Source of the DNA: Andalucia godoyi And28
Lineage: Eukaryota > Protista > Jakobida
DNA length: 64,000 bases
Assembly: GCA_009859145.1 (NCBI GenBank)
Contig: VRVR01000002.1
Coordinates: 96,635-160,634, forward strand
Direction: 5' to 3'
Shown here piece after piece: positions 1 through 64,000 of the stretch. Below the pieces are notes generated by a model. It was not told the origin of the DNA, did no database searches, and saw only the letters and a program-made list of their open reading frames with translations. A program made the position numbers and the translations under genes. Numbering within the stretch: the first letter of the stretch is position 1; every line of letters begins with the position of its first letter.

Positions 1-192
1 TCTTTTTCCCTTTTACGCATTCTTCTATTTCTTTTGTTGTGTCAAAACACAGGGTTTCACGGCTTTCCCCAAAAACCAAACGTCGAAGCAGACGGACCTC
101 GCATGGGAAATACGAAAGTTTTTCTCACTCCCCTCCTGCCGTCGACACCCACAAAGGGAGGAAAAGGTAAAGAAAGACGACGAGATTGTATT

Positions 193-1143
193 TTAGTTTC
201 GATAGAGGTCGATTGATCGAATGTCGAGCGAGAAATCCACTTCTTGGGCAAGTGTTTGTCGATCGAAGGTGGATTCTGGGAGCATCTGCAGTCCAATGGC
301 GAGCGACGCGACAGAATTGAGGTTTGGTTCCGTCTGCACATGTTCTTGGACCCTACCGCGCCACGTCAGCACGAACCTATTGAACGGGATCTTAATTGAA
401 ACCCAGTACTTTTCATCAATACCGGGAATCTTTGCATCACTCGTCCGCGGAACAGAGAGTTGCTCAGGTCGGATAAGAGCCATGTACACATCGTCGCGAA
501 CCTGGCTGTCCGTTTTCAATGTCACCGAGACCCCCCGAATCACGCTGCTCGCGCTCACCTCGGCCGGCGCTGCAGTCGTGGATGCTGGCGGTGGTGATGG
601 TGATGACGGCGGCGACGATAAGGTCACTCTCAGCATCGACAAGTCGATTTGCACACCTTCATAATCATGCCAAATTCCCCGAGCTTCTTTTGGTTGGGTG
701 TGATACTGTACCCAGTTTGAAAAGGCACTGATGTGACCTTGCGAGGTCGCTTCTCCGCCGGCATGCACCTTCCTCGAGATACCATCGCATTGTTGCTGCT
801 GCTGTTGTTGTTCTGATTCTCGATGTATACGTTCAAATTCGGAGAGCCTGGGAAATGTTTGCACTGCGGCAAATGCACTAGCCATGTGTTGTCCAGTGTT
901 TTCCACGCTATTTGTGTTTTGTGCAAGTCGCAGCGTTCCGTGAAAAGTATAGAACGGACGGGATTCACTCGGAGGCAGTACGTGGCTTTCTGAATGGCCC
1001 CCAAGTTGACGATCGTCCACTGGCTGCAGTCCCAATCCGCGAATTCCAGAACCCGTCGACGCCGTCAAAACACGGAAAAAAGGTTCAACATGCGGATTGA
1101 TGGACAGCACTTGCTTCAGTCGAGTTGATATCGATTTCAGCAT
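193..1143 (-). CDS. NDUFAF1: Complex I intermediate-associated protein 30 (CIA30) domain protein, mitochondrial complex I assembly factor
   Basis: 316-aa ORF. DDRQLGGHSES matches the CIA30 N-terminal D-x-x-x-G-G-x-S motif. C-terminal WVSIKIPFNRFVLTWRGRVQ...FSLDIRSIDL is typical of CIA30. The basic N-terminus resembles a mitochondrial presequence, and poly-Q and S/P-rich insertions interrupt the domain. Confidence 0.75.
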   Translation of the reverse strand: MLKSISTRLKQVLSINPHVEPFFRVLTASTGSGIRGLGLQPVDDRQLGGHSESHVLPPSESRPFYTFHGTLRLAQNTNSVENTGQHMASAFAAVQTFPRLSEFERIHRESEQQQQQQQCDGISRKVHAGGEATSQGHISAFSNWVQYHTQPKEARGIWHDYEGVQIDLSMLRVTLSSPPSSPSPPPASTTAAPAEVSASSVIRGVSVTLKTDSQVRDDVYMALIRPEQLSVPRTSDAKIPGIDEKYWVSIKIPFNRFVLTWRGRVQEHVQTEPNLNSVASLAIGLQMLPESTFDRQTLAQEVDFSLDIRSIDLYRN

Positions 1144-1440
1144 CTATTTTGAAATCTCCTCTCCGCTCACCCACAACCTCTGCAGCTCCCCTCTCTATTG
1201 CTCTATCTCTCTGTCCCCCTGGTTCTCTGATTCTCACTGGTTCGTGCACACGACACGCGTTTGCTGTTCGAGAGGGGGGTCAAACATGCCTCAACTGGCA
1301 AGCCTCAAGAACCACATAGCACAAAAGAAACCCGATTTTATTCCTCTTGAAATTGAGATGGCGCGTATCGTGTGACTGAGGATCACCAGCAGCCAAGAGC
1401 AGCTCACGGTCTGCGATCGAGGTAGAAGTGGTAGTGGGAA

Positions 1441-1980
1441 ATGACCGGGTCTCGTGAAGTTCCGAAAGATCGGCTGTTCGATAAAGCGATGAAGGATGCG
1501 TGTTGGAATGCATCAAAGCCTGTGCAAGGCCGAGATCCTGAGCGCTGGCGACTTGATCCGGCGGGCAACATTGTAAGTTATGTGCTGCGGGGATGCACAG
1601 GCTGTTTATGCCACGATTACGATCATATTGTTCCGTACAGCAAAGGCGGGAAAACCGAGCTGTCCAATTGCCAGATTCTGCAGTCGCGAGCCAACAAGAT
1701 TAAGGGCAACAAGACAGATGTTAGCCGCGACGAGCTGAAGTCGTGGTCGTGTGCAGTCCAGTACAGCGATGACGTCCTCGATGTGTTTGAAATGGCACTA
1801 TATGGAAACGTGAAGAGACCCGCGCGCATGTGCAGATGTCTCACGATTGGCGAACTCGGAAAGATGATCCAAAAGGGCCAAATCTCTGCAATGGCGGCCG
1901 CTGCGCAAAACTACTGCGTGCGGCCAGATGCTCCAGGTACTCCCAGTTCCGACGCTGCACAAGCAAAGCTCATCGACTGA
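1441..1980 (+). CDS. HNH endonuclease-domain protein (plant/protist GRDPERWR family)
   Basis: 179 aa containing GRDPERWRLDPAGNIV, GCLCHDYDHIVPYSKGG and NCQILQSRANKIKGN, an intact HNH motif with flanking Cys residues. Confidence 0.85.
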   Translation: MTGSREVPKDRLFDKAMKDACWNASKPVQGRDPERWRLDPAGNIVSYVLRGCTGCLCHDYDHIVPYSKGGKTELSNCQILQSRANKIKGNKTDVSRDELKSWSCAVQYSDDVLDVFEMALYGNVKRPARMCRCLTIGELGKMIQKGQISAMAAAAQNYCVRPDAPGTPSSDAAQAKLID

Positions 1981-2251
1981 TTGCTGTTGTTGCAAAGGGA
2001 GAAAAATAATATTAAAAATAATAAATAAATAAATAGCAGAAATCAAAAACAAAAAGAAAGGAGGGGGAAAATGGAAACCATCATGTTGCACTCCAGAGCT
2101 GCGCACGCATATGCATTTACATTGACAGATCCTACACAGCTCCGAGATTTTCTAGCTGTTGTTTCAGTGGCGCGTATGGAGTGGCGTAGCGGACAGAGTA
2201 CACAAGGATGAATAACAGAAACAGAAAATAGAGAGTTCGGATAACAAGGTG

Positions 2252-2551
2252 CTACTTGCCAGACTTGTTTTCTGCTTCGGCGTTCTTTGCTTTCCAAAAG
2301 TCCACGGAGCCTTTCCATGGCCCAAAGTAAAACAACGGCTTCTGCGGTGGGAATCTCTCTCCGGGAAATTCCCTCCAGAAGCGCTCTCGTTTGATCTTCA
2401 TGTATGAAAAGTATGCGATCGACGCCGCCACCATTCCAATGCCAAACGACGCAATCATCAACGGAACCGATGCATTCGGGCTATACTGGCGAATGCGCCG
2501 CCTCAGCTCCCTTGTTTCTAGAATCTCGTACTTTTGGCCCTTTACACTCAT
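2252..2551 (-). CDS. Small single-pass membrane protein (99 aa), function unknown
   Basis: First ATG (MSVKGQKYEIL) lies inside the 182-aa track ORF. One hydrophobic helix (VPLMIASFGIGMVAASIAYFSYM) is followed by basic residues and an aromatic/Pro-rich tail. Confidence 0.55.
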   Translation of the reverse strand: MSVKGQKYEILETRELRRRIRQYSPNASVPLMIASFGIGMVAASIAYFSYMKIKRERFWREFPGERFPPQKPLFYFGPWKGSVDFWKAKNAEAENKSGK

Positions 2552-2732
2552 TTCTTCCCTCCGCTCTCCCGACTCTCCCGGCTCTCCCGGCTCTCCGGCA
2601 CTCTGGACTGCCCCCGAAGACTGTGGGTACGTTTCCCGTCTTTTGAACGAATCGTGAACTGTCAGTGGAAAAATCTGGAGTACAGACGATGAGGGTGGTT
2701 TTTTATTTTTTATTTTACCGGTATTATTTTTT

Positions 2733-3317
2733 TTACAGTAAGCTCTCTGTCCATGCAGGCCGGAGCCCGGTGATGAGTTGCGTAATAGGCCATTCGTCAC
2801 GGTGCAGGATCACTTTAGAGTGCTGATCAAACTCGAGATGAACATGATTGTCAAGCATGATCGCGATCGGCAGGTACTTGAGCTTGTACTTCTGTCGACA
2901 CAGCGCATCCGATTCCACGACGACCTTGCGGTGCTTCTGCTCGCGAGAGTGGTACGGGTGCTGCTCGAGCGGTGTGTGGACATCCAGTGATGTGGAGACG
3001 TTCACGATCGACGCGCAGCACTTTGCAACAAGTCCAAAGAGCCGCGAGACCGACTCTCTTCCATCCCCCATCGACAGCGGATCCTCGAACCGCGTGTCCG
3101 CAGAGTAGTATCGGTCCACGAGCGTCAGGTCAGGGCGACTCGAATACATGCCCGCAAGTATGCTCTCAGATATGCTTTTCACCTCCTCCAGATTCACCCC
3201 CAAAGCCCCTCTTCCATCACCCTCCCTTCCATTCCCAAGGCCTGCATCAAAGTCAAATTCCGGAGCATCAGCGGCTGTAAGCATGTGCCTCCGTTGGCGT
3301 ACATCGCCGTCCGCCAT
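2733..3317 (-). CDS. NTF2/SnoaL-like fold protein
   Basis: YYSADTRFEDPL and the C-terminal HLEFDQHSKVILHRDEW are typical of SnoaL-like domains. First ATG is at 3317 because the track start is TTG. Confidence 0.65.
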   Translation of the reverse strand: MADGDVRQRRHMLTAADAPEFDFDAGLGNGREGDGRGALGVNLEEVKSISESILAGMYSSRPDLTLVDRYYSADTRFEDPLSMGDGRESVSRLFGLVAKCCASIVNVSTSLDVHTPLEQHPYHSREQKHRKVVVESDALCRQKYKLKYLPIAIMLDNHVHLEFDQHSKVILHRDEWPITQLITGLRPAWTESLL

Positions 3318-4226
3318 TCCAGCCAATGAAGCAAGTAAACAAATTCAGACAACGGAACAACGATGAAACTGAAGGAAAACAGTGCAGTGGCAAGAGAGCA
3401 GCAACATCAGCAGCAAAAGAAGAAAGAAAAGGGGGTTGAAAAAACCTGGTCTGCTTTTTGGCTTATACAAAAGAAAACCCACTTCCAGTTCTTGTGTTGT
3501 TGTGGTTTGTTGTTGTAGCAGTAGCTGCAGCAAAGATGAATTCCGTCGCATCTTCATCATCATCTTCTGCTATTTTCGTGGGGTGTGCGCATCTGTCATA
3601 GACAACGAATATCGTAGGGGGCCAGACAGTCTTCTCCCCCAACTGCGAACGACCCAGAGCAAAACCTCAATTTTTAATTAATTATTATTGTTACTATTGT
3701 TTTTTTTGTTGTTGAAAGCGGCTTCCTTCGCTTCGAGCTCCCACATCAGGCCTCAACGCATCCAACGGTCGTAGATCCTATCGGAACACAAATGTCTCCA
3801 ATTTGTCCGACAATCGTTTTTTCCTTGGCTTAAATCTCCGACTCTCCAATTCGGCCTCGAAGGTTTCCCGAATAACGCTGCACGACAGAGGTTCGATCTA
3901 GTGTATTGATTCTTCTTTCGCTGTGAAGTGTGAACTCTCTCATTCGTCCACTCCTTTTCTGTTTTTTGTTGGTTTGTTCGTTGGAAAACAAATCACAAAA
4001 CAACTTGAAGATTTTCCCTTGTTTTCAGGTGCAGTCGGGTTTGACCGTTTCCTTGCTCGCAGTTCCTGTTTCCTGCGTTTGCCCTGTGCCGTCTGCTTCG
4101 TCGGTGTAGAAATCAAAATCAAAATCAAAAACCAAACCAACTATCTCACTAACCAACGGACTAACGAACAATAGCAATAATAATCGTCACAATCATAATC
4201 AGTGGCAACCAACCAAGGGTGTGAAA

Positions 4227-5738
4227 ATGTCGATAGATCCGTCGACCGTCGACACGCATGCGCCGATTTCATATGCTCATGATCCAAACTTGGGCTTCAC
4301 GGCAAGCGAAGACGACCATGACGCTGTGGCTTCGCATCAGAAATGGCTTGATTCGTATTATAAGACTCTTCCGAGTTTGCGAAAACGCTGGCGATGGGCA
4401 CTCAAAGGAACGAATCACTATGTAGACTATGCCAAATTAAGTCCGCGCACAGAAGTATGCTTCTCGTCCGCAGATGAAAAGATCATTTTGGAGCGAATTG
4501 CATCTGGAAAAAGAAGTTATAAGCAGCTCAAAACTCTATGCAAAGCTGGAGTCCCGCACGATCTGCGAGGACTTTGGTGGTACTACTCCTCCGGTGCGTA
4601 CCAGCGTCATGCAGAATCTCCGCACTATTATCAGTATTGCATTTCGCTTTTTGAAAAACACCCACAGGCAAAGGCGTCCATTGTTAGAGATGTGGATCGA
4701 ACGTTTCCGGATCATCCGTTCTTCAAGACAATCCGCGAGCATGTGCCTTCTTGCACCGTGAATAGTGCGCCGAAGCATGCAGCTGGAGATGAAAACAGAA
4801 ATGGGAATGGGAATGGAGACTGCGTGACGCTTCATGAAAATGGAACGTGCCCCGATCATCTTGGCAATGGTGGCACCGAGTCTGCACAGAGTACGCAGCA
4901 GACATTCGGTACCGAACACGATATCAGTGACGGGAATGACGGCGACGCGATCATAGAGAGGATTCCACGAGGCCAACTATTGCTGCAGAATGTGCTTGGT
5001 GCGTATTCGAACCACAATGCAGCAGTTGGGTACTGTCAATCGCTGAATTTTCTGGCGGGTGTGTTGTTGCTGGCAATGGAGGAGGAGCGGGCGTTTTGGA
5101 CGCTGGTGTCGCTGCTCGAAGAGCGGTTTCCAGACCACGCATTCGGAAAAGATCTCTTTGGACTCCGCGTGCAGCAAAATGCGTTGCACCAGATGCTTGC
5201 GGATTTTGAACCTCACATCTATCGGTTCTTATCCAGGGCCCACATGGACACTGCAATGTTTACCACGGGATGGTTTTTGTGTGCGTATCTGAATGTGTTA
5301 CCCGTGTCATCCGTGCTCCGAATATGGGATCTTTTTGTGTTTCAAGGGTCGAAAATCATATTCAGGGTTGCGTTGGCGTTGTTTCGAAGAGCCGAGCCCG
5401 AAATCATGCGCATCAAGAGGCAAAAGAAACAAGAAGACAAGGAAGCTCGTAAGACTGCCAAAGGTGCACAGAGAGATATGGATGATGATTTGGATGCAAT
5501 TCCGTCCTCGTTCTACGTCGGGGAGGTCCTTATGATTATGCGCAACTTGTGTGCTGCCACCTACGATGTCGAAACTGTTTTGGCGCACGCGTTGACGGAT
5601 TACAGATCGCTGAGCAAAAAGGCGGTTGCCCAGTATATGAAAACATCCGGCATGATTGTTGCTGCGGATGATGAGCGGAAACTCGCACTGCGCAGATCTC
5701 AGTCAAATTCCTCGTCAGGTTCTGGGGCCACTCCGTAG
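4227..5738 (+). CDS. TBC-domain Rab GTPase-activating protein
   Basis: GVPHDLRGLWW, arginine finger IVRDVDRTFP, glutamine finger VGYCQSLNFLAG and VLRIWDLFVFQG are all present. A low-complexity insertion of about 80 aa separates the two fingers. Confidence 0.92.
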   Translation: MSIDPSTVDTHAPISYAHDPNLGFTASEDDHDAVASHQKWLDSYYKTLPSLRKRWRWALKGTNHYVDYAKLSPRTEVCFSSADEKIILERIASGKRSYKQLKTLCKAGVPHDLRGLWWYYSSGAYQRHAESPHYYQYCISLFEKHPQAKASIVRDVDRTFPDHPFFKTIREHVPSCTVNSAPKHAAGDENRNGNGNGDCVTLHENGTCPDHLGNGGTESAQSTQQTFGTEHDISDGNDGDAIIERIPRGQLLLQNVLGAYSNHNAAVGYCQSLNFLAGVLLLAMEEERAFWTLVSLLEERFPDHAFGKDLFGLRVQQNALHQMLADFEPHIYRFLSRAHMDTAMFTTGWFLCAYLNVLPVSSVLRIWDLFVFQGSKIIFRVALALFRRAEPEIMRIKRQKKQEDKEARKTAKGAQRDMDDDLDAIPSSFYVGEVLMIMRNLCAATYDVETVLAHALTDYRSLSKKAVAQYMKTSGMIVAADDERKLALRRSQSNSSSGSGATP

Positions 5739-6004
5739 CACGGATGAGTTGTGTTTCATTCTGATTTTGGTTTCTGGACCCACAAAATGATATTTCCTGT
5801 ACAGTTCCTGAATCGCTGGCTTGTTTTTTCAGACTCTCCTTTATTCATCTTCGTCTTCGTCTTCCTTTTCTTTTTCTGTTCGTTTCGTTTACCTGCACGC
5901 TTTGAAAAGCGATGCCGCATTTTCCCGCACCATGGGTGATGAATGCAGAGAGCACACGCACACACACGCAGCAACGTACATACATTTCTCCGAAGTCGCT
6001 GGTC

Positions 6005-9000
6005 TCAGCCACGGGAATTCGAATGCGCGCGCCGACGGTAGGTAGCGGGGGGCTGTCGTGGAGCAGCAGGAACCATGCTATTGGTGGTGATCATTCTTGC
6101 ACTGAGCGAACCACGCTCAGGAACATCTGGAGTTGCTGGAGGTACAGGCCTCCAAGGAGCGATTACGATCTTGTCAATATTCATCTGCGTCACCGGTCGA
6201 GCGGACACTCCAGCCTTTCCTCCAGTCGTCGACAATGAGGCAGACGAGTTGCCATTTCGGCTGGACAAGACGCTCATGATCATTGACGATGCGGCCGAAG
6301 ACGACTGCGGCAGCTTGCCATCCACAGCAGCAGCAGACACGGGCTTTACCACATCCTGCCCTCCTCCCGGCACGCCATTCTCGGACTGATCAATTCTTTC
6401 CAAACTGGCCAGCAAATCAGGGTTGTCTTTCAGAACCGATCGGATAGACCGTGTGGAAACGTCATAGATGGACAAGGACGAAATGCTTCTTGACTGACGA
6501 GGGCTTGCCAATAGACTCTGTTGTTGCTGAATTTGAGCTTTTTTCACCTCCAGACCACGGATGGCAACGTTGTTCGCCCGTTCGCGATCAATGTCGTCTC
6601 CGCTTGTAAGGAGCTGACTGTCTCCGAATGGAGCGCTATCGATATACTTGCGCGTGGGAGATAAAGAAAACGTTGGTAACGACATTCTGATGTTGTAAAG
6701 GTCCATTAAATTTCGGGCGCCTGCCCTCTCAAATTGCTTGACTGCGTCGTCGGATGGTGCTGCAGCACGGCCGGCGTAACCATCGTGATCAAGCGATCCT
6801 GCGTTTTCCGCGGACTTGGAAACGCTAGTCCGCACCACAACTTCGGCAATACTTGGTCCAGAGGGCGCATTCGTACTCGGCGAGATCGGCGAACTCTTGC
6901 TGGGTGCAATTTGCAGAAAGGAAAGTTCATCAAGCCCCGCAGGTGTATCCGTCCTCGAATGTGCTGCGTGTTGCCGTGAAGGTTGCTTTGGCACCACGGA
7001 AGCCGAGGCCGCAGGGTGCTGTTCGGAAGGGCCAGCGCTCATAGCCACCACTGCTGGAACCGCCGCGGTAGCGTTCTTGTCGCACAAGCCTGATGACGAA
7101 GGAGCACTGGACGATCGGGATGTTTGATCCTGCACTCGGAGAGCCGCACGTTCAGTCGATGACGGGAAAGGAACAGCGTTAAGTTCCCATGAGTTTCTCG
7201 GAAATGAAGCGCATGAAACCGTGCCTGCTGAAGGAGAAAATGCAGCTCCCTCTGCATCTTCAATCTCTTTTCCAAAATACGTAGAAGGATGAAAGCTCGC
7301 TGATTTGGGCCGTGAAGATCGGCTTGTGGCAGACAATGGTCGCCCTGCTGAAGTTGGACGACTGCCGGCTGCAGATCCAGCGTTTGCAGGCGAATTCGCT
7401 GCTGATCGGTCAGCTGCAATACCCGTGATGTGCAATGGAGCCAGCATTTCTCCACTTTCGAGAAGCTGCATAGAATGCTGCACTGCCCGACGAATCTTCA
7501 AGATATCCTTGCGATTCTCTTCCACTTTTCGGTGAATTTCCATGACTGTGTCGTACATCCCCGAATTGATGTATTCAACAACCTTGTACAAGAAGAACGC
7601 CCAATCATCCTTCTTTTCGCTTTGCGGTATAATGTCTGATAGTGACAGTCCGCGAGAGGCAAGCAGGGTTGAGAGAGAATCGATGCGCTCGACTTGCAGC
7701 GGCTGGACTGGCACAACCTGGGAAGTCGACGGTACAGCAGCGGCAACTGTTCCTGGCTTGGCGGTCGCGGAGGGAGGACGCTTGGTCTTCTTTGCATAGT
7801 CAAAACCACTGCCAGCAGTAGTAGCATGAACGTCACTGCCGTCAACCAATGACCCCTCCAGATTGCCCGACGAAGAAACGCTCTGCATCACGGCCTGTGG
7901 ACCTGCTTTTCGGTTCGAGATGTTGGTTGCATGCACCATATCTGTCAAAAACTTGTTCAAGGAGTTTTGATGAATGCCGTTCCACACGGCAAGACGTCGC
8001 GCATGCCGCTCCCGAAGACTCGTCCATTTCTTATTCATTGTCTCGTAGTAGAATCTGGCAGAGAATGACGGCTTCGGATGCCGCTTTCGACGGCGCACAC
8101 GCGCAGCCGATGCAGAAGAAGAAGACGGCACTCGTGTTGAGTCTAACTTCATGGAAGCGTCACCTTCAGAGTCCGACGACTCCAATTCCTCCAATTCCTC
8201 CAATTCCTCCTCCTCGTTGCTGCCCTCCTCCAGCTGCTGGAGATGGACGTGGTGCTGGTGCTGCGATTCTTCATCAGTCACAACCGCATCCTCGCCATTT
8301 ACAAGGGGCGCTGCGGGGGTACCGTCCTCCGACTCTTTCAACGCTCTGTCGCACCGCTCCTGGAGAACGCGCAGCTTCACCTTTTCCATCAAGTTCTGCC
8401 AAAGGAGGTATGCTTTTTCGCGCATGATCTTGCGATCGTACGTCCGATATCGCAAAGCAGAATCCGAGAAATCCTTCTCAAGCGCCGGGTTGGTCACCGG
8501 ACGATAGTAAGGTAGCACAGTCATTGCACCCTGTATACTTGCGTCCGAATCTGGATCAAATCGATCATAAAACGAGCGCTTGGAGTCTGCCTTCTCCCTC
8601 TTTTTCTTTTCTTCTTTTTCGACTTTCTCTTGCTCCACATCAAGAATTGATTCCTTGATCGCCTCGAGATCTTCATTCTTTTGCCGAATCTGTTCAAGGA
8701 CATTGTCGAGATTCTTCCTGGCCTCCTCCTCCTCCTTTGCAAACCGCACCAGCATGGATTTCCTTCTGCTTTCAATGACGGAATCCATTTCCATTTGAAT
8801 GCGTCTCGGAACAGCTTGGAGCTCTTCAAGCATGTCTCGGAGGTCCTTTGCTGCATCCTGCGCAGCCAGCGTAAGCATTCGCGCTTCCTTCTTCAGGGCC
8901 TCCACTAACAGCCTTTGTTTCTCAACCTCGCCGCTGCTGGAACCTCGCAAAACCGCAACTTGCTCCTCAAGACCTGATATTTTCTGATACAGTTCTGTCG

Positions 9001-9979
9001 ACCTTATAGCCTGTTCTGTTCGAATGTCGCCAAGACGCTTTTCCAGCTCCGCGATCCTCTTTTGTCGATTCGCAATGTCCTGATCTTTCTCCCGAACCAG
9101 CTGCTTCTGCTTGACAATGACGTCCAGCAATTGGTAGTGCATAACAAACTCTGTCTTGACGGCTCCCGGAACCTCACTCAGCATTTTTCGATTATTCGCC
9201 AGCTCCAAATGCGTGTGTGAGGCATAGGAAAGGTTGTCAAACAGCTCCTGGCGGTAGGATGAGAGTCTGTCAATCACATCGTTCATATTCTCGACAGCGG
9301 AGTCACTGACGTCGACCGCCCCGTCCGCTTCCGAGTTCACAGGAAGTTCTTCGCTTCTCCGAGCCTTGTTTGTCCAGCTTGATAGAGTGGCGTACAGGTC
9401 GTTTCGCTCTTCAAGAGACTGTGAATGTCGTTCCATCGCAGCCTGCGTCTTCACTTTTGACACCATAAATTCATCATCCAGTGACGCGCCGTTCAGCAGA
9501 ACATCGGAGACTGACGACATTCCAAGCACCCGAATGACTGAACAGTGGGGCGGATGGTTCGACAAGTCTGCAGTCCAGCATTCACGATTGCAGTATCGTA
9601 CGCAATGACAATCAGAGCACATACGCTCTTCCTTGTTGGTCACGGACGTCCCCGTCTGCAAGTCCAGTTTCTTCATACAATGTTCGCAAAACGAGTGCTT
9701 ACTTGCCTGTAGTGCAAACGAAACAGAAAGAAGACGATTATCTGTTCCGTACTTTGGATACATTAAAATATTGTTTTTCATCCGACGATTTTGTTTCAGA
9801 AACAGCGACTCGGCCTCCACTGCGCCCGTGACATGTGCTCTTTTTTCACGAACAAGACCCACTCGCAATGCCTGAAACAAGATTTCAGGAGGATCCACAT
9901 CCTTCACCGCCTCCTCTGCAGCATCATACACCGCGATCAAGCCACCATCCGCAGCAGACGCCGACACATAACTGGTCAT
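6005..9979 (-). CDS. Large MYND-type zinc finger + coiled-coil + low-complexity protein
   Basis: About 1324 aa from the first ATG. CEHC...CSDCHCVRYCNRECWTADLSNHPPHC is a MYND finger, followed by long heptad/charged regions and an S/P/A-rich tail. Confidence 0.8.
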   Translation of the reverse strand: MTSYVSASAADGGLIAVYDAAEEAVKDVDPPEILFQALRVGLVREKRAHVTGAVEAESLFLKQNRRMKNNILMYPKYGTDNRLLSVSFALQASKHSFCEHCMKKLDLQTGTSVTNKEERMCSDCHCVRYCNRECWTADLSNHPPHCSVIRVLGMSSVSDVLLNGASLDDEFMVSKVKTQAAMERHSQSLEERNDLYATLSSWTNKARRSEELPVNSEADGAVDVSDSAVENMNDVIDRLSSYRQELFDNLSYASHTHLELANNRKMLSEVPGAVKTEFVMHYQLLDVIVKQKQLVREKDQDIANRQKRIAELEKRLGDIRTEQAIRSTELYQKISGLEEQVAVLRGSSSGEVEKQRLLVEALKKEARMLTLAAQDAAKDLRDMLEELQAVPRRIQMEMDSVIESRRKSMLVRFAKEEEEARKNLDNVLEQIRQKNEDLEAIKESILDVEQEKVEKEEKKKREKADSKRSFYDRFDPDSDASIQGAMTVLPYYRPVTNPALEKDFSDSALRYRTYDRKIMREKAYLLWQNLMEKVKLRVLQERCDRALKESEDGTPAAPLVNGEDAVVTDEESQHQHHVHLQQLEEGSNEEEELEELEELESSDSEGDASMKLDSTRVPSSSSASAARVRRRKRHPKPSFSARFYYETMNKKWTSLRERHARRLAVWNGIHQNSLNKFLTDMVHATNISNRKAGPQAVMQSVSSSGNLEGSLVDGSDVHATTAGSGFDYAKKTKRPPSATAKPGTVAAAVPSTSQVVPVQPLQVERIDSLSTLLASRGLSLSDIIPQSEKKDDWAFFLYKVVEYINSGMYDTVMEIHRKVEENRKDILKIRRAVQHSMQLLESGEMLAPLHITGIAADRSAANSPANAGSAAGSRPTSAGRPLSATSRSSRPKSASFHPSTYFGKEIEDAEGAAFSPSAGTVSCASFPRNSWELNAVPFPSSTERAALRVQDQTSRSSSAPSSSGLCDKNATAAVPAVVAMSAGPSEQHPAASASVVPKQPSRQHAAHSRTDTPAGLDELSFLQIAPSKSSPISPSTNAPSGPSIAEVVVRTSVSKSAENAGSLDHDGYAGRAAAPSDDAVKQFERAGARNLMDLYNIRMSLPTFSLSPTRKYIDSAPFGDSQLLTSGDDIDRERANNVAIRGLEVKKAQIQQQQSLLASPRQSRSISSLSIYDVSTRSIRSVLKDNPDLLASLERIDQSENGVPGGGQDVVKPVSAAAVDGKLPQSSSAASSMIMSVLSSRNGNSSASLSTTGGKAGVSARPVTQMNIDKIVIAPWRPVPPATPDVPERGSLSARMITTNSMVPAAPRQPPATYRRRAHSNSRG

Positions 9980-10013
9980 TCGCAGCAAAAGAAACCCCCA
10001 ACTCGTCCAAAAC

Positions 10014-10016
<3 letters not shown>

Positions 10017-10059
<43 letters not shown>

Positions 10060-10065
10060 GAGAGA
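10017..10065. repeat. (GA)n microsatellite
   Basis: About 24 GA units with one interruption, roughly 40 nt upstream of the MYND gene ATG. Confidence 0.95.
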
Positions 10066-10979
10066 TTTACAGCAAAAAAAGAAAAGTCAAAGTAAAATTA
10101 AATTAAACTAAAAAGTAAAATATCGATGAAAGATCAGTCAAGATACCAAAAACAAAAACAAAAAAACACGAGCAGCGAATTGCAGATGACTGCTGGGATA
10201 GATGCTTTGGTTTCGTTTCGTTTCGTTTCGACTCCGACTCCGAGTTGTGCCTGCGAAATTATTTCATCCCTTTTTGCGTAAATTCTCAGACAAGACAAAA
10301 ACGGTGGGTGGGACGATTAAAAACCTGTGTCGCAGAAAGACTAACAGCAATCACAGAGAAAAATTCCCCAAAAAGTTCAGCATCGTGTTTGAAGGGGAAA
10401 AACGTTTGTTGCAAAAACAACAGATCCCCAAGAAGATCCGGCAGAGGATGATACGATACGATAGCAAAACCACATGATGTTTTTTTTACAACAGCAATCC
10501 ACCACGAAAGCAACAACAAGAATAACAACAACAGCAACAAGAAACGACTCGAAAAAAGAAATGAAAAATGGAGAGAGCAACATAAACATTCACAACAAAC
10601 ACTTCAAAAAGGCACGCTCAACGAGTGTACATACATACAGGTGCATGCAGGACATCATCATCATGAACCCCAACAGGAACCCTCCCTCTCAGCAAGCACG
10701 AGCACATACAAGGCAAAGCAAGGGCAGATGAGGTGGGCCACTCAGAGAGAAAGGGTGGATTTTTGATTTGCAAGAAGGTTCAGGACGAAAAGGAAGAAAG
10801 GACATCGAAGCAGCTGGAATGAAAGGACACGTTAATTAAATATTAAAAAAACTCCTCGTTATTTTCACTGCTATTCTTCAGTTCTTTTTTTTTCTTTTTT
10901 TTCTGCGTTCTTTCCAGTCTTGCTTGTTTGACACTTTTCCCTTCTTATTTCCTTCCTTCCTTTTTTTTTTTTTGGCTTC

Positions 10980-12653
10980 TTACATGTCCTTGCTCTCCTT
11001 GACGTTCTGCAGAGTGGACTCTCCAGTGTATGTAAAGTCGTCAAAGTTGGGGTTTTCGTTTCTTTCACGAGACTCGCATACGGAGTCCGCTGCACGTTCG
11101 GATGTGAACTCAGTGTCAAAGTACTGGGCCTTTTCGGCGGCCGACTTTGACGGGACAAACGGAGCAGTGAGTTTCTTCGAAAGCATCGAGTCCCAGTTGA
11201 TCGCGGCAAAGAACGGATGTTGGCGGAGTTCTTCTCCATCGGAAGGGCCAGAGCCCGTTCGCTTTGCAGGGTCTCTGTCCAGAAGGCCTTTCAGCAGGGA
11301 TCGTGCAGAGGGTGAGACATAGTCGGGGAACTTGAGGGGTGCCCGGAGAATGAGCTCATACATTTCGTTGATGTTCTCAGAGTAGAAAGGAGGTAGACCC
11401 GTAAGCATCTCATACAAGAGGACGCCAAGCGACCACCAATCGACGGCCTTGTTGTGTCCCGAGCCAGTGAGAATCTCGGGTGCTAGGTACTCGGGTGTCC
11501 CACAGAACGTGTACGTGGGAGTCGAAGAGTTGAGTGCTACTTTTGCCAGACCGAAATCGGTGAGTGCAATGTGACCCATTTCATCCAGCACGATGTTCTC
11601 TGGCTTGAGATCTCTGTAGATGATGTTCGTCTTGTGAAGATGCTCGATTGCGAGTGCAATTTCTGCAGTGTAGAATCGAGCACGGTCTTCAGAAAACCGC
11701 CCCTCCCGCTTCAGGTGGAAAAAGAGCTCGCCGCCCGACAGATAGTCCAAAATCAGATACAACTTATCTTCCGTCTGGAACGCATATCGGAGATTCACAA
11801 TGAACGGATGGTTAATCATTTGCAGAATCGACTTCTCCATCTTAGTATGACCCACCATGTTTTCCTTGACAATCACGTCCTTCTTCAGCACCTTCATCGC
11901 ATAGATCTTTCCATCGTCCTTCTTGCGCACCTGCATCACCTTTCCGAATGAACCGCGGCCAATCACGCGCAGCAAATCAAAGTCCTCCACACCAATCTTC
12001 TTTGGCGCGGGAGCATTGCCAACCTGCATGGGAGTGCTTGTGGAGTTTCCGCTGCTCTTGGGCTTTGCATCCTCGTCGTCTTCATCGTCCTGGATCGCAA
12101 GATGTGCGTTTGGATCATCTGCAGCGATCTTCACTGCCTTGCGGATTGCCTCCATCCAATCCTCAATCTTCTCATCGCCGTCAACCATGATGTGGTACAC
12201 TCGCGGGAACGGTCCAGAAATCGTAAACCCGCCCTTCGTCTTTGTCTGGTCCTCGGGAGCCACGGAGCACCCCACAAGAGGAATCATACCAGCAGGCTTT
12301 GCATCCTTTGGAGACCGGAAATAGTACAGAAATCCGCCACGAAGCTCAAACCACCGCTTCTTGTACGACGTGAATCGACCGCCTTGTTTTTTTAACCAAC
12401 CACCCTTGTCTGCTGCGCCAGCTCGAGTCACAATCTGCAAGCCACACCACAAACCAAAGCAGAAAAACAACAAACAAAAACATTCAAAGGAATCGTAGTT
12501 TCCAGAATTGGAGGGAGATGGAGAAAAACATAATGAAGGAGGGAACAATCAACATTAGAACAAAAGGATTCCCAAAATCACAAACAGGCAAACAACGAAA
12601 GAAAAAAAAAAAGGAGGTGGTGACAAGCGAGATGTACATACCGTATCTGACAT
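10980..12653 (-). CDS. AKT: PH-domain AGC kinase (PKB/Akt-like), 2 exons
   Basis: Exon 1 12653-12642 (MSDT), intron 12641-12435 (GTATGT...CAG), exon 2 12434-10980. PH domain GWLKKQGG...KRWF; kinase motifs GRGSFGKV, YRDLKPEN, DFG, TFCGTPEYLAPE; C-terminal hydrophobic motif FDDFTY. Confidence 0.93.
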
Positions 12654-13504
12654 TTTTGAAAAAACAAGAAGCTTTAAACAACAACAGTAATAATAACAAC
12701 AACAACAATAAGAGCAACAATAATAACAAAATAAAAAGAGAGAAGACAACAGGGAAAGGCGGCAATCAAATGATCAAAAAAATAAAAAATTGGTAAAGAA
12801 GGCGCAAAAAAGAAACTCTGGGAGAAAAGTGATTTATTTATGCAAAGAGGTGGGGAAAAAAAGAGGGTGACATGGGGGATTGAGAAGATTGGGGTTGGGG
12901 GTGGGTAGGGGAAAAGAGTCAGGTTGAATGATGACTGTTGGGGAGGGGTGGGGGGCGATCAACCAACAGACCTTTTCATAATTTTTTTGTCTTTGCTATT
13001 TTTTTATATCTATATATTTTTCGGTGCGGGGTGAGCTGGGGAGAGAATGGGGAGGGGTTTCAAGCGCTCTTTGTCTTCTCTCCAAGGTTTTTGAGCCGAA
13101 AAGCCGGGGTTTTCCTTATACCCTTCTGTTGGAATCCTCGGGGATTCGGTTGCGGTCCGTGCAAAACTGGTTTCGTGAGGGTGCGTCCGTACACACACAG
13201 TCTGTGCAAGCATATTCAAGCAATATCCTCAGCTTTTGTGCCACTTTTGGTCGCACGGGAATCTTCCTTTTTTGGTTACTTGCAACAACTGTTTTTTTTT
13301 TTTTGCAATTCTTCCCATGCAATCGTTATTGTGCACTCGTGTGCCCCTGCCTATTTTTTTTTTACAGTTGTTTCGGGGAGGGGGCCTCCGTTAGTTTTTG
13401 TTCTTCTCGATCCATCCTTGTGTCGATTCTTCTTTGGATCCCTTTTCGTCTTGTGTTTCTTCTTCTTCTTCTTCTTGGTTTTTTTCAGCATCCGTAAAAA
13501 ATAA

Positions 13505-14253
13505 ATGCGCGGTTCTAAAAAGGGCAGGGAAGAAGACCTGGGGGATTTTGAAGGTGGTGCTCAGGGCGAGTCCACCGATGGACATGCTGCCGCTGCTGCT
13601 TCGAAACCGTCGTCCAAACCTGCATCGATGCCTTTTCGCAATTCAAAGCTCAAGACCAACGACGAGGTCATCGATTTGGCGTCTCGAGCACGAGAGCGCG
13701 CAAATGAATTGATGAAAAACATGACTCCGGAACAGAAAGAGCGCTTCGAAGCTGCTCGATTTTCGTTTCTTGATTTCACAACGGTGCGCAAAATCGCAGA
13801 AACTGTTGTCGGGTATGTATCCTTTGATCCTCCGCTCCTCGCTTCTTCCATATGCTCAAAACACACCGTGTTCCTGTTGCAGATCTCAGACCCGCGCACT
13901 AACGATAGCCTTTTTCATTTTCCATATGAATGCTGGCCTTTCTGCTTTCGTTTTTTAAAACTCTCTCTTTTTTTTTTTAAATGTAATTTTATTTCCATTA
14001 TTATTTTGATGATTCAAAACCGTGGAACATCAACAACAGAGAAAAGATTAATGATGATGTTGCAATGGCAATTGCAGGTGTTGCAAAATTGTATCTTGGC
14101 GATTTGATTGAACAGGCGCTTGAGGAACAAGAAGCAATCGCGGAAGAAGGCCCCCTTTCTCCGGATGACGTTCGCGAAGCTTGGAAATCACTGCATCGAC
14201 AAGGGCGCATCATCACCGAATTTCCTCGTCCTGCTCAGCGCTTCCGGAGATGA
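13505..14253 (+). CDS. TAF11: TFIID subunit 11, 2 exons
   Basis: join(13505-13812,14040-14253), 173 aa, intron GTATGT...CAG. Splicing gives ETVVGEKINDDVAMAIAGVAKLYLGDLIEQA...GPLSPDDVREA, the TAFII28 histone fold. Confidence 0.88.
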
Positions 14254-14397
14254 TGATGTTACAGGGTATGCTGCAGGAGTGAGTATCACGAAGGGATGTG
14301 TGCAACTTACATTTATTTGTTTTTTGTTTTTTGTTGAAGGGGTCGTCTGTTTTTGCAGCTCGTTTTGGAGAGAATGTTGGAATTCGTTTGTGTTTTG

Positions 14398-17300
14398 TTA
14401 TTTTCCAGCATGCTTGATTGCGACGACGGGCCGATTCACTGGGGTAATTGGTCGTGACGGTGGCTGCGTAAGAAATGTGTCCGTCGTCATGACCACGTTC
14501 GGAACATAGTCGATCGTCAGCATAGGGGACTGCATTTGAATTGGGGACATCGAAGACATTGACATTGCTTTGGGAGGGCTTTCAAACGATGAACCGGATA
14601 CGTCCGCGGCCGCTTTTCGAACGATTTCGACTGCGATTCCTGCGGATGAACGCCGGCCGGGGGATGGCAGCGGTTTCGACTGTCTTGGAGATGGAGAATC
14701 GCGGTTTTGAAGGATCTTTGCGAATGATCTTTGAAGTTTTTCTTCTTGAACTCGCTGGATTCCGGATAATGCGCTTGATCGTCGGGCCTCTCGTTCCCGA
14801 GTCATCACTTCTTCGATCCGAGTGAGTGGCGTGAACTTCCCATTGACGTGCTGTGGTGCTGCAGTTGCTTGCAACTGGCTCTGTTGAAGCTGGGCAAGTT
14901 CGTTGCGGAGATAATCTTCTTGCTGCATGCGATTTTGTGCCAGAGCAGAGATGACGCTTAGATGGGAAGACGCAGAGGACGGCCGATCTCGGACTGTCGG
15001 GGGGCTGGACGCAGCACCAAGAGAGTTGCGGCTTGCAGATTGCGGGCGATCCTTGTTGCCGACTGACGGCGAGCTTCGAAAGGAGTCCCCTCGTCCGCTG
15101 GCTGTGGATGGTCGCGTCGAGTTTGGCGTCGAGTACGCTTCAAAACTCTGCCGCGCAGACCGCCGAAATTCCGCATCATCCTCGTCGGCCCAGCTGCCAA
15201 TCACGGCTTCACGCTTGTTGCTGCCCGTGGCCTGGTACGGGAACGTCGCATCGTCCACAGAAAAGGGCCCATCTCTTGGTGTATTGTCTTTCGATCGTCG
15301 TGTGGACTGACTTCCCGCAGGAATGATCAGGCCGGGCCGGAATTCGTCGAGTGCAATCGGCGTCATCATTCCGGGATACATATTTTCAGTGCTGATGTTG
15401 ATCGTGTGTCCGAGATTCTGTTTTTGGAATTGAAGCATCCGTTCGAGAGACGAGCGCACGGCGCGATAGTACGGGGAGGTTTCGTCAGCGTGTGCAAGAC
15501 GTTCGAGAAGCTCAAATCCCCGGTGTTGCTGAATCAGATACAGTTCTTCTGAACTCAACGACACAAGCATGTCGACGTCGTAGCCTTGACTCCGCAGATC
15601 ATCAATCAATGCTTCTTTGGAAATGTTGGTGCCCTTCCCAGACGACGGGCGGCTAGCAGGTCCGTGGGGGTTTTTTGCAGACGACGGCCGGATGCTGCTC
15701 GCGCTACAATGGGACTCCAGGGACAGCGAGCTTTCGCGGTGTGTCAGCATCAATGCTCCCGATTGTTCAACTTCTTCCTCGACCCAATCAAGATACGAAT
15801 CCATGATTTCTGCTGGGAATCCCGCTTCTCCCGTAAAATCCATCCCAAGAGACGATCTGCTTGATAGGATCGTTTCTTCAAACGCAACCATCTGAGCTTC
15901 CTTGGACCCTTCGGCAACAGCACGGGCAATCTTCTCCGGCACCGGTCCGCGTGAGAATTGTCGCCACATTGCGAGCTTGAAATTCAAGCTGTTCCACGCA
16001 GTCTGGGAGCCAACACTCGTAGAAAACAAGGGCGGCATGGGCGGCAACAGCCCATCGGGCAGCTCAACGGATTCAGTCTGCAGCTTGACCGACTTCGAGT
16101 CAACTAGGCTGGTCGGGTCCGTCTGCGAAAGCTTGTGTGCCACTGAAATGGGAACCTTCACAACAATCGTGCTTCTCGATTCTGCTTCGGGACTTCGCAG
16201 ATTCTGGCCGGAGTTCCGTCGAGACACGTCTTTGGACGCCTGCAGCAATGAAGTGCTGCTTTTGCGAGACAAGGGAGAACTGCCACTGGAACTGACGGCA
16301 GGAATATTGACAATCTCTGCTTTCTTCTGCTGCTCCTTTTCACTCGGGACGGGTGACATGCGCCGGGCATTCTTCACTTTCTTGGCAAGCTTTTCGAGCG
16401 TGGTTGGGGATTCTCTGGACGGGCTCGGGGTGGATACCGTGGCAGAGCGTGCACGACCAGCCGGTTTCTTGTGAGCGGTTCTTGGACGCACAGAGTCTCC
16501 TCCTCCAAGATCAGTTCGGGTTGCCGAGCTATGAGGAGAAGTCGTTTCCGACACAATCGAAGACTCCGTATCCACAGACAAGTGCTTCTTGTGCGATGAA
16601 GATCGCATCCCTTTCTTGCCGGCACTGGCTGCCGCTGGCGAATACGACGAGCCCAAATCGTCGTCCGAAGACTGTGACATGCGGCTGTGCGATCTCTGAG
16701 ACACATCAAGAGTCTGGATGATGGAGAGGTCATGTACATGCAGATTGCTGGAGGACAATCCGCGTCTCAGCATTGAATCCTGCTCGTCACGCATTCGCTT
16801 TCGTTCCTCCTCCAGTTTCAGCTTCTCCTCTTCTATCGCCATCATTTCTCGCTGGAACAGGTACTGGATATCGAATTTTTCCATTTGCGAGGAATTTTTC
16901 ACATAGTCCAGATCCATCATGCTTGTCTTGATATCTCGCATGACGTCTTCTACCTCATCTTTTTCCTCAATCGCCTTGGCAAGCTGCGCCCGCAACGATC
17001 GAATTTCGTCATCCTGCATGTTAATTCGATGTTTCAGATCTTCCTCAGATAAGGAGCTGAGCGTCTGCGCCAGCTTTTCTTCTGCATACGCAAGTTGTTT
17101 TCTAGTCAATTCGAGCTTTTCTGACAGCGTCTGGTTGTCCTGATCCTTGTTCGTCGTTGCGCTCTCCAATTCCATCTGTACGCGCGTGAGGCGGAACTCG
17201 TACTTCTCCACGACCTTTCGCAAGACTTCCGAGGAAACCATGTCCTTCTTCGTGTTCTCCGTCACTTCGTGGTCAAGAATCGTCTTTTCGAATTCGGTTT

Positions 17301-17970
17301 GCCAGTTCAGCAGCGAGATAATGTCTTGATGCAGGTCGGCGGAACTGTGCGCAAACTCTGTCGCATATTCAATTCGTTTGGTCAATCGAGCTCTCAACGC
17401 AACCAGTTCCTTGTACAGCGATTCTCTCAATCGATCAATCGTCTTTCCACGAGCCTCCAATTTTTTCTCGAGCGATGTAACCGACTTGCGTAGAATCGAA
17501 GTGTCCTTGTGCAGCATCAGGCATGTTTTCTGCAAGAATGCAAAGTGTTCCTCGCTCTTTTGCAGCTTTGTTATGGACTGACGCATGTCTTCGCTCATTT
17601 CAACTGCAGAGAGGTTCGTATACAGTCCTTGTGTGAATGAATCTATGATAGGATTGATAATTCCGAGCAGATGGTCAATGTGCTCATTGACATTCGATTG
17701 TGAATGGTCCTTCAGTCTCGACATCCCAATGTCTTGTTCATCATTGAACTTGCGAATGTCTTCCAGCATGTCTTGAAAGTTCTCCTTGTCGCCAGGATCT
17801 ACAATCGTGCCTCCAATCAACTTGTAGACAATTCCTCGGAGTGCACTGCGGAGCCTGTCGTCCAGAACCAACGGGAGCATATGCAGTGGCACCACGATCC
17901 CAGATGCCAGAATAATTCCGGGCTGCATTCCAACAGTTGTTGAAAGCATCGAAACCGGTGAACTCGACAT
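14398..17970 (-). CDS. Large coiled-coil / Ser-Arg-Pro-rich protein, function unknown
   Basis: About 1190-aa uninterrupted ORF from MSSSPVSM. The N-terminal third is coiled coil; the remainder is low-complexity with repeated RPx(S/T)A motifs. Confidence 0.75.
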   Translation of the reverse strand: MSSSPVSMLSTTVGMQPGIILASGIVVPLHMLPLVLDDRLRSALRGIVYKLIGGTIVDPGDKENFQDMLEDIRKFNDEQDIGMSRLKDHSQSNVNEHIDHLLGIINPIIDSFTQGLYTNLSAVEMSEDMRQSITKLQKSEEHFAFLQKTCLMLHKDTSILRKSVTSLEKKLEARGKTIDRLRESLYKELVALRARLTKRIEYATEFAHSSADLHQDIISLLNWQTEFEKTILDHEVTENTKKDMVSSEVLRKVVEKYEFRLTRVQMELESATTNKDQDNQTLSEKLELTRKQLAYAEEKLAQTLSSLSEEDLKHRINMQDDEIRSLRAQLAKAIEEKDEVEDVMRDIKTSMMDLDYVKNSSQMEKFDIQYLFQREMMAIEEEKLKLEEERKRMRDEQDSMLRRGLSSSNLHVHDLSIIQTLDVSQRSHSRMSQSSDDDLGSSYSPAAASAGKKGMRSSSHKKHLSVDTESSIVSETTSPHSSATRTDLGGGDSVRPRTAHKKPAGRARSATVSTPSPSRESPTTLEKLAKKVKNARRMSPVPSEKEQQKKAEIVNIPAVSSSGSSPLSRKSSTSLLQASKDVSRRNSGQNLRSPEAESRSTIVVKVPISVAHKLSQTDPTSLVDSKSVKLQTESVELPDGLLPPMPPLFSTSVGSQTAWNSLNFKLAMWRQFSRGPVPEKIARAVAEGSKEAQMVAFEETILSSRSSLGMDFTGEAGFPAEIMDSYLDWVEEEVEQSGALMLTHRESSLSLESHCSASSIRPSSAKNPHGPASRPSSGKGTNISKEALIDDLRSQGYDVDMLVSLSSEELYLIQQHRGFELLERLAHADETSPYYRAVRSSLERMLQFQKQNLGHTINISTENMYPGMMTPIALDEFRPGLIIPAGSQSTRRSKDNTPRDGPFSVDDATFPYQATGSNKREAVIGSWADEDDAEFRRSARQSFEAYSTPNSTRPSTASGRGDSFRSSPSVGNKDRPQSASRNSLGAASSPPTVRDRPSSASSHLSVISALAQNRMQQEDYLRNELAQLQQSQLQATAAPQHVNGKFTPLTRIEEVMTREREARRSSALSGIQRVQEEKLQRSFAKILQNRDSPSPRQSKPLPSPGRRSSAGIAVEIVRKAAADVSGSSFESPPKAMSMSSMSPIQMQSPMLTIDYVPNVVMTTDTFLTQPPSRPITPVNRPVVAIKHAGK

Positions 17971-18569
17971 CTCGACGAGAAGGAGAGACGGGAAAATGGT
18001 TTCCTTCCAGCAACAGAAAAAGAAGACGGAGAGAAATAAAGGAAAGGGAGAGAAATACAAAACACTGATTGGAAGAAACAGCCAATACGAAAAATGCAGA
18101 ATCCAATATAGAGGTTAGAATTCCACAATATGCAGCACACAGTATTTTTATATTGTCAGTAGGACGTGCCAAATAGTGTTGCTTTCTTCTTCTTTGGGGG
18201 GAGGGGGGAGGGGAAGAGGCTGGTGAGCAAAAAATCATTAACGACCCGTTTTTCGGTGGACCTTGCAAACGAATGAGAATCTCTCTTTTGTCGCCTGATA
18301 AGCCAGAAGACAGATCCTCAAAAGAGGCGTTGTGGACGAACAGAGAACAGCTCTGACAGGATTTCTGTCTGACAGTTCGTTCTGCTCGCATGCATCAAAC
18401 AACAGGAAAAAAGAAGGGAAGTCCCGATCTGCGTACTGCGCAACAACTGCCAAACAAGCGACGGCCAGTAGCACTGGGGCGACGACGACGATGACAATTT
18501 ACAGGAAAGGGACGGAATGTGATTATTTGTTGGTTGGTTGATTGGTTGGTGTTATTTATTGAGTGAACG

Positions 18570-20491
18570 TCAAGAAGCACGAAGGGATATCGAGTCTGCG
18601 CTTCGGCTCAGAGACAGTCTTCTGTGATTTGGCAGTTGCAACTGGGAGGCCGACTTGTTTCTCGCCTGCCTCTTAATCTCTGCCGAACTGAGAGAATCAA
18701 CTCCGCTGCTGCTTGCATTGTCGAAAGAAATGTCCTTGATGAACCGGAGTTTTTGATACATTGGCAAAAACCGCGAATCGTGCGCACTGAAAACAGTGTT
18801 TTCATGGAACGCATTGAGAAGCGACTCTCGCTGTTCGCCTGGCTGGACAGAGTCTGCCAGCAAGATGATCGCAACGAGCTGTCGAAGCCCGATCAGCGGG
18901 TGCGTCTCTTCGTTCCAGATGTGAATGGCAGATGCCAGCGCAACGTGCAGAGCCTTTTGTACATCCTTTTTCGTGATGCTGCCACTGCAGCCGTTGAAGC
19001 CGTTGCTGTCAGTGTTGTTTTTCTTCTTCTTCTTCGAGTCGAAGGCGAGGTTGCAAGCATGTAGCCACGCAACCACATTATGCAGCATCACAGTATTGTA
19101 GAATCGAACGAGACGGTGAATGATCCACGGAGTGTGAAATAAGTGCATCGTCGACATTGCGATCTCAAACATCTTCCAAAACGAATGATGATGAGCAGAT
19201 GAGAGCCGTGAGCTGGCATTGATGTGGTCACGGCTTTTTGAGGTGTTGAGAGTAGCGAGTAAATTGGAAAACGCAGTCAGGAACGATCGATGAAGACCGA
19301 CCATGTCAGTGCCGAAGTCGCACGCAATGCCCTTGGTGAGGATGCCATCGGCGACCTTCAAGAGAAGCACGTGCAGCGCGGAAACGTTAAACTGGTTTAT
19401 GGAGGCGGAGATCAGATCAAGCGCTCGCACCCATCTGGATTGCACGGAAAAGGATGCCGGGGTTTGAGAGAATACGCGGGCGAGTGCCTCGATGTAACGC
19501 GGAGAACCGCTATTCGCATCGTACTCGGAAAGACCAAACGAGCTCAGCGCATCCTTCCGGGCAAAGCATCGACGCTCGGGGTTGACGAACAGCGGCTGGA
19601 AATTCTCTTCGGAACGCGCACCAAGACTGTGACCAATGAACTGGCACGGAATTTTTGCAAGTAGTGCCATTTCACGAACGGTGCTGATGCCAGTCCACGA
19701 CTCATCGAGATCAGCAAACATGGACGTGAGCGTGTTGATTTGCAAGTTCACTCTCGGGTCGAAGGACTTTGCTGCGTCATCGAGACCCTTTCTTCGGTAA
19801 TAGCACAAAACAAGATGCAAGAACGGTCGACTGAGGCAGCCCAAGGGTGATCGCAACAGCCGAGAAGGGAGGTGCAAGATTTCTTCTTCCAATCCCTCTC
19901 CGACCAGAAACTTCAGGCAAGTATCGGTAAAATGGTTGCAGTTCTGTCGGAAAATGTTGTAGTTGGCAGACGAAAAGCGTTCCTTTTCAATGGCGACGAG
20001 GAATTGCGCAAACTCGAGAGGTGTCCGAGTGCATCTTCCAGCGTCAATCGATCGACACGGCGTTCCATACGCAGTACACCCCTTTCCACAAAAAACAGCA
20101 AGAAAGAAAGAAAAAGAAAGAAAAAAAAGAGAAAAAAGAAAAAAACACGTAAGCACTCGTGCACTTAGCAGATGTTGAAGATGACAACAGACCGTGGCTG
20201 CAAAACATATATGTGAAAGAAAAAGACAAAATGAAAAAAACATACGGCTCGCTCTGCAATGACTCCTGCTCCAAAGTAGTACTCTACGGGTCCAATTTCC
20301 CCACCCCAGTCCACAACGACTCCGGTGTGCCAGATGCCCTTCATCTTCATGAGCGGCGACGAAAACTTTTTAGCTCGTCCATTCGAGAGGTCGTACAAGT
20401 GGACGCTCACTGCCGCCGTCGTCGTCGTTGGCGAATGGAACGGATCTGCAGGTATAGGTGATGAACACGGTAATCGATCTTGCGAATTCAT
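18570..20491 (-). CDS. DESI1: PPPDE/DeSI-family peptidase with long helical (PUL-like) C-terminus, 2 exons
   Basis: Exon 1 20491-20246 (VHLYDLS...GIWHTGVV...EYYFGAG), intron 20245-20082 (GTATGT...AAG), exon 2 20081-18570 (GCTAYGTP...YNIFRQNCNHF). The catalytic His and Cys are intact. Confidence 0.85.
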
Positions 20492-21048
20492 TGAGCTGCG
20501 TCGCATCGTTCTTCTCTTGTCGTTCTTCGGCGTACGTATCTAAATTACCTTTTTTTTCTCCTTCTTCTTTGTCTTCCGTTTTAAGCAGTAATTACTCATG
20601 GTTGAATCACCAAATTTCAAGAGTGAGGCGGCAGATTTCTCTTCACCCATCCCGCTCCCCTTCTCCGTTCGCATCTGGCTGCGTTTCAACGTGCGAAACA
20701 GTTGCCGTGCACTGGCTGCATCTTGCTCTTCTACAAGACTTCCAGTCCTTTCCGTTATCCTCCTCCCAGCTTCCGTAGACAGCAGCAGATTCCCAGGACC
20801 GAGCAAGCGACGGCAGGAGTCTACGACAGCTGTCAGGTGTCAACACATGAACCTGCACCACCTGCTGTAACCCCACGAACTCGCAGAACTCGAAGAAAGG
20901 GTGTGTCGTCACCGATCGAATCGTAATAAAGCTTGCTTTTTAAAAAATATGTATAATGGTCCTTTTTACGTATGTTTCGTTGACGTACTTTTGCTGGTTC
21001 CATTGATCGGTTGCTACTCGAGCTTGCTGGTAACATAGACACCAAAGG

Positions 21049-22914
21049 ATGCGGAAGACGTCTCCTGGTCCTGGGTCCGTTCGGCGCCGTTCAAAAGGCG
21101 GTGGAGAGGCCCATTTTACAAGCTCGTCGACCACAACACCCTTTTCCAACACCGGTGCTCATGGATCTTCAACGACTGGTTTTTCTTCTTCTACTACTCC
21201 TACTTCCTCTTCTTCATTCAAAGGTGCAGTTCCCCTTCTTTCATCTCCGGTGCTCAGTTCTATGAACTATTCCCAAAGTGGTGTTGTCGGGCAAGGCTTG
21301 ATGGCGGCGGCGCCCACGGCTCGGCTGCGAAGAGACTTTGAACGATCGAAATCGTTCGATCCGTACGATCTGGCGCATGTTGGACCGGATTTCGAGTGGG
21401 AAAAGCTTTCTTCGCGATGGCACTCGCATCACTCGTCTTCGAAACGGATCAAGAATACCGCGGACCTGTCGGAATCCGAGTCGTTGTCATCGCTGTCGTC
21501 CATGGCATCGAGTCCGACACCGGCGAATGGGGATCATTCTTCTTTTTCGGAGCTGAACAATGCAAAGCTGAGCAGCAGTGGTGAAGCCACTGTCAGCGAC
21601 AACAAGCATCACAAGGGGCATTCTGTGCTGCAGCACCATACCTCAACGCTCGAGTTTGCGGATCGAGCATCGTTGCTGGATTCTGATGTCCCAGAACATT
21701 CGTTCCGTGGACTTGTGAACCTTGCCATCTTGCTGTTGGTTCTTTCGAACGCTCGGCTTGTGATTGATAACATCCTAAAGTACGGACTGCTGGTGAACTT
21801 TTCCAACATGTTTGCATCGTTTGTGGGCGATCCGTATTCTTGGCCTTCCGTTTCTCTTTCGTTGTTCTTCCTGGTATTTATTGCGTGCGCATATGTTTTG
21901 GAGAGGAATATTTCTTCCAGACAAATCAAAGAAAGTCGGGGAAGGAAGTTTCACTTTGCAAATCTCGTGGGGACCATCGTCATTCCTATCATCGTTATTC
22001 ACCTGACCAACCCGCATCCCATTGGTGGACTCGTCAACATGATGATTTCCTCGATTTTGTTTCTAAAGTTGTATTCGTACGTCATGGTGAATTCGGAGGA
22101 GCGCGAGAAGGTTTGGAAGAAGATAGATAAGAAACCTGCGGTTGATCGGTCAGTGGTTCTCTACCCCCATAATATCAATCTGAAGGATTTGACCTACTTC
22201 ATGTGTGTTCCAACGTTGGTGTATGATCTGAACTATCCGCGCACCGACAAGATACGAGTGACATACGTTGTCAAGTGCTTGCTCAAGTTCGTGCTGATCT
22301 GGGCGGTAATTATCACTCTGGTGGAGCAGTACATGGTCCCAATCGTCAGGAACTCCATGGAGCCGTTCGACATGAATGATTTTACGCGAATCACGGAACG
22401 TGTTCTGAAGCTTGCCGTGCCAAACCTGTACGTTTGGCTGCTTGGATTTTACGCCTTTTTCCATGTATACTTGAACATGATGGCAGAGCTCTTTTGCTTT
22501 GCAGATCGGCGTTTCTATTCAGACTGGTGGAACTCCAATTCTCTCGACTACTTCTGGAGGAACTGGAATATTCCTGTGCATGTGTGGATGGTCCGCCATG
22601 TGTATCTTCCTTTGTGCAAGAACTGGGGCTGGGGCCGATTTGCGGCGTCCATGGCCATTTTTGCGATTTCTGGATTTTTCCATGAGATCATTGTGTCTGT
22701 TCCATTTGGAATGGTGAAGCTGTGGGCCTTCTTTGGCATGATGGCACAGATCCCTCTTGCGTTTGCAACACGCTCTCTGACTCGCCATCGTCATTGGGGC
22801 AATGTTATTTTCTGGATCAGCATTTTATGCGGTCAGCCTCTCTTGATCTTGTTTTATTATCGCCAATATTATCTGGATCATAATCGCGACGTGTTACTGA
22901 ATGGCTCCATCTAG
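21049..22914 (+). CDS. DGAT1: Diacylglycerol O-acyltransferase 1 (MBOAT family)
   Basis: 621 aa with many TM helices. Motifs FRGLVNL...NARLVIDNILKYG, PTLVYDLNYPRT, FADRRFYSDWWNS, WNIPVHVW and the catalytic FFHE are present. Confidence 0.92.
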   Translation: MRKTSPGPGSVRRRSKGGGEAHFTSSSTTTPFSNTGAHGSSTTGFSSSTTPTSSSSFKGAVPLLSSPVLSSMNYSQSGVVGQGLMAAAPTARLRRDFERSKSFDPYDLAHVGPDFEWEKLSSRWHSHHSSSKRIKNTADLSESESLSSLSSMASSPTPANGDHSSFSELNNAKLSSSGEATVSDNKHHKGHSVLQHHTSTLEFADRASLLDSDVPEHSFRGLVNLAILLLVLSNARLVIDNILKYGLLVNFSNMFASFVGDPYSWPSVSLSLFFLVFIACAYVLERNISSRQIKESRGRKFHFANLVGTIVIPIIVIHLTNPHPIGGLVNMMISSILFLKLYSYVMVNSEEREKVWKKIDKKPAVDRSVVLYPHNINLKDLTYFMCVPTLVYDLNYPRTDKIRVTYVVKCLLKFVLIWAVIITLVEQYMVPIVRNSMEPFDMNDFTRITERVLKLAVPNLYVWLLGFYAFFHVYLNMMAELFCFADRRFYSDWWNSNSLDYFWRNWNIPVHVWMVRHVYLPLCKNWGWGRFAASMAIFAISGFFHEIIVSVPFGMVKLWAFFGMMAQIPLAFATRSLTRHRHWGNVIFWISILCGQPLLILFYYRQYYLDHNRDVLLNGSI

Positions 22915-22968
22915 TTTGTAAATGCCCCACAACGGATTCTTCCTCCCTCTTCTTGCCTTGTCGATTCC

Positions 22969-25104
22969 TCAAGCGGACTGGGATACTGGAGTTCGGACAA
23001 TAGACAGCTTCATTCTCTTCGTCGGCGGAGCCTGAGGAACTGCTGCTGGCTGCTTCACGGGAGTGGAGGAAATCAGCGATTTCTCGTCTTCGATGATTGG
23101 CGTCTGCGAAATGGCGAGAAGCTCAAAGGCATTTCTGTTGGAGACGGGGTGCTGTAAAACTACCTCTCCAGCTGATCGCGGAATGTCTGCCTCGGGTCCC
23201 TGGAACAATGGTCTCCGCAGTCTTTTCCCTTTTTCGTTCGAGGCGGGAAGCGGAGGAAGCACCGGCGCCTTCAGTTTCTCTCGCCGTATGTCATCTTCAC
23301 CTTCGCTTGCCGTCGAATCGTCGTCATCGTCCAGAACTCGCTTTCGAAGGTTCTCGTGCGACCGGTTGCGCATGACCATGGGATCCAGGGAGGAAATGGT
23401 CCCCATAGAAGCGATAGGCTCAGAATCAGTAGGTGCATCCAGACGCTTTGGATCCGCAAACTCCTTTCCCAGTATGTTGCTAAAGTCTCTACAAGACGTG
23501 TCGTTCGGGAGGCTGCTCTCGAAGGCACGGAGACTATGCTCGTTCTTGACCACGTTTCTGGCCTTTCGTCTTCCAAACGCCTCCACTAGCCCGTTAGCTT
23601 CCATTCGGTCTAAAATATTGATTGCCATGTCTTCCGTTGTGCCCACTAGCTTCGCCAGTCGGTACGGAGTAACAGCGAGATGGTTCTTTCTTGGATCGCA
23701 CAATTCGACCACACACTCACGATAGAGCGCTTCTTCGAATGGAGGCCAAGTGCGTTCTTGCGGGGCCGCAGTGGCAACTAGCCGTTCGGTGGGACCGTCG
23801 ATCTGACTCGGTGTCTCTTTCGCACGCGCGACAGGCGTGCTGAGACCGGTTGCATGGATTTTCTTTTTCCGTCCTTCATCTTGATTGGTTTGCTTGCGAG
23901 GATGGTTGGCTGCGGTCGCTGGGGAGCCTAGTGTGGCTTCCTGCGGAGGAGGGCTCTGTGCTGCGAGGGTCTTTTCGGCTCCGTCGGATCGGTGCACAGA
24001 AGAAAGTGATGGGGAAGCAATTTCTTCAAACTCGATTTCGTTTTCCACGAAGGCTACGTTCGGCCCGTCAACGTTCGTTTCCCCGTCGCTGATCAACAGG
24101 GTGTCCACGGACGCTCGCATCTTGACCGTCATTTCATGATATTTTGTTGACATGCTTCCAACAGTCATCCCCATGCTCTTCGCATTCCAATTTAAGATCT
24201 CATCTAGAATTCGTGGTCACAGCGTGATTAGCGTTTGTGCGGTGCGTATGCAGGGAGAATCTGAAAGAAGTGAGGAAACAGCGGAGCAACATACTGTGGT
24301 TTGCCTTGCGGAAGCATTCGGGCTCGTAGTCTTCCGGTGTGTTTTCGTGATAGAGGAGCTTCATCGTTAGACATCGATTTGCTACAGTACAACATCGTGC
24401 AAGATATGGGTTAGATTGTCGCTGCTGCACATGGAAAGACCATTGTATATAGACAACATACCAGGAAGAGTGGCCATTGTTTGTGACAGCATCAGAATTG
24501 TTCGCACCATCCCAGAACTTGCTTGCCGGACTTGTTTTTTGACAGCCTGATACTGCTGTGAGGATTCTTCGACGGACACGTCGACATTCACCCCGTCCTC
24601 TCCATAAGCGTACGAAAAGGCGTACGATTCGAGGAGTTTGGCATGCGCCATTGACTCTCCTGCGACTTCCTTGTTTTCGTAAATCGAGAATACCATCGTT
24701 TTCAAGTACTTCTTCGTCATTGCGTCGACGACACCGAGCTCGAACCATCGAAGCACGGATCTTGCTTCGGGTGTGCCGGCAACGAGTTGCTTCGTTTGGA
24801 TGTCTGTTTCTGCCGTGAGTAAAAGGAAAATTTGTGTCTAAACGAAGATGCAGAAGAAGATGCAGAAGAAGATGCAGAAGAAGATGCAGAAGAAGGAGAA
24901 GAAGAAGGAGAAAGAACCCAGACTCGCTGAATTTGCTAGCTACGTACCTCCTATGCGAACATCCTTGAAGCAGTTCTCAGGAAAAATGTTGCGCATGTAT
25001 GCAATGGTTGAAATCAAAGCCCTTGAAACATTTCGCGTAAACACCAGCGACCGTTGCGGATTGAACACTTCTTGCTTTTCCTGTTTTGCCACTGCAACTG
25101 ACAT
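22969..25104 (-). CDS. HOP1: Meiotic HORMA-domain axis protein Hop1/ASY1/HORMAD, 4 exons
   Basis: Exons 25104-24948, 24809-24462, 24381-24295 and 24203-22969 give 608 aa in frame. HORMA motifs ISTIAYMRNIFPENCF, LLESYAF and LTMKLLYHENTPEDYEPECF; a winged-helix-like block (TPYRLAKLVG...ILDRMEANG); C-terminal closure-motif-like PPTKRMKLSIVRTPV. Confidence 0.88.
24844..24891. repeat. 12-bp tandem repeat (GAAGATGCAGAA)x4 in Hop1 intron 1
   Basis: Four exact copies read directly from the sequence. Confidence 0.95.
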
Positions 25105-25713
25105 ATTTTTGATACGAAATAAAAATAAGAGGAAGAGGAAGAGGAAGAGGAAGAGGAAGAGCATGCAGAGAAAAAAGAAAGAAAAAAAAGAAAAAAAACA
25201 CGAAGGAGAGCAAGAGGAAAACGGAAGAAAACAGTCTGGCGGGAACGTGCGCATGGATTGGTCGGAGACACGAGTTTTCGCGCGGAATGACAAGAAAAAA
25301 AAGAGGAATGCCGATCAACTTGAGCTCAAATGTGATTCTTTCGACTCGGTGACCATGATTTGAATTTTTTTCGTTATCTTTCCTCTTCTTTCACTTTTGT
25401 GGACCTCACATGACGACTCACAAGTCTCGTTCACCATACAGCACACGAATCTCTGGAATTCAAGAAGGACTGAAGTTCTTGATTTTCCTCTTTTCCACCC
25501 TTTGCTTCTTCTCGCTGATTCATTCCTATTTCATTACAAAACGGTGACTCTGATTCCTTTTCCCACAAAAGGTTCCGCTTATCCCTGTTCTTATTCCTTA
25601 TTATTTGAATCATTACATTGCTCTTCTTTCTTCTTCTTTTTTCCTGTTCTCGTTTTTAATCTGTCATTGTTTTTTGTTTTTTATTGTTGCTGTTGCATTG
25701 TGAAAGGTGCAGA

Positions 25714-27267
25714 ATGGATGATCTAGACTTTGAAGAAGCGGGAGAAACGTACGATTACGAGTATGAATACAACGATGATGAGGATTCGATGACTCGTGAC
25801 GAAGGGTTCTATGGCGGCGATATGATTCACAGTCCGCATGTTCCTGCGCCGGTATTCAAGGTAGTGTCGCCTGATGATCTCGCGAAAAGCCAGTCTGTGT
25901 TCATCAAGCAGATATCAGAAATCCTGAACTGCTCGTTGTCTGCAGCAGGCTCTCTAGCTAGGTATTTCCACTGGGATCGACAGAAGCTTCTTGAAAATTA
26001 CTATTCAGACGAGGAGAGAACGCTGCAGAAGGCGGGTGTGGATACCCGGAATGTTGGATACAAAAAGGGAAAGTTTGGTGCCCCACTGATGTGCAACATC
26101 TGCTTTGATCAGAAGGACGGCTCGGAAATGTGTGCTGTGTCGTGCAACCATTTCTTTTGCGCGTGCTGCTATCGAGGGTACTTGGAATCAAAGCTGAACG
26201 AAGGACCGTCGGTGATTCTCACGACTTGCCCGTTTCCAAAGTGCACTTGCGTGGTCTCAGAAGACTGTTTTCGTGATCTTATGGCCGCAGACTGTGTGAC
26301 GAGGTATGAGACGTTCTTGACGCGTTCATTTGTGGACGACAATCCAAATGTGAGATGGTGCCCTGCACCGAATTGCGGAAATGCAGTCTCGGCCGAAAAT
26401 GCAAAGTGGAACACGGTCTGCGAATGCTCTTGTCAGAAACGCTTCTGCTTCGGATGCGGAGCTGATCCCCACAATCCTGCGCCGTGCAAAGTCGTCAAAG
26501 ACTGGATGTCCAGAGAAGTGAAAGAATCTGCGACTTCGGAATGGCTCGTCAAGAACACCCGGGACTGTCCAAAGTGCAGCGTCCGAATTCACAAGGACGG
26601 CGGCTGCAATCACGTGACGTGTTCGAAGTGCCGCTACGAGTTTTGCTGGATTTGTGGTGACGACTGGACAAGACATGGATCCAGCACTGGCGGTTATTAC
26701 TCCTGCAATCGATTCAACGAGACAAGCACTGCGCCCGGGCGTCCAGGAGGATCGGCGACTTCCGCTGCTGCCAAGCTTCGCGACGGGCTGGAAAAGTACG
26801 TGCACCATTTGAACCGATTCCAGAATCATGAGCAAGCCAGCAAGTACGAAAGCAAGATTCGAAGTAGAATTAACAAACTCAAGGAGCAGCGCAGTGGGTC
26901 CTCGATGGACACGTTAGAAGATATAGATTATTTGACCGTGGCTCTGGATGCCGCGATGCGTGCCCGTAGTGTTTTGAAGTGGACTTACGTGGCCGCGTTT
27001 TACATGAGCTTGGGTCCGCACAAGGAAGTCTTCTCGCACAGCCAAGAACAGCTGGAAGGTGCGGTGGAGCATCTCACGAGTCTGCTGGAGAAGGATCTGA
27101 CCACCATCAATCGCACGGAGGTCATGTTTCTCACGACGCTCATCACTCAGTGGATCGACCGAGTGGAGCATTTTGACTACGATGAAGCTGGCGGGGTTGA
27201 CGCGGTGTTTGATTTGAGCATGCTTGGTGGCGGTTTCCTTCGCACTGCGGCTTCAACAAAGCGATAG
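25714..27267 (+). CDS. ARIH1: Ariadne-family RBR E3 ubiquitin ligase
   Basis: Acidic N-terminus, RING1 (CNICFD...CNHFFCACC), IBR (WCPAPNC...FCFGC...H), RING2 with catalytic Cys (CPKCSVRIHKDGGCNHVTC) and an Ariadne domain. Confidence 0.92.
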   Translation: MDDLDFEEAGETYDYEYEYNDDEDSMTRDEGFYGGDMIHSPHVPAPVFKVVSPDDLAKSQSVFIKQISEILNCSLSAAGSLARYFHWDRQKLLENYYSDEERTLQKAGVDTRNVGYKKGKFGAPLMCNICFDQKDGSEMCAVSCNHFFCACCYRGYLESKLNEGPSVILTTCPFPKCTCVVSEDCFRDLMAADCVTRYETFLTRSFVDDNPNVRWCPAPNCGNAVSAENAKWNTVCECSCQKRFCFGCGADPHNPAPCKVVKDWMSREVKESATSEWLVKNTRDCPKCSVRIHKDGGCNHVTCSKCRYEFCWICGDDWTRHGSSTGGYYSCNRFNETSTAPGRPGGSATSAAAKLRDGLEKYVHHLNRFQNHEQASKYESKIRSRINKLKEQRSGSSMDTLEDIDYLTVALDAAMRARSVLKWTYVAAFYMSLGPHKEVFSHSQEQLEGAVEHLTSLLEKDLTTINRTEVMFLTTLITQWIDRVEHFDYDEAGGVDAVFDLSMLGGGFLRTAASTKR

Positions 27268-27544
27268 TACGGGTACCTGAGCGACCAAGGAAACACATCG
27301 AAGGATCTTTGCGAGATTTGGAAGCCCCAAAGTTGTTGTTGCTGTCGTCGACCTTCTTTTTCTTAAATTGTAACTATGGATGGTTTGCGTCAACTTCCTG
27401 TTCATTTTTCTGCAGGGAGACGCGAGATAAATATAGATACTATGAATCAAAAACCAACCAACCAACCAACCAACCCCTCTTCCCTCTCAATTTTCGTATT
27501 TTATGATATTGTGCAAGTTTCCGGAATGTGGTGCGAGATCTGCA

Positions 27545-28621
27545 CTATGATAGCACCCATTTGACGTATTCATACGTGGTCCAGCAAAATGCCACACTGG
27601 GCCCCATGTACATGACACGAGCCGACGCACCCCGGAAAAACCCTGCGCTTCCATCTTCTCTTAGGATCCTCCGCACTACATCTTGGAAACCTTCGTTCAC
27701 GCCGTACTCCGCTTGCGTCTGCAACCGTGTCTTGATCACATCCAGGGGATTGGAGACCAATGCGGCAGCTGCTCCAGCGCCACATCCAGCAACCACGTGT
27801 TTCCACGGTTCGTACTCGATGTGGTCATGGCCATCATCATCGTCATCGTCGTCGGCATGGCTGTGGTGGCCGTCTACGCCGTCTTTACTTGCACTGTGCA
27901 AAGGATCCAGCTTCAGAAGCCCCTTGCCGCTCGCTGCATTCGCTTGCAATTCCTGCTCCCTCCTTAGCTGATCCTCCCACTGCAGCCTCCTTTGCGCCAC
28001 AATTTCTGCCGAAGGATTACGCCCAAGGAGAGTCCTCAGGGATTCGTACGTCGCGAACTGCACTGCAGTATGAGGAATTCCCATTGCAACTGTTGTTGGA
28101 TACGACAAGAAGAATGCTCGAACTCCTTCTTTCAACAGCACAGTTCGAAAGCAATGCCATGCATTCCTGTAGTTTGAATTCGCTAGCTGCATTCTTTGCT
28201 TGATGACATCGAGTGGAGTCGAAACTGCATCGTGAAATAGAACTGCGATTGCCCCTGAACTACCAGCAGCCACTGGATGATGCCCCTTGCGATCAGCCCC
28301 AGTAGCTTTCTTTGCAGCTTCGTACGCAGCAAAGTACAGCGCATGCGACGGAAACGCTCCTGCAACCACCGCACTCATTCCCGAAAATAGCTTTAGTGGT
28401 CCTTCCGAGCGCGCCACGTGCAACAGCTCTCCAATCACACTTCGGCGAATGGATTTCGAGTCCAGCGTCTGCAGCCGAGTCTTGATCATGTCAAAAGGGA
28501 ACATCCCAACGTGTTCCATAAGCCCAGCCGAGCCACCAGCAATCATGTGAACAACAGGAGACACTCCAGGTGGTCTCTCTCCTTCTTCAACATGAGCCGC
28601 AAACACAGGTCGATCGCTCAT
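27545..28621 (-). CDS. MRS3: Mitochondrial carrier, mitoferrin (Mrs3/4) type
   Basis: Three PxDxxKxR signatures (PFDMIKTR, PLDVIKQR, PLDVIKTR). AGLMEHVGMFP and GAFPSHALYF are characteristic of mitoferrins. Confidence 0.85.
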   Translation of the reverse strand: MSDRPVFAAHVEEGERPPGVSPVVHMIAGGSAGLMEHVGMFPFDMIKTRLQTLDSKSIRRSVIGELLHVARSEGPLKLFSGMSAVVAGAFPSHALYFAAYEAAKKATGADRKGHHPVAAGSSGAIAVLFHDAVSTPLDVIKQRMQLANSNYRNAWHCFRTVLLKEGVRAFFLSYPTTVAMGIPHTAVQFATYESLRTLLGRNPSAEIVAQRRLQWEDQLRREQELQANAASGKGLLKLDPLHSASKDGVDGHHSHADDDDDDDGHDHIEYEPWKHVVAGCGAGAAAALVSNPLDVIKTRLQTQAEYGVNEGFQDVVRRILREDGSAGFFRGASARVMYMGPSVAFCWTTYEYVKWVLS

Positions 28622-28816
28622 ATTTCAAAAATGATCTATGAAATAAAGAATAATTATGCTCGTTCGTTTCCAACTCGGTTGGCAGTTCGTTCGTTGTGCT
28701 TGCTCTGACTGTCCCTCTGCGACGAATCGACAGGATCCAGCGATTCTAAACCTAGAAATGATCAAAAAATTGTCAAAATAACACCACTGCGTACAATGAC
28801 CAATTGGGGATCGTCG

Positions 28817-28854
<38 letters not shown>

Positions 28855-29448
28855 CAGCACAAACAACTAATCAACACATCAGATAATAAAGAAGAGGAAA
28901 AAAATAGAATGGAAGAAATTGTCAAGTTCGGAATCAAAAGCCTTTTTTTTTTCGCATGCACGCAAAGCGAACTGCGAAAAAATATATACATTGTAACTAC
29001 AGCAATAATTTAAAAAAATCCCGGAAATCTTTTGCTTTTCCTCTACGGTCTGCATCACGTGATGCACGTACTAGGGGGGAAAAAACAGACCCACAAGTCG
29101 AAAAGGCCTCTTCTATGCATTTGTTCAAATACTGCATTTTGCTAAGAACTAGCTTGCCAGTGTGAGCTTGACAGGTGTTGGGGCAGGCCTTCAAAGCCTG
29201 TGCGGGCCACAAGCCCGAATGGATCGATACCATCTCGCTGGCGTCATTGTTTTTTTGTTTTTGTTTTTGTTTTTTCTTTTCGACTGGTCGACCAGATCCG
29301 TGTTCCATTCGCCGCTGGGTTGGAATGGAACGGAGACAAATTGTCATTCAGCCAAGAATGCACACATAACAAAGCGCTGGAATAGAAATGAATATACATA
29401 TATGTAGTACATTTGCATGGAAGAGAGGGCATCATCCGAAAAATTAGT

Positions 29449-31377
29449 CTACAGCTTGGATCGGGGGCCATTAGAGGGGCCCTGGTATCGAGAAGATGGC
29501 TCTTGAGACAAGTTTGAAACATGCGTGATAAAGTCATTGGGAACTTCGATTGCCGCGAGGAGTTTGGCAAGCAAGTTTTCTGCAATGAGCGGGCTCATCA
29601 ACTGCGTGCGCTGAATGACGGCAGCCGAACGGACAAACTGAATGACGCAATCCAGGAGGTCTGTGGACATTGCAAAGTTAAGACGTGGAATGCGAGATCC
29701 ATCGGAACGACGCCCTTGGTTACGAATGAGTCCGATCCAAAGGACCTTGCCTGGCTGCCCACATTTTGGATCCTGCAGCAAGAAAAGCGGACCGCCGGAA
29801 TTGCCCTGGTGGATCACGCAATCTGTTTGATATCCAATGCAGCACAGCGAGGAAGTCGTAAGAATTTTGGAAATGCAGCCGCGGGAAAATCCGGCTGGAA
29901 ACGCAGGATTCAAGCCAAACAAGCCAAATCCAACCGCGCAAACTGCAGAGCCCGTCGATACACGGTTGGAGAAAGCAATTGAAATCGCTGGTTCGCTTTC
30001 GGAGCTCAGTATGCACACATCGGATTCCGGAAGAACGGCAATGGTGGATGTGGGAACGGCCGACACATGCAGCAATGCAACGTCCACAGAACCGCTGCAG
30101 ACGTACACCACACGAGCATCTATCCACGGCGTAAACACCTGATTGTCCCCGTGAACACCATCATCCGCGTAAAAACGAACCTTGACGATCCATGATGAAA
30201 ACGATGAATGGTTTACTCCAGAAGAGCTGGGTTCTGATTTCGGTCCGCCATCTCGTACCACATGAGCGTTTGTAACGATGTAGCCGAGACTCGATAGCAG
30301 CACTCCGGATCCCCAAGACGAGCCCGCATGGATGTCGACGCACGTTCGTCGGATCTTGTCCACCAGCCGTCCAGAGAATCCCGCCGAAAGACTCTCACAA
30401 ACTGCGGTATCCAGTCGCAAGGGACGGTCGATTGACCTCGTTTCTGCACGCACCGCTGATAGTCGCTCCAGCAGGCTAACAATTGACTCGGGCAGCATTG
30501 AGACGGTCGGAGCATCGAATATCAGCGCAATGTGAAACTCGATTCCTGCGGCATCGTGCCGAATGGGATGCAAAATCATACCGACCAGCTGTCCTGAATG
30601 GCAGCAAAACAGCGGTGCACCTTCTGAACCCGGCAAAAGACGACAATCAACCAACGCCAGCGTGGGATGTTGTCGATTTGCACACGCAACGGAATGCACA
30701 TAGTTGGCTACGTGTCCGCAGGATACCGAATGCGACAGCGCGCTTGTGCATACGACGCCAAACGGACTCGAAGCGGCGACAATTTGAGCACCAATGCGCG
30801 GCCGATCAACTGGTATTTTCACATCTCCACAGACCGGGCCACTGTGAGAAGACGGAATTGATTCGGAAAGCTTCAAAACCGCAAATACAGTCCTGGAGGA
30901 TGCGGATGATGCTGCATCGACGCCGAACGCATCCGTCATTTGAATGGACTTTTCGCATAACCCAAGTTTGTGTCGCTGTACTGTACCTATCTGCCTCGCC
31001 ATCCTTAGCGCAGGCCATCCAAGCGACAGTCCACTCGGAGAACCGTGAATAATTGATGAAATCATAACATCAATCGCAGACACGTGGACAAATGAAATAT
31101 GGTGTGCATGAAAATACTTGTCAATCCCTTGCAGCAGGATGCGAACATGGCACCCTGGAAACAGTTTGCAAGTATCTGAGCTATAGGAGTCAACAAACGG
31201 CACAACAATGGAATCGAGGCAAAGGACAGTATCTTCGGAAAGCACAATTCCAGACGTCGAAAGCTGCGAAACCTGTCCATTTCGCGTGTAGAATGGCTGG
31301 CCAAGCAGCTTGCTTCCGTATGGATCTGGGCCCTCCGTGACGACTGTGCATCCTATTCTTATATAATCCGCATTCAT
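29449..31377 (-). CDS. TYSND1: Peroxisomal trypsin-like processing protease (DEG15/TYSND1)
   Basis: Degenerate first protease domain (LPGSEGAP); active second domain with triad TNAHVV / VDVALL / GNSGGP; C-terminal PTS1 -SKL. The likely ATG is MNADYIRIG at 31377. Confidence 0.85.
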   Translation of the reverse strand: MNADYIRIGCTVVTEGPDPYGSKLLGQPFYTRNGQVSQLSTSGIVLSEDTVLCLDSIVVPFVDSYSSDTCKLFPGCHVRILLQGIDKYFHAHHISFVHVSAIDVMISSIIHGSPSGLSLGWPALRMARQIGTVQRHKLGLCEKSIQMTDAFGVDAASSASSRTVFAVLKLSESIPSSHSGPVCGDVKIPVDRPRIGAQIVAASSPFGVVCTSALSHSVSCGHVANYVHSVACANRQHPTLALVDCRLLPGSEGAPLFCCHSGQLVGMILHPIRHDAAGIEFHIALIFDAPTVSMLPESIVSLLERLSAVRAETRSIDRPLRLDTAVCESLSAGFSGRLVDKIRRTCVDIHAGSSWGSGVLLSSLGYIVTNAHVVRDGGPKSEPSSSGVNHSSFSSWIVKVRFYADDGVHGDNQVFTPWIDARVVYVCSGSVDVALLHVSAVPTSTIAVLPESDVCILSSESEPAISIAFSNRVSTGSAVCAVGFGLFGLNPAFPAGFSRGCISKILTTSSLCCIGYQTDCVIHQGNSGGPLFLLQDPKCGQPGKVLWIGLIRNQGRRSDGSRIPRLNFAMSTDLLDCVIQFVRSAAVIQRTQLMSPLIAENLLAKLLAAIEVPNDFITHVSNLSQEPSSRYQGPSNGPRSKL

Positions 31378-31643
31378 TGCATGACTGCCGCAAACATGGA
31401 GCAGATTCGCCAACGCCGGAGAACAAAAAAAAAAAAAACCAGCCCGTTCCACTTTGGAGTTTCGCAATCGGACTGTGCACAAACAGCACAACAAAACAAA
31501 CCTATACGGCAATGTTTTCCCTCGACAAAAGATACCCCGTCTTCGTATACGGCTGGCAGCTTTGTGCGTCAACGTTGAACATCGAGCAAAATACGGTTCT
31601 CTTACCGCAGATTCTCTGTTGTTCTTTCTGTTTATGTTTTTTA

Positions 31644-32088
31644 TAATCGAACCCTCAAACAGCACCATTCATCAAGGACAAAGCATCTCATGGCTCCAAA
31701 GAGGGGTCTTCCCAACAAACCCAAACCGGCCATGTCCGAAGATACCGAGAACCAAGAAACCCGTTGATTCCCTCTTGTCGCAACTTGCTGAGGAAGCTGA
31801 TGATCAAATCACGGAGATATGGTCGATTTGCGTTCGGAATGCGCTTTCAAGCCAGAGAACAAGAAACAACAAAGGCAAAAGCGTCGTCAGGCGCGGCGTC
31901 GTTCGCCGACCACATTTTGTTTCCTTCAACGTTCATTTTTGAATGTTGAATCGATTGGGGAATATGTTGGTTGCAATGGCCCTTTGATGTAGAGTTGGTG
32001 CTCGCCCCCAAATAAAGACACGTGGTTTGGATCAATCTTCGGTGACAGCTGAGCCGATGACCAATAGTGATTTCATGTTTTGGTGAAC
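31644..32088 (+). repeat. Dispersed repeat, copy 1 (homologous to 50325-50608)
   Basis: Shares TAATCGAACCCTCAA...ATGGCTCCAAAGAGGGGTCTTCCCAACAAAC and a second block (about 31976-32088) with copy 2. It has about 190 nt of extra internal sequence. Confidence 0.85.
31690..31767 (+). CDS. Candidate 25-aa microprotein MAPKRGLPNKPKPAMSEDTENQETR
   Basis: ATG and TGA positions are conserved in the second copy at 50376-50453. There is no expression evidence. Confidence 0.3.
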   Translation: MAPKRGLPNKPKPAMSEDTENQETR

Positions 32089-32602
32089 AATAAGCCGTTG
32101 GCGACTTTTGAACTGTTTCTTATCGTGTTTTATTTCATTTTCATCGTCTTTGACAAGACGCTTGATGTCCGTCCGGTTAGAACTAAATAAAACGCCAAAT
32201 CTCCCTCTCTTCCTCTTGGAGACATGCTCGAAACTGCACGAACGATCCGGGGGGGGAAGCACGATCTTCAAGCCAGGTGCTTTGGAAACGAGGCCGCATG
32301 CGGAAAGGTGCAGTGGGTGTGTCCGCACTTCTTGCCAACGACTCTACAACAGCGCCCAGCGTGGCGAGCTTGTCGGCGACATTCGCAGCCGATGACAATC
32401 TGTCGGAAACGTGATTGGCCCTTTCCTCTACGCAAGAGTCTCGTTACCCCATCAAGAAGCGGACCCTTAACGCCAGATTGCGGATCTCCATGTGCAGCCT
32501 ATCCCGACGTCGGCAGGGGGATGGCATTGAAGAGTCAGGGAAGCCGTTGGGAAGAGGGGCTGAGAGCAATGAATGTTTCTTTTCTTTTTGTGCTGGATTT
32601 CA

Positions 32603-33823
32603 CTACACGTAGAGCAATCCCAGGCTTACCATAATGTACAGAAGAATGAGTGCGTTTGTCAAGGAAGCAATCATGAATGGGAGTCTCCAGAATAAAAAAT
32701 CGGTGTGATGAATGACAAAGTAGACATCTGCAGCGACAAGCGCGCATTCGACGAGAAATGCGACTTGTACGTTGTCATGCTGCACCTCGACTTCATTTCT
32801 GTACACCGCAACAGCGGTGTGAAAGCCAAGAAGCGCATCGATGGCCACCAACCCAAGAAAATCCAGACGTAGAGGAATCATCGGGAATCCAGCAACGTTA
32901 CTCTTGATAAGTATCTCGAGAAGAATCTCCAGAATCAGCTGGATTATTACATTGAAGGCAATAAACATGGAAAGTCGAACGAAGATCAGAGGTGGTGGCG
33001 GCGTCGTTACTGAAACCAGTGTCAGCACAGGAGACTCTCCGACTGTCGGTGCACCTTCTCCACCGTTCTCGCGAACTGCGACATCAGCGGTAGATGCAAG
33101 TTCTTCCTCTCGACTTGCGGCCGCCGCTTTGATCTGCTCTCCACGAAGCTGACCGAGGATTTCCGGTCCCTTTTCCATCCCAGATATCGACAGTCGAGAC
33201 GCTCTCCTGAGCCGTTGTTGCTGAACCGAATTTCTGTACCTGTTGATCCACGCCAGTCCGAAAGGTGGAGCCGAATGCTGCGGCATCTCAAAACCATCTG
33301 CAACCCGCAGATTTCTGCCACTGCGGGTAGCATGCTCGGCCGCGACTCCTGCATTCGCCCCAAATGTTAACATGCGGTCGTGATGCAGCCCGACAAGTCC
33401 TTCGACATGCGTGCACGTCGCATGCTGTTTTCGAGCCAGTTGGCCACGGCTCGATCCCGGGCGGTCGTGGAACCGCAAGCTTGACTGTGTTCTTCGCACA
33501 TCCATGCTCGGCCTCCCACTTCGCAGTGCATCCGACCCGCAGTTCGCAGTGGTCGATTCTCCTGACGCTGCAGCAGCAGTTTCTTCTGTTGTATGATATT
33601 CTGGCCCGTGTGTGACTGCTTCCGTCGCAGACGGCGGTGTTTGCGGAGGCTGCATTACAGGAATCGGGAGTTGAAGATGTCTCGGAGCTGCGGACGCAGT
33701 CTCTCGATCACGGCCGTCCACCGATGCATGAGAATCATCCTTGAAATCTGCAAAACTGACCATCCGTTCTCTTGTATCTGTAGTTTTTTTCCTGGTCTTT
33801 CCTGCATCTTCCGAGCGGTCCAT
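32603..33823 (-). CDS. Orphan membrane protein: disordered N-terminus and about 4 C-terminal TM helices
   Basis: 406-aa ATG-initiated ORF. Hydrophobic helices are confined to the last ~130 aa; no family recognised. Confidence 0.7.
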   Translation of the reverse strand: MDRSEDAGKTRKKTTDTRERMVSFADFKDDSHASVDGRDRETASAAPRHLQLPIPVMQPPQTPPSATEAVTHGPEYHTTEETAAAASGESTTANCGSDALRSGRPSMDVRRTQSSLRFHDRPGSSRGQLARKQHATCTHVEGLVGLHHDRMLTFGANAGVAAEHATRSGRNLRVADGFEMPQHSAPPFGLAWINRYRNSVQQQRLRRASRLSISGMEKGPEILGQLRGEQIKAAAASREEELASTADVAVRENGGEGAPTVGESPVLTLVSVTTPPPPLIFVRLSMFIAFNVIIQLILEILLEILIKSNVAGFPMIPLRLDFLGLVAIDALLGFHTAVAVYRNEVEVQHDNVQVAFLVECALVAADVYFVIHHTDFLFWRLPFMIASLTNALILLYIMVSLGLLYV

Positions 33824-34480
33824 TTACTTGACTTGCGCGTTCTGCAGACTCAACGCAAACCAGGAAGTCATGCGTGAATTTCTGGGTTTCAAAAAAATAA
33901 AAAATAAACTTTGATTCGAGACAATACAAATCGTTTACTGGGTTTTTCTGCTCTTGTTTAAAATAAAACTCTACCGTTTCTTTTGTTTTTGAAATGCATA
34001 AAAAGCTGGTGCTTGGTTCTAGTGCCAGTTCGCTTGAACCAGATTGTTATTGCACGAGGGGGAAATAAAAGGAAAATAAAAACCTGATTCTGCATGAAAC
34101 TCCCCTTACTAGGAGAGTGGTGGGGGTGAGTCCGTTCCCCCCGTTTTGTCCAGCAAATGCAAACGGCTTTCTCTTCTTATCCAACAGGCTACGACTTGCG
34201 CGCTGCGTTGCACCATCATCCCCTTGTCGTTCTGAAACAAAACGCGAAAAGGGCAAACGACCACTTGAAAGAGATCCGGCAGTGCTTCAGATTTCCGCTA
34301 ATTCCCGCCTTCTGTGAAACTGCAGCAACTGCGAATCCAAAAAGAAAAAAGAAAAAAGAAAAAAGAAAAACGAGGTACGCCTTCTTTTTGTGTCCAGTCC
34401 AAATAGGATAGATAGAGGACGCAGCGAGAAAAGCTCAGACGGGAGGAGAATCGCTCTTGAATTTCTCTTTATTCACAGAA

Positions 34481-35265
34481 ATGCCGCGGCTGGATCAAGA
34501 ATTTCGCGGACCGCGGCCCAAAGATGCACCCTATCTGTCGAACAAGGATCGACGCAAGCTGTATTCTGGTCCGATTCTTCCAAAAAGCGAAATCAAGCAA
34601 GATGAGCAAGAAATCGACGACCACAAACTTGTTCAACGTCAGAAACAGATTGATTTTGGCAAGAACACGATTGGATATCAACGATATTTGCAGTTAATTC
34701 CAAAGTATGGTCCTTTTTAAATTTTTCTTCACCTTGCTTGCGTGTTTTTCTCACAGGAATGTACGTTTTTCGAGTTAACATGCGTTTGGTTTTGGTTTTT
34801 GGTTTCTTCTTCCTCGTTTTACGTTTGGCCGATTATGCAGAATGAAGCGAAACCGCGGTGATCCACAGACTCCCAATCCGCAGCTAAAGTGTTCCAAGCG
34901 AACCTTTGATGATTTGGTAAAGAACTGGAGAAGAGGCTTGCACAAATTCGATGATCCAACCACACCAATGAACAGCAAGCAAGTTTCCAAGCCGGCAGAA
35001 GATGCCAGGTTTGATTCGGATTCAGTTTACAACGGCCCAATGATGATCACCCAAGACATGCTCGAGTTTGATGATGACGATTTGTATGGACTTTTATCAT
35101 CCTCCTTCACTGCACTTCTCTTTCTCTTTCCCTTCCGTTCTCTGAAAGCAAGATGGTTTCTAACATGGCACGAATAGGCTTGGAGTTGATGTCGATGCTG
35201 ATCGGACGTCTGCGACACAAATCGATGAGAGCCAGCCGCTGTTTGACGATCTCCGAAACTTGTAA
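34481..35265 (+). CDS. SLBP: Histone mRNA stem-loop binding protein, 3 exons
   Basis: join(34481-34704,34841-35083,35178-35265), 184 aa. RNA-binding domain QRQKQIDFGKNTIGYQRY...PQTP...SKRTFDDLVKNWRRGLHKFD. Intron 2 has a TTCTAAC branch sequence just before its TAG acceptor. Confidence 0.88.
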
Positions 35266-35397
35266 AAACGTGCACTTTCCAAAAGGGAAGACATCAACAA
35301 AATTGCAGTGGATCATTTAGATCTTCTTTTATTCGACAATGCTGGGCTGGGTGACAGCACCGTCGTCACAATCCGCAGTAGTGCCATCCCCGTACCT

Positions 35398-36093
35398 TTA
35401 GCCTGGAGGCCATGAAAACTCCCGACCGCCAAGCAAGTGGATCTGCAGCAGAAAGAATCCCCGGATCAGAAAGAACTAAAGTAAGCGACAGCACAACATC
35501 AAGAGAGTCCAGTGGGGTCATAAGCGCGGGCAATCATGGGGAATGACATACGTGGAGATAGTTGACCATCTGACCTGATGCTTTTCCTTCTGCAAAACGG
35601 CATACGTTCCCGTCAAATACAACCCAAACAAGGAAAGAGGCAATTTCAAAACAAAACGAAGGCTGTGTAAGAATGTCACGAGGTGGCGATCATGGAAAGA
35701 ACGTTTGCAACAGGGACATAACAAAAATAAAAGCAGCGAAAAAGAAAGAAGACATAATAGATGGTAACAGGAGAACGACAGCAAACAAAACATACGATTA
35801 ATGACAACGCGATAGCCATCTTCTGCAACGCCCTCCTGTTTCGCAATATGACCAGCGACAAGTAAGAGATGTCCTAGATCCGCTTCCGCCTGCACATCCC
35901 CAATCTTCCTTTCGTGCAATTGCCCAATCTTGGTTGTCTTTGAAATCACCAAAATATGCGTCCGTGCTTTGGGATTAATGTCGAAGAATGCAAGCGCGCG
36001 ATCATCTTCGTATGCAACCTGCGCCGGAATCTTCTTGTCGAGGATCTTTTGAAAAAGCGTCTCTTCAGGCTTGATCGAAAACACTTCACTCAT
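35398..36093 (-). CDS. HINT1: Histidine triad nucleotide-binding protein, 3 exons
   Basis: Exons 36093-35796, 35589-35552 and 35442-35398 give 126 aa. Motifs TLFQKI, AFFDINPKARTHILVI and GYRVVIN, with the classic ending LHIHLLGGREFSWPPG. Confidence 0.9.
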
Positions 36094-36409
36094 CCTTCCT
36101 CTTCTCTTCCCTCTCCTCTCTCTTGCCTATTGAACCAGGAAAGTCCTCTTTTTCTTGCTTTTTAATTTCTGTGGAGTTAACTTGGCACTCGAAATGTCGG
36201 ATGGGAAACCAGCCAGAGAACTCTCGTTCAGAATGACTTCGAGATGTGTCGACATGATTCGTAGGTTCTGTGCCAATGGCAAAATCTGCCAAACAGAACA
36301 CAGCCGCGAAAGAAAACCCGTCCGTATTCCCGTCCATTTTTATAAAAAAATACTTTATTACTTTTTTAATTGTCTTATTATTTTGGTTTGGAAGTGAGCT
36401 AGTGAGAGG

Positions 36410-36465
<56 letters not shown>

Positions 36466-36467
36466 GA
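36410..36467. repeat. (GACA)n + (GA)n microsatellite abutting the ZNHIT6 ATG
   Basis: The tract ends 2 nt before the ATG at 36470. Confidence 0.95.
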
Positions 36468-36469
36468 AC

Positions 36470-37982
36470 ATGGTGCTTTGTCAGGTGTGTGGAAAGCAAG
36501 AGCACAAATACACGTGTCCCGGATGTTCTGTCAAGAGCTGTTCGCTGGATTGTGTCAACGCCCATAAGAAAGATAGTGGATGCACTGGTAAGCGCGATCG
36601 CACCAAGTACGTGGATGTATCGGAGTTCGACGATCAGCAATTAGCCAGCGGTATGCATGCTATTTCCCGTTTCCTGTTTCCTGTACTTGTTGCTGGTTGG
36701 AATAGACTCGTGTTACTAATATATCTGTGTCTACGTGTTTCCGTGTTGGCTATTGGTATTACCGAAACAACATGTGTGAGTGCGATCATGTAGATTTGCA
36801 TTTTCTGGAGGAGTGTGAACGAGCGGCCCAGGCAAGAGTGAGTGCAGATTTGCGACGAGTTCCGCAGTTTCTCAAGTATCTGCAAAGAAAGGCTCATATC
36901 CGGAAAATCAGACTGTCGATCATGCCCCCAATGATGAAGAAGAGAAGAGACAATAAGACAAGATGGGATTCCCAGCGAAAAGAAATCATCTGGTCCGTTG
37001 CTGTGTCGTTTTTCAATGTGTCTGTTCCGTATTTTTTCACCGAGTATGATCGTTGCGTTTTTCCTGTTTTTTGTCGAAAGTACCCTGTTTTCTGCTCCTT
37101 TGCCTTCAACTATGCGCAGGAAATTCATTTAAAGCAGTGGTGATGATGAAGCCGGAGGAGGTGGTGCAGAGAGGTGGGCGAGTCGGCGTTTGTTGTTGTC
37201 GGTGATACTAACAGGTTTTTATTGTTCTTTGAAATTGATTGTGTTGCGGGGAATGCAGGGCTTCGGAAAACACGACTGTTCGTGAAGTTGTAAGCAGCGT
37301 GCTGCGAAACAAGCTGTCCAGAGATCTTCTTGTGACGTTCCAGGAATGTGACGAGTCAGAATTGTGCGTACTTTTGAAACGAGATCGGATTCGACCGACT
37401 CAGAAAGCGTATCTGCGTATTTCGATGGATGGAGAACTTGCTGCTGCCATGGAGAACCAGGAAATAGTTGAGTATCCGACTCTCTTGGTTGCGAAATTGT
37501 CGGATTTGCAGAGCATCGACGCGGACGAATACCACAGTTTCGCTCCTACGAGCACCAACACGCAAGCGCCTGACGCAGAAGATCATGGCCACTCGGAAGA
37601 TGAATTTGTATTTGCTGATGGAGTTGGAGAAGGCTTTGGATTGGTGGTGGAACGAGCCCTTGGTGCCAAAGTGGTGGATGGATCCGCTCCAGATCTCTCC
37701 GATGTACCCTTGGCAGAGATCATATCAGCGCTGAATGCGGATTTTGGAGATGGTCCTTCTTCGATCATCCCTGTGATTGCTAATCGAGAAGTCGGCGAGC
37801 GCAGCGTCGGCCAACAGATCGGAGGCGATAACAAGGAATACGAGCCAGTTACTGCGAATCCGATGCAGTGTAGCCAGAATGGTCTGGTAAGTCTCGTGGA
37901 ATACGAGTGCTCGAGTGACGATGAAGAGGCGCCAGTGCAGGCTCCGATCCTTTCATCGCGGAAGCTTCAACATGCTCCATAG
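36470..37982 (+). CDS. ZNHIT6: Zinc finger HIT protein, box C/D snoRNP assembly factor Bcd1
   Basis: zf-HIT CQVCGKQEHKYTCPGCSVKSCSLDCVNAHKKDSGCTGKRDRT. Intron 36651-36793 gives LASDLHFLEE. A second intron starts at 37044; coding resumes at 37259, with a possible small exon between. Followed by EIVEYPTLLV. Confidence 0.85.
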
Positions 37983-38070
37983 TGAACAGCATATATCAAG
38001 AAATTTATTTGCCGAGAAGAGACGTGGGAAAGAGGGAGGGAAGGAAAAACATGATGCGACGATACAGTGC

Positions 38071-41000
38071 TTATGGGAGCAAAGAGCGAGACACTCGTGT
38101 TCCTGCAGAGCGGTTAGATCTTCGAGAGACAGTAGATCCCTCACGAAGAACCGGCTCTTCCGTCGGTTGTGGCCCCGCAGGTGCTCCGGTACGGCGATTT
38201 GCATCGGACTTCAGGTTTTCCAGAAGGAAATTGCGCTTTTGCATCGATCGTTGAGCGATTTGATTTTCTACAGTTGTGGACAAACGAGTGTCGAGTCGGG
38301 TTTTCACTTCTTGCGGTGGGAGATACTCGGGTAGGCAACCACGGACCTCGTACCGCCATTGCATGTCGTCGGAGAGAATTTCCAACATTCCAGAGAGCGT
38401 CTTTCCGTAATTGGTGGCCGTGTAGGATACAATAAATGGCGTTCCATCCTCAGAGCCAAACGGAGCAAGAGTTCCGGATGTCGGAATCACAGTGAACTCC
38501 AGAGGAGACTCGGGAGTGAAGCGAGCCTCGAAATGGGCAGGAGTAGGGAAGATGTTCGTCAGCCGGAAACAGACATTTTCGGTCTTGTGCATGTTCGACT
38601 CGATAATGATGATGTCGTCTGGGTCGGGAGGAGTGGCTTCCAGTTCAACATCAAACTTCCATCGTCCACCACTCTTTTTGTGGATCACGAGCTGAACTGT
38701 CGCTCTGAAAGACCGCAACGGCACAAACGTGACATGATACTTCAACGGTTGATTGACGCGCGTCACAATTTGGTCATCAGTGGCCACAATGGACAGTGCA
38801 CGATTCAGGAGAGTAGAAGTTTCAGCAGGAATCTTCAGTTCGTGCGTAAACTCTTCGTGGATCGGTATTGAATTTGCTGTTGACTGTGCCCCAATCCCAG
38901 AAGTCGGCATACCTTGGATCATGCTGTGCGGCAAGAGATCAGGAAGCACAATTTCAACATTCTCTTCCATGCGTGTACGGGCCTTGCATTTGAACCGGAA
39001 TGGACGGTCGGACGGGGTGTTCTCCGCAACGCCGCGGATGGGATACTTCCATTGCAAACGCTGGTTCGTACCAGGTACGTGTTCATCAAAATTCGCAGCA
39101 TAATCTGCAGAAGACGGAGGTGGAGCAATCATTTCAACCAACAAATGGGCATTGAACTCTGTCATGCGTGTCGGAGTAAAACTAAAAGGAATCTGCAACG
39201 TAGAAAACCCTTTCACAGCCTGCCGCAGCGGCCGCAGAAGCAACTGATACACCCGGTCGTCCGGAATAATAGAAGACGGACCAGGAACAGACGACGCTGC
39301 AGAAGCGGATCGCATGTTGTGATACAGACTGGAAGACAAGCTGGAATGTGCGGACGATGTTGTCGACGGGCGTGAGGGATCTTCCTCGGCCAGGACAGTG
39401 CCAACTGCAACGGAAAACCATCGAGTATCCGGAAACGGATTTCGGAATGATGCAACTTGTGTCGTTGTGCGGCCAACAGGAGAGGCAACCATAATTTCCT
39501 CCATAGTCGTGGGAAGCAAGCCGACGCCAGAACACTTGTACGTCCACGTTCCAGCCACGGGGTTGGAAAATTGGACGATGCCAGTTTCCGCACTCATGAT
39601 TGATGAAGGACAATACTCCACTTCAACATCAAACGAGTCGTACGGACCTATCAGGAACGTATCGGGGTGTCCACGGAAATTCTGGGGATTCGAACTCGTT
39701 GCTCGAAGCGTAATCTCCTCTCCAATTGGGTTCTCGATGCGGACTTTTGCAGACTTTCGAACACCAATTTCACACCTAAATTCAGGAAGGACAACATCCT
39801 CTGCGGCCTCCGCAACGAGAATGAGATCATACCAAAATTCTCCGAATTCATTATTAGCAAAGGAAATGGACCCTTTGGACTGTCCCGAGAAGAGAGGACA
39901 GTACACCAACGGATAAGCGGCAGACTCTCCTGCATCCAGCACCACCTTCGGCTCGCCCATCAAGCCGGCTCCGTCCATGCGAACATCAAACTCGACAGGA
40001 ACATCGAAGGGGTTCGTGATGGAGACCTCGGCGACAACAGCCTGTCGAATAGGGGTCTGAAGTCGTACAGAACCTTCGGCAGACGCTCGTTCTGCGTTGA
40101 CTTCCACAGTGTACCAAGAAAATTCCTCAGAAGAAGGAGCCTTGAAAACAATCGAACCCGTATACGACCCAGATCGAGGAGGCGCGATCACAAACGAGTA
40201 CACAGATCCAGACTGCGACGGCTTGAACAGCCTCTCGCCCTTGAAGAACGGCAGATCAAACTCCACGTCAAAGATGGAATTCGCAGTGTTCTTGTTTCCG
40301 GGCAGTTCTGTCACCGTCAATTGATACTCAACGACTTGACGAGCTTTGCAATCGATCACCACATGATCGGCAGCGAGGGGTTCTTCAGCCTGACCACGAA
40401 GCTGGAATATCATCTTGTCATCGGTAGTGGGGTTCAACAAAATGAGTTCTCCACGCACATCGCATATCCACGAAGGCGAAAACGTCAAAGAGAAGTTCAC
40501 TGTAGAATTTCTCGGAACCTTGATTTCGCGCGGCGCAGTGAAGTACTGGCCGCGGAGGTCGGCTTGGATCACCCAATCCTGATTCGTCGTCCGGTTCACC
40601 AGCGGAATGTCCTGGGTGATAGACTGGCGACATGGAACAGCGAACTCCAGAGACGCTTTGTGACCAGCAGAAAGCGCCTTTCCCTCAAATTCATACAGGC
40701 GAACATCATAAGCAGAGCGAAGAAGGAATCTGCAAGAATAAACTCCAGCTTCTTTGGGTCGGAATTCCAGAGGCAACACTTCATCTCCGTCCGATTTCGC
40801 AGCAGACTTCGCTTTTCCAAGCGAAGCGTCCACCTCACCACTCGTTTTCTTGTTCAAAACAATCTCCTTTGGTCCAGACAAATAGGGAGACAGGTATTCG
40901 ACCTTGTACTTGATCGGCTCGTCCGTCGGAAGAACTTCGGGTGCCTTGCGTCGCAGTTTCAGCTCCTTCATTCGCTGCACGATATTCTCACAAGCTTTGT

Positions 41001-44000
41001 CGAGAATCGCATTCTTCAACGGCACCACGACAATGTGCGTAGATACCGAGTTTTCTTCCGCTCTGCCCAAGAACTTGTTCGCAACTGAGGGATAGACTGC
41101 AGTCGCATTGACTTGGTACACAAATTCGCCGACTGCTTCGTCTGCAAAAGTAATTCTGCATACGTAGTCGCCAGACCGAAAACCAAGAAACTGAACAGGA
41201 ATTTTGATTCTCTCATCCGGCCTGAGCTGCAACTTGTCTGCTTTCAAGAAGAATGCATCCGGAAAATTGGCACGGTCCGCAATCGTAGAGGATGATGACG
41301 TGTTTTGAACAACGGATTTGTCACCAACCATGCGCCCTTTCGGAGGAGAAGCAGACTTCTTTGAAAGCACAGACGCGGAGGCGGACACGGATTGGCTTCC
41401 AGTGTACGACTGAGACAATAGAACAGTGAACCGGCCCGCTTGAAGAAACGGATTTTGCACTTCCACATCGAGAGTCTTCGGTTCGTAAACATTGGCTTCC
41501 AAAGCGAATGTCTTTGTGGCATGGGAGGTGTCCACAGCAGTTCGTAAAAGGAAGACCATGGAAGACGGCACGTGCTGCCCAACCTTACGTCCTAGAAGCG
41601 TAATTCTGCCTTCCACCGGCTTGCAGAACTTGCAAAGCGCGGTAACTGCCAGACTACAGGTTTTTTTTGGCTCCAAGCGAACCTTGTCTTCTGCTACCGA
41701 GAACGTGGGGGTCGCGTCCTTGGAATCAGTAGCAAAATGCTCGAGACGCACAGAAAACTCGATCAATCGCGAGGAAGGATTCGAAAGCTCGATATTCTTC
41801 ACGCAAGGCACCAAAAGTTGGCAAGGAAAATCTATTGAAGTCTTCGGGATAAAGCTTGGCAGATTTTGATAGAGATACCAACACAACAAGATCATGTCCC
41901 TCGCGTTTGGTGCCACAAGATCTCGGATGTCGGGAACATAGTCGAGACCGAGTTCTTTCATGCACGAAATCACAATTGCAGCATTATGTTCCAGATCCTC
42001 TTTAGACCGGCAGACCATCCGGAAAGCAGAGTACTTGCGAGAAAAGGTAGGAACGTGAGACTCCATCAATGAAAACAGCACATGACCGTCTCTCAAATCA
42101 GAGTCGAAGTTGATTATCTTTTTCCACGGCGCTGACGGCGCCGCATCCGCAGCACCCAGTTCTTTTGAAAGTGCATCTGTCGAGGACAACGGGAACGGTG
42201 TTCCTTTGTTTCGTGTGACATTGTAGTGGTATGTAAGCCATTTGAGAAGAATGTTCTCCGCAGAATTCATGAAGTTACTCTGCGTGATTGCGCCATCCGC
42301 AACAGACACGAACTCCTTTGCGATGCCCGGAAGCACTGCAAACGACTTCCATGTCACTCGATTCAACATGAAAACTTTGAAGATCTGATAAATCACATTC
42401 GTCCATGCTTCGGCAGCCCTCAGCATGAAGCGCTTTTCCGAAAACTTTCGCTGCTGCTGGGAGGGTAGTGGTACGCCAGACGCAAGAAGGGCCTCTTCAC
42501 GCAGCGACACAATGCGAAGGTAGTCTTCGTACCGCAACAAAAATTCAGGACGGACATCGTTCAAAAGCGCTCCGTGAGACTTCAAAAACGACAGAACCTC
42601 ATCATAGCGATTCATCAGCGATTGGACACCATCGCGCTGAGACACGGACTTTTCCGCTGCAGAAGCTTCTTTCTTCTTGGAGCTGTTGTCAGCCGTCTTC
42701 CCGGAAAGGAAGCCCACGAGATCGAACAACGGTTCCCCGTTGAACCGAATGAAGTCTGCGATCAAATCCTGAACAGGGTTCTTCAACACGCAGACGTTCA
42801 AGAAGCCTCGAATCCTCTCCAGGCTGCGACGGGAGTACAGCTGCTTTCGGAATCGCTCAGTCTTGCCATACACCGAAGATTCTGCTTCGGATTCAACACC
42901 CCCAGAATACACCGACAAACCGGAAGAGATTGACAGCTTCGCCAACGCTTCCATTTCGTCGGTTGTGCGCTCCAGCAACAACACAGGGCTTTCAAACGAA
43001 TCAGAGGCGACACGAACAGCCTCACGATGTCCATAAACATACGGGAAGATCGTGCACAAGGAGTTGTCCGTGGTTCCGCTGATCGGAATCGAAAACTTGT
43101 TCCCCTCATTGTCAAAGAAATCGATTTTCGCAGTGAAGGACGTTGGCTTCTTTGCACAAAACGAAACCTCAACAGGAATCTGCAATCGCGTGCGATCCAG
43201 AACAGACCCTTCGGGGAACTTGATGAACAGCGGGATTCTGGACGTGTCACCGGGAAGCTTGTGCTTCAAGTCAACAGTTTCATAGCCCTCATTAATGACG
43301 TGGAACACATAAGACGAGGTGAAACCGAGAGGAACAACAGGAAGGATGATCTCTCTCTGATCAAAAGTGATCATCGGATATATGCCAGTACCGCGCAACT
43401 CCAACTCGGCATACACCGAAGACGACCTGCTCGGCGATTCCGGGTCCAAAATAAGCGGAATCGTTGCAGCATATTGCTTATTTTCCCGCGGCTTGAAGAA
43501 AACTTTGATCGACACGGTGTCGCGAGGAAGAACGATCCCCTCCGTAACATCCAGCGTAAAGAAAGATGAACATGCCGCAAGGGCTTCCTCGCTGAACTTC
43601 CACTCGACAGGCTTATCCTCCTCGGAAGTAATCGTAAATTCGGATTCATGGCCAGAAACCAATTCCGAGCCGGGAATCTCTTTGAAAACAACACGATTCC
43701 GGAAGTCAACCATTGTAGTGGAGAGGCTGAGGCGGCTGGCCAAAGCTTGTGCCCGGACACGACGAGCAAGATTGGATCCTGCAGAAGCGACGCCTGCGAG
43801 AGTCAGCGGAAGATCAAATTCGTGGGTTCCGACTTCACTTGGAGAAAACACCATCCAGCAATGCAACTCTTCGTTCGGCTGAACAGTAATTCGATAGCGT
43901 CGCAAGTCAACATCGTCTTCAGAGGAGACCTCGGAAACGGCATCGTCCTCCTCCCCATCCTCTTTCTGGAAGCGAACTCCCCGTGAACTACTTTGCTCGG

Positions 44001-47000
44001 GGGTCGCCTTGCCTGCAGCGTCGTCACTGAGTAGGCCTTGGATGCCTTCTTCTCCAGGAATGGATCCCAGTCTTGCAATGCAAATTGGCGCATCCTCATG
44101 ATCCGGGACAGCGGTCCCATCCTCCAGTGTGCAGCTGAAATCTCGATGTTCTGTGAAATCCAAAAACAAAACAGCAGGAATGGCAGAAACATTCCGGAAA
44201 CTGGCCTTGCGACGCGCAACTCCATTGACGTAAATTTCCCCGAAGTTGAAAGAAGAACTGGGAATCGTGACGCTGGGAATCTGAGCATCTGCCTTGATGG
44301 GCAACCTGATTGACTTTCCTCCGCGGATAGAGAAGACCAACCGCGTGTCAACCACCTGCGGAACGCCGAGCTTAACAGACACTTGAATTTCTTGCGATGA
44401 GCGCATTCCGATTAACCCTCTAGGAGGAGTCACTGTAACTCCTGGCATCGTGGCATCGACAAAAAACACGGCATTGTTTTCTCCGACATTCCTAATCCGA
44501 AATGTCTTTGTTTTCAGCATACCCACAGGGACAATGCCAAATTCCAACTGCTTCTCCGCAATCTTGCACTTTGATTCGGCAACCAATCCATTGCAACGCA
44601 GAGATCGCACATGTCCGCCCTTCACGTCCAACAGCAATTCCGAAGCGGACTCGGAAACGTCCGGATCCGGGGAATAGGTGAACCGAGCAATTCCAGTCTC
44701 AAAAGGCTGAATAACCCCGGACACAGGCTCCACTGTAAACGCCCCATCCGTGGGAAGATTCTTCCAGCAAAACTGGGCCGGCGCACCAGAAGTATTCGTC
44801 AGCGACACCGTTTCGGTAACAGTTCTTTCCATCGAAAAGTCTCCGAATCGGAACAACACTTCTTCTGAAGACAGTCTGACATCGATGGGAACAATTTCCG
44901 CATACACCAGAAACTTCAGTCGATGGTGCCCATTGACCGTGAAATAAACCGTTTGTTGGAATGTCTGAGCAATGTCTGAACAAAGTGTGATATCAAAACC
45001 TGCGGTCCCATTGGGAGGGATAACTTGGCTCCACGGTGACGACTGCGAAAGCTCTTCCCGTTCGGATAATAGAGAAACCAAAACGGAGGTCGACAAGTGA
45101 TTCAGCACCGAAAAAGACTTGGTCAGTTTCGAATACACGGAAAGCGTACCAAAGTCCAAGACCTTTGGTCCATATGAAATTTGCATCAACTCCTTGGGGG
45201 AAAGCAAAGTGGCACATTCACGAGCTTCTGCAGGATTCGATGGATGTGGTTTGAACTTCTTTTTGATAATTTTGTTCTCATCAAACACCATTGATCGCTT
45301 TTTCGGACTTCCCTTCTGCGATGACTCTTGACCAGGCCGGTTGTTCAAAAAAAGAGGATCAGCTGCTGGTGGAAGTTCAAGACGAGGGGACTGCAGACCA
45401 TCTGCAGGAATCAGCCCAATGTCTCGATCGTTCATGTACATCACCTCGTGTTGGGATTGAGCCGCCAACACTTCATCCTCGTTCTTGCCTTGTCGGATGT
45501 AAGAGTTGTATTTCCTATGGTGGTCCATGGTCTTCACAAATTCCGGGTTACTGAGGGCGTCACTCTTCTTCACAACGTACGCACCAGTCTGTGAGGAAAC
45601 GTTTGCATCGGAGCTGCGCATCGAAATGGAAAAGGGATCCACAAACTTGAGTTCTGGTTTGAAATCTTCTGCAATTTTGTCCGTCCCTCCAATGATGGCC
45701 TTCTTGGGAGCAATTGTCGACGACGAACCGGAGACACGGATGGGAAAACGTACAATTCCACCGCAAACAGAGACCATGAGAATATGCTCAAAGCTGCCCA
45801 GTTGGCGGGGAGTAAAACTGAAAACAACATTCCTGGATTGCAGAGGCAGCAGCTTCCCTTTCGAAGGTCTGACAGAAAAGTTAGGAGCGGTTTCAATCGA
45901 GAAATCCACAGGAAGCTCGTCACTCTGGTTTTTCATGGTCACCAGATAGTCGCAATGGTCATTCGATGGACACTCTCCAAACACAAGTCGCTTTTCCGAG
46001 ACATCGATAGTCGGTGTGATCGCACGACCGACATAATTGAACGTCAACTTCTGCTCCGTCTCAATGACTTCTATTTGCATGCGTCCAAAATAGTCCTGCG
46101 TGCCAACAGCGTTGGTGGACGAGGTGCTCTTGAAGCCTCGTTTTGCAGTCGCAACTTCTGCTGAGAGAATAAACGTGATCTCGGCTTGCTGGTACGGCTC
46201 AAGGACCCCCTCTGGGGGATCTGCTTGAACGGGACCGAAACCGTCAGCATCCGAATTATCTTCTGAAGCATTGCCGCTGTCTCCTGTTTCTTCCTTGAAA
46301 GGCCGGATCACATAGGAGCACTTTGCTGGGGAATTGTTAACCAAAATCGCGGTCGTATGGTGTTTTTCTCCAAAAAACATCGTTCCGAACACCAGTTCCG
46401 AGACAACTCCTGCTGAATCCGGAGTCAGCAGTTCCACGCGGCTTTCAACACACGTTGCAAACACATCCAGAACACGGCTCTGCTGATTTTTCACATCTAC
46501 TTGAACGAATTGGCGAAATGGCCCAGGCTTTTCGCACGTGACACAGACTTTAAATTCCTGAGACATATGCGGGTCAATGATACCGTTTGCCGGGGCGATG
46601 CTCAGTTGACTGTCATCACAGGAAAATCGAAATTCGCCAGGAAGTGAACCGCAATTTTGGACTCGAAATGGCACCGTAAGCGGCTGTCCAACAACCACCG
46701 TGCCGACACTCAAGAACGGCTCAAACGCAAGATCAGCTGTTGGGAATGTCGCAGAAATGGGAACTTCAATCTTTTCGGTGTCAGACATGACGATGAGGCG
46801 ATCGAAGCTATCCTTCTTGTCTTTTGCGACGAATTCCAATTCCACAATTTGCTCCAATCCTGGTGCGATACCTTCTAGAGGAACGTATTGGAGTGAAAAC
46901 GCCTTTTGTGCAGGAGGGATGACACGAATTCGCTTCGTTTGCATGCTCGTATTTTGAATCGTAAGACGCATGAAATACTTGATTCCAGTTTGCACATCTT

Positions 47001-47139
47001 TGAACCTCACCTCTGGAGGAAACACACGAAAGGAAGGAGACACCAGCAATCCGGATGATGCCGGGGTCGTCAACTGCTGGGAAGAAGACGACGTGCCCTG
47101 CGAAACAGAGGCTGCTCGAGACCCGGAAACCATTTTCAT
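38071..47139 (-). CDS. CFAP47: Cilia- and flagella-associated protein 47 (about 3020 aa)
   Basis: Intronless 9-kb ORF of tandem ASH/MSP-like Ig-fold beta domains plus a calponin-homology domain (ILLKWLTYHY...INFDSDLRDGHVLFSL). Size and architecture match CFAP47. First ATG is at 47139. Confidence 0.85.
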   Translation of the reverse strand: MKMVSGSRAASVSQGTSSSSQQLTTPASSGLLVSPSFRVFPPEVRFKDVQTGIKYFMRLTIQNTSMQTKRIRVIPPAQKAFSLQYVPLEGIAPGLEQIVELEFVAKDKKDSFDRLIVMSDTEKIEVPISATFPTADLAFEPFLSVGTVVVGQPLTVPFRVQNCGSLPGEFRFSCDDSQLSIAPANGIIDPHMSQEFKVCVTCEKPGPFRQFVQVDVKNQQSRVLDVFATCVESRVELLTPDSAGVVSELVFGTMFFGEKHHTTAILVNNSPAKCSYVIRPFKEETGDSGNASEDNSDADGFGPVQADPPEGVLEPYQQAEITFILSAEVATAKRGFKSTSSTNAVGTQDYFGRMQIEVIETEQKLTFNYVGRAITPTIDVSEKRLVFGECPSNDHCDYLVTMKNQSDELPVDFSIETAPNFSVRPSKGKLLPLQSRNVVFSFTPRQLGSFEHILMVSVCGGIVRFPIRVSGSSSTIAPKKAIIGGTDKIAEDFKPELKFVDPFSISMRSSDANVSSQTGAYVVKKSDALSNPEFVKTMDHHRKYNSYIRQGKNEDEVLAAQSQHEVMYMNDRDIGLIPADGLQSPRLELPPAADPLFLNNRPGQESSQKGSPKKRSMVFDENKIIKKKFKPHPSNPAEARECATLLSPKELMQISYGPKVLDFGTLSVYSKLTKSFSVLNHLSTSVLVSLLSEREELSQSSPWSQVIPPNGTAGFDITLCSDIAQTFQQTVYFTVNGHHRLKFLVYAEIVPIDVRLSSEEVLFRFGDFSMERTVTETVSLTNTSGAPAQFCWKNLPTDGAFTVEPVSGVIQPFETGIARFTYSPDPDVSESASELLLDVKGGHVRSLRCNGLVAESKCKIAEKQLEFGIVPVGMLKTKTFRIRNVGENNAVFFVDATMPGVTVTPPRGLIGMRSSQEIQVSVKLGVPQVVDTRLVFSIRGGKSIRLPIKADAQIPSVTIPSSSFNFGEIYVNGVARRKASFRNVSAIPAVLFLDFTEHRDFSCTLEDGTAVPDHEDAPICIARLGSIPGEEGIQGLLSDDAAGKATPEQSSSRGVRFQKEDGEEDDAVSEVSSEDDVDLRRYRITVQPNEELHCWMVFSPSEVGTHEFDLPLTLAGVASAGSNLARRVRAQALASRLSLSTTMVDFRNRVVFKEIPGSELVSGHESEFTITSEEDKPVEWKFSEEALAACSSFFTLDVTEGIVLPRDTVSIKVFFKPRENKQYAATIPLILDPESPSRSSSVYAELELRGTGIYPMITFDQREIILPVVPLGFTSSYVFHVINEGYETVDLKHKLPGDTSRIPLFIKFPEGSVLDRTRLQIPVEVSFCAKKPTSFTAKIDFFDNEGNKFSIPISGTTDNSLCTIFPYVYGHREAVRVASDSFESPVLLLERTTDEMEALAKLSISSGLSVYSGGVESEAESSVYGKTERFRKQLYSRRSLERIRGFLNVCVLKNPVQDLIADFIRFNGEPLFDLVGFLSGKTADNSSKKKEASAAEKSVSQRDGVQSLMNRYDEVLSFLKSHGALLNDVRPEFLLRYEDYLRIVSLREEALLASGVPLPSQQQRKFSEKRFMLRAAEAWTNVIYQIFKVFMLNRVTWKSFAVLPGIAKEFVSVADGAITQSNFMNSAENILLKWLTYHYNVTRNKGTPFPLSSTDALSKELGAADAAPSAPWKKIINFDSDLRDGHVLFSLMESHVPTFSRKYSAFRMVCRSKEDLEHNAAIVISCMKELGLDYVPDIRDLVAPNARDMILLCWYLYQNLPSFIPKTSIDFPCQLLVPCVKNIELSNPSSRLIEFSVRLEHFATDSKDATPTFSVAEDKVRLEPKKTCSLAVTALCKFCKPVEGRITLLGRKVGQHVPSSMVFLLRTAVDTSHATKTFALEANVYEPKTLDVEVQNPFLQAGRFTVLLSQSYTGSQSVSASASVLSKKSASPPKGRMVGDKSVVQNTSSSSTIADRANFPDAFFLKADKLQLRPDERIKIPVQFLGFRSGDYVCRITFADEAVGEFVYQVNATAVYPSVANKFLGRAEENSVSTHIVVVPLKNAILDKACENIVQRMKELKLRRKAPEVLPTDEPIKYKVEYLSPYLSGPKEIVLNKKTSGEVDASLGKAKSAAKSDGDEVLPLEFRPKEAGVYSCRFLLRSAYDVRLYEFEGKALSAGHKASLEFAVPCRQSITQDIPLVNRTTNQDWVIQADLRGQYFTAPREIKVPRNSTVNFSLTFSPSWICDVRGELILLNPTTDDKMIFQLRGQAEEPLAADHVVIDCKARQVVEYQLTVTELPGNKNTANSIFDVEFDLPFFKGERLFKPSQSGSVYSFVIAPPRSGSYTGSIVFKAPSSEEFSWYTVEVNAERASAEGSVRLQTPIRQAVVAEVSITNPFDVPVEFDVRMDGAGLMGEPKVVLDAGESAAYPLVYCPLFSGQSKGSISFANNEFGEFWYDLILVAEAAEDVVLPEFRCEIGVRKSAKVRIENPIGEEITLRATSSNPQNFRGHPDTFLIGPYDSFDVEVEYCPSSIMSAETGIVQFSNPVAGTWTYKCSGVGLLPTTMEEIMVASPVGRTTTQVASFRNPFPDTRWFSVAVGTVLAEEDPSRPSTTSSAHSSLSSSLYHNMRSASAASSVPGPSSIIPDDRVYQLLLRPLRQAVKGFSTLQIPFSFTPTRMTEFNAHLLVEMIAPPPSSADYAANFDEHVPGTNQRLQWKYPIRGVAENTPSDRPFRFKCKARTRMEENVEIVLPDLLPHSMIQGMPTSGIGAQSTANSIPIHEEFTHELKIPAETSTLLNRALSIVATDDQIVTRVNQPLKYHVTFVPLRSFRATVQLVIHKKSGGRWKFDVELEATPPDPDDIIIIESNMHKTENVCFRLTNIFPTPAHFEARFTPESPLEFTVIPTSGTLAPFGSEDGTPFIVSYTATNYGKTLSGMLEILSDDMQWRYEVRGCLPEYLPPQEVKTRLDTRLSTTVENQIAQRSMQKRNFLLENLKSDANRRTGAPAGPQPTEEPVLREGSTVSRRSNRSAGTRVSRSLLP

Positions 47140-47508
47140 ACTCTGAAAAAGACAAAAAATAGAATCTACAAGCCTGCAAACAAAACTTTGAAGATCTGTC
47201 GAAGGGCAGTCCTGGGAGAAAAAGCAGAAAGGCGAGGGACGAAATATATGCGGTGAACAGCAAAAACAAGGTCTTAATAGAATGAATGGGAAAAAGCGCA
47301 CTCATGAATCGGAAAACGAACAGAATGTCGTTGCGAGGGAATCATGTTTCAGATTTCCTCAAAGGGAAAAAACAAAAAGGACGGGATGACATGACACCAC
47401 AAACCGTTATCAAGTTGGCTTGATGCTTCCCAATTTTCTCCAATCAGAAACTTCAGAATCCAATAGTTCAAACACCCCCCGTTGAATGTCCTCGCATTGA
47501 TTTATTAT

Positions 47509-47550
47509 CACACACACACACACACTCTGTCTCTCTCTCTGTCTCTCTCT
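47509..47550. repeat. (CA)n + (TC)n tract in the CFAP47/ARL13B divergent intergenic region
   Basis: Read directly from the sequence. Confidence 0.9.
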
Positions 47551-47643
47551 TTCCGTCCTTCTTAACCACCGCCGCCACCGCCGTCTTCTTCGTCTTCGTC
47601 TTTTCTTGAGTGAAGAGGTCACTGCCTACGAGACTGAATCGAG

Positions 47644-48873
47644 ATGTTCACATTACTGCACAATCTTTACAAGTATTGCAAGAAGAGGAGAGAACGGGAA
47701 GTGTCGATTGTCATTATCGGTTTGGACAATGCTGGAAAGTCTACATTGTTGTCCGTTTTAAAAGGAGGTATGTTTGATTACTGTGTTCATCATGTTTATG
47801 CATATCAGTCTGTTTTATTATTGGTTTGAAGTTCTAATATCGTTTTTCTTTTTCGCGATTGCCGTTTCTTCTTCTTTTCTGTGTGTGCAGCTGTTGATCA
47901 CTCTGTAACTCCAACATGGGGCTTCACATCAGAAACTATTGCGGAGGGCCGGCACAAAGTAACGTATTTTGATCTTGGAGGAGGAAAGAAGATTCGAGGG
48001 ATCTGGCCGCGTTACTTTTCAGAGGTATATGGCGTAATTTACATTGTCGATTCTGCGGACACGGACCGGCTAGCGGAATCCAAGGATGCACTGTTTTCGA
48101 GCATTGACGATTCTCGGTTGGCGGGGAAACCGATCCTGATTGTTGCAAACAAGCAAGACCTTCCCAATGCCCAGTCTGCCGATGCAGTTGCTCTGTCTTT
48201 GGGCCTTGACACTGTGCGCAAGTCGTCATATAGAATTGTGGGAGGGGTTGCCAGAACTCTCCCAGGTTCGCCAATAGATCCGAATTTGGCCAAGGGAATG
48301 CGCTGGATGATGGATATGATCCAGAACAACTTTGAAGAATTGTCTGTCCGTGTGCAAAAGCAGACGGAGGAGCAAAGAGCATTAGAAAAAAAGGAGGCGG
48401 ATGAACGCAGGGCTCGAGTTGAAAAGATGCGGGAAGAGCGGAGGCGTCAGCAGGAGTTGGAAGAACGAGAGGAACTGGAAAGGGCAGCAAAGGATGGCAA
48501 GCAAGCAGACGTTGAGCTTGGAAGCGTCGCGCATGCATCTGATCCTAAGCCCGAACCCGAGCCCAAGCCCATTCCAGCCATGCAGGCAAATGGTGATGCT
48601 GCACCGGCTTGCAAGATGACCGAGAATCCCTCAGTCGAAAACGAGCATCTGGACGTTCGCATCGAAACCGCACCGCCGGCTCCTGCTCTCGAATCTACCA
48701 GACGAAACTCGGTCCGGTCTGTGGCGTCTTCTTCGGACGTAATCCATGATGTATCTGAGGACTGTAGGGGTTTAAATGCACAAGGGCTGCACACTGTTTC
48801 CGTCTCGATGCCTGGGGCCCCGTCGAGTCCTGCAACGAAAAGATCCTCATTGGATGTTGAAGACTCCGTGTAG
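47644..48873 (+). CDS. ARL13B: Ciliary Arf-like GTPase ARL13B, 2 exons
   Basis: join(47644-47767,47891-48873). G1 GLDNAGKST; ARL13-specific G3 DLGGG (no catalytic Gln); IRGIWPRYF; NKQD; then a coiled coil and a Pro-rich tail. Confidence 0.9.
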
Positions 48874-49272
48874 AATTGTGCTGAGCTGCTTGGCCTCATT
48901 GACCTCATGCTGGGAGAGCTCACAGAAAACAAAAACAACAAAGAAAAGAAAAAGACGTGGAGTGCGGAGTTTGTTGTACAGAAGAAACGGTTTTCTTGAG
49001 CATGCAGATAATGCCTTCCTTCTTGTTTTTAATGTAATTTAATTTATGTACCGTTCTCTCCATCAGTTGGGTTGTGATCTTTTGCGGACCACAAAAAAAG
49101 GACAAATATTGGACACATAGTGGACAGGATGCGGGCTTCGATTCCCAGCAACAGAAGCAGTTGACACATATGCAAGAAGACACGCACATTTGAAAATCGT
49201 TGTCTCTTAAAAACAAGATCTTGCATGGACAATCGGAATCAATAAAAAATAACAATCATGGGTGTAACAGAA

Positions 49273-50091
49273 TCACCAATGATAGTCACTCTGCTGGTCT
49301 TGTTTCATCATTGCCTGTGCGTGTCGAGTGTCCGTGGACATCTTCTGTGGGCGGTACAACGTGCTATGAACAGCGCTGTCAATGTGTGCGCCATCTGCCT
49401 TGCGCTTCTCATAGTTCCAACCTATCTTTTGATTCTCCGTCAGCGGTACCTGGAACTTCTCAAATGGAGACAACATTGGGGCACCCTTTTTCTTCTTGAG
49501 CGCCTCGATTTCCTTCGCAGCGATATGCTCCGACTGTTTAATCAGCGACCGGTCGCCAACGAATGGCGCGCCGACACTCCCGTCCTCGTGAACCGTCCGG
49601 TTTCCGTGTATGTGGAAAGACACTTCGTTCTTCTGGTACGGATCAAAAAAATTGGCTGCAGGGTCCCTGACACGATACTTGTATCCAGAAGTTGATTGCA
49701 TACTAGAAGATGTTGACGACGACTTGCTGTCAACAGACTCCACTTTGCCTGTAGCAGCTGGTGTTGACGACCGAATTGGCGGTGGAGATTGATTTTGCGA
49801 AAACGAGAATTTCGATGCCGCAGGGATCGGGGCTGGGGTGGACATCCCGAGTACCGGGGTCGGGCGGACGGAGGAAGCAGGAACACGGCCGTACAATGCT
49901 TCGACATTCATGCGAGCGACGTTCGGGCTGACCTTCTCCGTGGAAGATGACGCGCGACTTTCAAAAGGCGTGAGAATCCGTCGTCCAAAATGGAGCGAAG
50001 AGTCGTTGAATTGCTTGACGTACTGCGGCTGTGCAAGGTCATAAATGTCGCTTTTGAACTTTCGAAGCTCCTCTGCTGTTTTCGAGGACAT
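49273..50091 (-). CDS. Putative axonemal microtubule inner protein-like (FAM183/CFAP144-type motif)
   Basis: 272 aa. The C-terminal EKFQVPLTENQKIGW matches the P-x-T-x-x-Q-x-x-G-W motif seen in several ciliary lumenal proteins; the centre is S/T/P-rich. Confidence 0.5.
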   Translation of the reverse strand: MSSKTAEELRKFKSDIYDLAQPQYVKQFNDSSLHFGRRILTPFESRASSSTEKVSPNVARMNVEALYGRVPASSVRPTPVLGMSTPAPIPAASKFSFSQNQSPPPIRSSTPAATGKVESVDSKSSSTSSSMQSTSGYKYRVRDPAANFFDPYQKNEVSFHIHGNRTVHEDGSVGAPFVGDRSLIKQSEHIAAKEIEALKKKKGAPMLSPFEKFQVPLTENQKIGWNYEKRKADGAHIDSAVHSTLYRPQKMSTDTRHAQAMMKQDQQSDYHW

Positions 50092-50324
50092 GTTCTTTTG
50101 AATAGACTAGACAGGCTGTCTTTTATTCGCGTGACAAGGATGCAAAGAAATAGAGAACCATCGACGACGAGGTAGAGGGAAAAAGCTAACGGCTGACAGC
50201 TTTGTGTATCAACGTTCAACATCAAGCAAAACACGATTCTCTTACCGTAGTCAAGTCTAGAATTTCTTCCTTCTTTCGCTTTTTCTTTTTTTCTTTTTAA
50301 TTTTGTTCTGTTTTTCAATATTTT

Positions 50325-50608
50325 TAATCGAACCCTCAATCACCTTTCATCAAAGACAAAGACAAAACACGTCTGATGGCTCCAAAGAGGGGTCTTCCCA
50401 ACAAACTCAAACCGGCCATGCCCAAAGACGCTGAGAACCAAGAAACCCGCTGATCCCCTCTCGTCGGATGCTGAGAGCAAGAAGAGAGAAACGATGACCC
50501 TTTTGATGCAGAGCAATCTGCATTGAACAGGTGGTGCTTGCCCCAAATTGGATCTGTCTTCGGTGATAGCTTAGCCGATGGACAATAATAATTCGTATTT
50601 TGGCGAGC
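50325..50608 (+). repeat. Dispersed repeat, copy 2 (homologous to 31644-32088)
   Basis: Block A (50325-~50475) aligns to 31644-~31790, and block B (~50494-50608) aligns to ~31976-32088. Confidence 0.85.
50376..50453 (+). CDS. Candidate 25-aa microprotein MAPKRGLPNKLKPAMPKDAENQETR
   Basis: Paralogue of 31690-31767 with identical length and 21/25 identical residues. Confidence 0.3.
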   Translation: MAPKRGLPNKLKPAMPKDAENQETR

Positions 50609-50753
50609 GGAGCAACCAAAGCGCTGCGGGGGTGTTCTTTTGCAAGTTGGTTGGAACAAGCATCCTGGTGATGCAGACCAACAGGCATTCGTTCAAATAC
50701 CGCCGCTCAACTCGTTCGCTGTCCGATTACCACCTCAGTTTTTCCCCTGTGGG

Positions 50754-50754
<1 letters not shown>

Positions 50755-50787
<33 letters not shown>
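50755..50787. repeat. (TG)n microsatellite
   Basis: About 16 units, read directly. Confidence 0.95.
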
Positions 50788-50788
<1 letters not shown>

Positions 50789-51330
50789 AGTGCGTGACAT
50801 CGCCTGCATCGTACACTAATCATCTGTCCCATCGCCGCAGGGGGCCGTCACGTATCTCGGGATCCCCATGGGGAAAAGGATAGAACAATGCGGCACGTAC
50901 AAAATTAAAAACACGGAAGATTTTTTTAATATTTTTTGTTGTTGTTGTTTTGGCAAAACATGATCATCCGAAAATGGACACGGATGCAATGACGATGCTC
51001 CTTTAGTCCCATTGGCAAACAGGGTACCATTGTTCATTCTTGTCGTGCGAGGACTGGGCCGAGGAAACAAGCAGACGACAGTCGGCAATGAGCAAGGTGA
51101 TACGAGGTTTTACTGTACTACGGGCATACGCATGCATATGCCATCCACGCGCAATGCAGGACGCAAAAGACGGCAAAAAACCTGCATCCAACAACACAAC
51201 TCGGCACAGCAAACACATCACCAATCCGCAACAAAAAATCAAAATCAAAACCAAAACCAAAATCAACACCAAAATCAAAATCAAAGAGGTGAAACGAAAG
51301 CTGATAAATAACATTCTGCTCCCGCGAAGT

Positions 51331-52089
51331 CTAGAACTTCTTTCCAGTAATCCGCTGTGACTTTTCCTTTCTGACAAACGCTGCAAGAAAGATGAACGAG
51401 TTCACCGAGAGCGTGAACCCCGATACGAGAGTAGTGGTTGCAAAGTACAAGTAGATGGACGCGGCAAGGTATGCAAGAGCCTTCACCAGGTGATTCTGGA
51501 AGACGTTGACTGCTGCCAGCAGAAACCGCGGCCATGGCAGCTTGCCCAACACCTCCTCATCTTCAGAAAGTTTTTTGCATCGCAGCGAAGCCCACTCGAG
51601 AAATAGGACGATCAGCGAAATGACCAGTGCATACACTCCCGGGCCGACTGCCGCATGGTACTGAGTGAGCGCAATGAAGCCCTGAAGAAGCATTGCCCAC
51701 GCTACACCATACGCCATGTAGTGCGCCCACGGAGCCACCGTCAGTCCGTCCAGCAAAGATTTGTGTCCCGCATTCTTTCGGTCCGGGGCACCAGCCTCTG
51801 CGGCTCCCGCGCCTTGTCCAGGAAACATTCCCGATGTCGAGAGGACGGGAGCCTGCGGTTTCTTGACGAACATTGCAGTGGATGACGAGCCCTGCGCGGA
51901 CAACGGCTGCAGAGGTACCGTCGTAAGAAGCGGCCGCGAAGCAGTAGATGAAGGCGTAGGGGACGGACTAAGCCCTGGGGTTGCCGGCATGTACGGAGGG
52001 GGAGGAGCTGCAGGCGCAGTCCGATTCAATGGAGGAGCCCCAGAAGACCCTGGAACAAGAACAGGTGGTGGGGGACGGGGCGCAGACAT
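51331..52089 (-). CDS. p22phox (cytochrome b558 light chain)-like or TVP18-like 4-TM protein with N-terminal Pro-rich region
   Basis: 252 aa from MSAPRPPPP. The TM block WAHYMAYG...GVYALVISLIVLFLEW...FQNHLVKALAYLAAS...SFIFLAAFVRKE parallels the p22phox pattern (WA...A, G-x-Y...LEY, N-Y-x-V-R-A, terminal AA-x-R-G-E). Confidence 0.55.
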   Translation of the reverse strand: MSAPRPPPPVLVPGSSGAPPLNRTAPAAPPPPYMPATPGLSPSPTPSSTASRPLLTTVPLQPLSAQGSSSTAMFVKKPQAPVLSTSGMFPGQGAGAAEAGAPDRKNAGHKSLLDGLTVAPWAHYMAYGVAWAMLLQGFIALTQYHAAVGPGVYALVISLIVLFLEWASLRCKKLSEDEEVLGKLPWPRFLLAAVNVFQNHLVKALAYLAASIYLYFATTTLVSGFTLSVNSFIFLAAFVRKEKSQRITGKKF

Positions 52090-52573
52090 GCTTTGCTCTC
52101 CTTTTCTTGAAATATGAAGATATATATATGTGTGTGTGTATGCAGAACAAATCCGGTGAACTGTTCGAGCTGGGAATCGGCAATGACAATGCTTTGTCAG
52201 CAAATGATGCTCGGATGACCTAATGCTCGGTTGCCCTGGGTGGCTGGGTGATTGGGGTCCTGGACGTGTCAGAAACGGAATGCCGCTTTATTTCCAAAGG
52301 TCTCCCAAGTTTCAACTTCCGAAGTTTCCCTGCGCTTTGGAAAGCCTTCAGAACGTCATACCCTCAAATGGAGCAGAAAATAGAACTTGGTTTGCATCAC
52401 TTGAGTCATAATAACTACGACGGATTGCGGACTGCACAATCACCGCTTCTCTCCCCGCCAAGTCTGCTGCGTAATTGAATGTTTGTTCTGTTTCGTTTCT
52501 TTTCTTAATGCATGCAGACGCTTATAAACTGTACTACCGGTGCATTTATTTTTACAATGCATGCAATCACTGA

Positions 52574-55500
52574 ACAGTACGCACGAGCTGTATCGCCATC
52601 ATCGGGGATTGCACGATCTGTGAAGGTCCAGCTTCGGACATCCATGAGGCAGTCGATCGGTGCAGCTTTGAGGAGTCTGTTGAAAAAGCGGCAGACGTCC
52701 TGGCCAGCTGCCCGGCAGTGGTGACTGCAGAAGCTGTTCTGACCTACTCAGAGCTTCGTTCTCGAGCACGCGCAATTGCAGCTGCGCTTTTAGGCCGGGG
52801 GCTGAAAAAGGAGGAGTGCGTTGGCGTTCTCGTCCAGCGCTCCGTAGCTCTGTCGTCGGCTTTTCTGGGCGTTCTTATGGCCGGCGGAGTGTACGTTCCT
52901 CTCCTGCCAAGTCTTCCAGCAAGTCGTCTCTCATACATTGCAATGCACTGCAACATGCGTTTCATTGTCGCTCTAGACGGATTGATTCCCCTCGAAGATG
53001 TGATGTCGCAAGTCAAGAGCAACTGGGCGAAAACCGCGCATGCGGAGGTCACTGGAACCGTCGAAGAAGCACGGATTCTGTTGCGGCCGGAAGACCTTAC
53101 GTCTGACCATACCGCGGACTCGGTGCGAGGCCCATCTGGAACAACGTCGGATGTCGCGTGCATCATGTTCACCTCTGGATCTACGGGTGTGCCCAAAGGC
53201 GCAGTGCTGGAACATAAGGGGTTGATTCATTGCGCTCTAGGACACATATAGTTGCACAACGTGACGCTTGCAGACAGGATGAGCATGGGAGCCCCGCCGT
53301 GCTTCTTGACCAGTCTTCGTGAGCTTGTCCTGCCGCTTCTGTCTGGAGCATCCTCCTTCCCTCTCAGCAGAACAACAATCGACAATCCGACAGAAGTCGT
53401 CCGTATGATGGACAGGCACAAGGTCACAATAGCGTGCTTTACACCGTCGTATGTCAGTCTGTTTGCTGGTGCGTGTCCCCCCAGCCTCCGCTGTCTCCTC
53501 ATCCAAGGAGAACGGCCACACACCAAGGTCGCGAAACGCTACGCCGGTCTTCTCAATCTCTACAACTCATACAGAGCTACGGAGAACACCGACTCCATGT
53601 GCATTGCAAAAGTCCAAGACATCACGGAACATGCGGTTACGATTCCGGCAGGCCGACCGTTTCCTCACGTTGGCGTGCATATTCTGAAAGAAGATGGAAG
53701 CGATGCCGGTCCCGGGGAAACAGGGATCATCCACGTTACTTGAAGAGGACTGGCCCGCGGCTATCTGAATGATCCAGAGAGGACGGCAGAATCGTTCGTA
53801 ACAACAGCACACGGCAGAGCTTTTCGGACAAACGAATTCGGTCGCTGGAATGAAGATGGAGAACTGGAAGTGCTTGGACGGGCAGACGACGTCTTCAAGG
53901 TGTCTGGGCAGGCAGTCTCTCCTGCAGAGATTGAGATGAGCGCACTGCTTTTCCCCGATGTGAAGCGTGCACGTGCCATACACTTCGCAAATCGGGGTAT
54001 CCTGCTGGTTGTCGAAAGCGAGTCCAAGGCGGTCAATAGCATGAGCCTGGCCGACTGGCGCGAGTTTTTCAACAACAAACTGCCAAAACATGCATCCCCA
54101 TCTCGCGTTTTGGTTATGCCGATGCTTCCTCGTACAGCAAATGGGAAAGTGGACAAGCTGCAACTCGAAGAGCATCTTCGTGCGGAACAGAGAAGGTCCC
54201 AGAGCTTTATTCTCCAGAATTACAAGGATACAGTAGAGATCCACACACTCATTGTTCTGCAAGAAGTCCTGGACTTTGAAATCCTGGCAGACGCAGGAAG
54301 TTTCTTCTCACTGGGAGGAACCAGCCTTCATGCAATCGCGGTGTGCCAACACCTTTACGATTTGGGGTATTCAATCGAACCTCGTGTTGTGCTTTCTCTG
54401 CCGTCCGTGGCAGCACTTGTTACTCAACTTCGCAAGCGAAGACACAGGGAATCGTCCATTTATGCTGCAAAGGGTTGGAAAACAGTGTTGCAGAATCGGG
54501 TATTGCGACGATCGGACAGCAGGACTGTTACGTTGCGTCACTACTCGATCCGTCCACCGTGTCTGGTGCACGTGTCGTTCGCATTTTGGAAGTTGACGGC
54601 ACTCGTCGCCCCCTGTCTGATTTTCAGTAAGCGTGATCTAGACTGTTATTTCGACATGACGCTCTCAGAACATTCTTCCGAGAGAATAACCAGCAGAAGA
54701 CACTGGAATGGGTGACAATGGTCAGTCAAAATCGACAGAGATGCTCTGCTGCGCCTGCCTGTGAATGTCGACCAGAGAGAATCTGGTATGCGCGGAGGAA
54801 AGACTCTCCCGGAGTCGAGTTTGGAGGTTACCGTGTCGGAGGCATGGAAAAGTGTATGCGGCACGGAGAAAGTTTTTCTGGAAGACAACTTTTTCGCGCA
54901 CGGTGGAAACAGTTTGCTGGCAGTATTGCTGACTCGAAAGCTGACAGAGTGTCTCGGCGTCTCAGTTCCTGTGCGAACAGTGTTCGGGGCTCCGGTGCTT
55001 GCGGATTTCGTACAACAAATTGCATCCCTTCTCAAAAAGTCGAAATCCGACGGGTCACGCAGCGACGTAAGCGCAGCTGCATCCGATTTCTTAACTGAAG
55101 GAGAAATGGAATACTGGAATTTGGAACAAGAAGGACGAGATGCATGCAGTCACAACATTCCGGTATTCGTGTACGTGGACCTGCCCGACGGTATGCCGTT
55201 TCCCGGCGTGGACGCGTGGAACCGGGCGCTTGAAGAAGTCGCGAAGAGACACGAGACTCTTAGAACATCATATTACCAGGATGCAGACGGGAACTTACGT
55301 CGGAGCGTATCCCATGAAATTCATCCGTGCTGCACTGTCACAGATATCCCGGACACCGATTCTGCAAGTGCTCGGTTCCAGGAACTTCATAATCAAGACA
55401 TTCCGCTCGGCAGAGCGCCGTTATGGCATGCCGGATGCATGCACATATCCGACAGTGACAAGTTTGTTTTCTGGATGAGCATGCACCACATCATTGGTGA

Positions 55501-56488
55501 TGGCAAGTCTGCCGGAATGTTTCTTCGAGATCTGATGCAGGCTCTGAGCGGATGCAGTCCGGCGATCCCGAGAGGAACAACGACTTACCAGACAACGGCA
55601 GACAGAGATATGAGCTATCTCAAGAGCGAAAGAGCGGGTGCGGACAAAGAATTCTGGACGACAGCGCTTGCTGAAGTCGTTCCTGCAGCTTTCGGTGAGT
55701 GGCCCGTTGACACTTCACGCGATCTTGCGCAGAATCCTCTCAGTTCTGGCTGCCATCGGCTTTATGCCATTTTCGACATGAAGGCCACGGAAGCAATGCA
55801 GTCCCCGGCTCGGCAACTGAGCGTCAGCCTGCACACTCTCTGGGCTAGCATTCTTGCTCTCGAAGTCTTTTGTCGAAGCGGCAAAACGCAGCTCCTGATG
55901 GGTACTCCTGTGGACATTCGCGAGGACGGCGAAGCTGAAAACATGGGATACTGTGTGAATGAACTGCCGCTGGTCTTTAATGTCCACAGCCGGGTGACGT
56001 TCGGTGATCTTGTTGACAGCACACAGCGGAAGCTTGAAAATGCGTTGATGCATTCTAAGTACCCTTTCCGACTCATTGCTGAGGAGAAAAAGCTGGAGAT
56101 GCAGGGTGACTGCCAAGCCCAAGGCAGAATGAGGCATGACCTCTTCGACATTTCGGTGACTGAAATCCCGTCCGCGCAGAATGTGGAATCCAAAGGAATA
56201 CACTTTCGTCGAAGGACACTCGAAGAGATCCAGGGTTCTGCAAACTGGTGCAAAACCTCCACATGGATGTGCGCATACGAGAGAACCTCGTGGCCCCACG
56301 CGGAAGACATCGTTCTCATGCACGAAATCGGGAAGTTGGGCGAAATGCATGTTCAGTGGCACATGAACGACCCCTTGTACTCGAGGACGACCGCGGAATC
56401 CTGGTTCCAGTCCATCTTACCCAGTGTGCTGTGGCTGACAGAAAACACGGAAACTGTCCGCAGCAAGCTCATTTCAGAAATCTTGTAA
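52574..56488 (+). pseudogene. Disrupted multimodular non-ribosomal peptide synthetase (A1-T1-C2 fragment // A2 end-T2-C3)
   Basis: One frame carries LTYSEL, LMAGGVYVPL, FTSGSTGVPKG, [TAG 53249-51], YNSYRATE, [TGA 53741-43]RGLARGYL, LGRADD, NGKVDK and T1 FFSLGGTSL. After a frameshift near 54470 comes a C-domain start, IGQQDCYVASLLDP...FQ[TAA]A[TGA]SRLLFRHDALRT. At about 54725 the sequence jumps to KIDRDAL, then T2 FFAHGGNSL and C3 with RHETLRT and HHIIGDG. Confidence 0.88.
54788..56488 (+). CDS. Possibly still-coding stand-alone thiolation-condensation (T-C) didomain, 566 aa
   Basis: Uninterrupted frame from the ATG at 54788. The phosphopantetheine Ser (GGNS) and catalytic HHxxxDG are intact, and the C domain is complete. 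Confidence 0.4.
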   Translation: MRGGKTLPESSLEVTVSEAWKSVCGTEKVFLEDNFFAHGGNSLLAVLLTRKLTECLGVSVPVRTVFGAPVLADFVQQIASLLKKSKSDGSRSDVSAAASDFLTEGEMEYWNLEQEGRDACSHNIPVFVYVDLPDGMPFPGVDAWNRALEEVAKRHETLRTSYYQDADGNLRRSVSHEIHPCCTVTDIPDTDSASARFQELHNQDIPLGRAPLWHAGCMHISDSDKFVFWMSMHHIIGDGKSAGMFLRDLMQALSGCSPAIPRGTTTYQTTADRDMSYLKSERAGADKEFWTTALAEVVPAAFGEWPVDTSRDLAQNPLSSGCHRLYAIFDMKATEAMQSPARQLSVSLHTLWASILALEVFCRSGKTQLLMGTPVDIREDGEAENMGYCVNELPLVFNVHSRVTFGDLVDSTQRKLENALMHSKYPFRLIAEEKKLEMQGDCQAQGRMRHDLFDISVTEIPSAQNVESKGIHFRRRTLEEIQGSANWCKTSTWMCAYERTSWPHAEDIVLMHEIGKLGEMHVQWHMNDPLYSRTTAESWFQSILPSVLWLTENTETVRSKLISEIL

Positions 56489-57125
56489 ACAAGGAACGCA
56501 CCTATGGCGGAGCGCAATGCAAACGTCGCGAAGCAAAGGGATAAGTTTACCGCATACGCAGTAGTGTTTGCCTTGCCGAGCTTTTGCAGGTACCATTGCG
56601 TCTGCCCGAAAGGTACTGCGATTTCCGAGGCGAATCCCCAGAGCAGGTTGAAGCCACAGAATCGGTAAACTGTACCCCAAAGAGACAACATAGTATGGAG
56701 CTTACGTGATGGATGACGAACGACGGGGTGAAATCCGATCGGAAAACGTACGTGGATGTCTCAAACACGGTGTATCCAAACACAATACCAGAAAACTCGG
56801 TCAAACTGCGGAGTGTGTCCAAAGAAGTAGTCGTCCCACACTGCAGACTCGGTCGCGAGCAGGTACAGTACACAGCCGCTGACGAGGATGGATTCGAGGT
56901 ACGGCGTGAATTTGCAGACGAATCGAACACGCTCCTTTTCATCCAGCTGCCTTGGTGCTTGGCAAAGACTTTGGAGAAGACCATGGAGACCAGTCCTGCC
57001 ATCGCAAAGCTCAGCACTATCGTGCAGGCCGCATAGACGACAAAGCTGGTGAACCAATACCAGCACTCGGTCAGGACTTGCCATGAAGACTTTCCAACAA
57101 TGCACTCAGATGGTATCACATCCAT
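56353..57125 (-). pseudogene. TLC (TRAM/LAG1/CLN8; TLCD4/TMEM56-like) domain gene with three frameshifts and a 3' truncation
   Basis: TLC-like segments alternate between two frames: MDVIP...FSKVFAK / RQLDEKERVRFVCKF...WDDYFFGHTP / FGYTVFET...FVIHHVSSI / LSLWG...FASEIAVPF...WYLQKLG...FATFALR. Shifts lie near 56955, 56780 and 56692. Confidence 0.7.
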
Positions 57126-57319
57126 TGTCGCTCCGTCGTGATTTGCTTATCAGCACTTCTCCAAGCACGCCTTACACGGTTTGCAATACTCGATACTCTT
57201 CCCACTCTGCCTTTCCGCCCTTGTATCCTCGCGGCCTTATCACACACGCGCTTGGATTACAGCTGCGTTCGCCTCTGTGATGAACTACGCGATGGATTCT
57301 GAATTGTGGAGGTGTTTTA

Positions 57320-58059
57320 TTACTCCTTCTTTTCGCGCTTCATCTGGATATCGTAGTTGTACAATCTTGCCATGGAGACTTCCATTGTGGTGATGCAGTC
57401 TTTGAGGAATGCCAAGTCCTCGTCGACTTCCTTGAGAGCCTCCTCCATGCGATGGCTGTTCTTCTGCAGCATCTCGAGTGCCTCGTCATGCGAAAATTCC
57501 ACAGCAGTATTCGCTCCCAGCCACACAACGACGGTGTCGGCCTTGTGCAGCTCGGCCTCCGTGTGAATCTGCGCAGAAACATTGAACTGCGTGCGGACCG
57601 CTTCGTTCTTTCCATGTTTTTCCTTGAGAAAACGGATCATTTCGACGGTCTTTTCAACATCAGGAAGCTTCTTCTTGTACTGAGCCTTGGACTGCAGCTT
57701 CTGCGACTCCATCATCCGGTACTTTGAGAACAGATCTTCCACAGAACGGAACGCAGCTTCAAACGAGCCGGCCTTTCGCACAAACGCCTCAACATCCTCC
57801 TATACATCCACATCCATTTCCCAACAAAACCAATGTGTACATACATATACATGATAGAAAATCATTAGAAAATAAATATTAAAAAAACAAAAAAAAACCC
57901 ACCAAATGCACCAAGTTGAACAAATGATTGTATATGAAGATCATGAAAGAGCAAACATACAATGAACTCGGCGCGAGGAATCCCTCTTCCGTTCTTGTAG
58001 TCCGCAGGAAACCCTTCGAGATAAAGAGCAGAAATCGCACTGGATATTTCCGTCGACAT
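57320..58059 (-). CDS. VBP1: Prefoldin subunit 3, 2 exons
   Basis: Exon 1 58059-57961 (...NGRGIPRAEFI), intron GTATGT...TAG, exon 2 57799-57320 (EDVEAF...VVWLGANTAVEFSHDEA...ITTMEVSMARLYNYD); 192 aa. Confidence 0.92.
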
Positions 58060-58661
58060 TTTCCTCCCAGTATGAAACACTCTCCCCCCCAAAAAAAAAC
58101 ACTGAACACCCCTCTCTACCTCAACAGAAAAAGGACAAGAGAGTTGATGAACGAAATCAAGGCGCACAACAATAACAAGACATACCCAAAAAAAACAACC
58201 TGAAAGAAAATATTAAAACTCCAAAGGCACAGCAAACAAAAGCAAAGGAACAGACATTGGGCGGGCCTGTAAAGGCACGAGATTTGCAAGGGAAAATGTG
58301 TGGTCTCAAGCCTCAATTTGGATTGGATTAGGCGGGAACCTTTTGGGGCGGGGCAAGTTCGTGTCTCCTGACTTGGAGTTCACTGTCTGCCAGACTTCAC
58401 CACGCTTTTTTCCCTTCCTTTCTTTCCTCTTCTGCTGTCGAAAGAAATGCGTTGCGAATAGAGGAGTTACTTGTTGCACACACAACTCGTAGAGTACATG
58501 CGGGTAAGAATGTTTTGCTGTTAATCTTTGGCGTTGTTTGAATCTCATTTTTCTCTTGTGTTATACATTTTGCTTTTTTACTTTTATTTTTAATTTCAAT
58601 TTTAATTTTTGTTTTTGTGTTGGTTTGTTTTTCATTTGCATAAAGCGCCGTATAGGAAAGA

Positions 58662-59489
58662 ATGACGAACCATCTTCCTCCTGGACATGCTGGTCCACCG
58701 GATGCCACAAGGAACGAGCCGCCTCCATCTGCTGCACACTCCGAGCACTCCGAGCACTCCGAGCACACGGCCTCTAGACCTTCCGCACGGCCATCTGCCG
58801 CCTCCGCAACAGCACCAAGCTCTGGGCATCAGGAGAGTCACCGGTTTGCCGAGTACTTTCGAGAACTTTCGACGCGCTGGAAAAAGCATGCAGATGAACT
58901 GGTGGAACAGTCTGCAGCGACCCGTCGGTCGCTCAAGAAGCTTCGGCGGTCGGTGGTTGTTGCAACTGTGATTCCTCTGGTGGGTGGCGTACTTGTGTAT
59001 ATGAACTGGCCGTATTTGCGACACCGGTTTGCGCTGGAAACGAGATCTATTACCCAGCAGACGATCCAGGATGAGGATGTGCAGGACAACTTGCGGCAGA
59101 CTGTCATCAAGGTACTCAGAGACCCAAAGGTCAAGGAAGCTGCAGGAGAGCTGATGAAGGAAAAGGCACTCGTCATCATCAAAAGCAGCGATTTTCAAAC
59201 CAAGTCGCAGGAAGTGCTCAAAAAGGTCGTCCTGCGAGTGCTCAATGATCCTGAAGTCCTCGGAAAAATCAGAGAACGGTCCGTCGATGCTGTGCAGTCT
59301 GTGGAGACAAAACGAGCAATTGAAAAGGTGTTGCTGGACCCGGATTTGCATGCGGACGCTGGGATCTTTTTGCAAAACACGCTCAAGAATGCAATTTGGA
59401 GACCTGCAGCAAAGAAGCAGACCGATGAAGCAGTACAAGTGTCCGTGGTGGGCGGCAACCCCTCTTCTTCAGTTCCAAACAACACCTGA
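58662..59489 (+). CDS. Orphan single-pass membrane protein with helical L-x-D-P-x-V repeats
   Basis: 275 aa. TM helix VVVATVIPLVGGVLVYMNW, repeated VLRDPKV / VLNDPEV / VLLDPDL, and an N-terminal 9-bp repeat encoding HSEHSEHSEH. Confidence 0.7.
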   Translation: MTNHLPPGHAGPPDATRNEPPPSAAHSEHSEHSEHTASRPSARPSAASATAPSSGHQESHRFAEYFRELSTRWKKHADELVEQSAATRRSLKKLRRSVVVATVIPLVGGVLVYMNWPYLRHRFALETRSITQQTIQDEDVQDNLRQTVIKVLRDPKVKEAAGELMKEKALVIIKSSDFQTKSQEVLKKVVLRVLNDPEVLGKIRERSVDAVQSVETKRAIEKVLLDPDLHADAGIFLQNTLKNAIWRPAAKKQTDEAVQVSVVGGNPSSSVPNNT

Positions 59490-59688
59490 AGAATCCTGCA
59501 CGAGATGGAGGTGAACGAGTGAAGAGGTGCGTTGTCATCAACCAACTGCAAACCATTTATTGCTAATTTGTATTTAATTATTAAATAATAAAAATATAAT
59601 ATAAAAAAAAGAGGAAAAAGAGCTTTGCTTAAATGTAACACGTCCCTCCTCGAAGCCAACGTGAAAAGATTCTGAATATTCATCTTTC

Positions 59689-60648
59689 TCAAAGGGCGTC
59701 AGACTCGTAGTCATGCTCGTGTTGTTCACTGTGCAGCGTCCCGAACGAGATGGTCTGCTGGGCCAGCGACTTGTTAATGATGAAGATCATGGCCGCAGTC
59801 AACACGACCATCAGGGACATGACAGTGACAGCCAGCGCTGTGCAGTACCCGAACTGCCACATGCCAGCCATATCCAGATCGATTTGGAAGTAGAGGACGT
59901 TTCCAGAACCTGGGGGGATATCTGACGCAAACGACAGCACGTTGTCCATGTTTCCTGCAGGACATGCAAACCACAGCCAAATAAGATGAACCATGATGAG
60001 CAGGAGCATGATTCCAATCGGAACGAGCAGAAATGAGAAAATCTTAATCTTTGATGTCATGAGAAACCTGCTAGCCTTGATCGACACAACGGCCGTCACA
60101 ATCCACGCATACACCAACACAAACACATTCACCAAGTGTATTCCAAACCCGCCTCGAAGCCCCTGTCGCAACCGAACAAGTGAGCTGTGCAGTGCATCGA
60201 ATCCGGGACCCTTCTTCCCACCCATCGCAATGAACTGATTCACCGACTCATCAAACGAATCGACAATCTCATTCGTCGACTCCGTTTCATCACACCCATC
60301 GGTCGGAAACGGACACGAAACATTCATTGTCTCATCTTCATCCTGCGACACATATCGGCGGCCGTTCGAATTGCACGGATACTTGTCATACTTCCATGCT
60401 CCATAATACTGCCGGAACAAATCCGGTGAACCTTCACTGCACAGCTCCTTCGTTGCCTTGCCTATTTTGAGAGCATAGTGTGAACTATCTTGTGAGACCG
60501 TCGACTGAATTTCAGACGGTAGCGAATACACCCATCCAGGAGCAGCTGCACACACGAGCGAAAGCACAATCGCACTCACCTGACACGCTACAACTCCAAT
60601 CCACACTATTCGAACGACCGATCCACAACACCATCCGCACAGCGCCAT
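59689..60648 (-). CDS. Claudin/PMP22-like tetraspan membrane protein (319 aa)
   Basis: ATG at 60648 (MALCGW). Four hydrophobic helices; the first extracellular loop has W...YYGAWKY...C...C, resembling the claudin signature. Confidence 0.6.
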   Translation of the reverse strand: MALCGWCCGSVVRIVWIGVVACQVSAIVLSLVCAAAPGWVYSLPSEIQSTVSQDSSHYALKIGKATKELCSEGSPDLFRQYYGAWKYDKYPCNSNGRRYVSQDEDETMNVSCPFPTDGCDETESTNEIVDSFDESVNQFIAMGGKKGPGFDALHSSLVRLRQGLRGGFGIHLVNVFVLVYAWIVTAVVSIKASRFLMTSKIKIFSFLLVPIGIMLLLIMVHLIWLWFACPAGNMDNVLSFASDIPPGSGNVLYFQIDLDMAGMWQFGYCTALAVTVMSLMVVLTAAMIFIINKSLAQQTISFGTLHSEQHEHDYESDAL

Positions 60649-60656
60649 TTTGATCT

Positions 60657-60882
<226 letters not shown>

Positions 60883-61178
60883 TTTGTCTTTTCCCCAAGT
60901 CGTCCGATCCCAGTCCCCGTTAGTTTCGATGCAACTTTCCTTTTCTCTTCTTCTTGTTTCTGTTTTTGTTGATGCCTCTAGATTTCTGCTGATTAGCGCT
61001 GATACCTCTATTGCTATGTGTTGCAGATGCAATGCATATGATGACTTGTGCGGAATTTCCAATGCAAGACAACAACCAGCAAGAACTGCGCGAGTATTGA
61101 TTGGAAAAGCAAAAAGGCCGCATGGAGCCAGCTTTCCTGCCGTAGTCACAGACGACGGTTAATTCAGATGGCACATAT

Positions 61179-61181
<3 letters not shown>

Positions 61182-61212
<31 letters not shown>
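61182..61212. repeat. (CA)n microsatellite
   Basis: Read directly; upstream of ARL6. Confidence 0.95.
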
Positions 61213-61215
<3 letters not shown>

Positions 61216-61389
61216 TACACATACACATATATTTATTTATTGGTTTTGAACATCAAATTTCCCGTCCTTGTTTTTCCTTTTTGTATTGTTGGTTTTGTTT
61301 TGTTTTTGACCTGGAGAAGAGGACATACGGAAGCAGAAGAGCACGCGAAAGGAAAAGAGATCATTTTTACTTATTTAAGGTGTTTTAGA

Positions 61390-61908
61390 ATGGGCGCAAA
61401 GTTTTCGAAAAAGAAGGCGCAGATTGTGTTTTGCGGACTTGATAATTCGGGAAAGTCGACGATCATCAATTATCTAAAGCCAAGAAAGACGCAGTCGTTG
61501 GATATTGTCCCAACAGTTGGCTTTTCCGTTGAGCAATTTACAAAGAACAATGTTTCGTTTACTGTATTCGACATGAGTGGTCAAGGCCGATATCGCAATT
61601 TGTGGGAACACTATTTCAAGGATTCCAATGCAATCATCTTTGTGATTGACACAAGTGACAAGATTCGAATGGTGGTGGTCAAAGAAGAGCTGTCGATGGT
61701 ACTTCAACACCCCGATACAAGAGGCCTTCCCATCTTGTTTTTTGCAAACAAGATGGATCTGCAAACCGCGCTGTCGCCGATGGAGGTTGTCCAGCTGCTG
61801 GAACTCGATCGCATCACAGACAGAACTTGGCACATTGTTCCGTCCAATGCAGTCACTGGAGAGGGCGTCGAAGACGGAATGACATGGCTTACTGCAAAAC
61901 TGAGCTGA
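61390..61908 (+). CDS. ARL6: Arf-like GTPase ARL6 (BBS3)
   Basis: 172 aa starting MG. Motifs [21 protein letters not shown]6-typical [26 protein letters not shown] and [13 protein letters not shown]. Confidence 0.92.
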
Positions 61909-62313
61909 GCAAGATAGACCGAACGACAGCACGACTTCCTCTTCCACTCCACTGAGATATTCCACCCTGCATTGTAAATATGTGACGTCATTCCTTCGGG
62001 ATGTTCTTAGCTTCAGAGAGGATAAACTGAGATAATTTACGAGTCAATCTTCATCTTTTCCCCCCTCACACTTCTCATTCAGATATAGATATACAGGGCA
62101 CGTCAATTTTCTACGGACACTCTTGATTAAAATTAAAATTGAAAAGAAAAGAAAAACACAAAAAGCCAAAAGCGGGGACCGAACCTGCCAGATGGCACTC
62201 ATCGCAGAAAGACGACATGACAGTGAACCTTCCGGAAACAGTTCGTGGATGCGGAGGGTAGGAATGCTGGACCTGCTGTGCATCCACAGCTGTCTGTATA
62301 CGGGAATGCAATA

Positions 62314-63798
62314 CTACCCAAAGGATGCCTGTGATTCATAACCCGAACTTGACCGCGAGTCAAGAACGGAATAGATGGTTGGGGCCACAGCCATCCGCTC
62401 AAGAATGGGAAGCATGTGCTGCAATTCCCTGTCATCGGGATCATCAAACCAAGAAAGAATCGGGATGCCATTATTCGGCGTCAAACAGTAGGAGGCAGCA
62501 AAGTTGTCAATGATCACCGTGGAGTCCAGCGGTCGACCCATTTTGCTGACATCCTTGACATATCCTCCACGATAAAACACACACGCTTCTCGGAAAAGCC
62601 GCGCACGCACAACGCCGTACTTGTCCAGCAGATCCAACACGGGATTGGCGTACGACGAAAGCGATGCTGTAAAAACAATCACCTCGAAGAGTTCCCCGCA
62701 GCGCTTCAAAAAGGCATCGACCGCCGGTCGCTTCAGGACGTACGCCTGATGCACATGGGTGTCAATCTTAACAGGAACGATGAAATCAGGATTTTGAACA
62801 GGCTTGAAGGACGAGTGCACAAGAGTCTCGTCGAGATCCAAAATGAGGGTCTTTCTGCCCTTTTCGGCCGGATGTTGTGTGGGAAGCAGCCCGCCTGGTG
62901 GGACAAGATAGTAGAACCCATCTTGGCCGTCTGAACAAAGCCGTGCTCCTTGTCCTTCAAATGGCGCAAGTTCGGTATCCGAGATTCCAGGAGTTGGCTC
63001 ATCACGTTCTGTCGCTGATCCTGCATCTTGGTCGGCAAGCGAATTCGTATCATCGAACGACTCTTTTCTTCGCTTTCTGTCTTGCAACTTTGTCTTCTTC
63101 TTGGGGGCACAACCGAAGCACGAAATAAGCTTCTCGAGCATCTTCATTGGTCCGCTCTTCTTGGAATCTGCACCTTTTTGACTCGATGGCGACGACGAGT
63201 ATCCCGCAGAATCCGCCGACGACGACGATGATGACGACGACGAGGACGTGTGGGAAGCATCATGCAAATCCGAGTCTGTGTCGGAATACTGAAGTTCCAC
63301 GTCGTCAGCGTCTGAAGAATCCTCCAGCTTCCGAGAACTTCTTCTGTTCTGCAGCGTACCCGCGGAGTTTGCACCAGCTGTCGTCCCGATCCCGGGATTA
63401 CCATTACTGGCATTTGCATGTTGTCCATTTGCAACCCCAGCCGACCCATTCAGCGCCGCATTCTGGCTATTCCCGTTTGCCGTAATTGAGGCTGTCGGAG
63501 TTCCAGGTTTTTGAACTTGATAAATCACAGCATTCGCATCTGGCTGCCCTCCAACAGCCTGTGCATTGCTGCTACTGCTGTTGCCGCTATTAGTCGATCC
63601 ATTTGGACCCGCAAGTCGTTTCCGCGAATCCGAGTGGTTCAATCTCGCTTTCGGAGCGATGTAGGAAGACGGAGAATCCATCATGGAAGTTGGCCGCCGG
63701 ACATAGATCGGAATCCAGCCTCGAACGTCATCGCGAACACACCCAACTTGAGGACCTCGGGGATCCCGGGGGTTCACAACATGTGTTCGAAGCATCAT
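62314..63798 (-). CDS. CTD small phosphatase / NIF-family HAD phosphatase (Psr1/CTDSP-like)
   Basis: Catalytic DLDETLVHSS, VLKRPAVDAFL, FTASLSSYA, FREAC and IIDN motifs. Long low-complexity N-terminus with a Cys motif (LISCFGC). The exact start is uncertain. Confidence 0.9.
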   Translation of the reverse strand: MMLRTHVVNPRDPRGPQVGCVRDDVRGWIPIYVRRPTSMMDSPSSYIAPKARLNHSDSRKRLAGPNGSTNSGNSSSSNAQAVGGQPDANAVIYQVQKPGTPTASITANGNSQNAALNGSAGVANGQHANASNGNPGIGTTAGANSAGTLQNRRSSRKLEDSSDADDVELQYSDTDSDLHDASHTSSSSSSSSSSADSAGYSSSPSSQKGADSKKSGPMKMLEKLISCFGCAPKKKTKLQDRKRRKESFDDTNSLADQDAGSATERDEPTPGISDTELAPFEGQGARLCSDGQDGFYYLVPPGGLLPTQHPAEKGRKTLILDLDETLVHSSFKPVQNPDFIVPVKIDTHVHQAYVLKRPAVDAFLKRCGELFEVIVFTASLSSYANPVLDLLDKYGVVRARLFREACVFYRGGYVKDVSKMGRPLDSTVIIDNFAASYCLTPNNGIPILSWFDDPDDRELQHMLPILERMAVAPTIYSVLDSRSSSGYESQASFG

Positions 63799-63953
63799 GG
63801 AATTCGAAAATCTGTAATATCACTGGAGCGAGCAACGGAAAGATAGAAAAAACAAGCAAGCAACGAAGCACCTTCGGGAAGCTTAGAAAATGTGAAACAA
63901 TGTAAACTTAAAAATAATGGTCGAGAAATGGTATTCCAAGCAAGAGTGCGAAT

Positions 63954-63954
<1 letters not shown>

Positions 63955-63994
<40 letters not shown>
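63955..63994. repeat. (CA)n microsatellite
   Basis: Read directly; upstream of the phosphatase gene. Confidence 0.95.
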
Positions 63995-63998
<4 letters not shown>

Positions 63999-64000
63999 AA

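What the first reader, a model, noticed from the sequence alone, without database searches (positions are those of the whole stretch)
52574..56488. Fossil multimodular NRPS in a protist nuclear genome
Seen: the A-domain core motifs, two carrier domains (GGTS, GGNS) and two condensation domains are recognisable and intronless. They are interrupted by TAG 53249, TGA 53741 (at a conserved Gly), a frameshift near 54470, TAA 54628, TGA 54634 (likely Trp) and a junction near 54725 that deletes most of C2 and nearly all of A2. Neighbouring genes, including a 9-kb ORF, are clean, so general assembly error is unlikely. Knowledge: true multimodular C-A-T synthetases are typical of bacteria and fungi and are rarely described in heterotrophic flagellates. 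Inference: this lineage had, and may retain elsewhere, an undescribed peptide natural-product pathway, either acquired horizontally or from an expanding and decaying gene family.
Basis: partly seen in the sequence, partly recalled or inferred. Interest (0 to 1): 0.8.

Follow-up and report, generated by a model that had tools for sequence, protein, structure and literature searches.

The report
Decayed bacterial peptide-synthetase gene in protist
The nuclear genome of the jakobid flagellate Andalucia godoyi holds the broken remnant of a bacterial-type nonribosomal peptide synthetase gene, so this protist once took up, and probably used for a while, a bacterial natural-product gene that can no longer make a peptide.

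Summary
Window 52,574-56,488 (+), in the Andalucia godoyi nuclear genome, carries a broken NRPS. It reads A1 (two in-frame stops, no in-frame ATG before the core), T1, a frameshift, then the first ~75 codons of a C domain (two more stops). A junction at 54,700-54,722 removes ~877 codons (the rest of that C and nearly all of A2). An intact 575-codon T2-C ORF follows.

The locus is colinear with the first 2,111 residues of a bacterial NRPS family, (A-T-C)3-4-A-T-reductase with a TauD neighbour. That family occurs in Azospirillum, Terasakiella, Methylobacter, and Burkholderiales and Acidobacteria MAGs (35-45% identity). Trees place A1 and T2-C inside the family at the matching positions, on a very long branch. 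Modules 3 onward, the reductase and the cluster partners are absent.

Codon usage and dinucleotide signature are host-like, unlike 66-73 bacterial NRPS genes. The four stops imply only ~3% neutral decay. So the gene was probably kept open in the protist for a long time and died recently. I found no paralogue and no eukaryotic orthologue.

Verdict: a real, bacteria-derived NRPS pseudogene, a new example of a known kind, of moderate interest.

The parts
52574..53248 (+). A1, N-terminal part (motifs A1-A3: LTYSEL 52739-56, FTSGSTGVPKG 53168-200). Homology to bacterial module-1 A domains starts at about 52625-52667. There is no in-frame ATG before 52877.
   Evidence: Pfam AMP-binding E 2e-38; TIGR01733 is the best NCBIfam model; 42% identity to P0061 residues 18-593 across all of A1-T1; coordinates.
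53249..53251 (+). In-frame TAG inside A1, between motifs A3 and A4.
   Evidence: the alignment continues across it without a gap.
53252..53740 (+). A1, middle part (A4 CFLTSLRE 53300-23; A5 NSYRATE 53564-84; start of A6).
   Evidence: Pfam AMP-binding E 1e-17; alignment to TycA and to the bacterial family. Gly to Arg in A5 is specific to the window.
53741..53743 (+). In-frame TGA in motif A6, at a column that is Gly or Ser in the bacterial family.
53744..54157 (+). A1, C-terminal part (A6b RGLARGYL; A7 FRTNEFGRW 53822-48 with the family-invariant Asp replaced by Glu; A8 53876-935; A10 NGKVDK 54140-57).
54236..54448 (+). T1 carrier domain, serine in FFSLGGTSLHAI (54302-54337).
   Evidence: Pfam PP-binding E 2e-5. 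GGTS is a family trait.
54431..54489 (+). Frameshift zone in the T1-C linker (frame 2 to frame 1).
   Evidence: In tblastn, frame-2 homology ends at 54430-54457 and frame-1 homology starts at 54475-54490.
54490..54717 (+). Remnant (about 75 codons) of the first condensation domain: C1 motif ATIGQQDCYV 54505-34 and C2 motif RHDALRTFF 54652-78. It is interrupted by TAA 54628-30 and TGA 54634-36.
   Evidence: 36-40% identity to P0061 611-679 and P0071 599-677; alignment; sequence.
54700..54722 (+). Deletion junction. About 877 codons (about 2.6 kb) of the homologues are missing here: the rest of the C domain and A2 up to its A10 motif.
   Evidence: The homologue coordinate jumps from 679 to 1557.
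54725..54748 (+). Last motif (A10-like, VKIDRDAL) of the deleted A2 domain.
54761..56488 (+). Intact ORF T2-C3: 575 codons from GTG, or 566 from the first ATG at 54788. The annotated model P0001 starts at 55106 and covers the C domain only. T2 serine lies in FFAHGGNSLLAV 54890-925; the C3 active site is MHHIIGDGKS 55481-510. The TAA stop at 56486-88 falls at the C/A linker of the homologues.
   Evidence: Pfam PP-binding 6.5e-11 and Condensation 8.4e-37; 35% identity to P0061 1557-2111; tree; P0001.

Best explanation
This is a unitary pseudogene derived from a bacterial NRPS gene that entered the nuclear genome of the Andalucia godoyi lineage by lateral transfer.

Its source is a bacterial family of four- or five-module synthetases, (A-T-C)3-4-A-T-R. 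These begin with an unusual A domain that lacks the alpha-amino-binding Asp. They end in a thioester reductase and sit next to a TauD-type dioxygenase, ABC transporters and a PPTase. The protist copy corresponds only to A1-T1-C-A2-T2-C, the first two modules plus the next C domain.

Shown: the homology, the colinearity, the lesions and the host-like composition.

Inferred:
- The copy was kept as an open, selected reading frame in the protist for a long period, long enough to take on host codon usage and dinucleotide signature and to diverge strongly.
- It lost function only recently. It then picked up four stop codons, one frameshift and a 2.6-kb internal deletion, and may have lost its start and its 3' modules.
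- Today it cannot adenylate or load anything: A1 is broken and A2 is gone. No peptide is made from this locus.
- The surviving T2-C ORF is most likely an accident of where the lesions fell.
For: Host genome: the flanking prefoldin gene is 99% identical to ANDGO_03073. Eukaryotic genes lie within 59 bp and about 370 bp of the locus.

Bacterial origin:
- The exhaustive search finds nothing closer than 30-35% identity apart from the locus itself. The full-length matches that are named or have readable context are bacterial.
- Their contigs carry TauD, ABC transporters, a PPTase and two-component regulators.
- In the scan of bacterial and archaeal genomes (185,579 species), the family turned up in Azospirillum, Nitrospirillum, Roseomonas, Terasakiella, Magnetospirillum, Methylobacter, Burkholderiales, Bryobacterales and Chlorobiaceae, at 37-44% identity.

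Colinearity: P0061 residues 18-593, 611-679 and 1557-2111 map in order onto 52667-54430, 54490-54699 and 54722-56470.

Shared family-specific motifs: no Asp235, HGATE-type A5, KVSGQ in A8, GGTS carrier.

Trees:
- T2-C sits inside a clade of 37 family units with SH-aLRT 100.
- The three A1 pieces sit inside a clade with SH-aLRT 100 that otherwise holds only module-1 A domains.

Long residence but recent death:
- The terminal branch is 2.02 changes per site against a median of 0.24.
- The RSCU correlation with host genes is 0.66. It is at most 0.52 (median 0.33) for 73 bacterial NRPS genes and 0.74-0.83 for host chunks of the same size.
- GC3 is 0.51-0.60 against 0.55 in the host.
- The dinucleotide distance to the host is 60, inside the host range (median 47, 95th percentile 71). 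It is at least 75 (median 157) for 66 bacterial NRPS segments.
- Four stops in about 1,296 codons correspond to only about 3% neutral divergence.

Family architecture with a terminal reductase.
Against: - The copy lacks modules 3 onward and any release domain. There is no in-frame ATG ahead of A1, and no cluster partner lies in the window. A fragment that never worked would look the same in these respects.
- The donor is unsampled. A bacterium, or another eukaryote, whose composition happens to match the host cannot be excluded.
- The RSCU correlation (0.66) is still below that of host gene chunks of equal length (0.74-0.83).
- The window retains only 77-78% of family-invariant positions, against 87-100% in bacteria. 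This could mean a longer neutral phase than the stop count suggests, or a changed function.
- No orthologue in another jakobid is known. The one related contig recovered (L001) shares only the prefoldin gene and the stretch just upstream of it.
- Expression and read support could not be examined.
Confidence: 0.6

Rival explanations
1. Dead on arrival. A fragment of a bacterial NRPS gene, or the first gene of a split NRPS, was inserted into the nuclear genome. It was never expressed as a working enzyme and has simply been decaying since.
For: - It corresponds to only the 5' half of every known family member, with no release domain.
- There is no in-frame ATG ahead of A1.
- No TauD, transporter or PPTase remnant lies nearby.
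- Only the C-domain ORF (P0001) is a predicted protein in the database searched. The A1c-T1 piece found no such model, and the other A1 pieces were not searched.
- Family members with about 50% GC exist (Terasakiella, a Pseudomonadota MAG).
Against: - Neutral decay judged from stops is only about 3%, so the composition would have to be the donor's own. Yet none of 73 bacterial NRPS genes matches host codon usage as well, and none of 66 matches the host dinucleotide signature as well. The family members with the same GC3 score only r = 0.19-0.21.
- Both ends are 'clean': homology begins near the gene start, and the stop codon falls at a domain linker. That is unlikely for a random fragment.
Confidence: 0.25
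2. Partial survival. The synthetase is dead, but the intact T2-C ORF (566 codons from ATG 54788, annotated in part as P0001) is still expressed and is kept by selection as a free-standing carrier-condensation protein with some new role.
For: - All five point lesions lie in the 5' 55% of the locus. P = 0.056 for the four stops weighted by stop-prone codons, and about 0.03 with the frameshift counted by length.
- HHxxxDG, the carrier GGNS serine and the other C motifs are intact.
- A gene model exists for it.
Against: - It has lost as many family-invariant positions (9 of 41, 22%) as the broken A1-T1 part (25 of 110, 23%), so it shows no extra constraint.
- No A domain is left to load its carrier, and no other NRPS was found.
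- The lesion-distribution test is post hoc and marginal.
- No exact-match gene is on record in the public assemblies for either P0001 (460 aa) or the 566-aa product.
Confidence: 0.1
3. Artefact. The segment is bacterial contamination or a chimeric join in the assembly, or the stops and frameshift are sequencing errors in a gene that is really intact.
For: A. godoyi cultures contain food bacteria (general knowledge). I could not inspect reads.
Against: - Eukaryotic genes flank the segment closely on both sides of one contig.
- Composition and codon usage are host-like, not bacterial.
- No bacterial sequence in 15 billion proteins exceeds 35-45% identity.
- The lesions include substitutions to stops and a 2.6-kb deletion with no repeat to collapse on.
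- Neighbouring ORFs of up to 9.2 kb are error-free.
- The genome paper reports excellent agreement between genome and RNA-seq.
Confidence: 0.03
4. Ancient eukaryotic or vertically inherited NRPS, or a member of a jakobid NRPS gene family, rather than a transfer from bacteria.
For: A very long terminal branch. Host-like composition.
Against: - It nests inside bacterial clades at both ends with SH-aLRT 100.
- It shares derived motifs of one bacterial family.
- No identifiably eukaryotic relative and no paralogue appeared in any search.
- There are no introns.
Confidence: 0.02

Closest known systems
Bacterial (A-T-C)3-4-A-T-R NRPS family with an adjacent TauD dioxygenase. Examples: Terasakiella pusilla WP_417793250.1 (P0071), an uncultured Burkholderiales MAG (P0061 / L007), and Azospirillum, Nitrospirillum, Roseomonas and Methylobacter loci L008-L032. 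I know of no characterised product.
   Same: - Domain order is the same over the first 2,111 residues.
- Module-1 A domain traits are shared: no Asp235, HGATE in A5, KVSGQ in A8, and a GGTS carrier.
- Identity is 35-45%.
- The trees group A1 with A1, and T2-C with the family's T2-C3-type units.

   Different: - It sits in a eukaryotic nucleus with host-like composition.
- It lacks modules 3-4(5), the reductase and all cluster neighbours.
- It is interrupted by four stops, a frameshift and a 2.6-kb deletion.
- Its terminal branch is about 8 times the family median.
- It has lost 22-23% of family-invariant residues.

Horizontally acquired NRPS/PKS genes of bdelloid rotifers (PMC11258130) and the bacteria-to-fungus transfer of a hybrid NPS/PKS (PMC3226686).
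   Same: A bacterial-type multimodular synthetase gene resident in a eukaryotic nuclear genome through interkingdom transfer.
   Different: Going only by the titles and abstracts seen, those genes are presented as working genes (the rotifer genes are said to be deployed against a fungal pathogen). This copy is truncated and disabled, and sits in a heterotrophic flagellate.
Fungal A-T-C-A-T-C dipeptide synthetases with a terminal condensation-like release domain (from my own knowledge; not tested here).
   Same: Before the internal deletion, the protist copy had the same domain order and also ended in a C domain.
   Different: By homology the last C domain here is an internal elongation domain of a longer bacterial enzyme. 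None of the best 150 proteins whose origin could be read (names for ten, context for two) was fungal.
Housekeeping adenylate-forming enzymes (Lys2 / alpha-aminoadipate reductase, Ebony, acyl-CoA ligases).
   Same: All share the ANL-superfamily A domain and a carrier domain.
   Different: This locus has condensation domains. TIGR01733 (amino acid adenylation domain) is the best NCBIfam model for the first two A pieces. The Lys2 model TIGR03443 reaches only 26-47 bits against a cut-off of 1030. Solved NRPS A domains outrank CoA ligases.

Membership tests
Modular nonribosomal peptide synthetase | Adenylation domain with the NRPS-type core motifs | tested here: met
   Pfam AMP-binding on two pieces (132.5 + 64.2 bits) and a weak AMP-binding_C. 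TIGR01733 is the best NCBIfam model for the first two pieces (111.7 and 70.3 bits). For the third piece it scores 66.0 bits, below several whole-NRPS models. The best solved structures are LgrA, TycA and GrsA. Motifs A1-A10 are located.
Modular nonribosomal peptide synthetase | Carrier domain with the phosphopantetheine-attachment serine | tested here: met
   PP-binding is found twice. The serines lie in GGTS (within 54302-54337) and GGNS (within 54890-54925).
Modular nonribosomal peptide synthetase | Condensation domain with HHxxxDG | tested here: met
   The last C domain scores Pfam 8.4e-37 and has MHHIIGDGKS at 55481-55510. The first C domain keeps only its first about 75 codons and has lost the motif to the deletion.
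Modular nonribosomal peptide synthetase | One uninterrupted reading frame per synthetase, giving a working assembly line | tested here: not met
   Four in-frame stops, one frameshift, a deletion of about 877 codons, and no start codon ahead of A1.
Modular nonribosomal peptide synthetase | A chain-release function (TE, R or terminal C) and a partner Sfp-type PPTase | tested here: inconclusive
   There is no TE or R domain in the locus, and no PPTase in the 64-kb window. The rest of the genome could not be searched.
Bacterial (A-T-C)n-A-T-R family (Azospirillum / Terasakiella type) | Module-1 A domain signature (no Asp235, HGATE, KVSGQ) and positional orthology of domains | tested here: met
   Alignment. 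A1 pieces fall in an SH-aLRT 100 clade of module-1 A domains. T2-C falls in an SH-aLRT 100 clade of family units.
Bacterial (A-T-C)n-A-T-R family (Azospirillum / Terasakiella type) | Four or five modules ending in a thioester reductase | tested here: not met
   Homology ends at homologue residue 2111 and window position 56470, with the stop at 56486. No further NRPS homology exists anywhere in the window. The reductase is present in the homologues.
Bacterial (A-T-C)n-A-T-R family (Azospirillum / Terasakiella type) | Cluster context: TauD downstream, with ABC transporters and a PPTase nearby | tested here: not met
   These are present in L002-L005. A tblastn of 1,039 ORFs from 11 family loci against the window hit nothing outside the NRPS itself.
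Unitary pseudogene of laterally transferred origin | Disabling lesions relative to functional homologues, foreign phylogenetic affinity, and physical linkage to host genes | tested here: met
   Lesions. Bacterial affinity. Host flanks.
Unitary pseudogene of laterally transferred origin | No functional transcript or protein | not testable with these tools
   No RNA-seq or read data were available. Only the C-domain ORF appears as a predicted protein (P0001).
Lys2 / alpha-aminoadipate reductase, Ebony and other housekeeping A-T enzymes | A-T-R or A-T-only architecture without condensation domains, matching the equivalog models | tested here: not met
   C domains are present. TIGR03443 scores 47 and 26 bits against a cut-off of 1030.

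The most novel reading that the evidence does not exclude
The jakobid lineage domesticated a truncated bacterial synthetase (A-T-C-A-T-C) and used it for a long time. After the adenylating part collapsed, the surviving 566-codon carrier-condensation ORF (54788-56485) is still expressed and selected as a free-standing acyl- or peptidyl-transfer enzyme working in trans. That would be an exapted NRPS fragment in a protist.
Probability: 0.1. Interest if true: 0.6.

Novelty: new member of a known kind. Interest (0 to 1): 0.4.

Why it matters
Jakobids are studied mainly for their bacteria-like mitochondria. Their nuclear genomes are barely explored for foreign genes, and I found no paper that links jakobids to NRPSs.

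This locus is a clear, datable case of a large bacterial natural-product gene entering a bacterivorous flagellate's nucleus. It apparently stayed open long enough to take on the host's composition, and then decayed.

It adds a data point to two debates: how often eukaryotes acquire secondary-metabolism genes, and how long they keep them. It also points to an uncharacterised, widespread bacterial NRPS family (Azospirillum, Terasakiella and others) as the source.

It does not reveal a living pathway or a new mechanism.

Tried and rejected
- Introns as an explanation for the stops. Rejected: alignments to Pfam and to bacterial homologues run through each stop without a gap.
- Motif 'decay' in A1 (no Asp235, YGPTE replaced, unusual A8, GGTS). 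Mostly rejected as evidence of decay, because the bacterial family shares these traits. Only Gly to Arg in A5 and Asp to Glu in A7 are specific to the window.
- Synteny with a relative. The only related contig (L001, Logan run SRR15116022, prefoldin 59% identical) shares prefoldin and the stretch just upstream, then diverges. It says nothing about the NRPS.
- Exact-product look-ups for P0001, the prefoldin model and the 566-aa ORF in public assemblies: nothing on record. P0061 was too long for the look-up.
- Other cluster remnants in the window: none. The only hits were antisense-frame echoes inside the NRPS.
- Repeats or microhomology at the deletion junction, or a mobile element at the ends: nothing convincing.
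- ATGCATGCA upstream of the gene as a possible host promoter motif. It occurs only four times in the window, all in this locus, so it is not a general host signal.
- GC content alone as evidence of amelioration. Rejected, because family members with about 50% GC exist. I replaced it with codon-usage and dinucleotide comparisons.
- Extra constraint on the intact T2-C ORF. Not found: it has lost invariant positions at the same rate as the broken part.
- Identifying the donor. The window branches beside Methylobacter units with SH-aLRT 91 on a very long branch, and at the base of all module-1 A domains. I treat the donor as unresolved.

Full report
**Where the window comes from**

The ORF at 57320-57781 (-) is 99% identical to EukProt ANDGO_03073, 'Prefoldin subunit 3'. 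The window is therefore nuclear DNA of the jakobid flagellate Andalucia godoyi. The other flanking ORFs have eukaryotic families: Arf, NIF phosphatase, and weaker sperm-microtubule and cytochrome b558-like matches.

The genome paper describes a compact genome of about 20 Mb. About 12% of the genes it examined have GT..AG introns of 55-756 bp (PMC7050145).

**Checking the observation**

Pfam finds AMP-binding on 52574-53248 (profile 4-193) and on 53252-53740 (profile 204-374). It finds AMP-binding_C plus PP-binding on 53744-54712, and PP-binding plus Condensation on 54761-56485. The three-frame translation and the raw sequence confirm each lesion:
- TAG at 53249-51 and TGA at 53741-43, both in the A-domain frame.
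- TAA at 54628-30 and TGA at 54634-36, both in the remnant of the first C domain.
- A change of frame between 54431 and 54489.

Alignments to Pfam, to solved NRPS structures and to bacterial homologues pass through each stop without a gap. None of them is an intron.

Homology then jumps from homologue residue 679 to residue 1557 between 54700 and 54722. This deletes about 877 codons. Only the A10-like motif VKIDRDAL (54725-48) survives from A2.

I add three things:
- There is no in-frame ATG between the upstream stop and 52877, which is already past motif A1.
- The ORF ends at a C/A linker although all homologues continue.
- Two family-invariant catalytic-motif residues in A1 have changed.

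**What it is related to**

I searched the pieces separately and never as a read-through protein.

A word-index search with the intact T2-C ORF found only the locus's own gene model (P0001, 460 aa, C domain only) and bacterial fragments at 22-27% identity over most of the query.

The exhaustive HMMER search again found no close relative. It did reveal a tier of proteins that match the whole 575 residues at 30-34% identity: P0061, P0062, P0063, P0064, P0068, P0071, P0074, P0093 and P0104. Ordinary NRPSs match at 23-28% and only to about residue 445.

The named ones are bacterial: Terasakiella pusilla and a Rhizomicrobium MAG. The contigs of P0064 and P0211 are bacterial operons. In them the NRPS is followed by TauD, with ABC transporters, Band_7, DUF697, two-component regulators and a PPTase nearby.

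I then scanned one genome per bacterial and archaeal species with an alignment of the A1 C-terminus and T1. The family appeared at 37-44% identity in:
- many Azospirillum species;
- Nitrospirillum, Niveispirillum, Roseomonas, Terasakiella and Magnetospirillum;
- Methylobacter;
- a Burkholderiales MAG (the contig of P0061);
- Bryobacterales/Solibacteraceae and a Chlorobiaceae MAG.

Below that there is a drop to generic NRPSs at 26-34%.

**Colinearity and what is missing**

- P0061 residues 18-593 align to 52667-54430 (42% identity).
- Residues 611-679 align to 54490-54699, in the shifted frame.
- Residues 1557-2111 align to 54722-56470 (35% identity).

P0064 and P0071 behave the same way. Motif mapping and Pfam show that family members are (A-T-C)3-4-A-T-R, 4,164-5,274 residues long, with a terminal NAD_binding_4 reductase.

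The protist copy is therefore A1-T1-C'-[deletion]-A2'-T2-C and nothing more. Modules 3 onward and the reductase are absent. No other NRPS homology exists anywhere in the 64 kb. None of 1,039 ORFs from 11 family loci (TauD, transporters, PPTase and so on) has a match outside the NRPS itself.

**Family traits versus decay**

Several oddities of A1 that look like decay are shared by the bacterial family:
- no Asp at the position that binds the substrate's alpha-amino group (window code by alignment to TycA: L, T, R, S, L, Q, S, D, S);
- A5 without Gly-Pro;
- KVSGQ in A8;
- a GGTS carrier.

Specific to the window are Gly to Arg in A5, Asp to Glu in A7, and 23 other changes at family-invariant columns. 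The window keeps 85 of 110 invariant columns (77%) in A1-T1-C'. Bacterial members keep 87-100% when each is left out in turn.

The intact T2-C ORF keeps 32 of 41 (78%), against 91-100% for bacteria. The two halves are equally eroded.

**Phylogeny**

- T2-C falls inside an SH-aLRT 100 clade of 37 units. All are family T-C units, mostly at position 2. The window's terminal branch is 2.02 changes per site, against a median of 0.24.
- The three A1 pieces fall inside an SH-aLRT 100 clade that otherwise holds only the 18 module-1 A domains. They branch at its base.

Both ends are thus positional orthologues of one bacterial gene family. The exact donor is unresolved, because the branch is long.

**History (inference)**

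Counting the single-base neighbours of each codon that are stops, four stops in about 1,296 codons correspond to about 3% neutral divergence. That is far too little to explain either the long branch or any change of composition.

Yet the locus looks like host DNA:
- GC3 is 0.51-0.60, against 0.55 +/- 0.04 in host genes.
- The RSCU correlation with host genes is 0.66. The maximum among 73 bacterial NRPS genes is 0.52 (median 0.33). Family members with the same GC3 score 0.19-0.21. Host chunks of equal size score 0.74-0.83.
- The dinucleotide distance to the rest of the window is 60. Host chunks have a median of 47 and a 95th percentile of 71. The 66 bacterial NRPS segments score at least 75, with a median of 157.

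A neutral fragment that had drifted far enough to ameliorate would carry dozens of stops. The simplest reading is that the gene sat in the protist genome for a long time as an open, selected frame and was inactivated recently.

The clean ends fit a once-working truncated gene better than a random fragment. Homology begins near the gene start, and runs right up to a stop codon placed at a domain linker. The alternative is a dead-on-arrival fragment from an unsampled donor whose composition happens to match. I cannot exclude that, and I give it 0.25.

**The intact T2-C ORF**

All five point lesions lie in the 5' 55% of the locus. P = 0.056 for the stops weighted by stop-prone codons, and about 0.03 with the frameshift counted by length. 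The active-site and carrier motifs are intact, and a gene model exists (P0001).

Against continued function:
- It is no better conserved than the broken half.
- Nothing is left to load its carrier.
- No other NRPS turned up.

I rate continued function at about 0.1.

**Artefact and other rivals**

Contamination or a chimera is unlikely:
- Host genes lie 59 bp and about 370 bp away on the same contig.
- The composition is host-like.
- No bacterial sequence exceeds 45% identity.
- Neighbouring ORFs of up to 9.2 kb are clean.

Only reads can settle this. A vertical or eukaryotic-family origin is contradicted by the nesting inside bacterial clades and by the absence of any recognisable eukaryotic relative among the matches that could be identified.

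**Comparison with what is known**

Searches of the paper library found nothing that links jakobids or A. godoyi to NRPSs. Transfers of bacterial NRPS/PKS genes into eukaryotes are known, for example into bdelloid rotifers (PMC11258130) and filamentous ascomycetes (PMC3226686).

This locus is a new, dead example of that known kind, in a lineage where none had been reported. Its source family is widespread in bacteria and, as far as I know, has no characterised product.

**Limits**

- No reads, transcripts or the rest of the genome were available.
- The trees are quick searches with SH-aLRT support only, and they involve one very long branch.
- The codon and dinucleotide comparisons use host genes from this window only.
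- The lesion-distribution test is post hoc.

Noticed in passing
window 52508-52516, 52557-52565, 55140-55148, 55435-55443: The 9-mer ATGCATGCA occurs four times in the 64-kb window (0.7 expected; none of 100 shuffles reached 4). All four copies lie in or just upstream of the NRPS locus. Two of them sit in a 21-nt imperfect direct repeat 49 nt apart, immediately upstream of A1.
   Followed up: partly
window 57320-57781 (-): The prefoldin ORF is 153 codons, but the matching annotated protein ANDGO_03073 is 192 aa at 99% identity. The gene model probably has an intron or an upstream extension beyond this ORF.
   Followed up: no
L001 (Logan SRR15116022, 6,124 bp) against window 57284-58212: A contig from an unidentified relative carries a prefoldin gene 59% identical to the window's, and shares the stretch just upstream. 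Downstream it has Evr1_Alr and radial-spoke-3 genes instead of the window's 56547-57125 ORF and the NRPS, so synteny breaks exactly at the side where the NRPS sits.
   Followed up: partly
window 50755-50787, 51235-51285, 58575-58616, 58737-58766: Intergenic microsatellites occur around the locus: (TG)16.5, (AAAATC)8.5, (TTTTAA)~6, and a perfect 9-mer repeated 3.3 times (CACTCCGAG) inside the overlapping ORFs at 58632-59489.
   Followed up: no
window 38071-47301 (-) and 39667-41088 (+): A 3,076-codon ORF with no stops carries a 473-codon ORF on its opposite strand. The antisense ORF is probably spurious. Similarly, 58632-59438 (-) and 58662-59489 (+) overlap almost completely, and only one of them can be real.
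   Followed up: no
L002-L005, L006-L032 (bacterial loci): The bacterial source family, (A-T-C)3-4-A-T-reductase, starts with an A domain that lacks the alpha-amino-binding Asp and has TauD directly downstream. It is widespread in Azospirillaceae and scattered in Methylobacter, Burkholderiales, Acidobacteriota and Chlorobiaceae. As far as I know it has no characterised product.
   Followed up: partly
window 56547-57125 (-): A 192-codon ORF with no Pfam match ends only 59 bp from the NRPS stop codon, in convergent orientation. Its origin (host or co-transferred) was not established. It has no match among the ORFs of the 11 bacterial family loci examined.
   Followed up: partly
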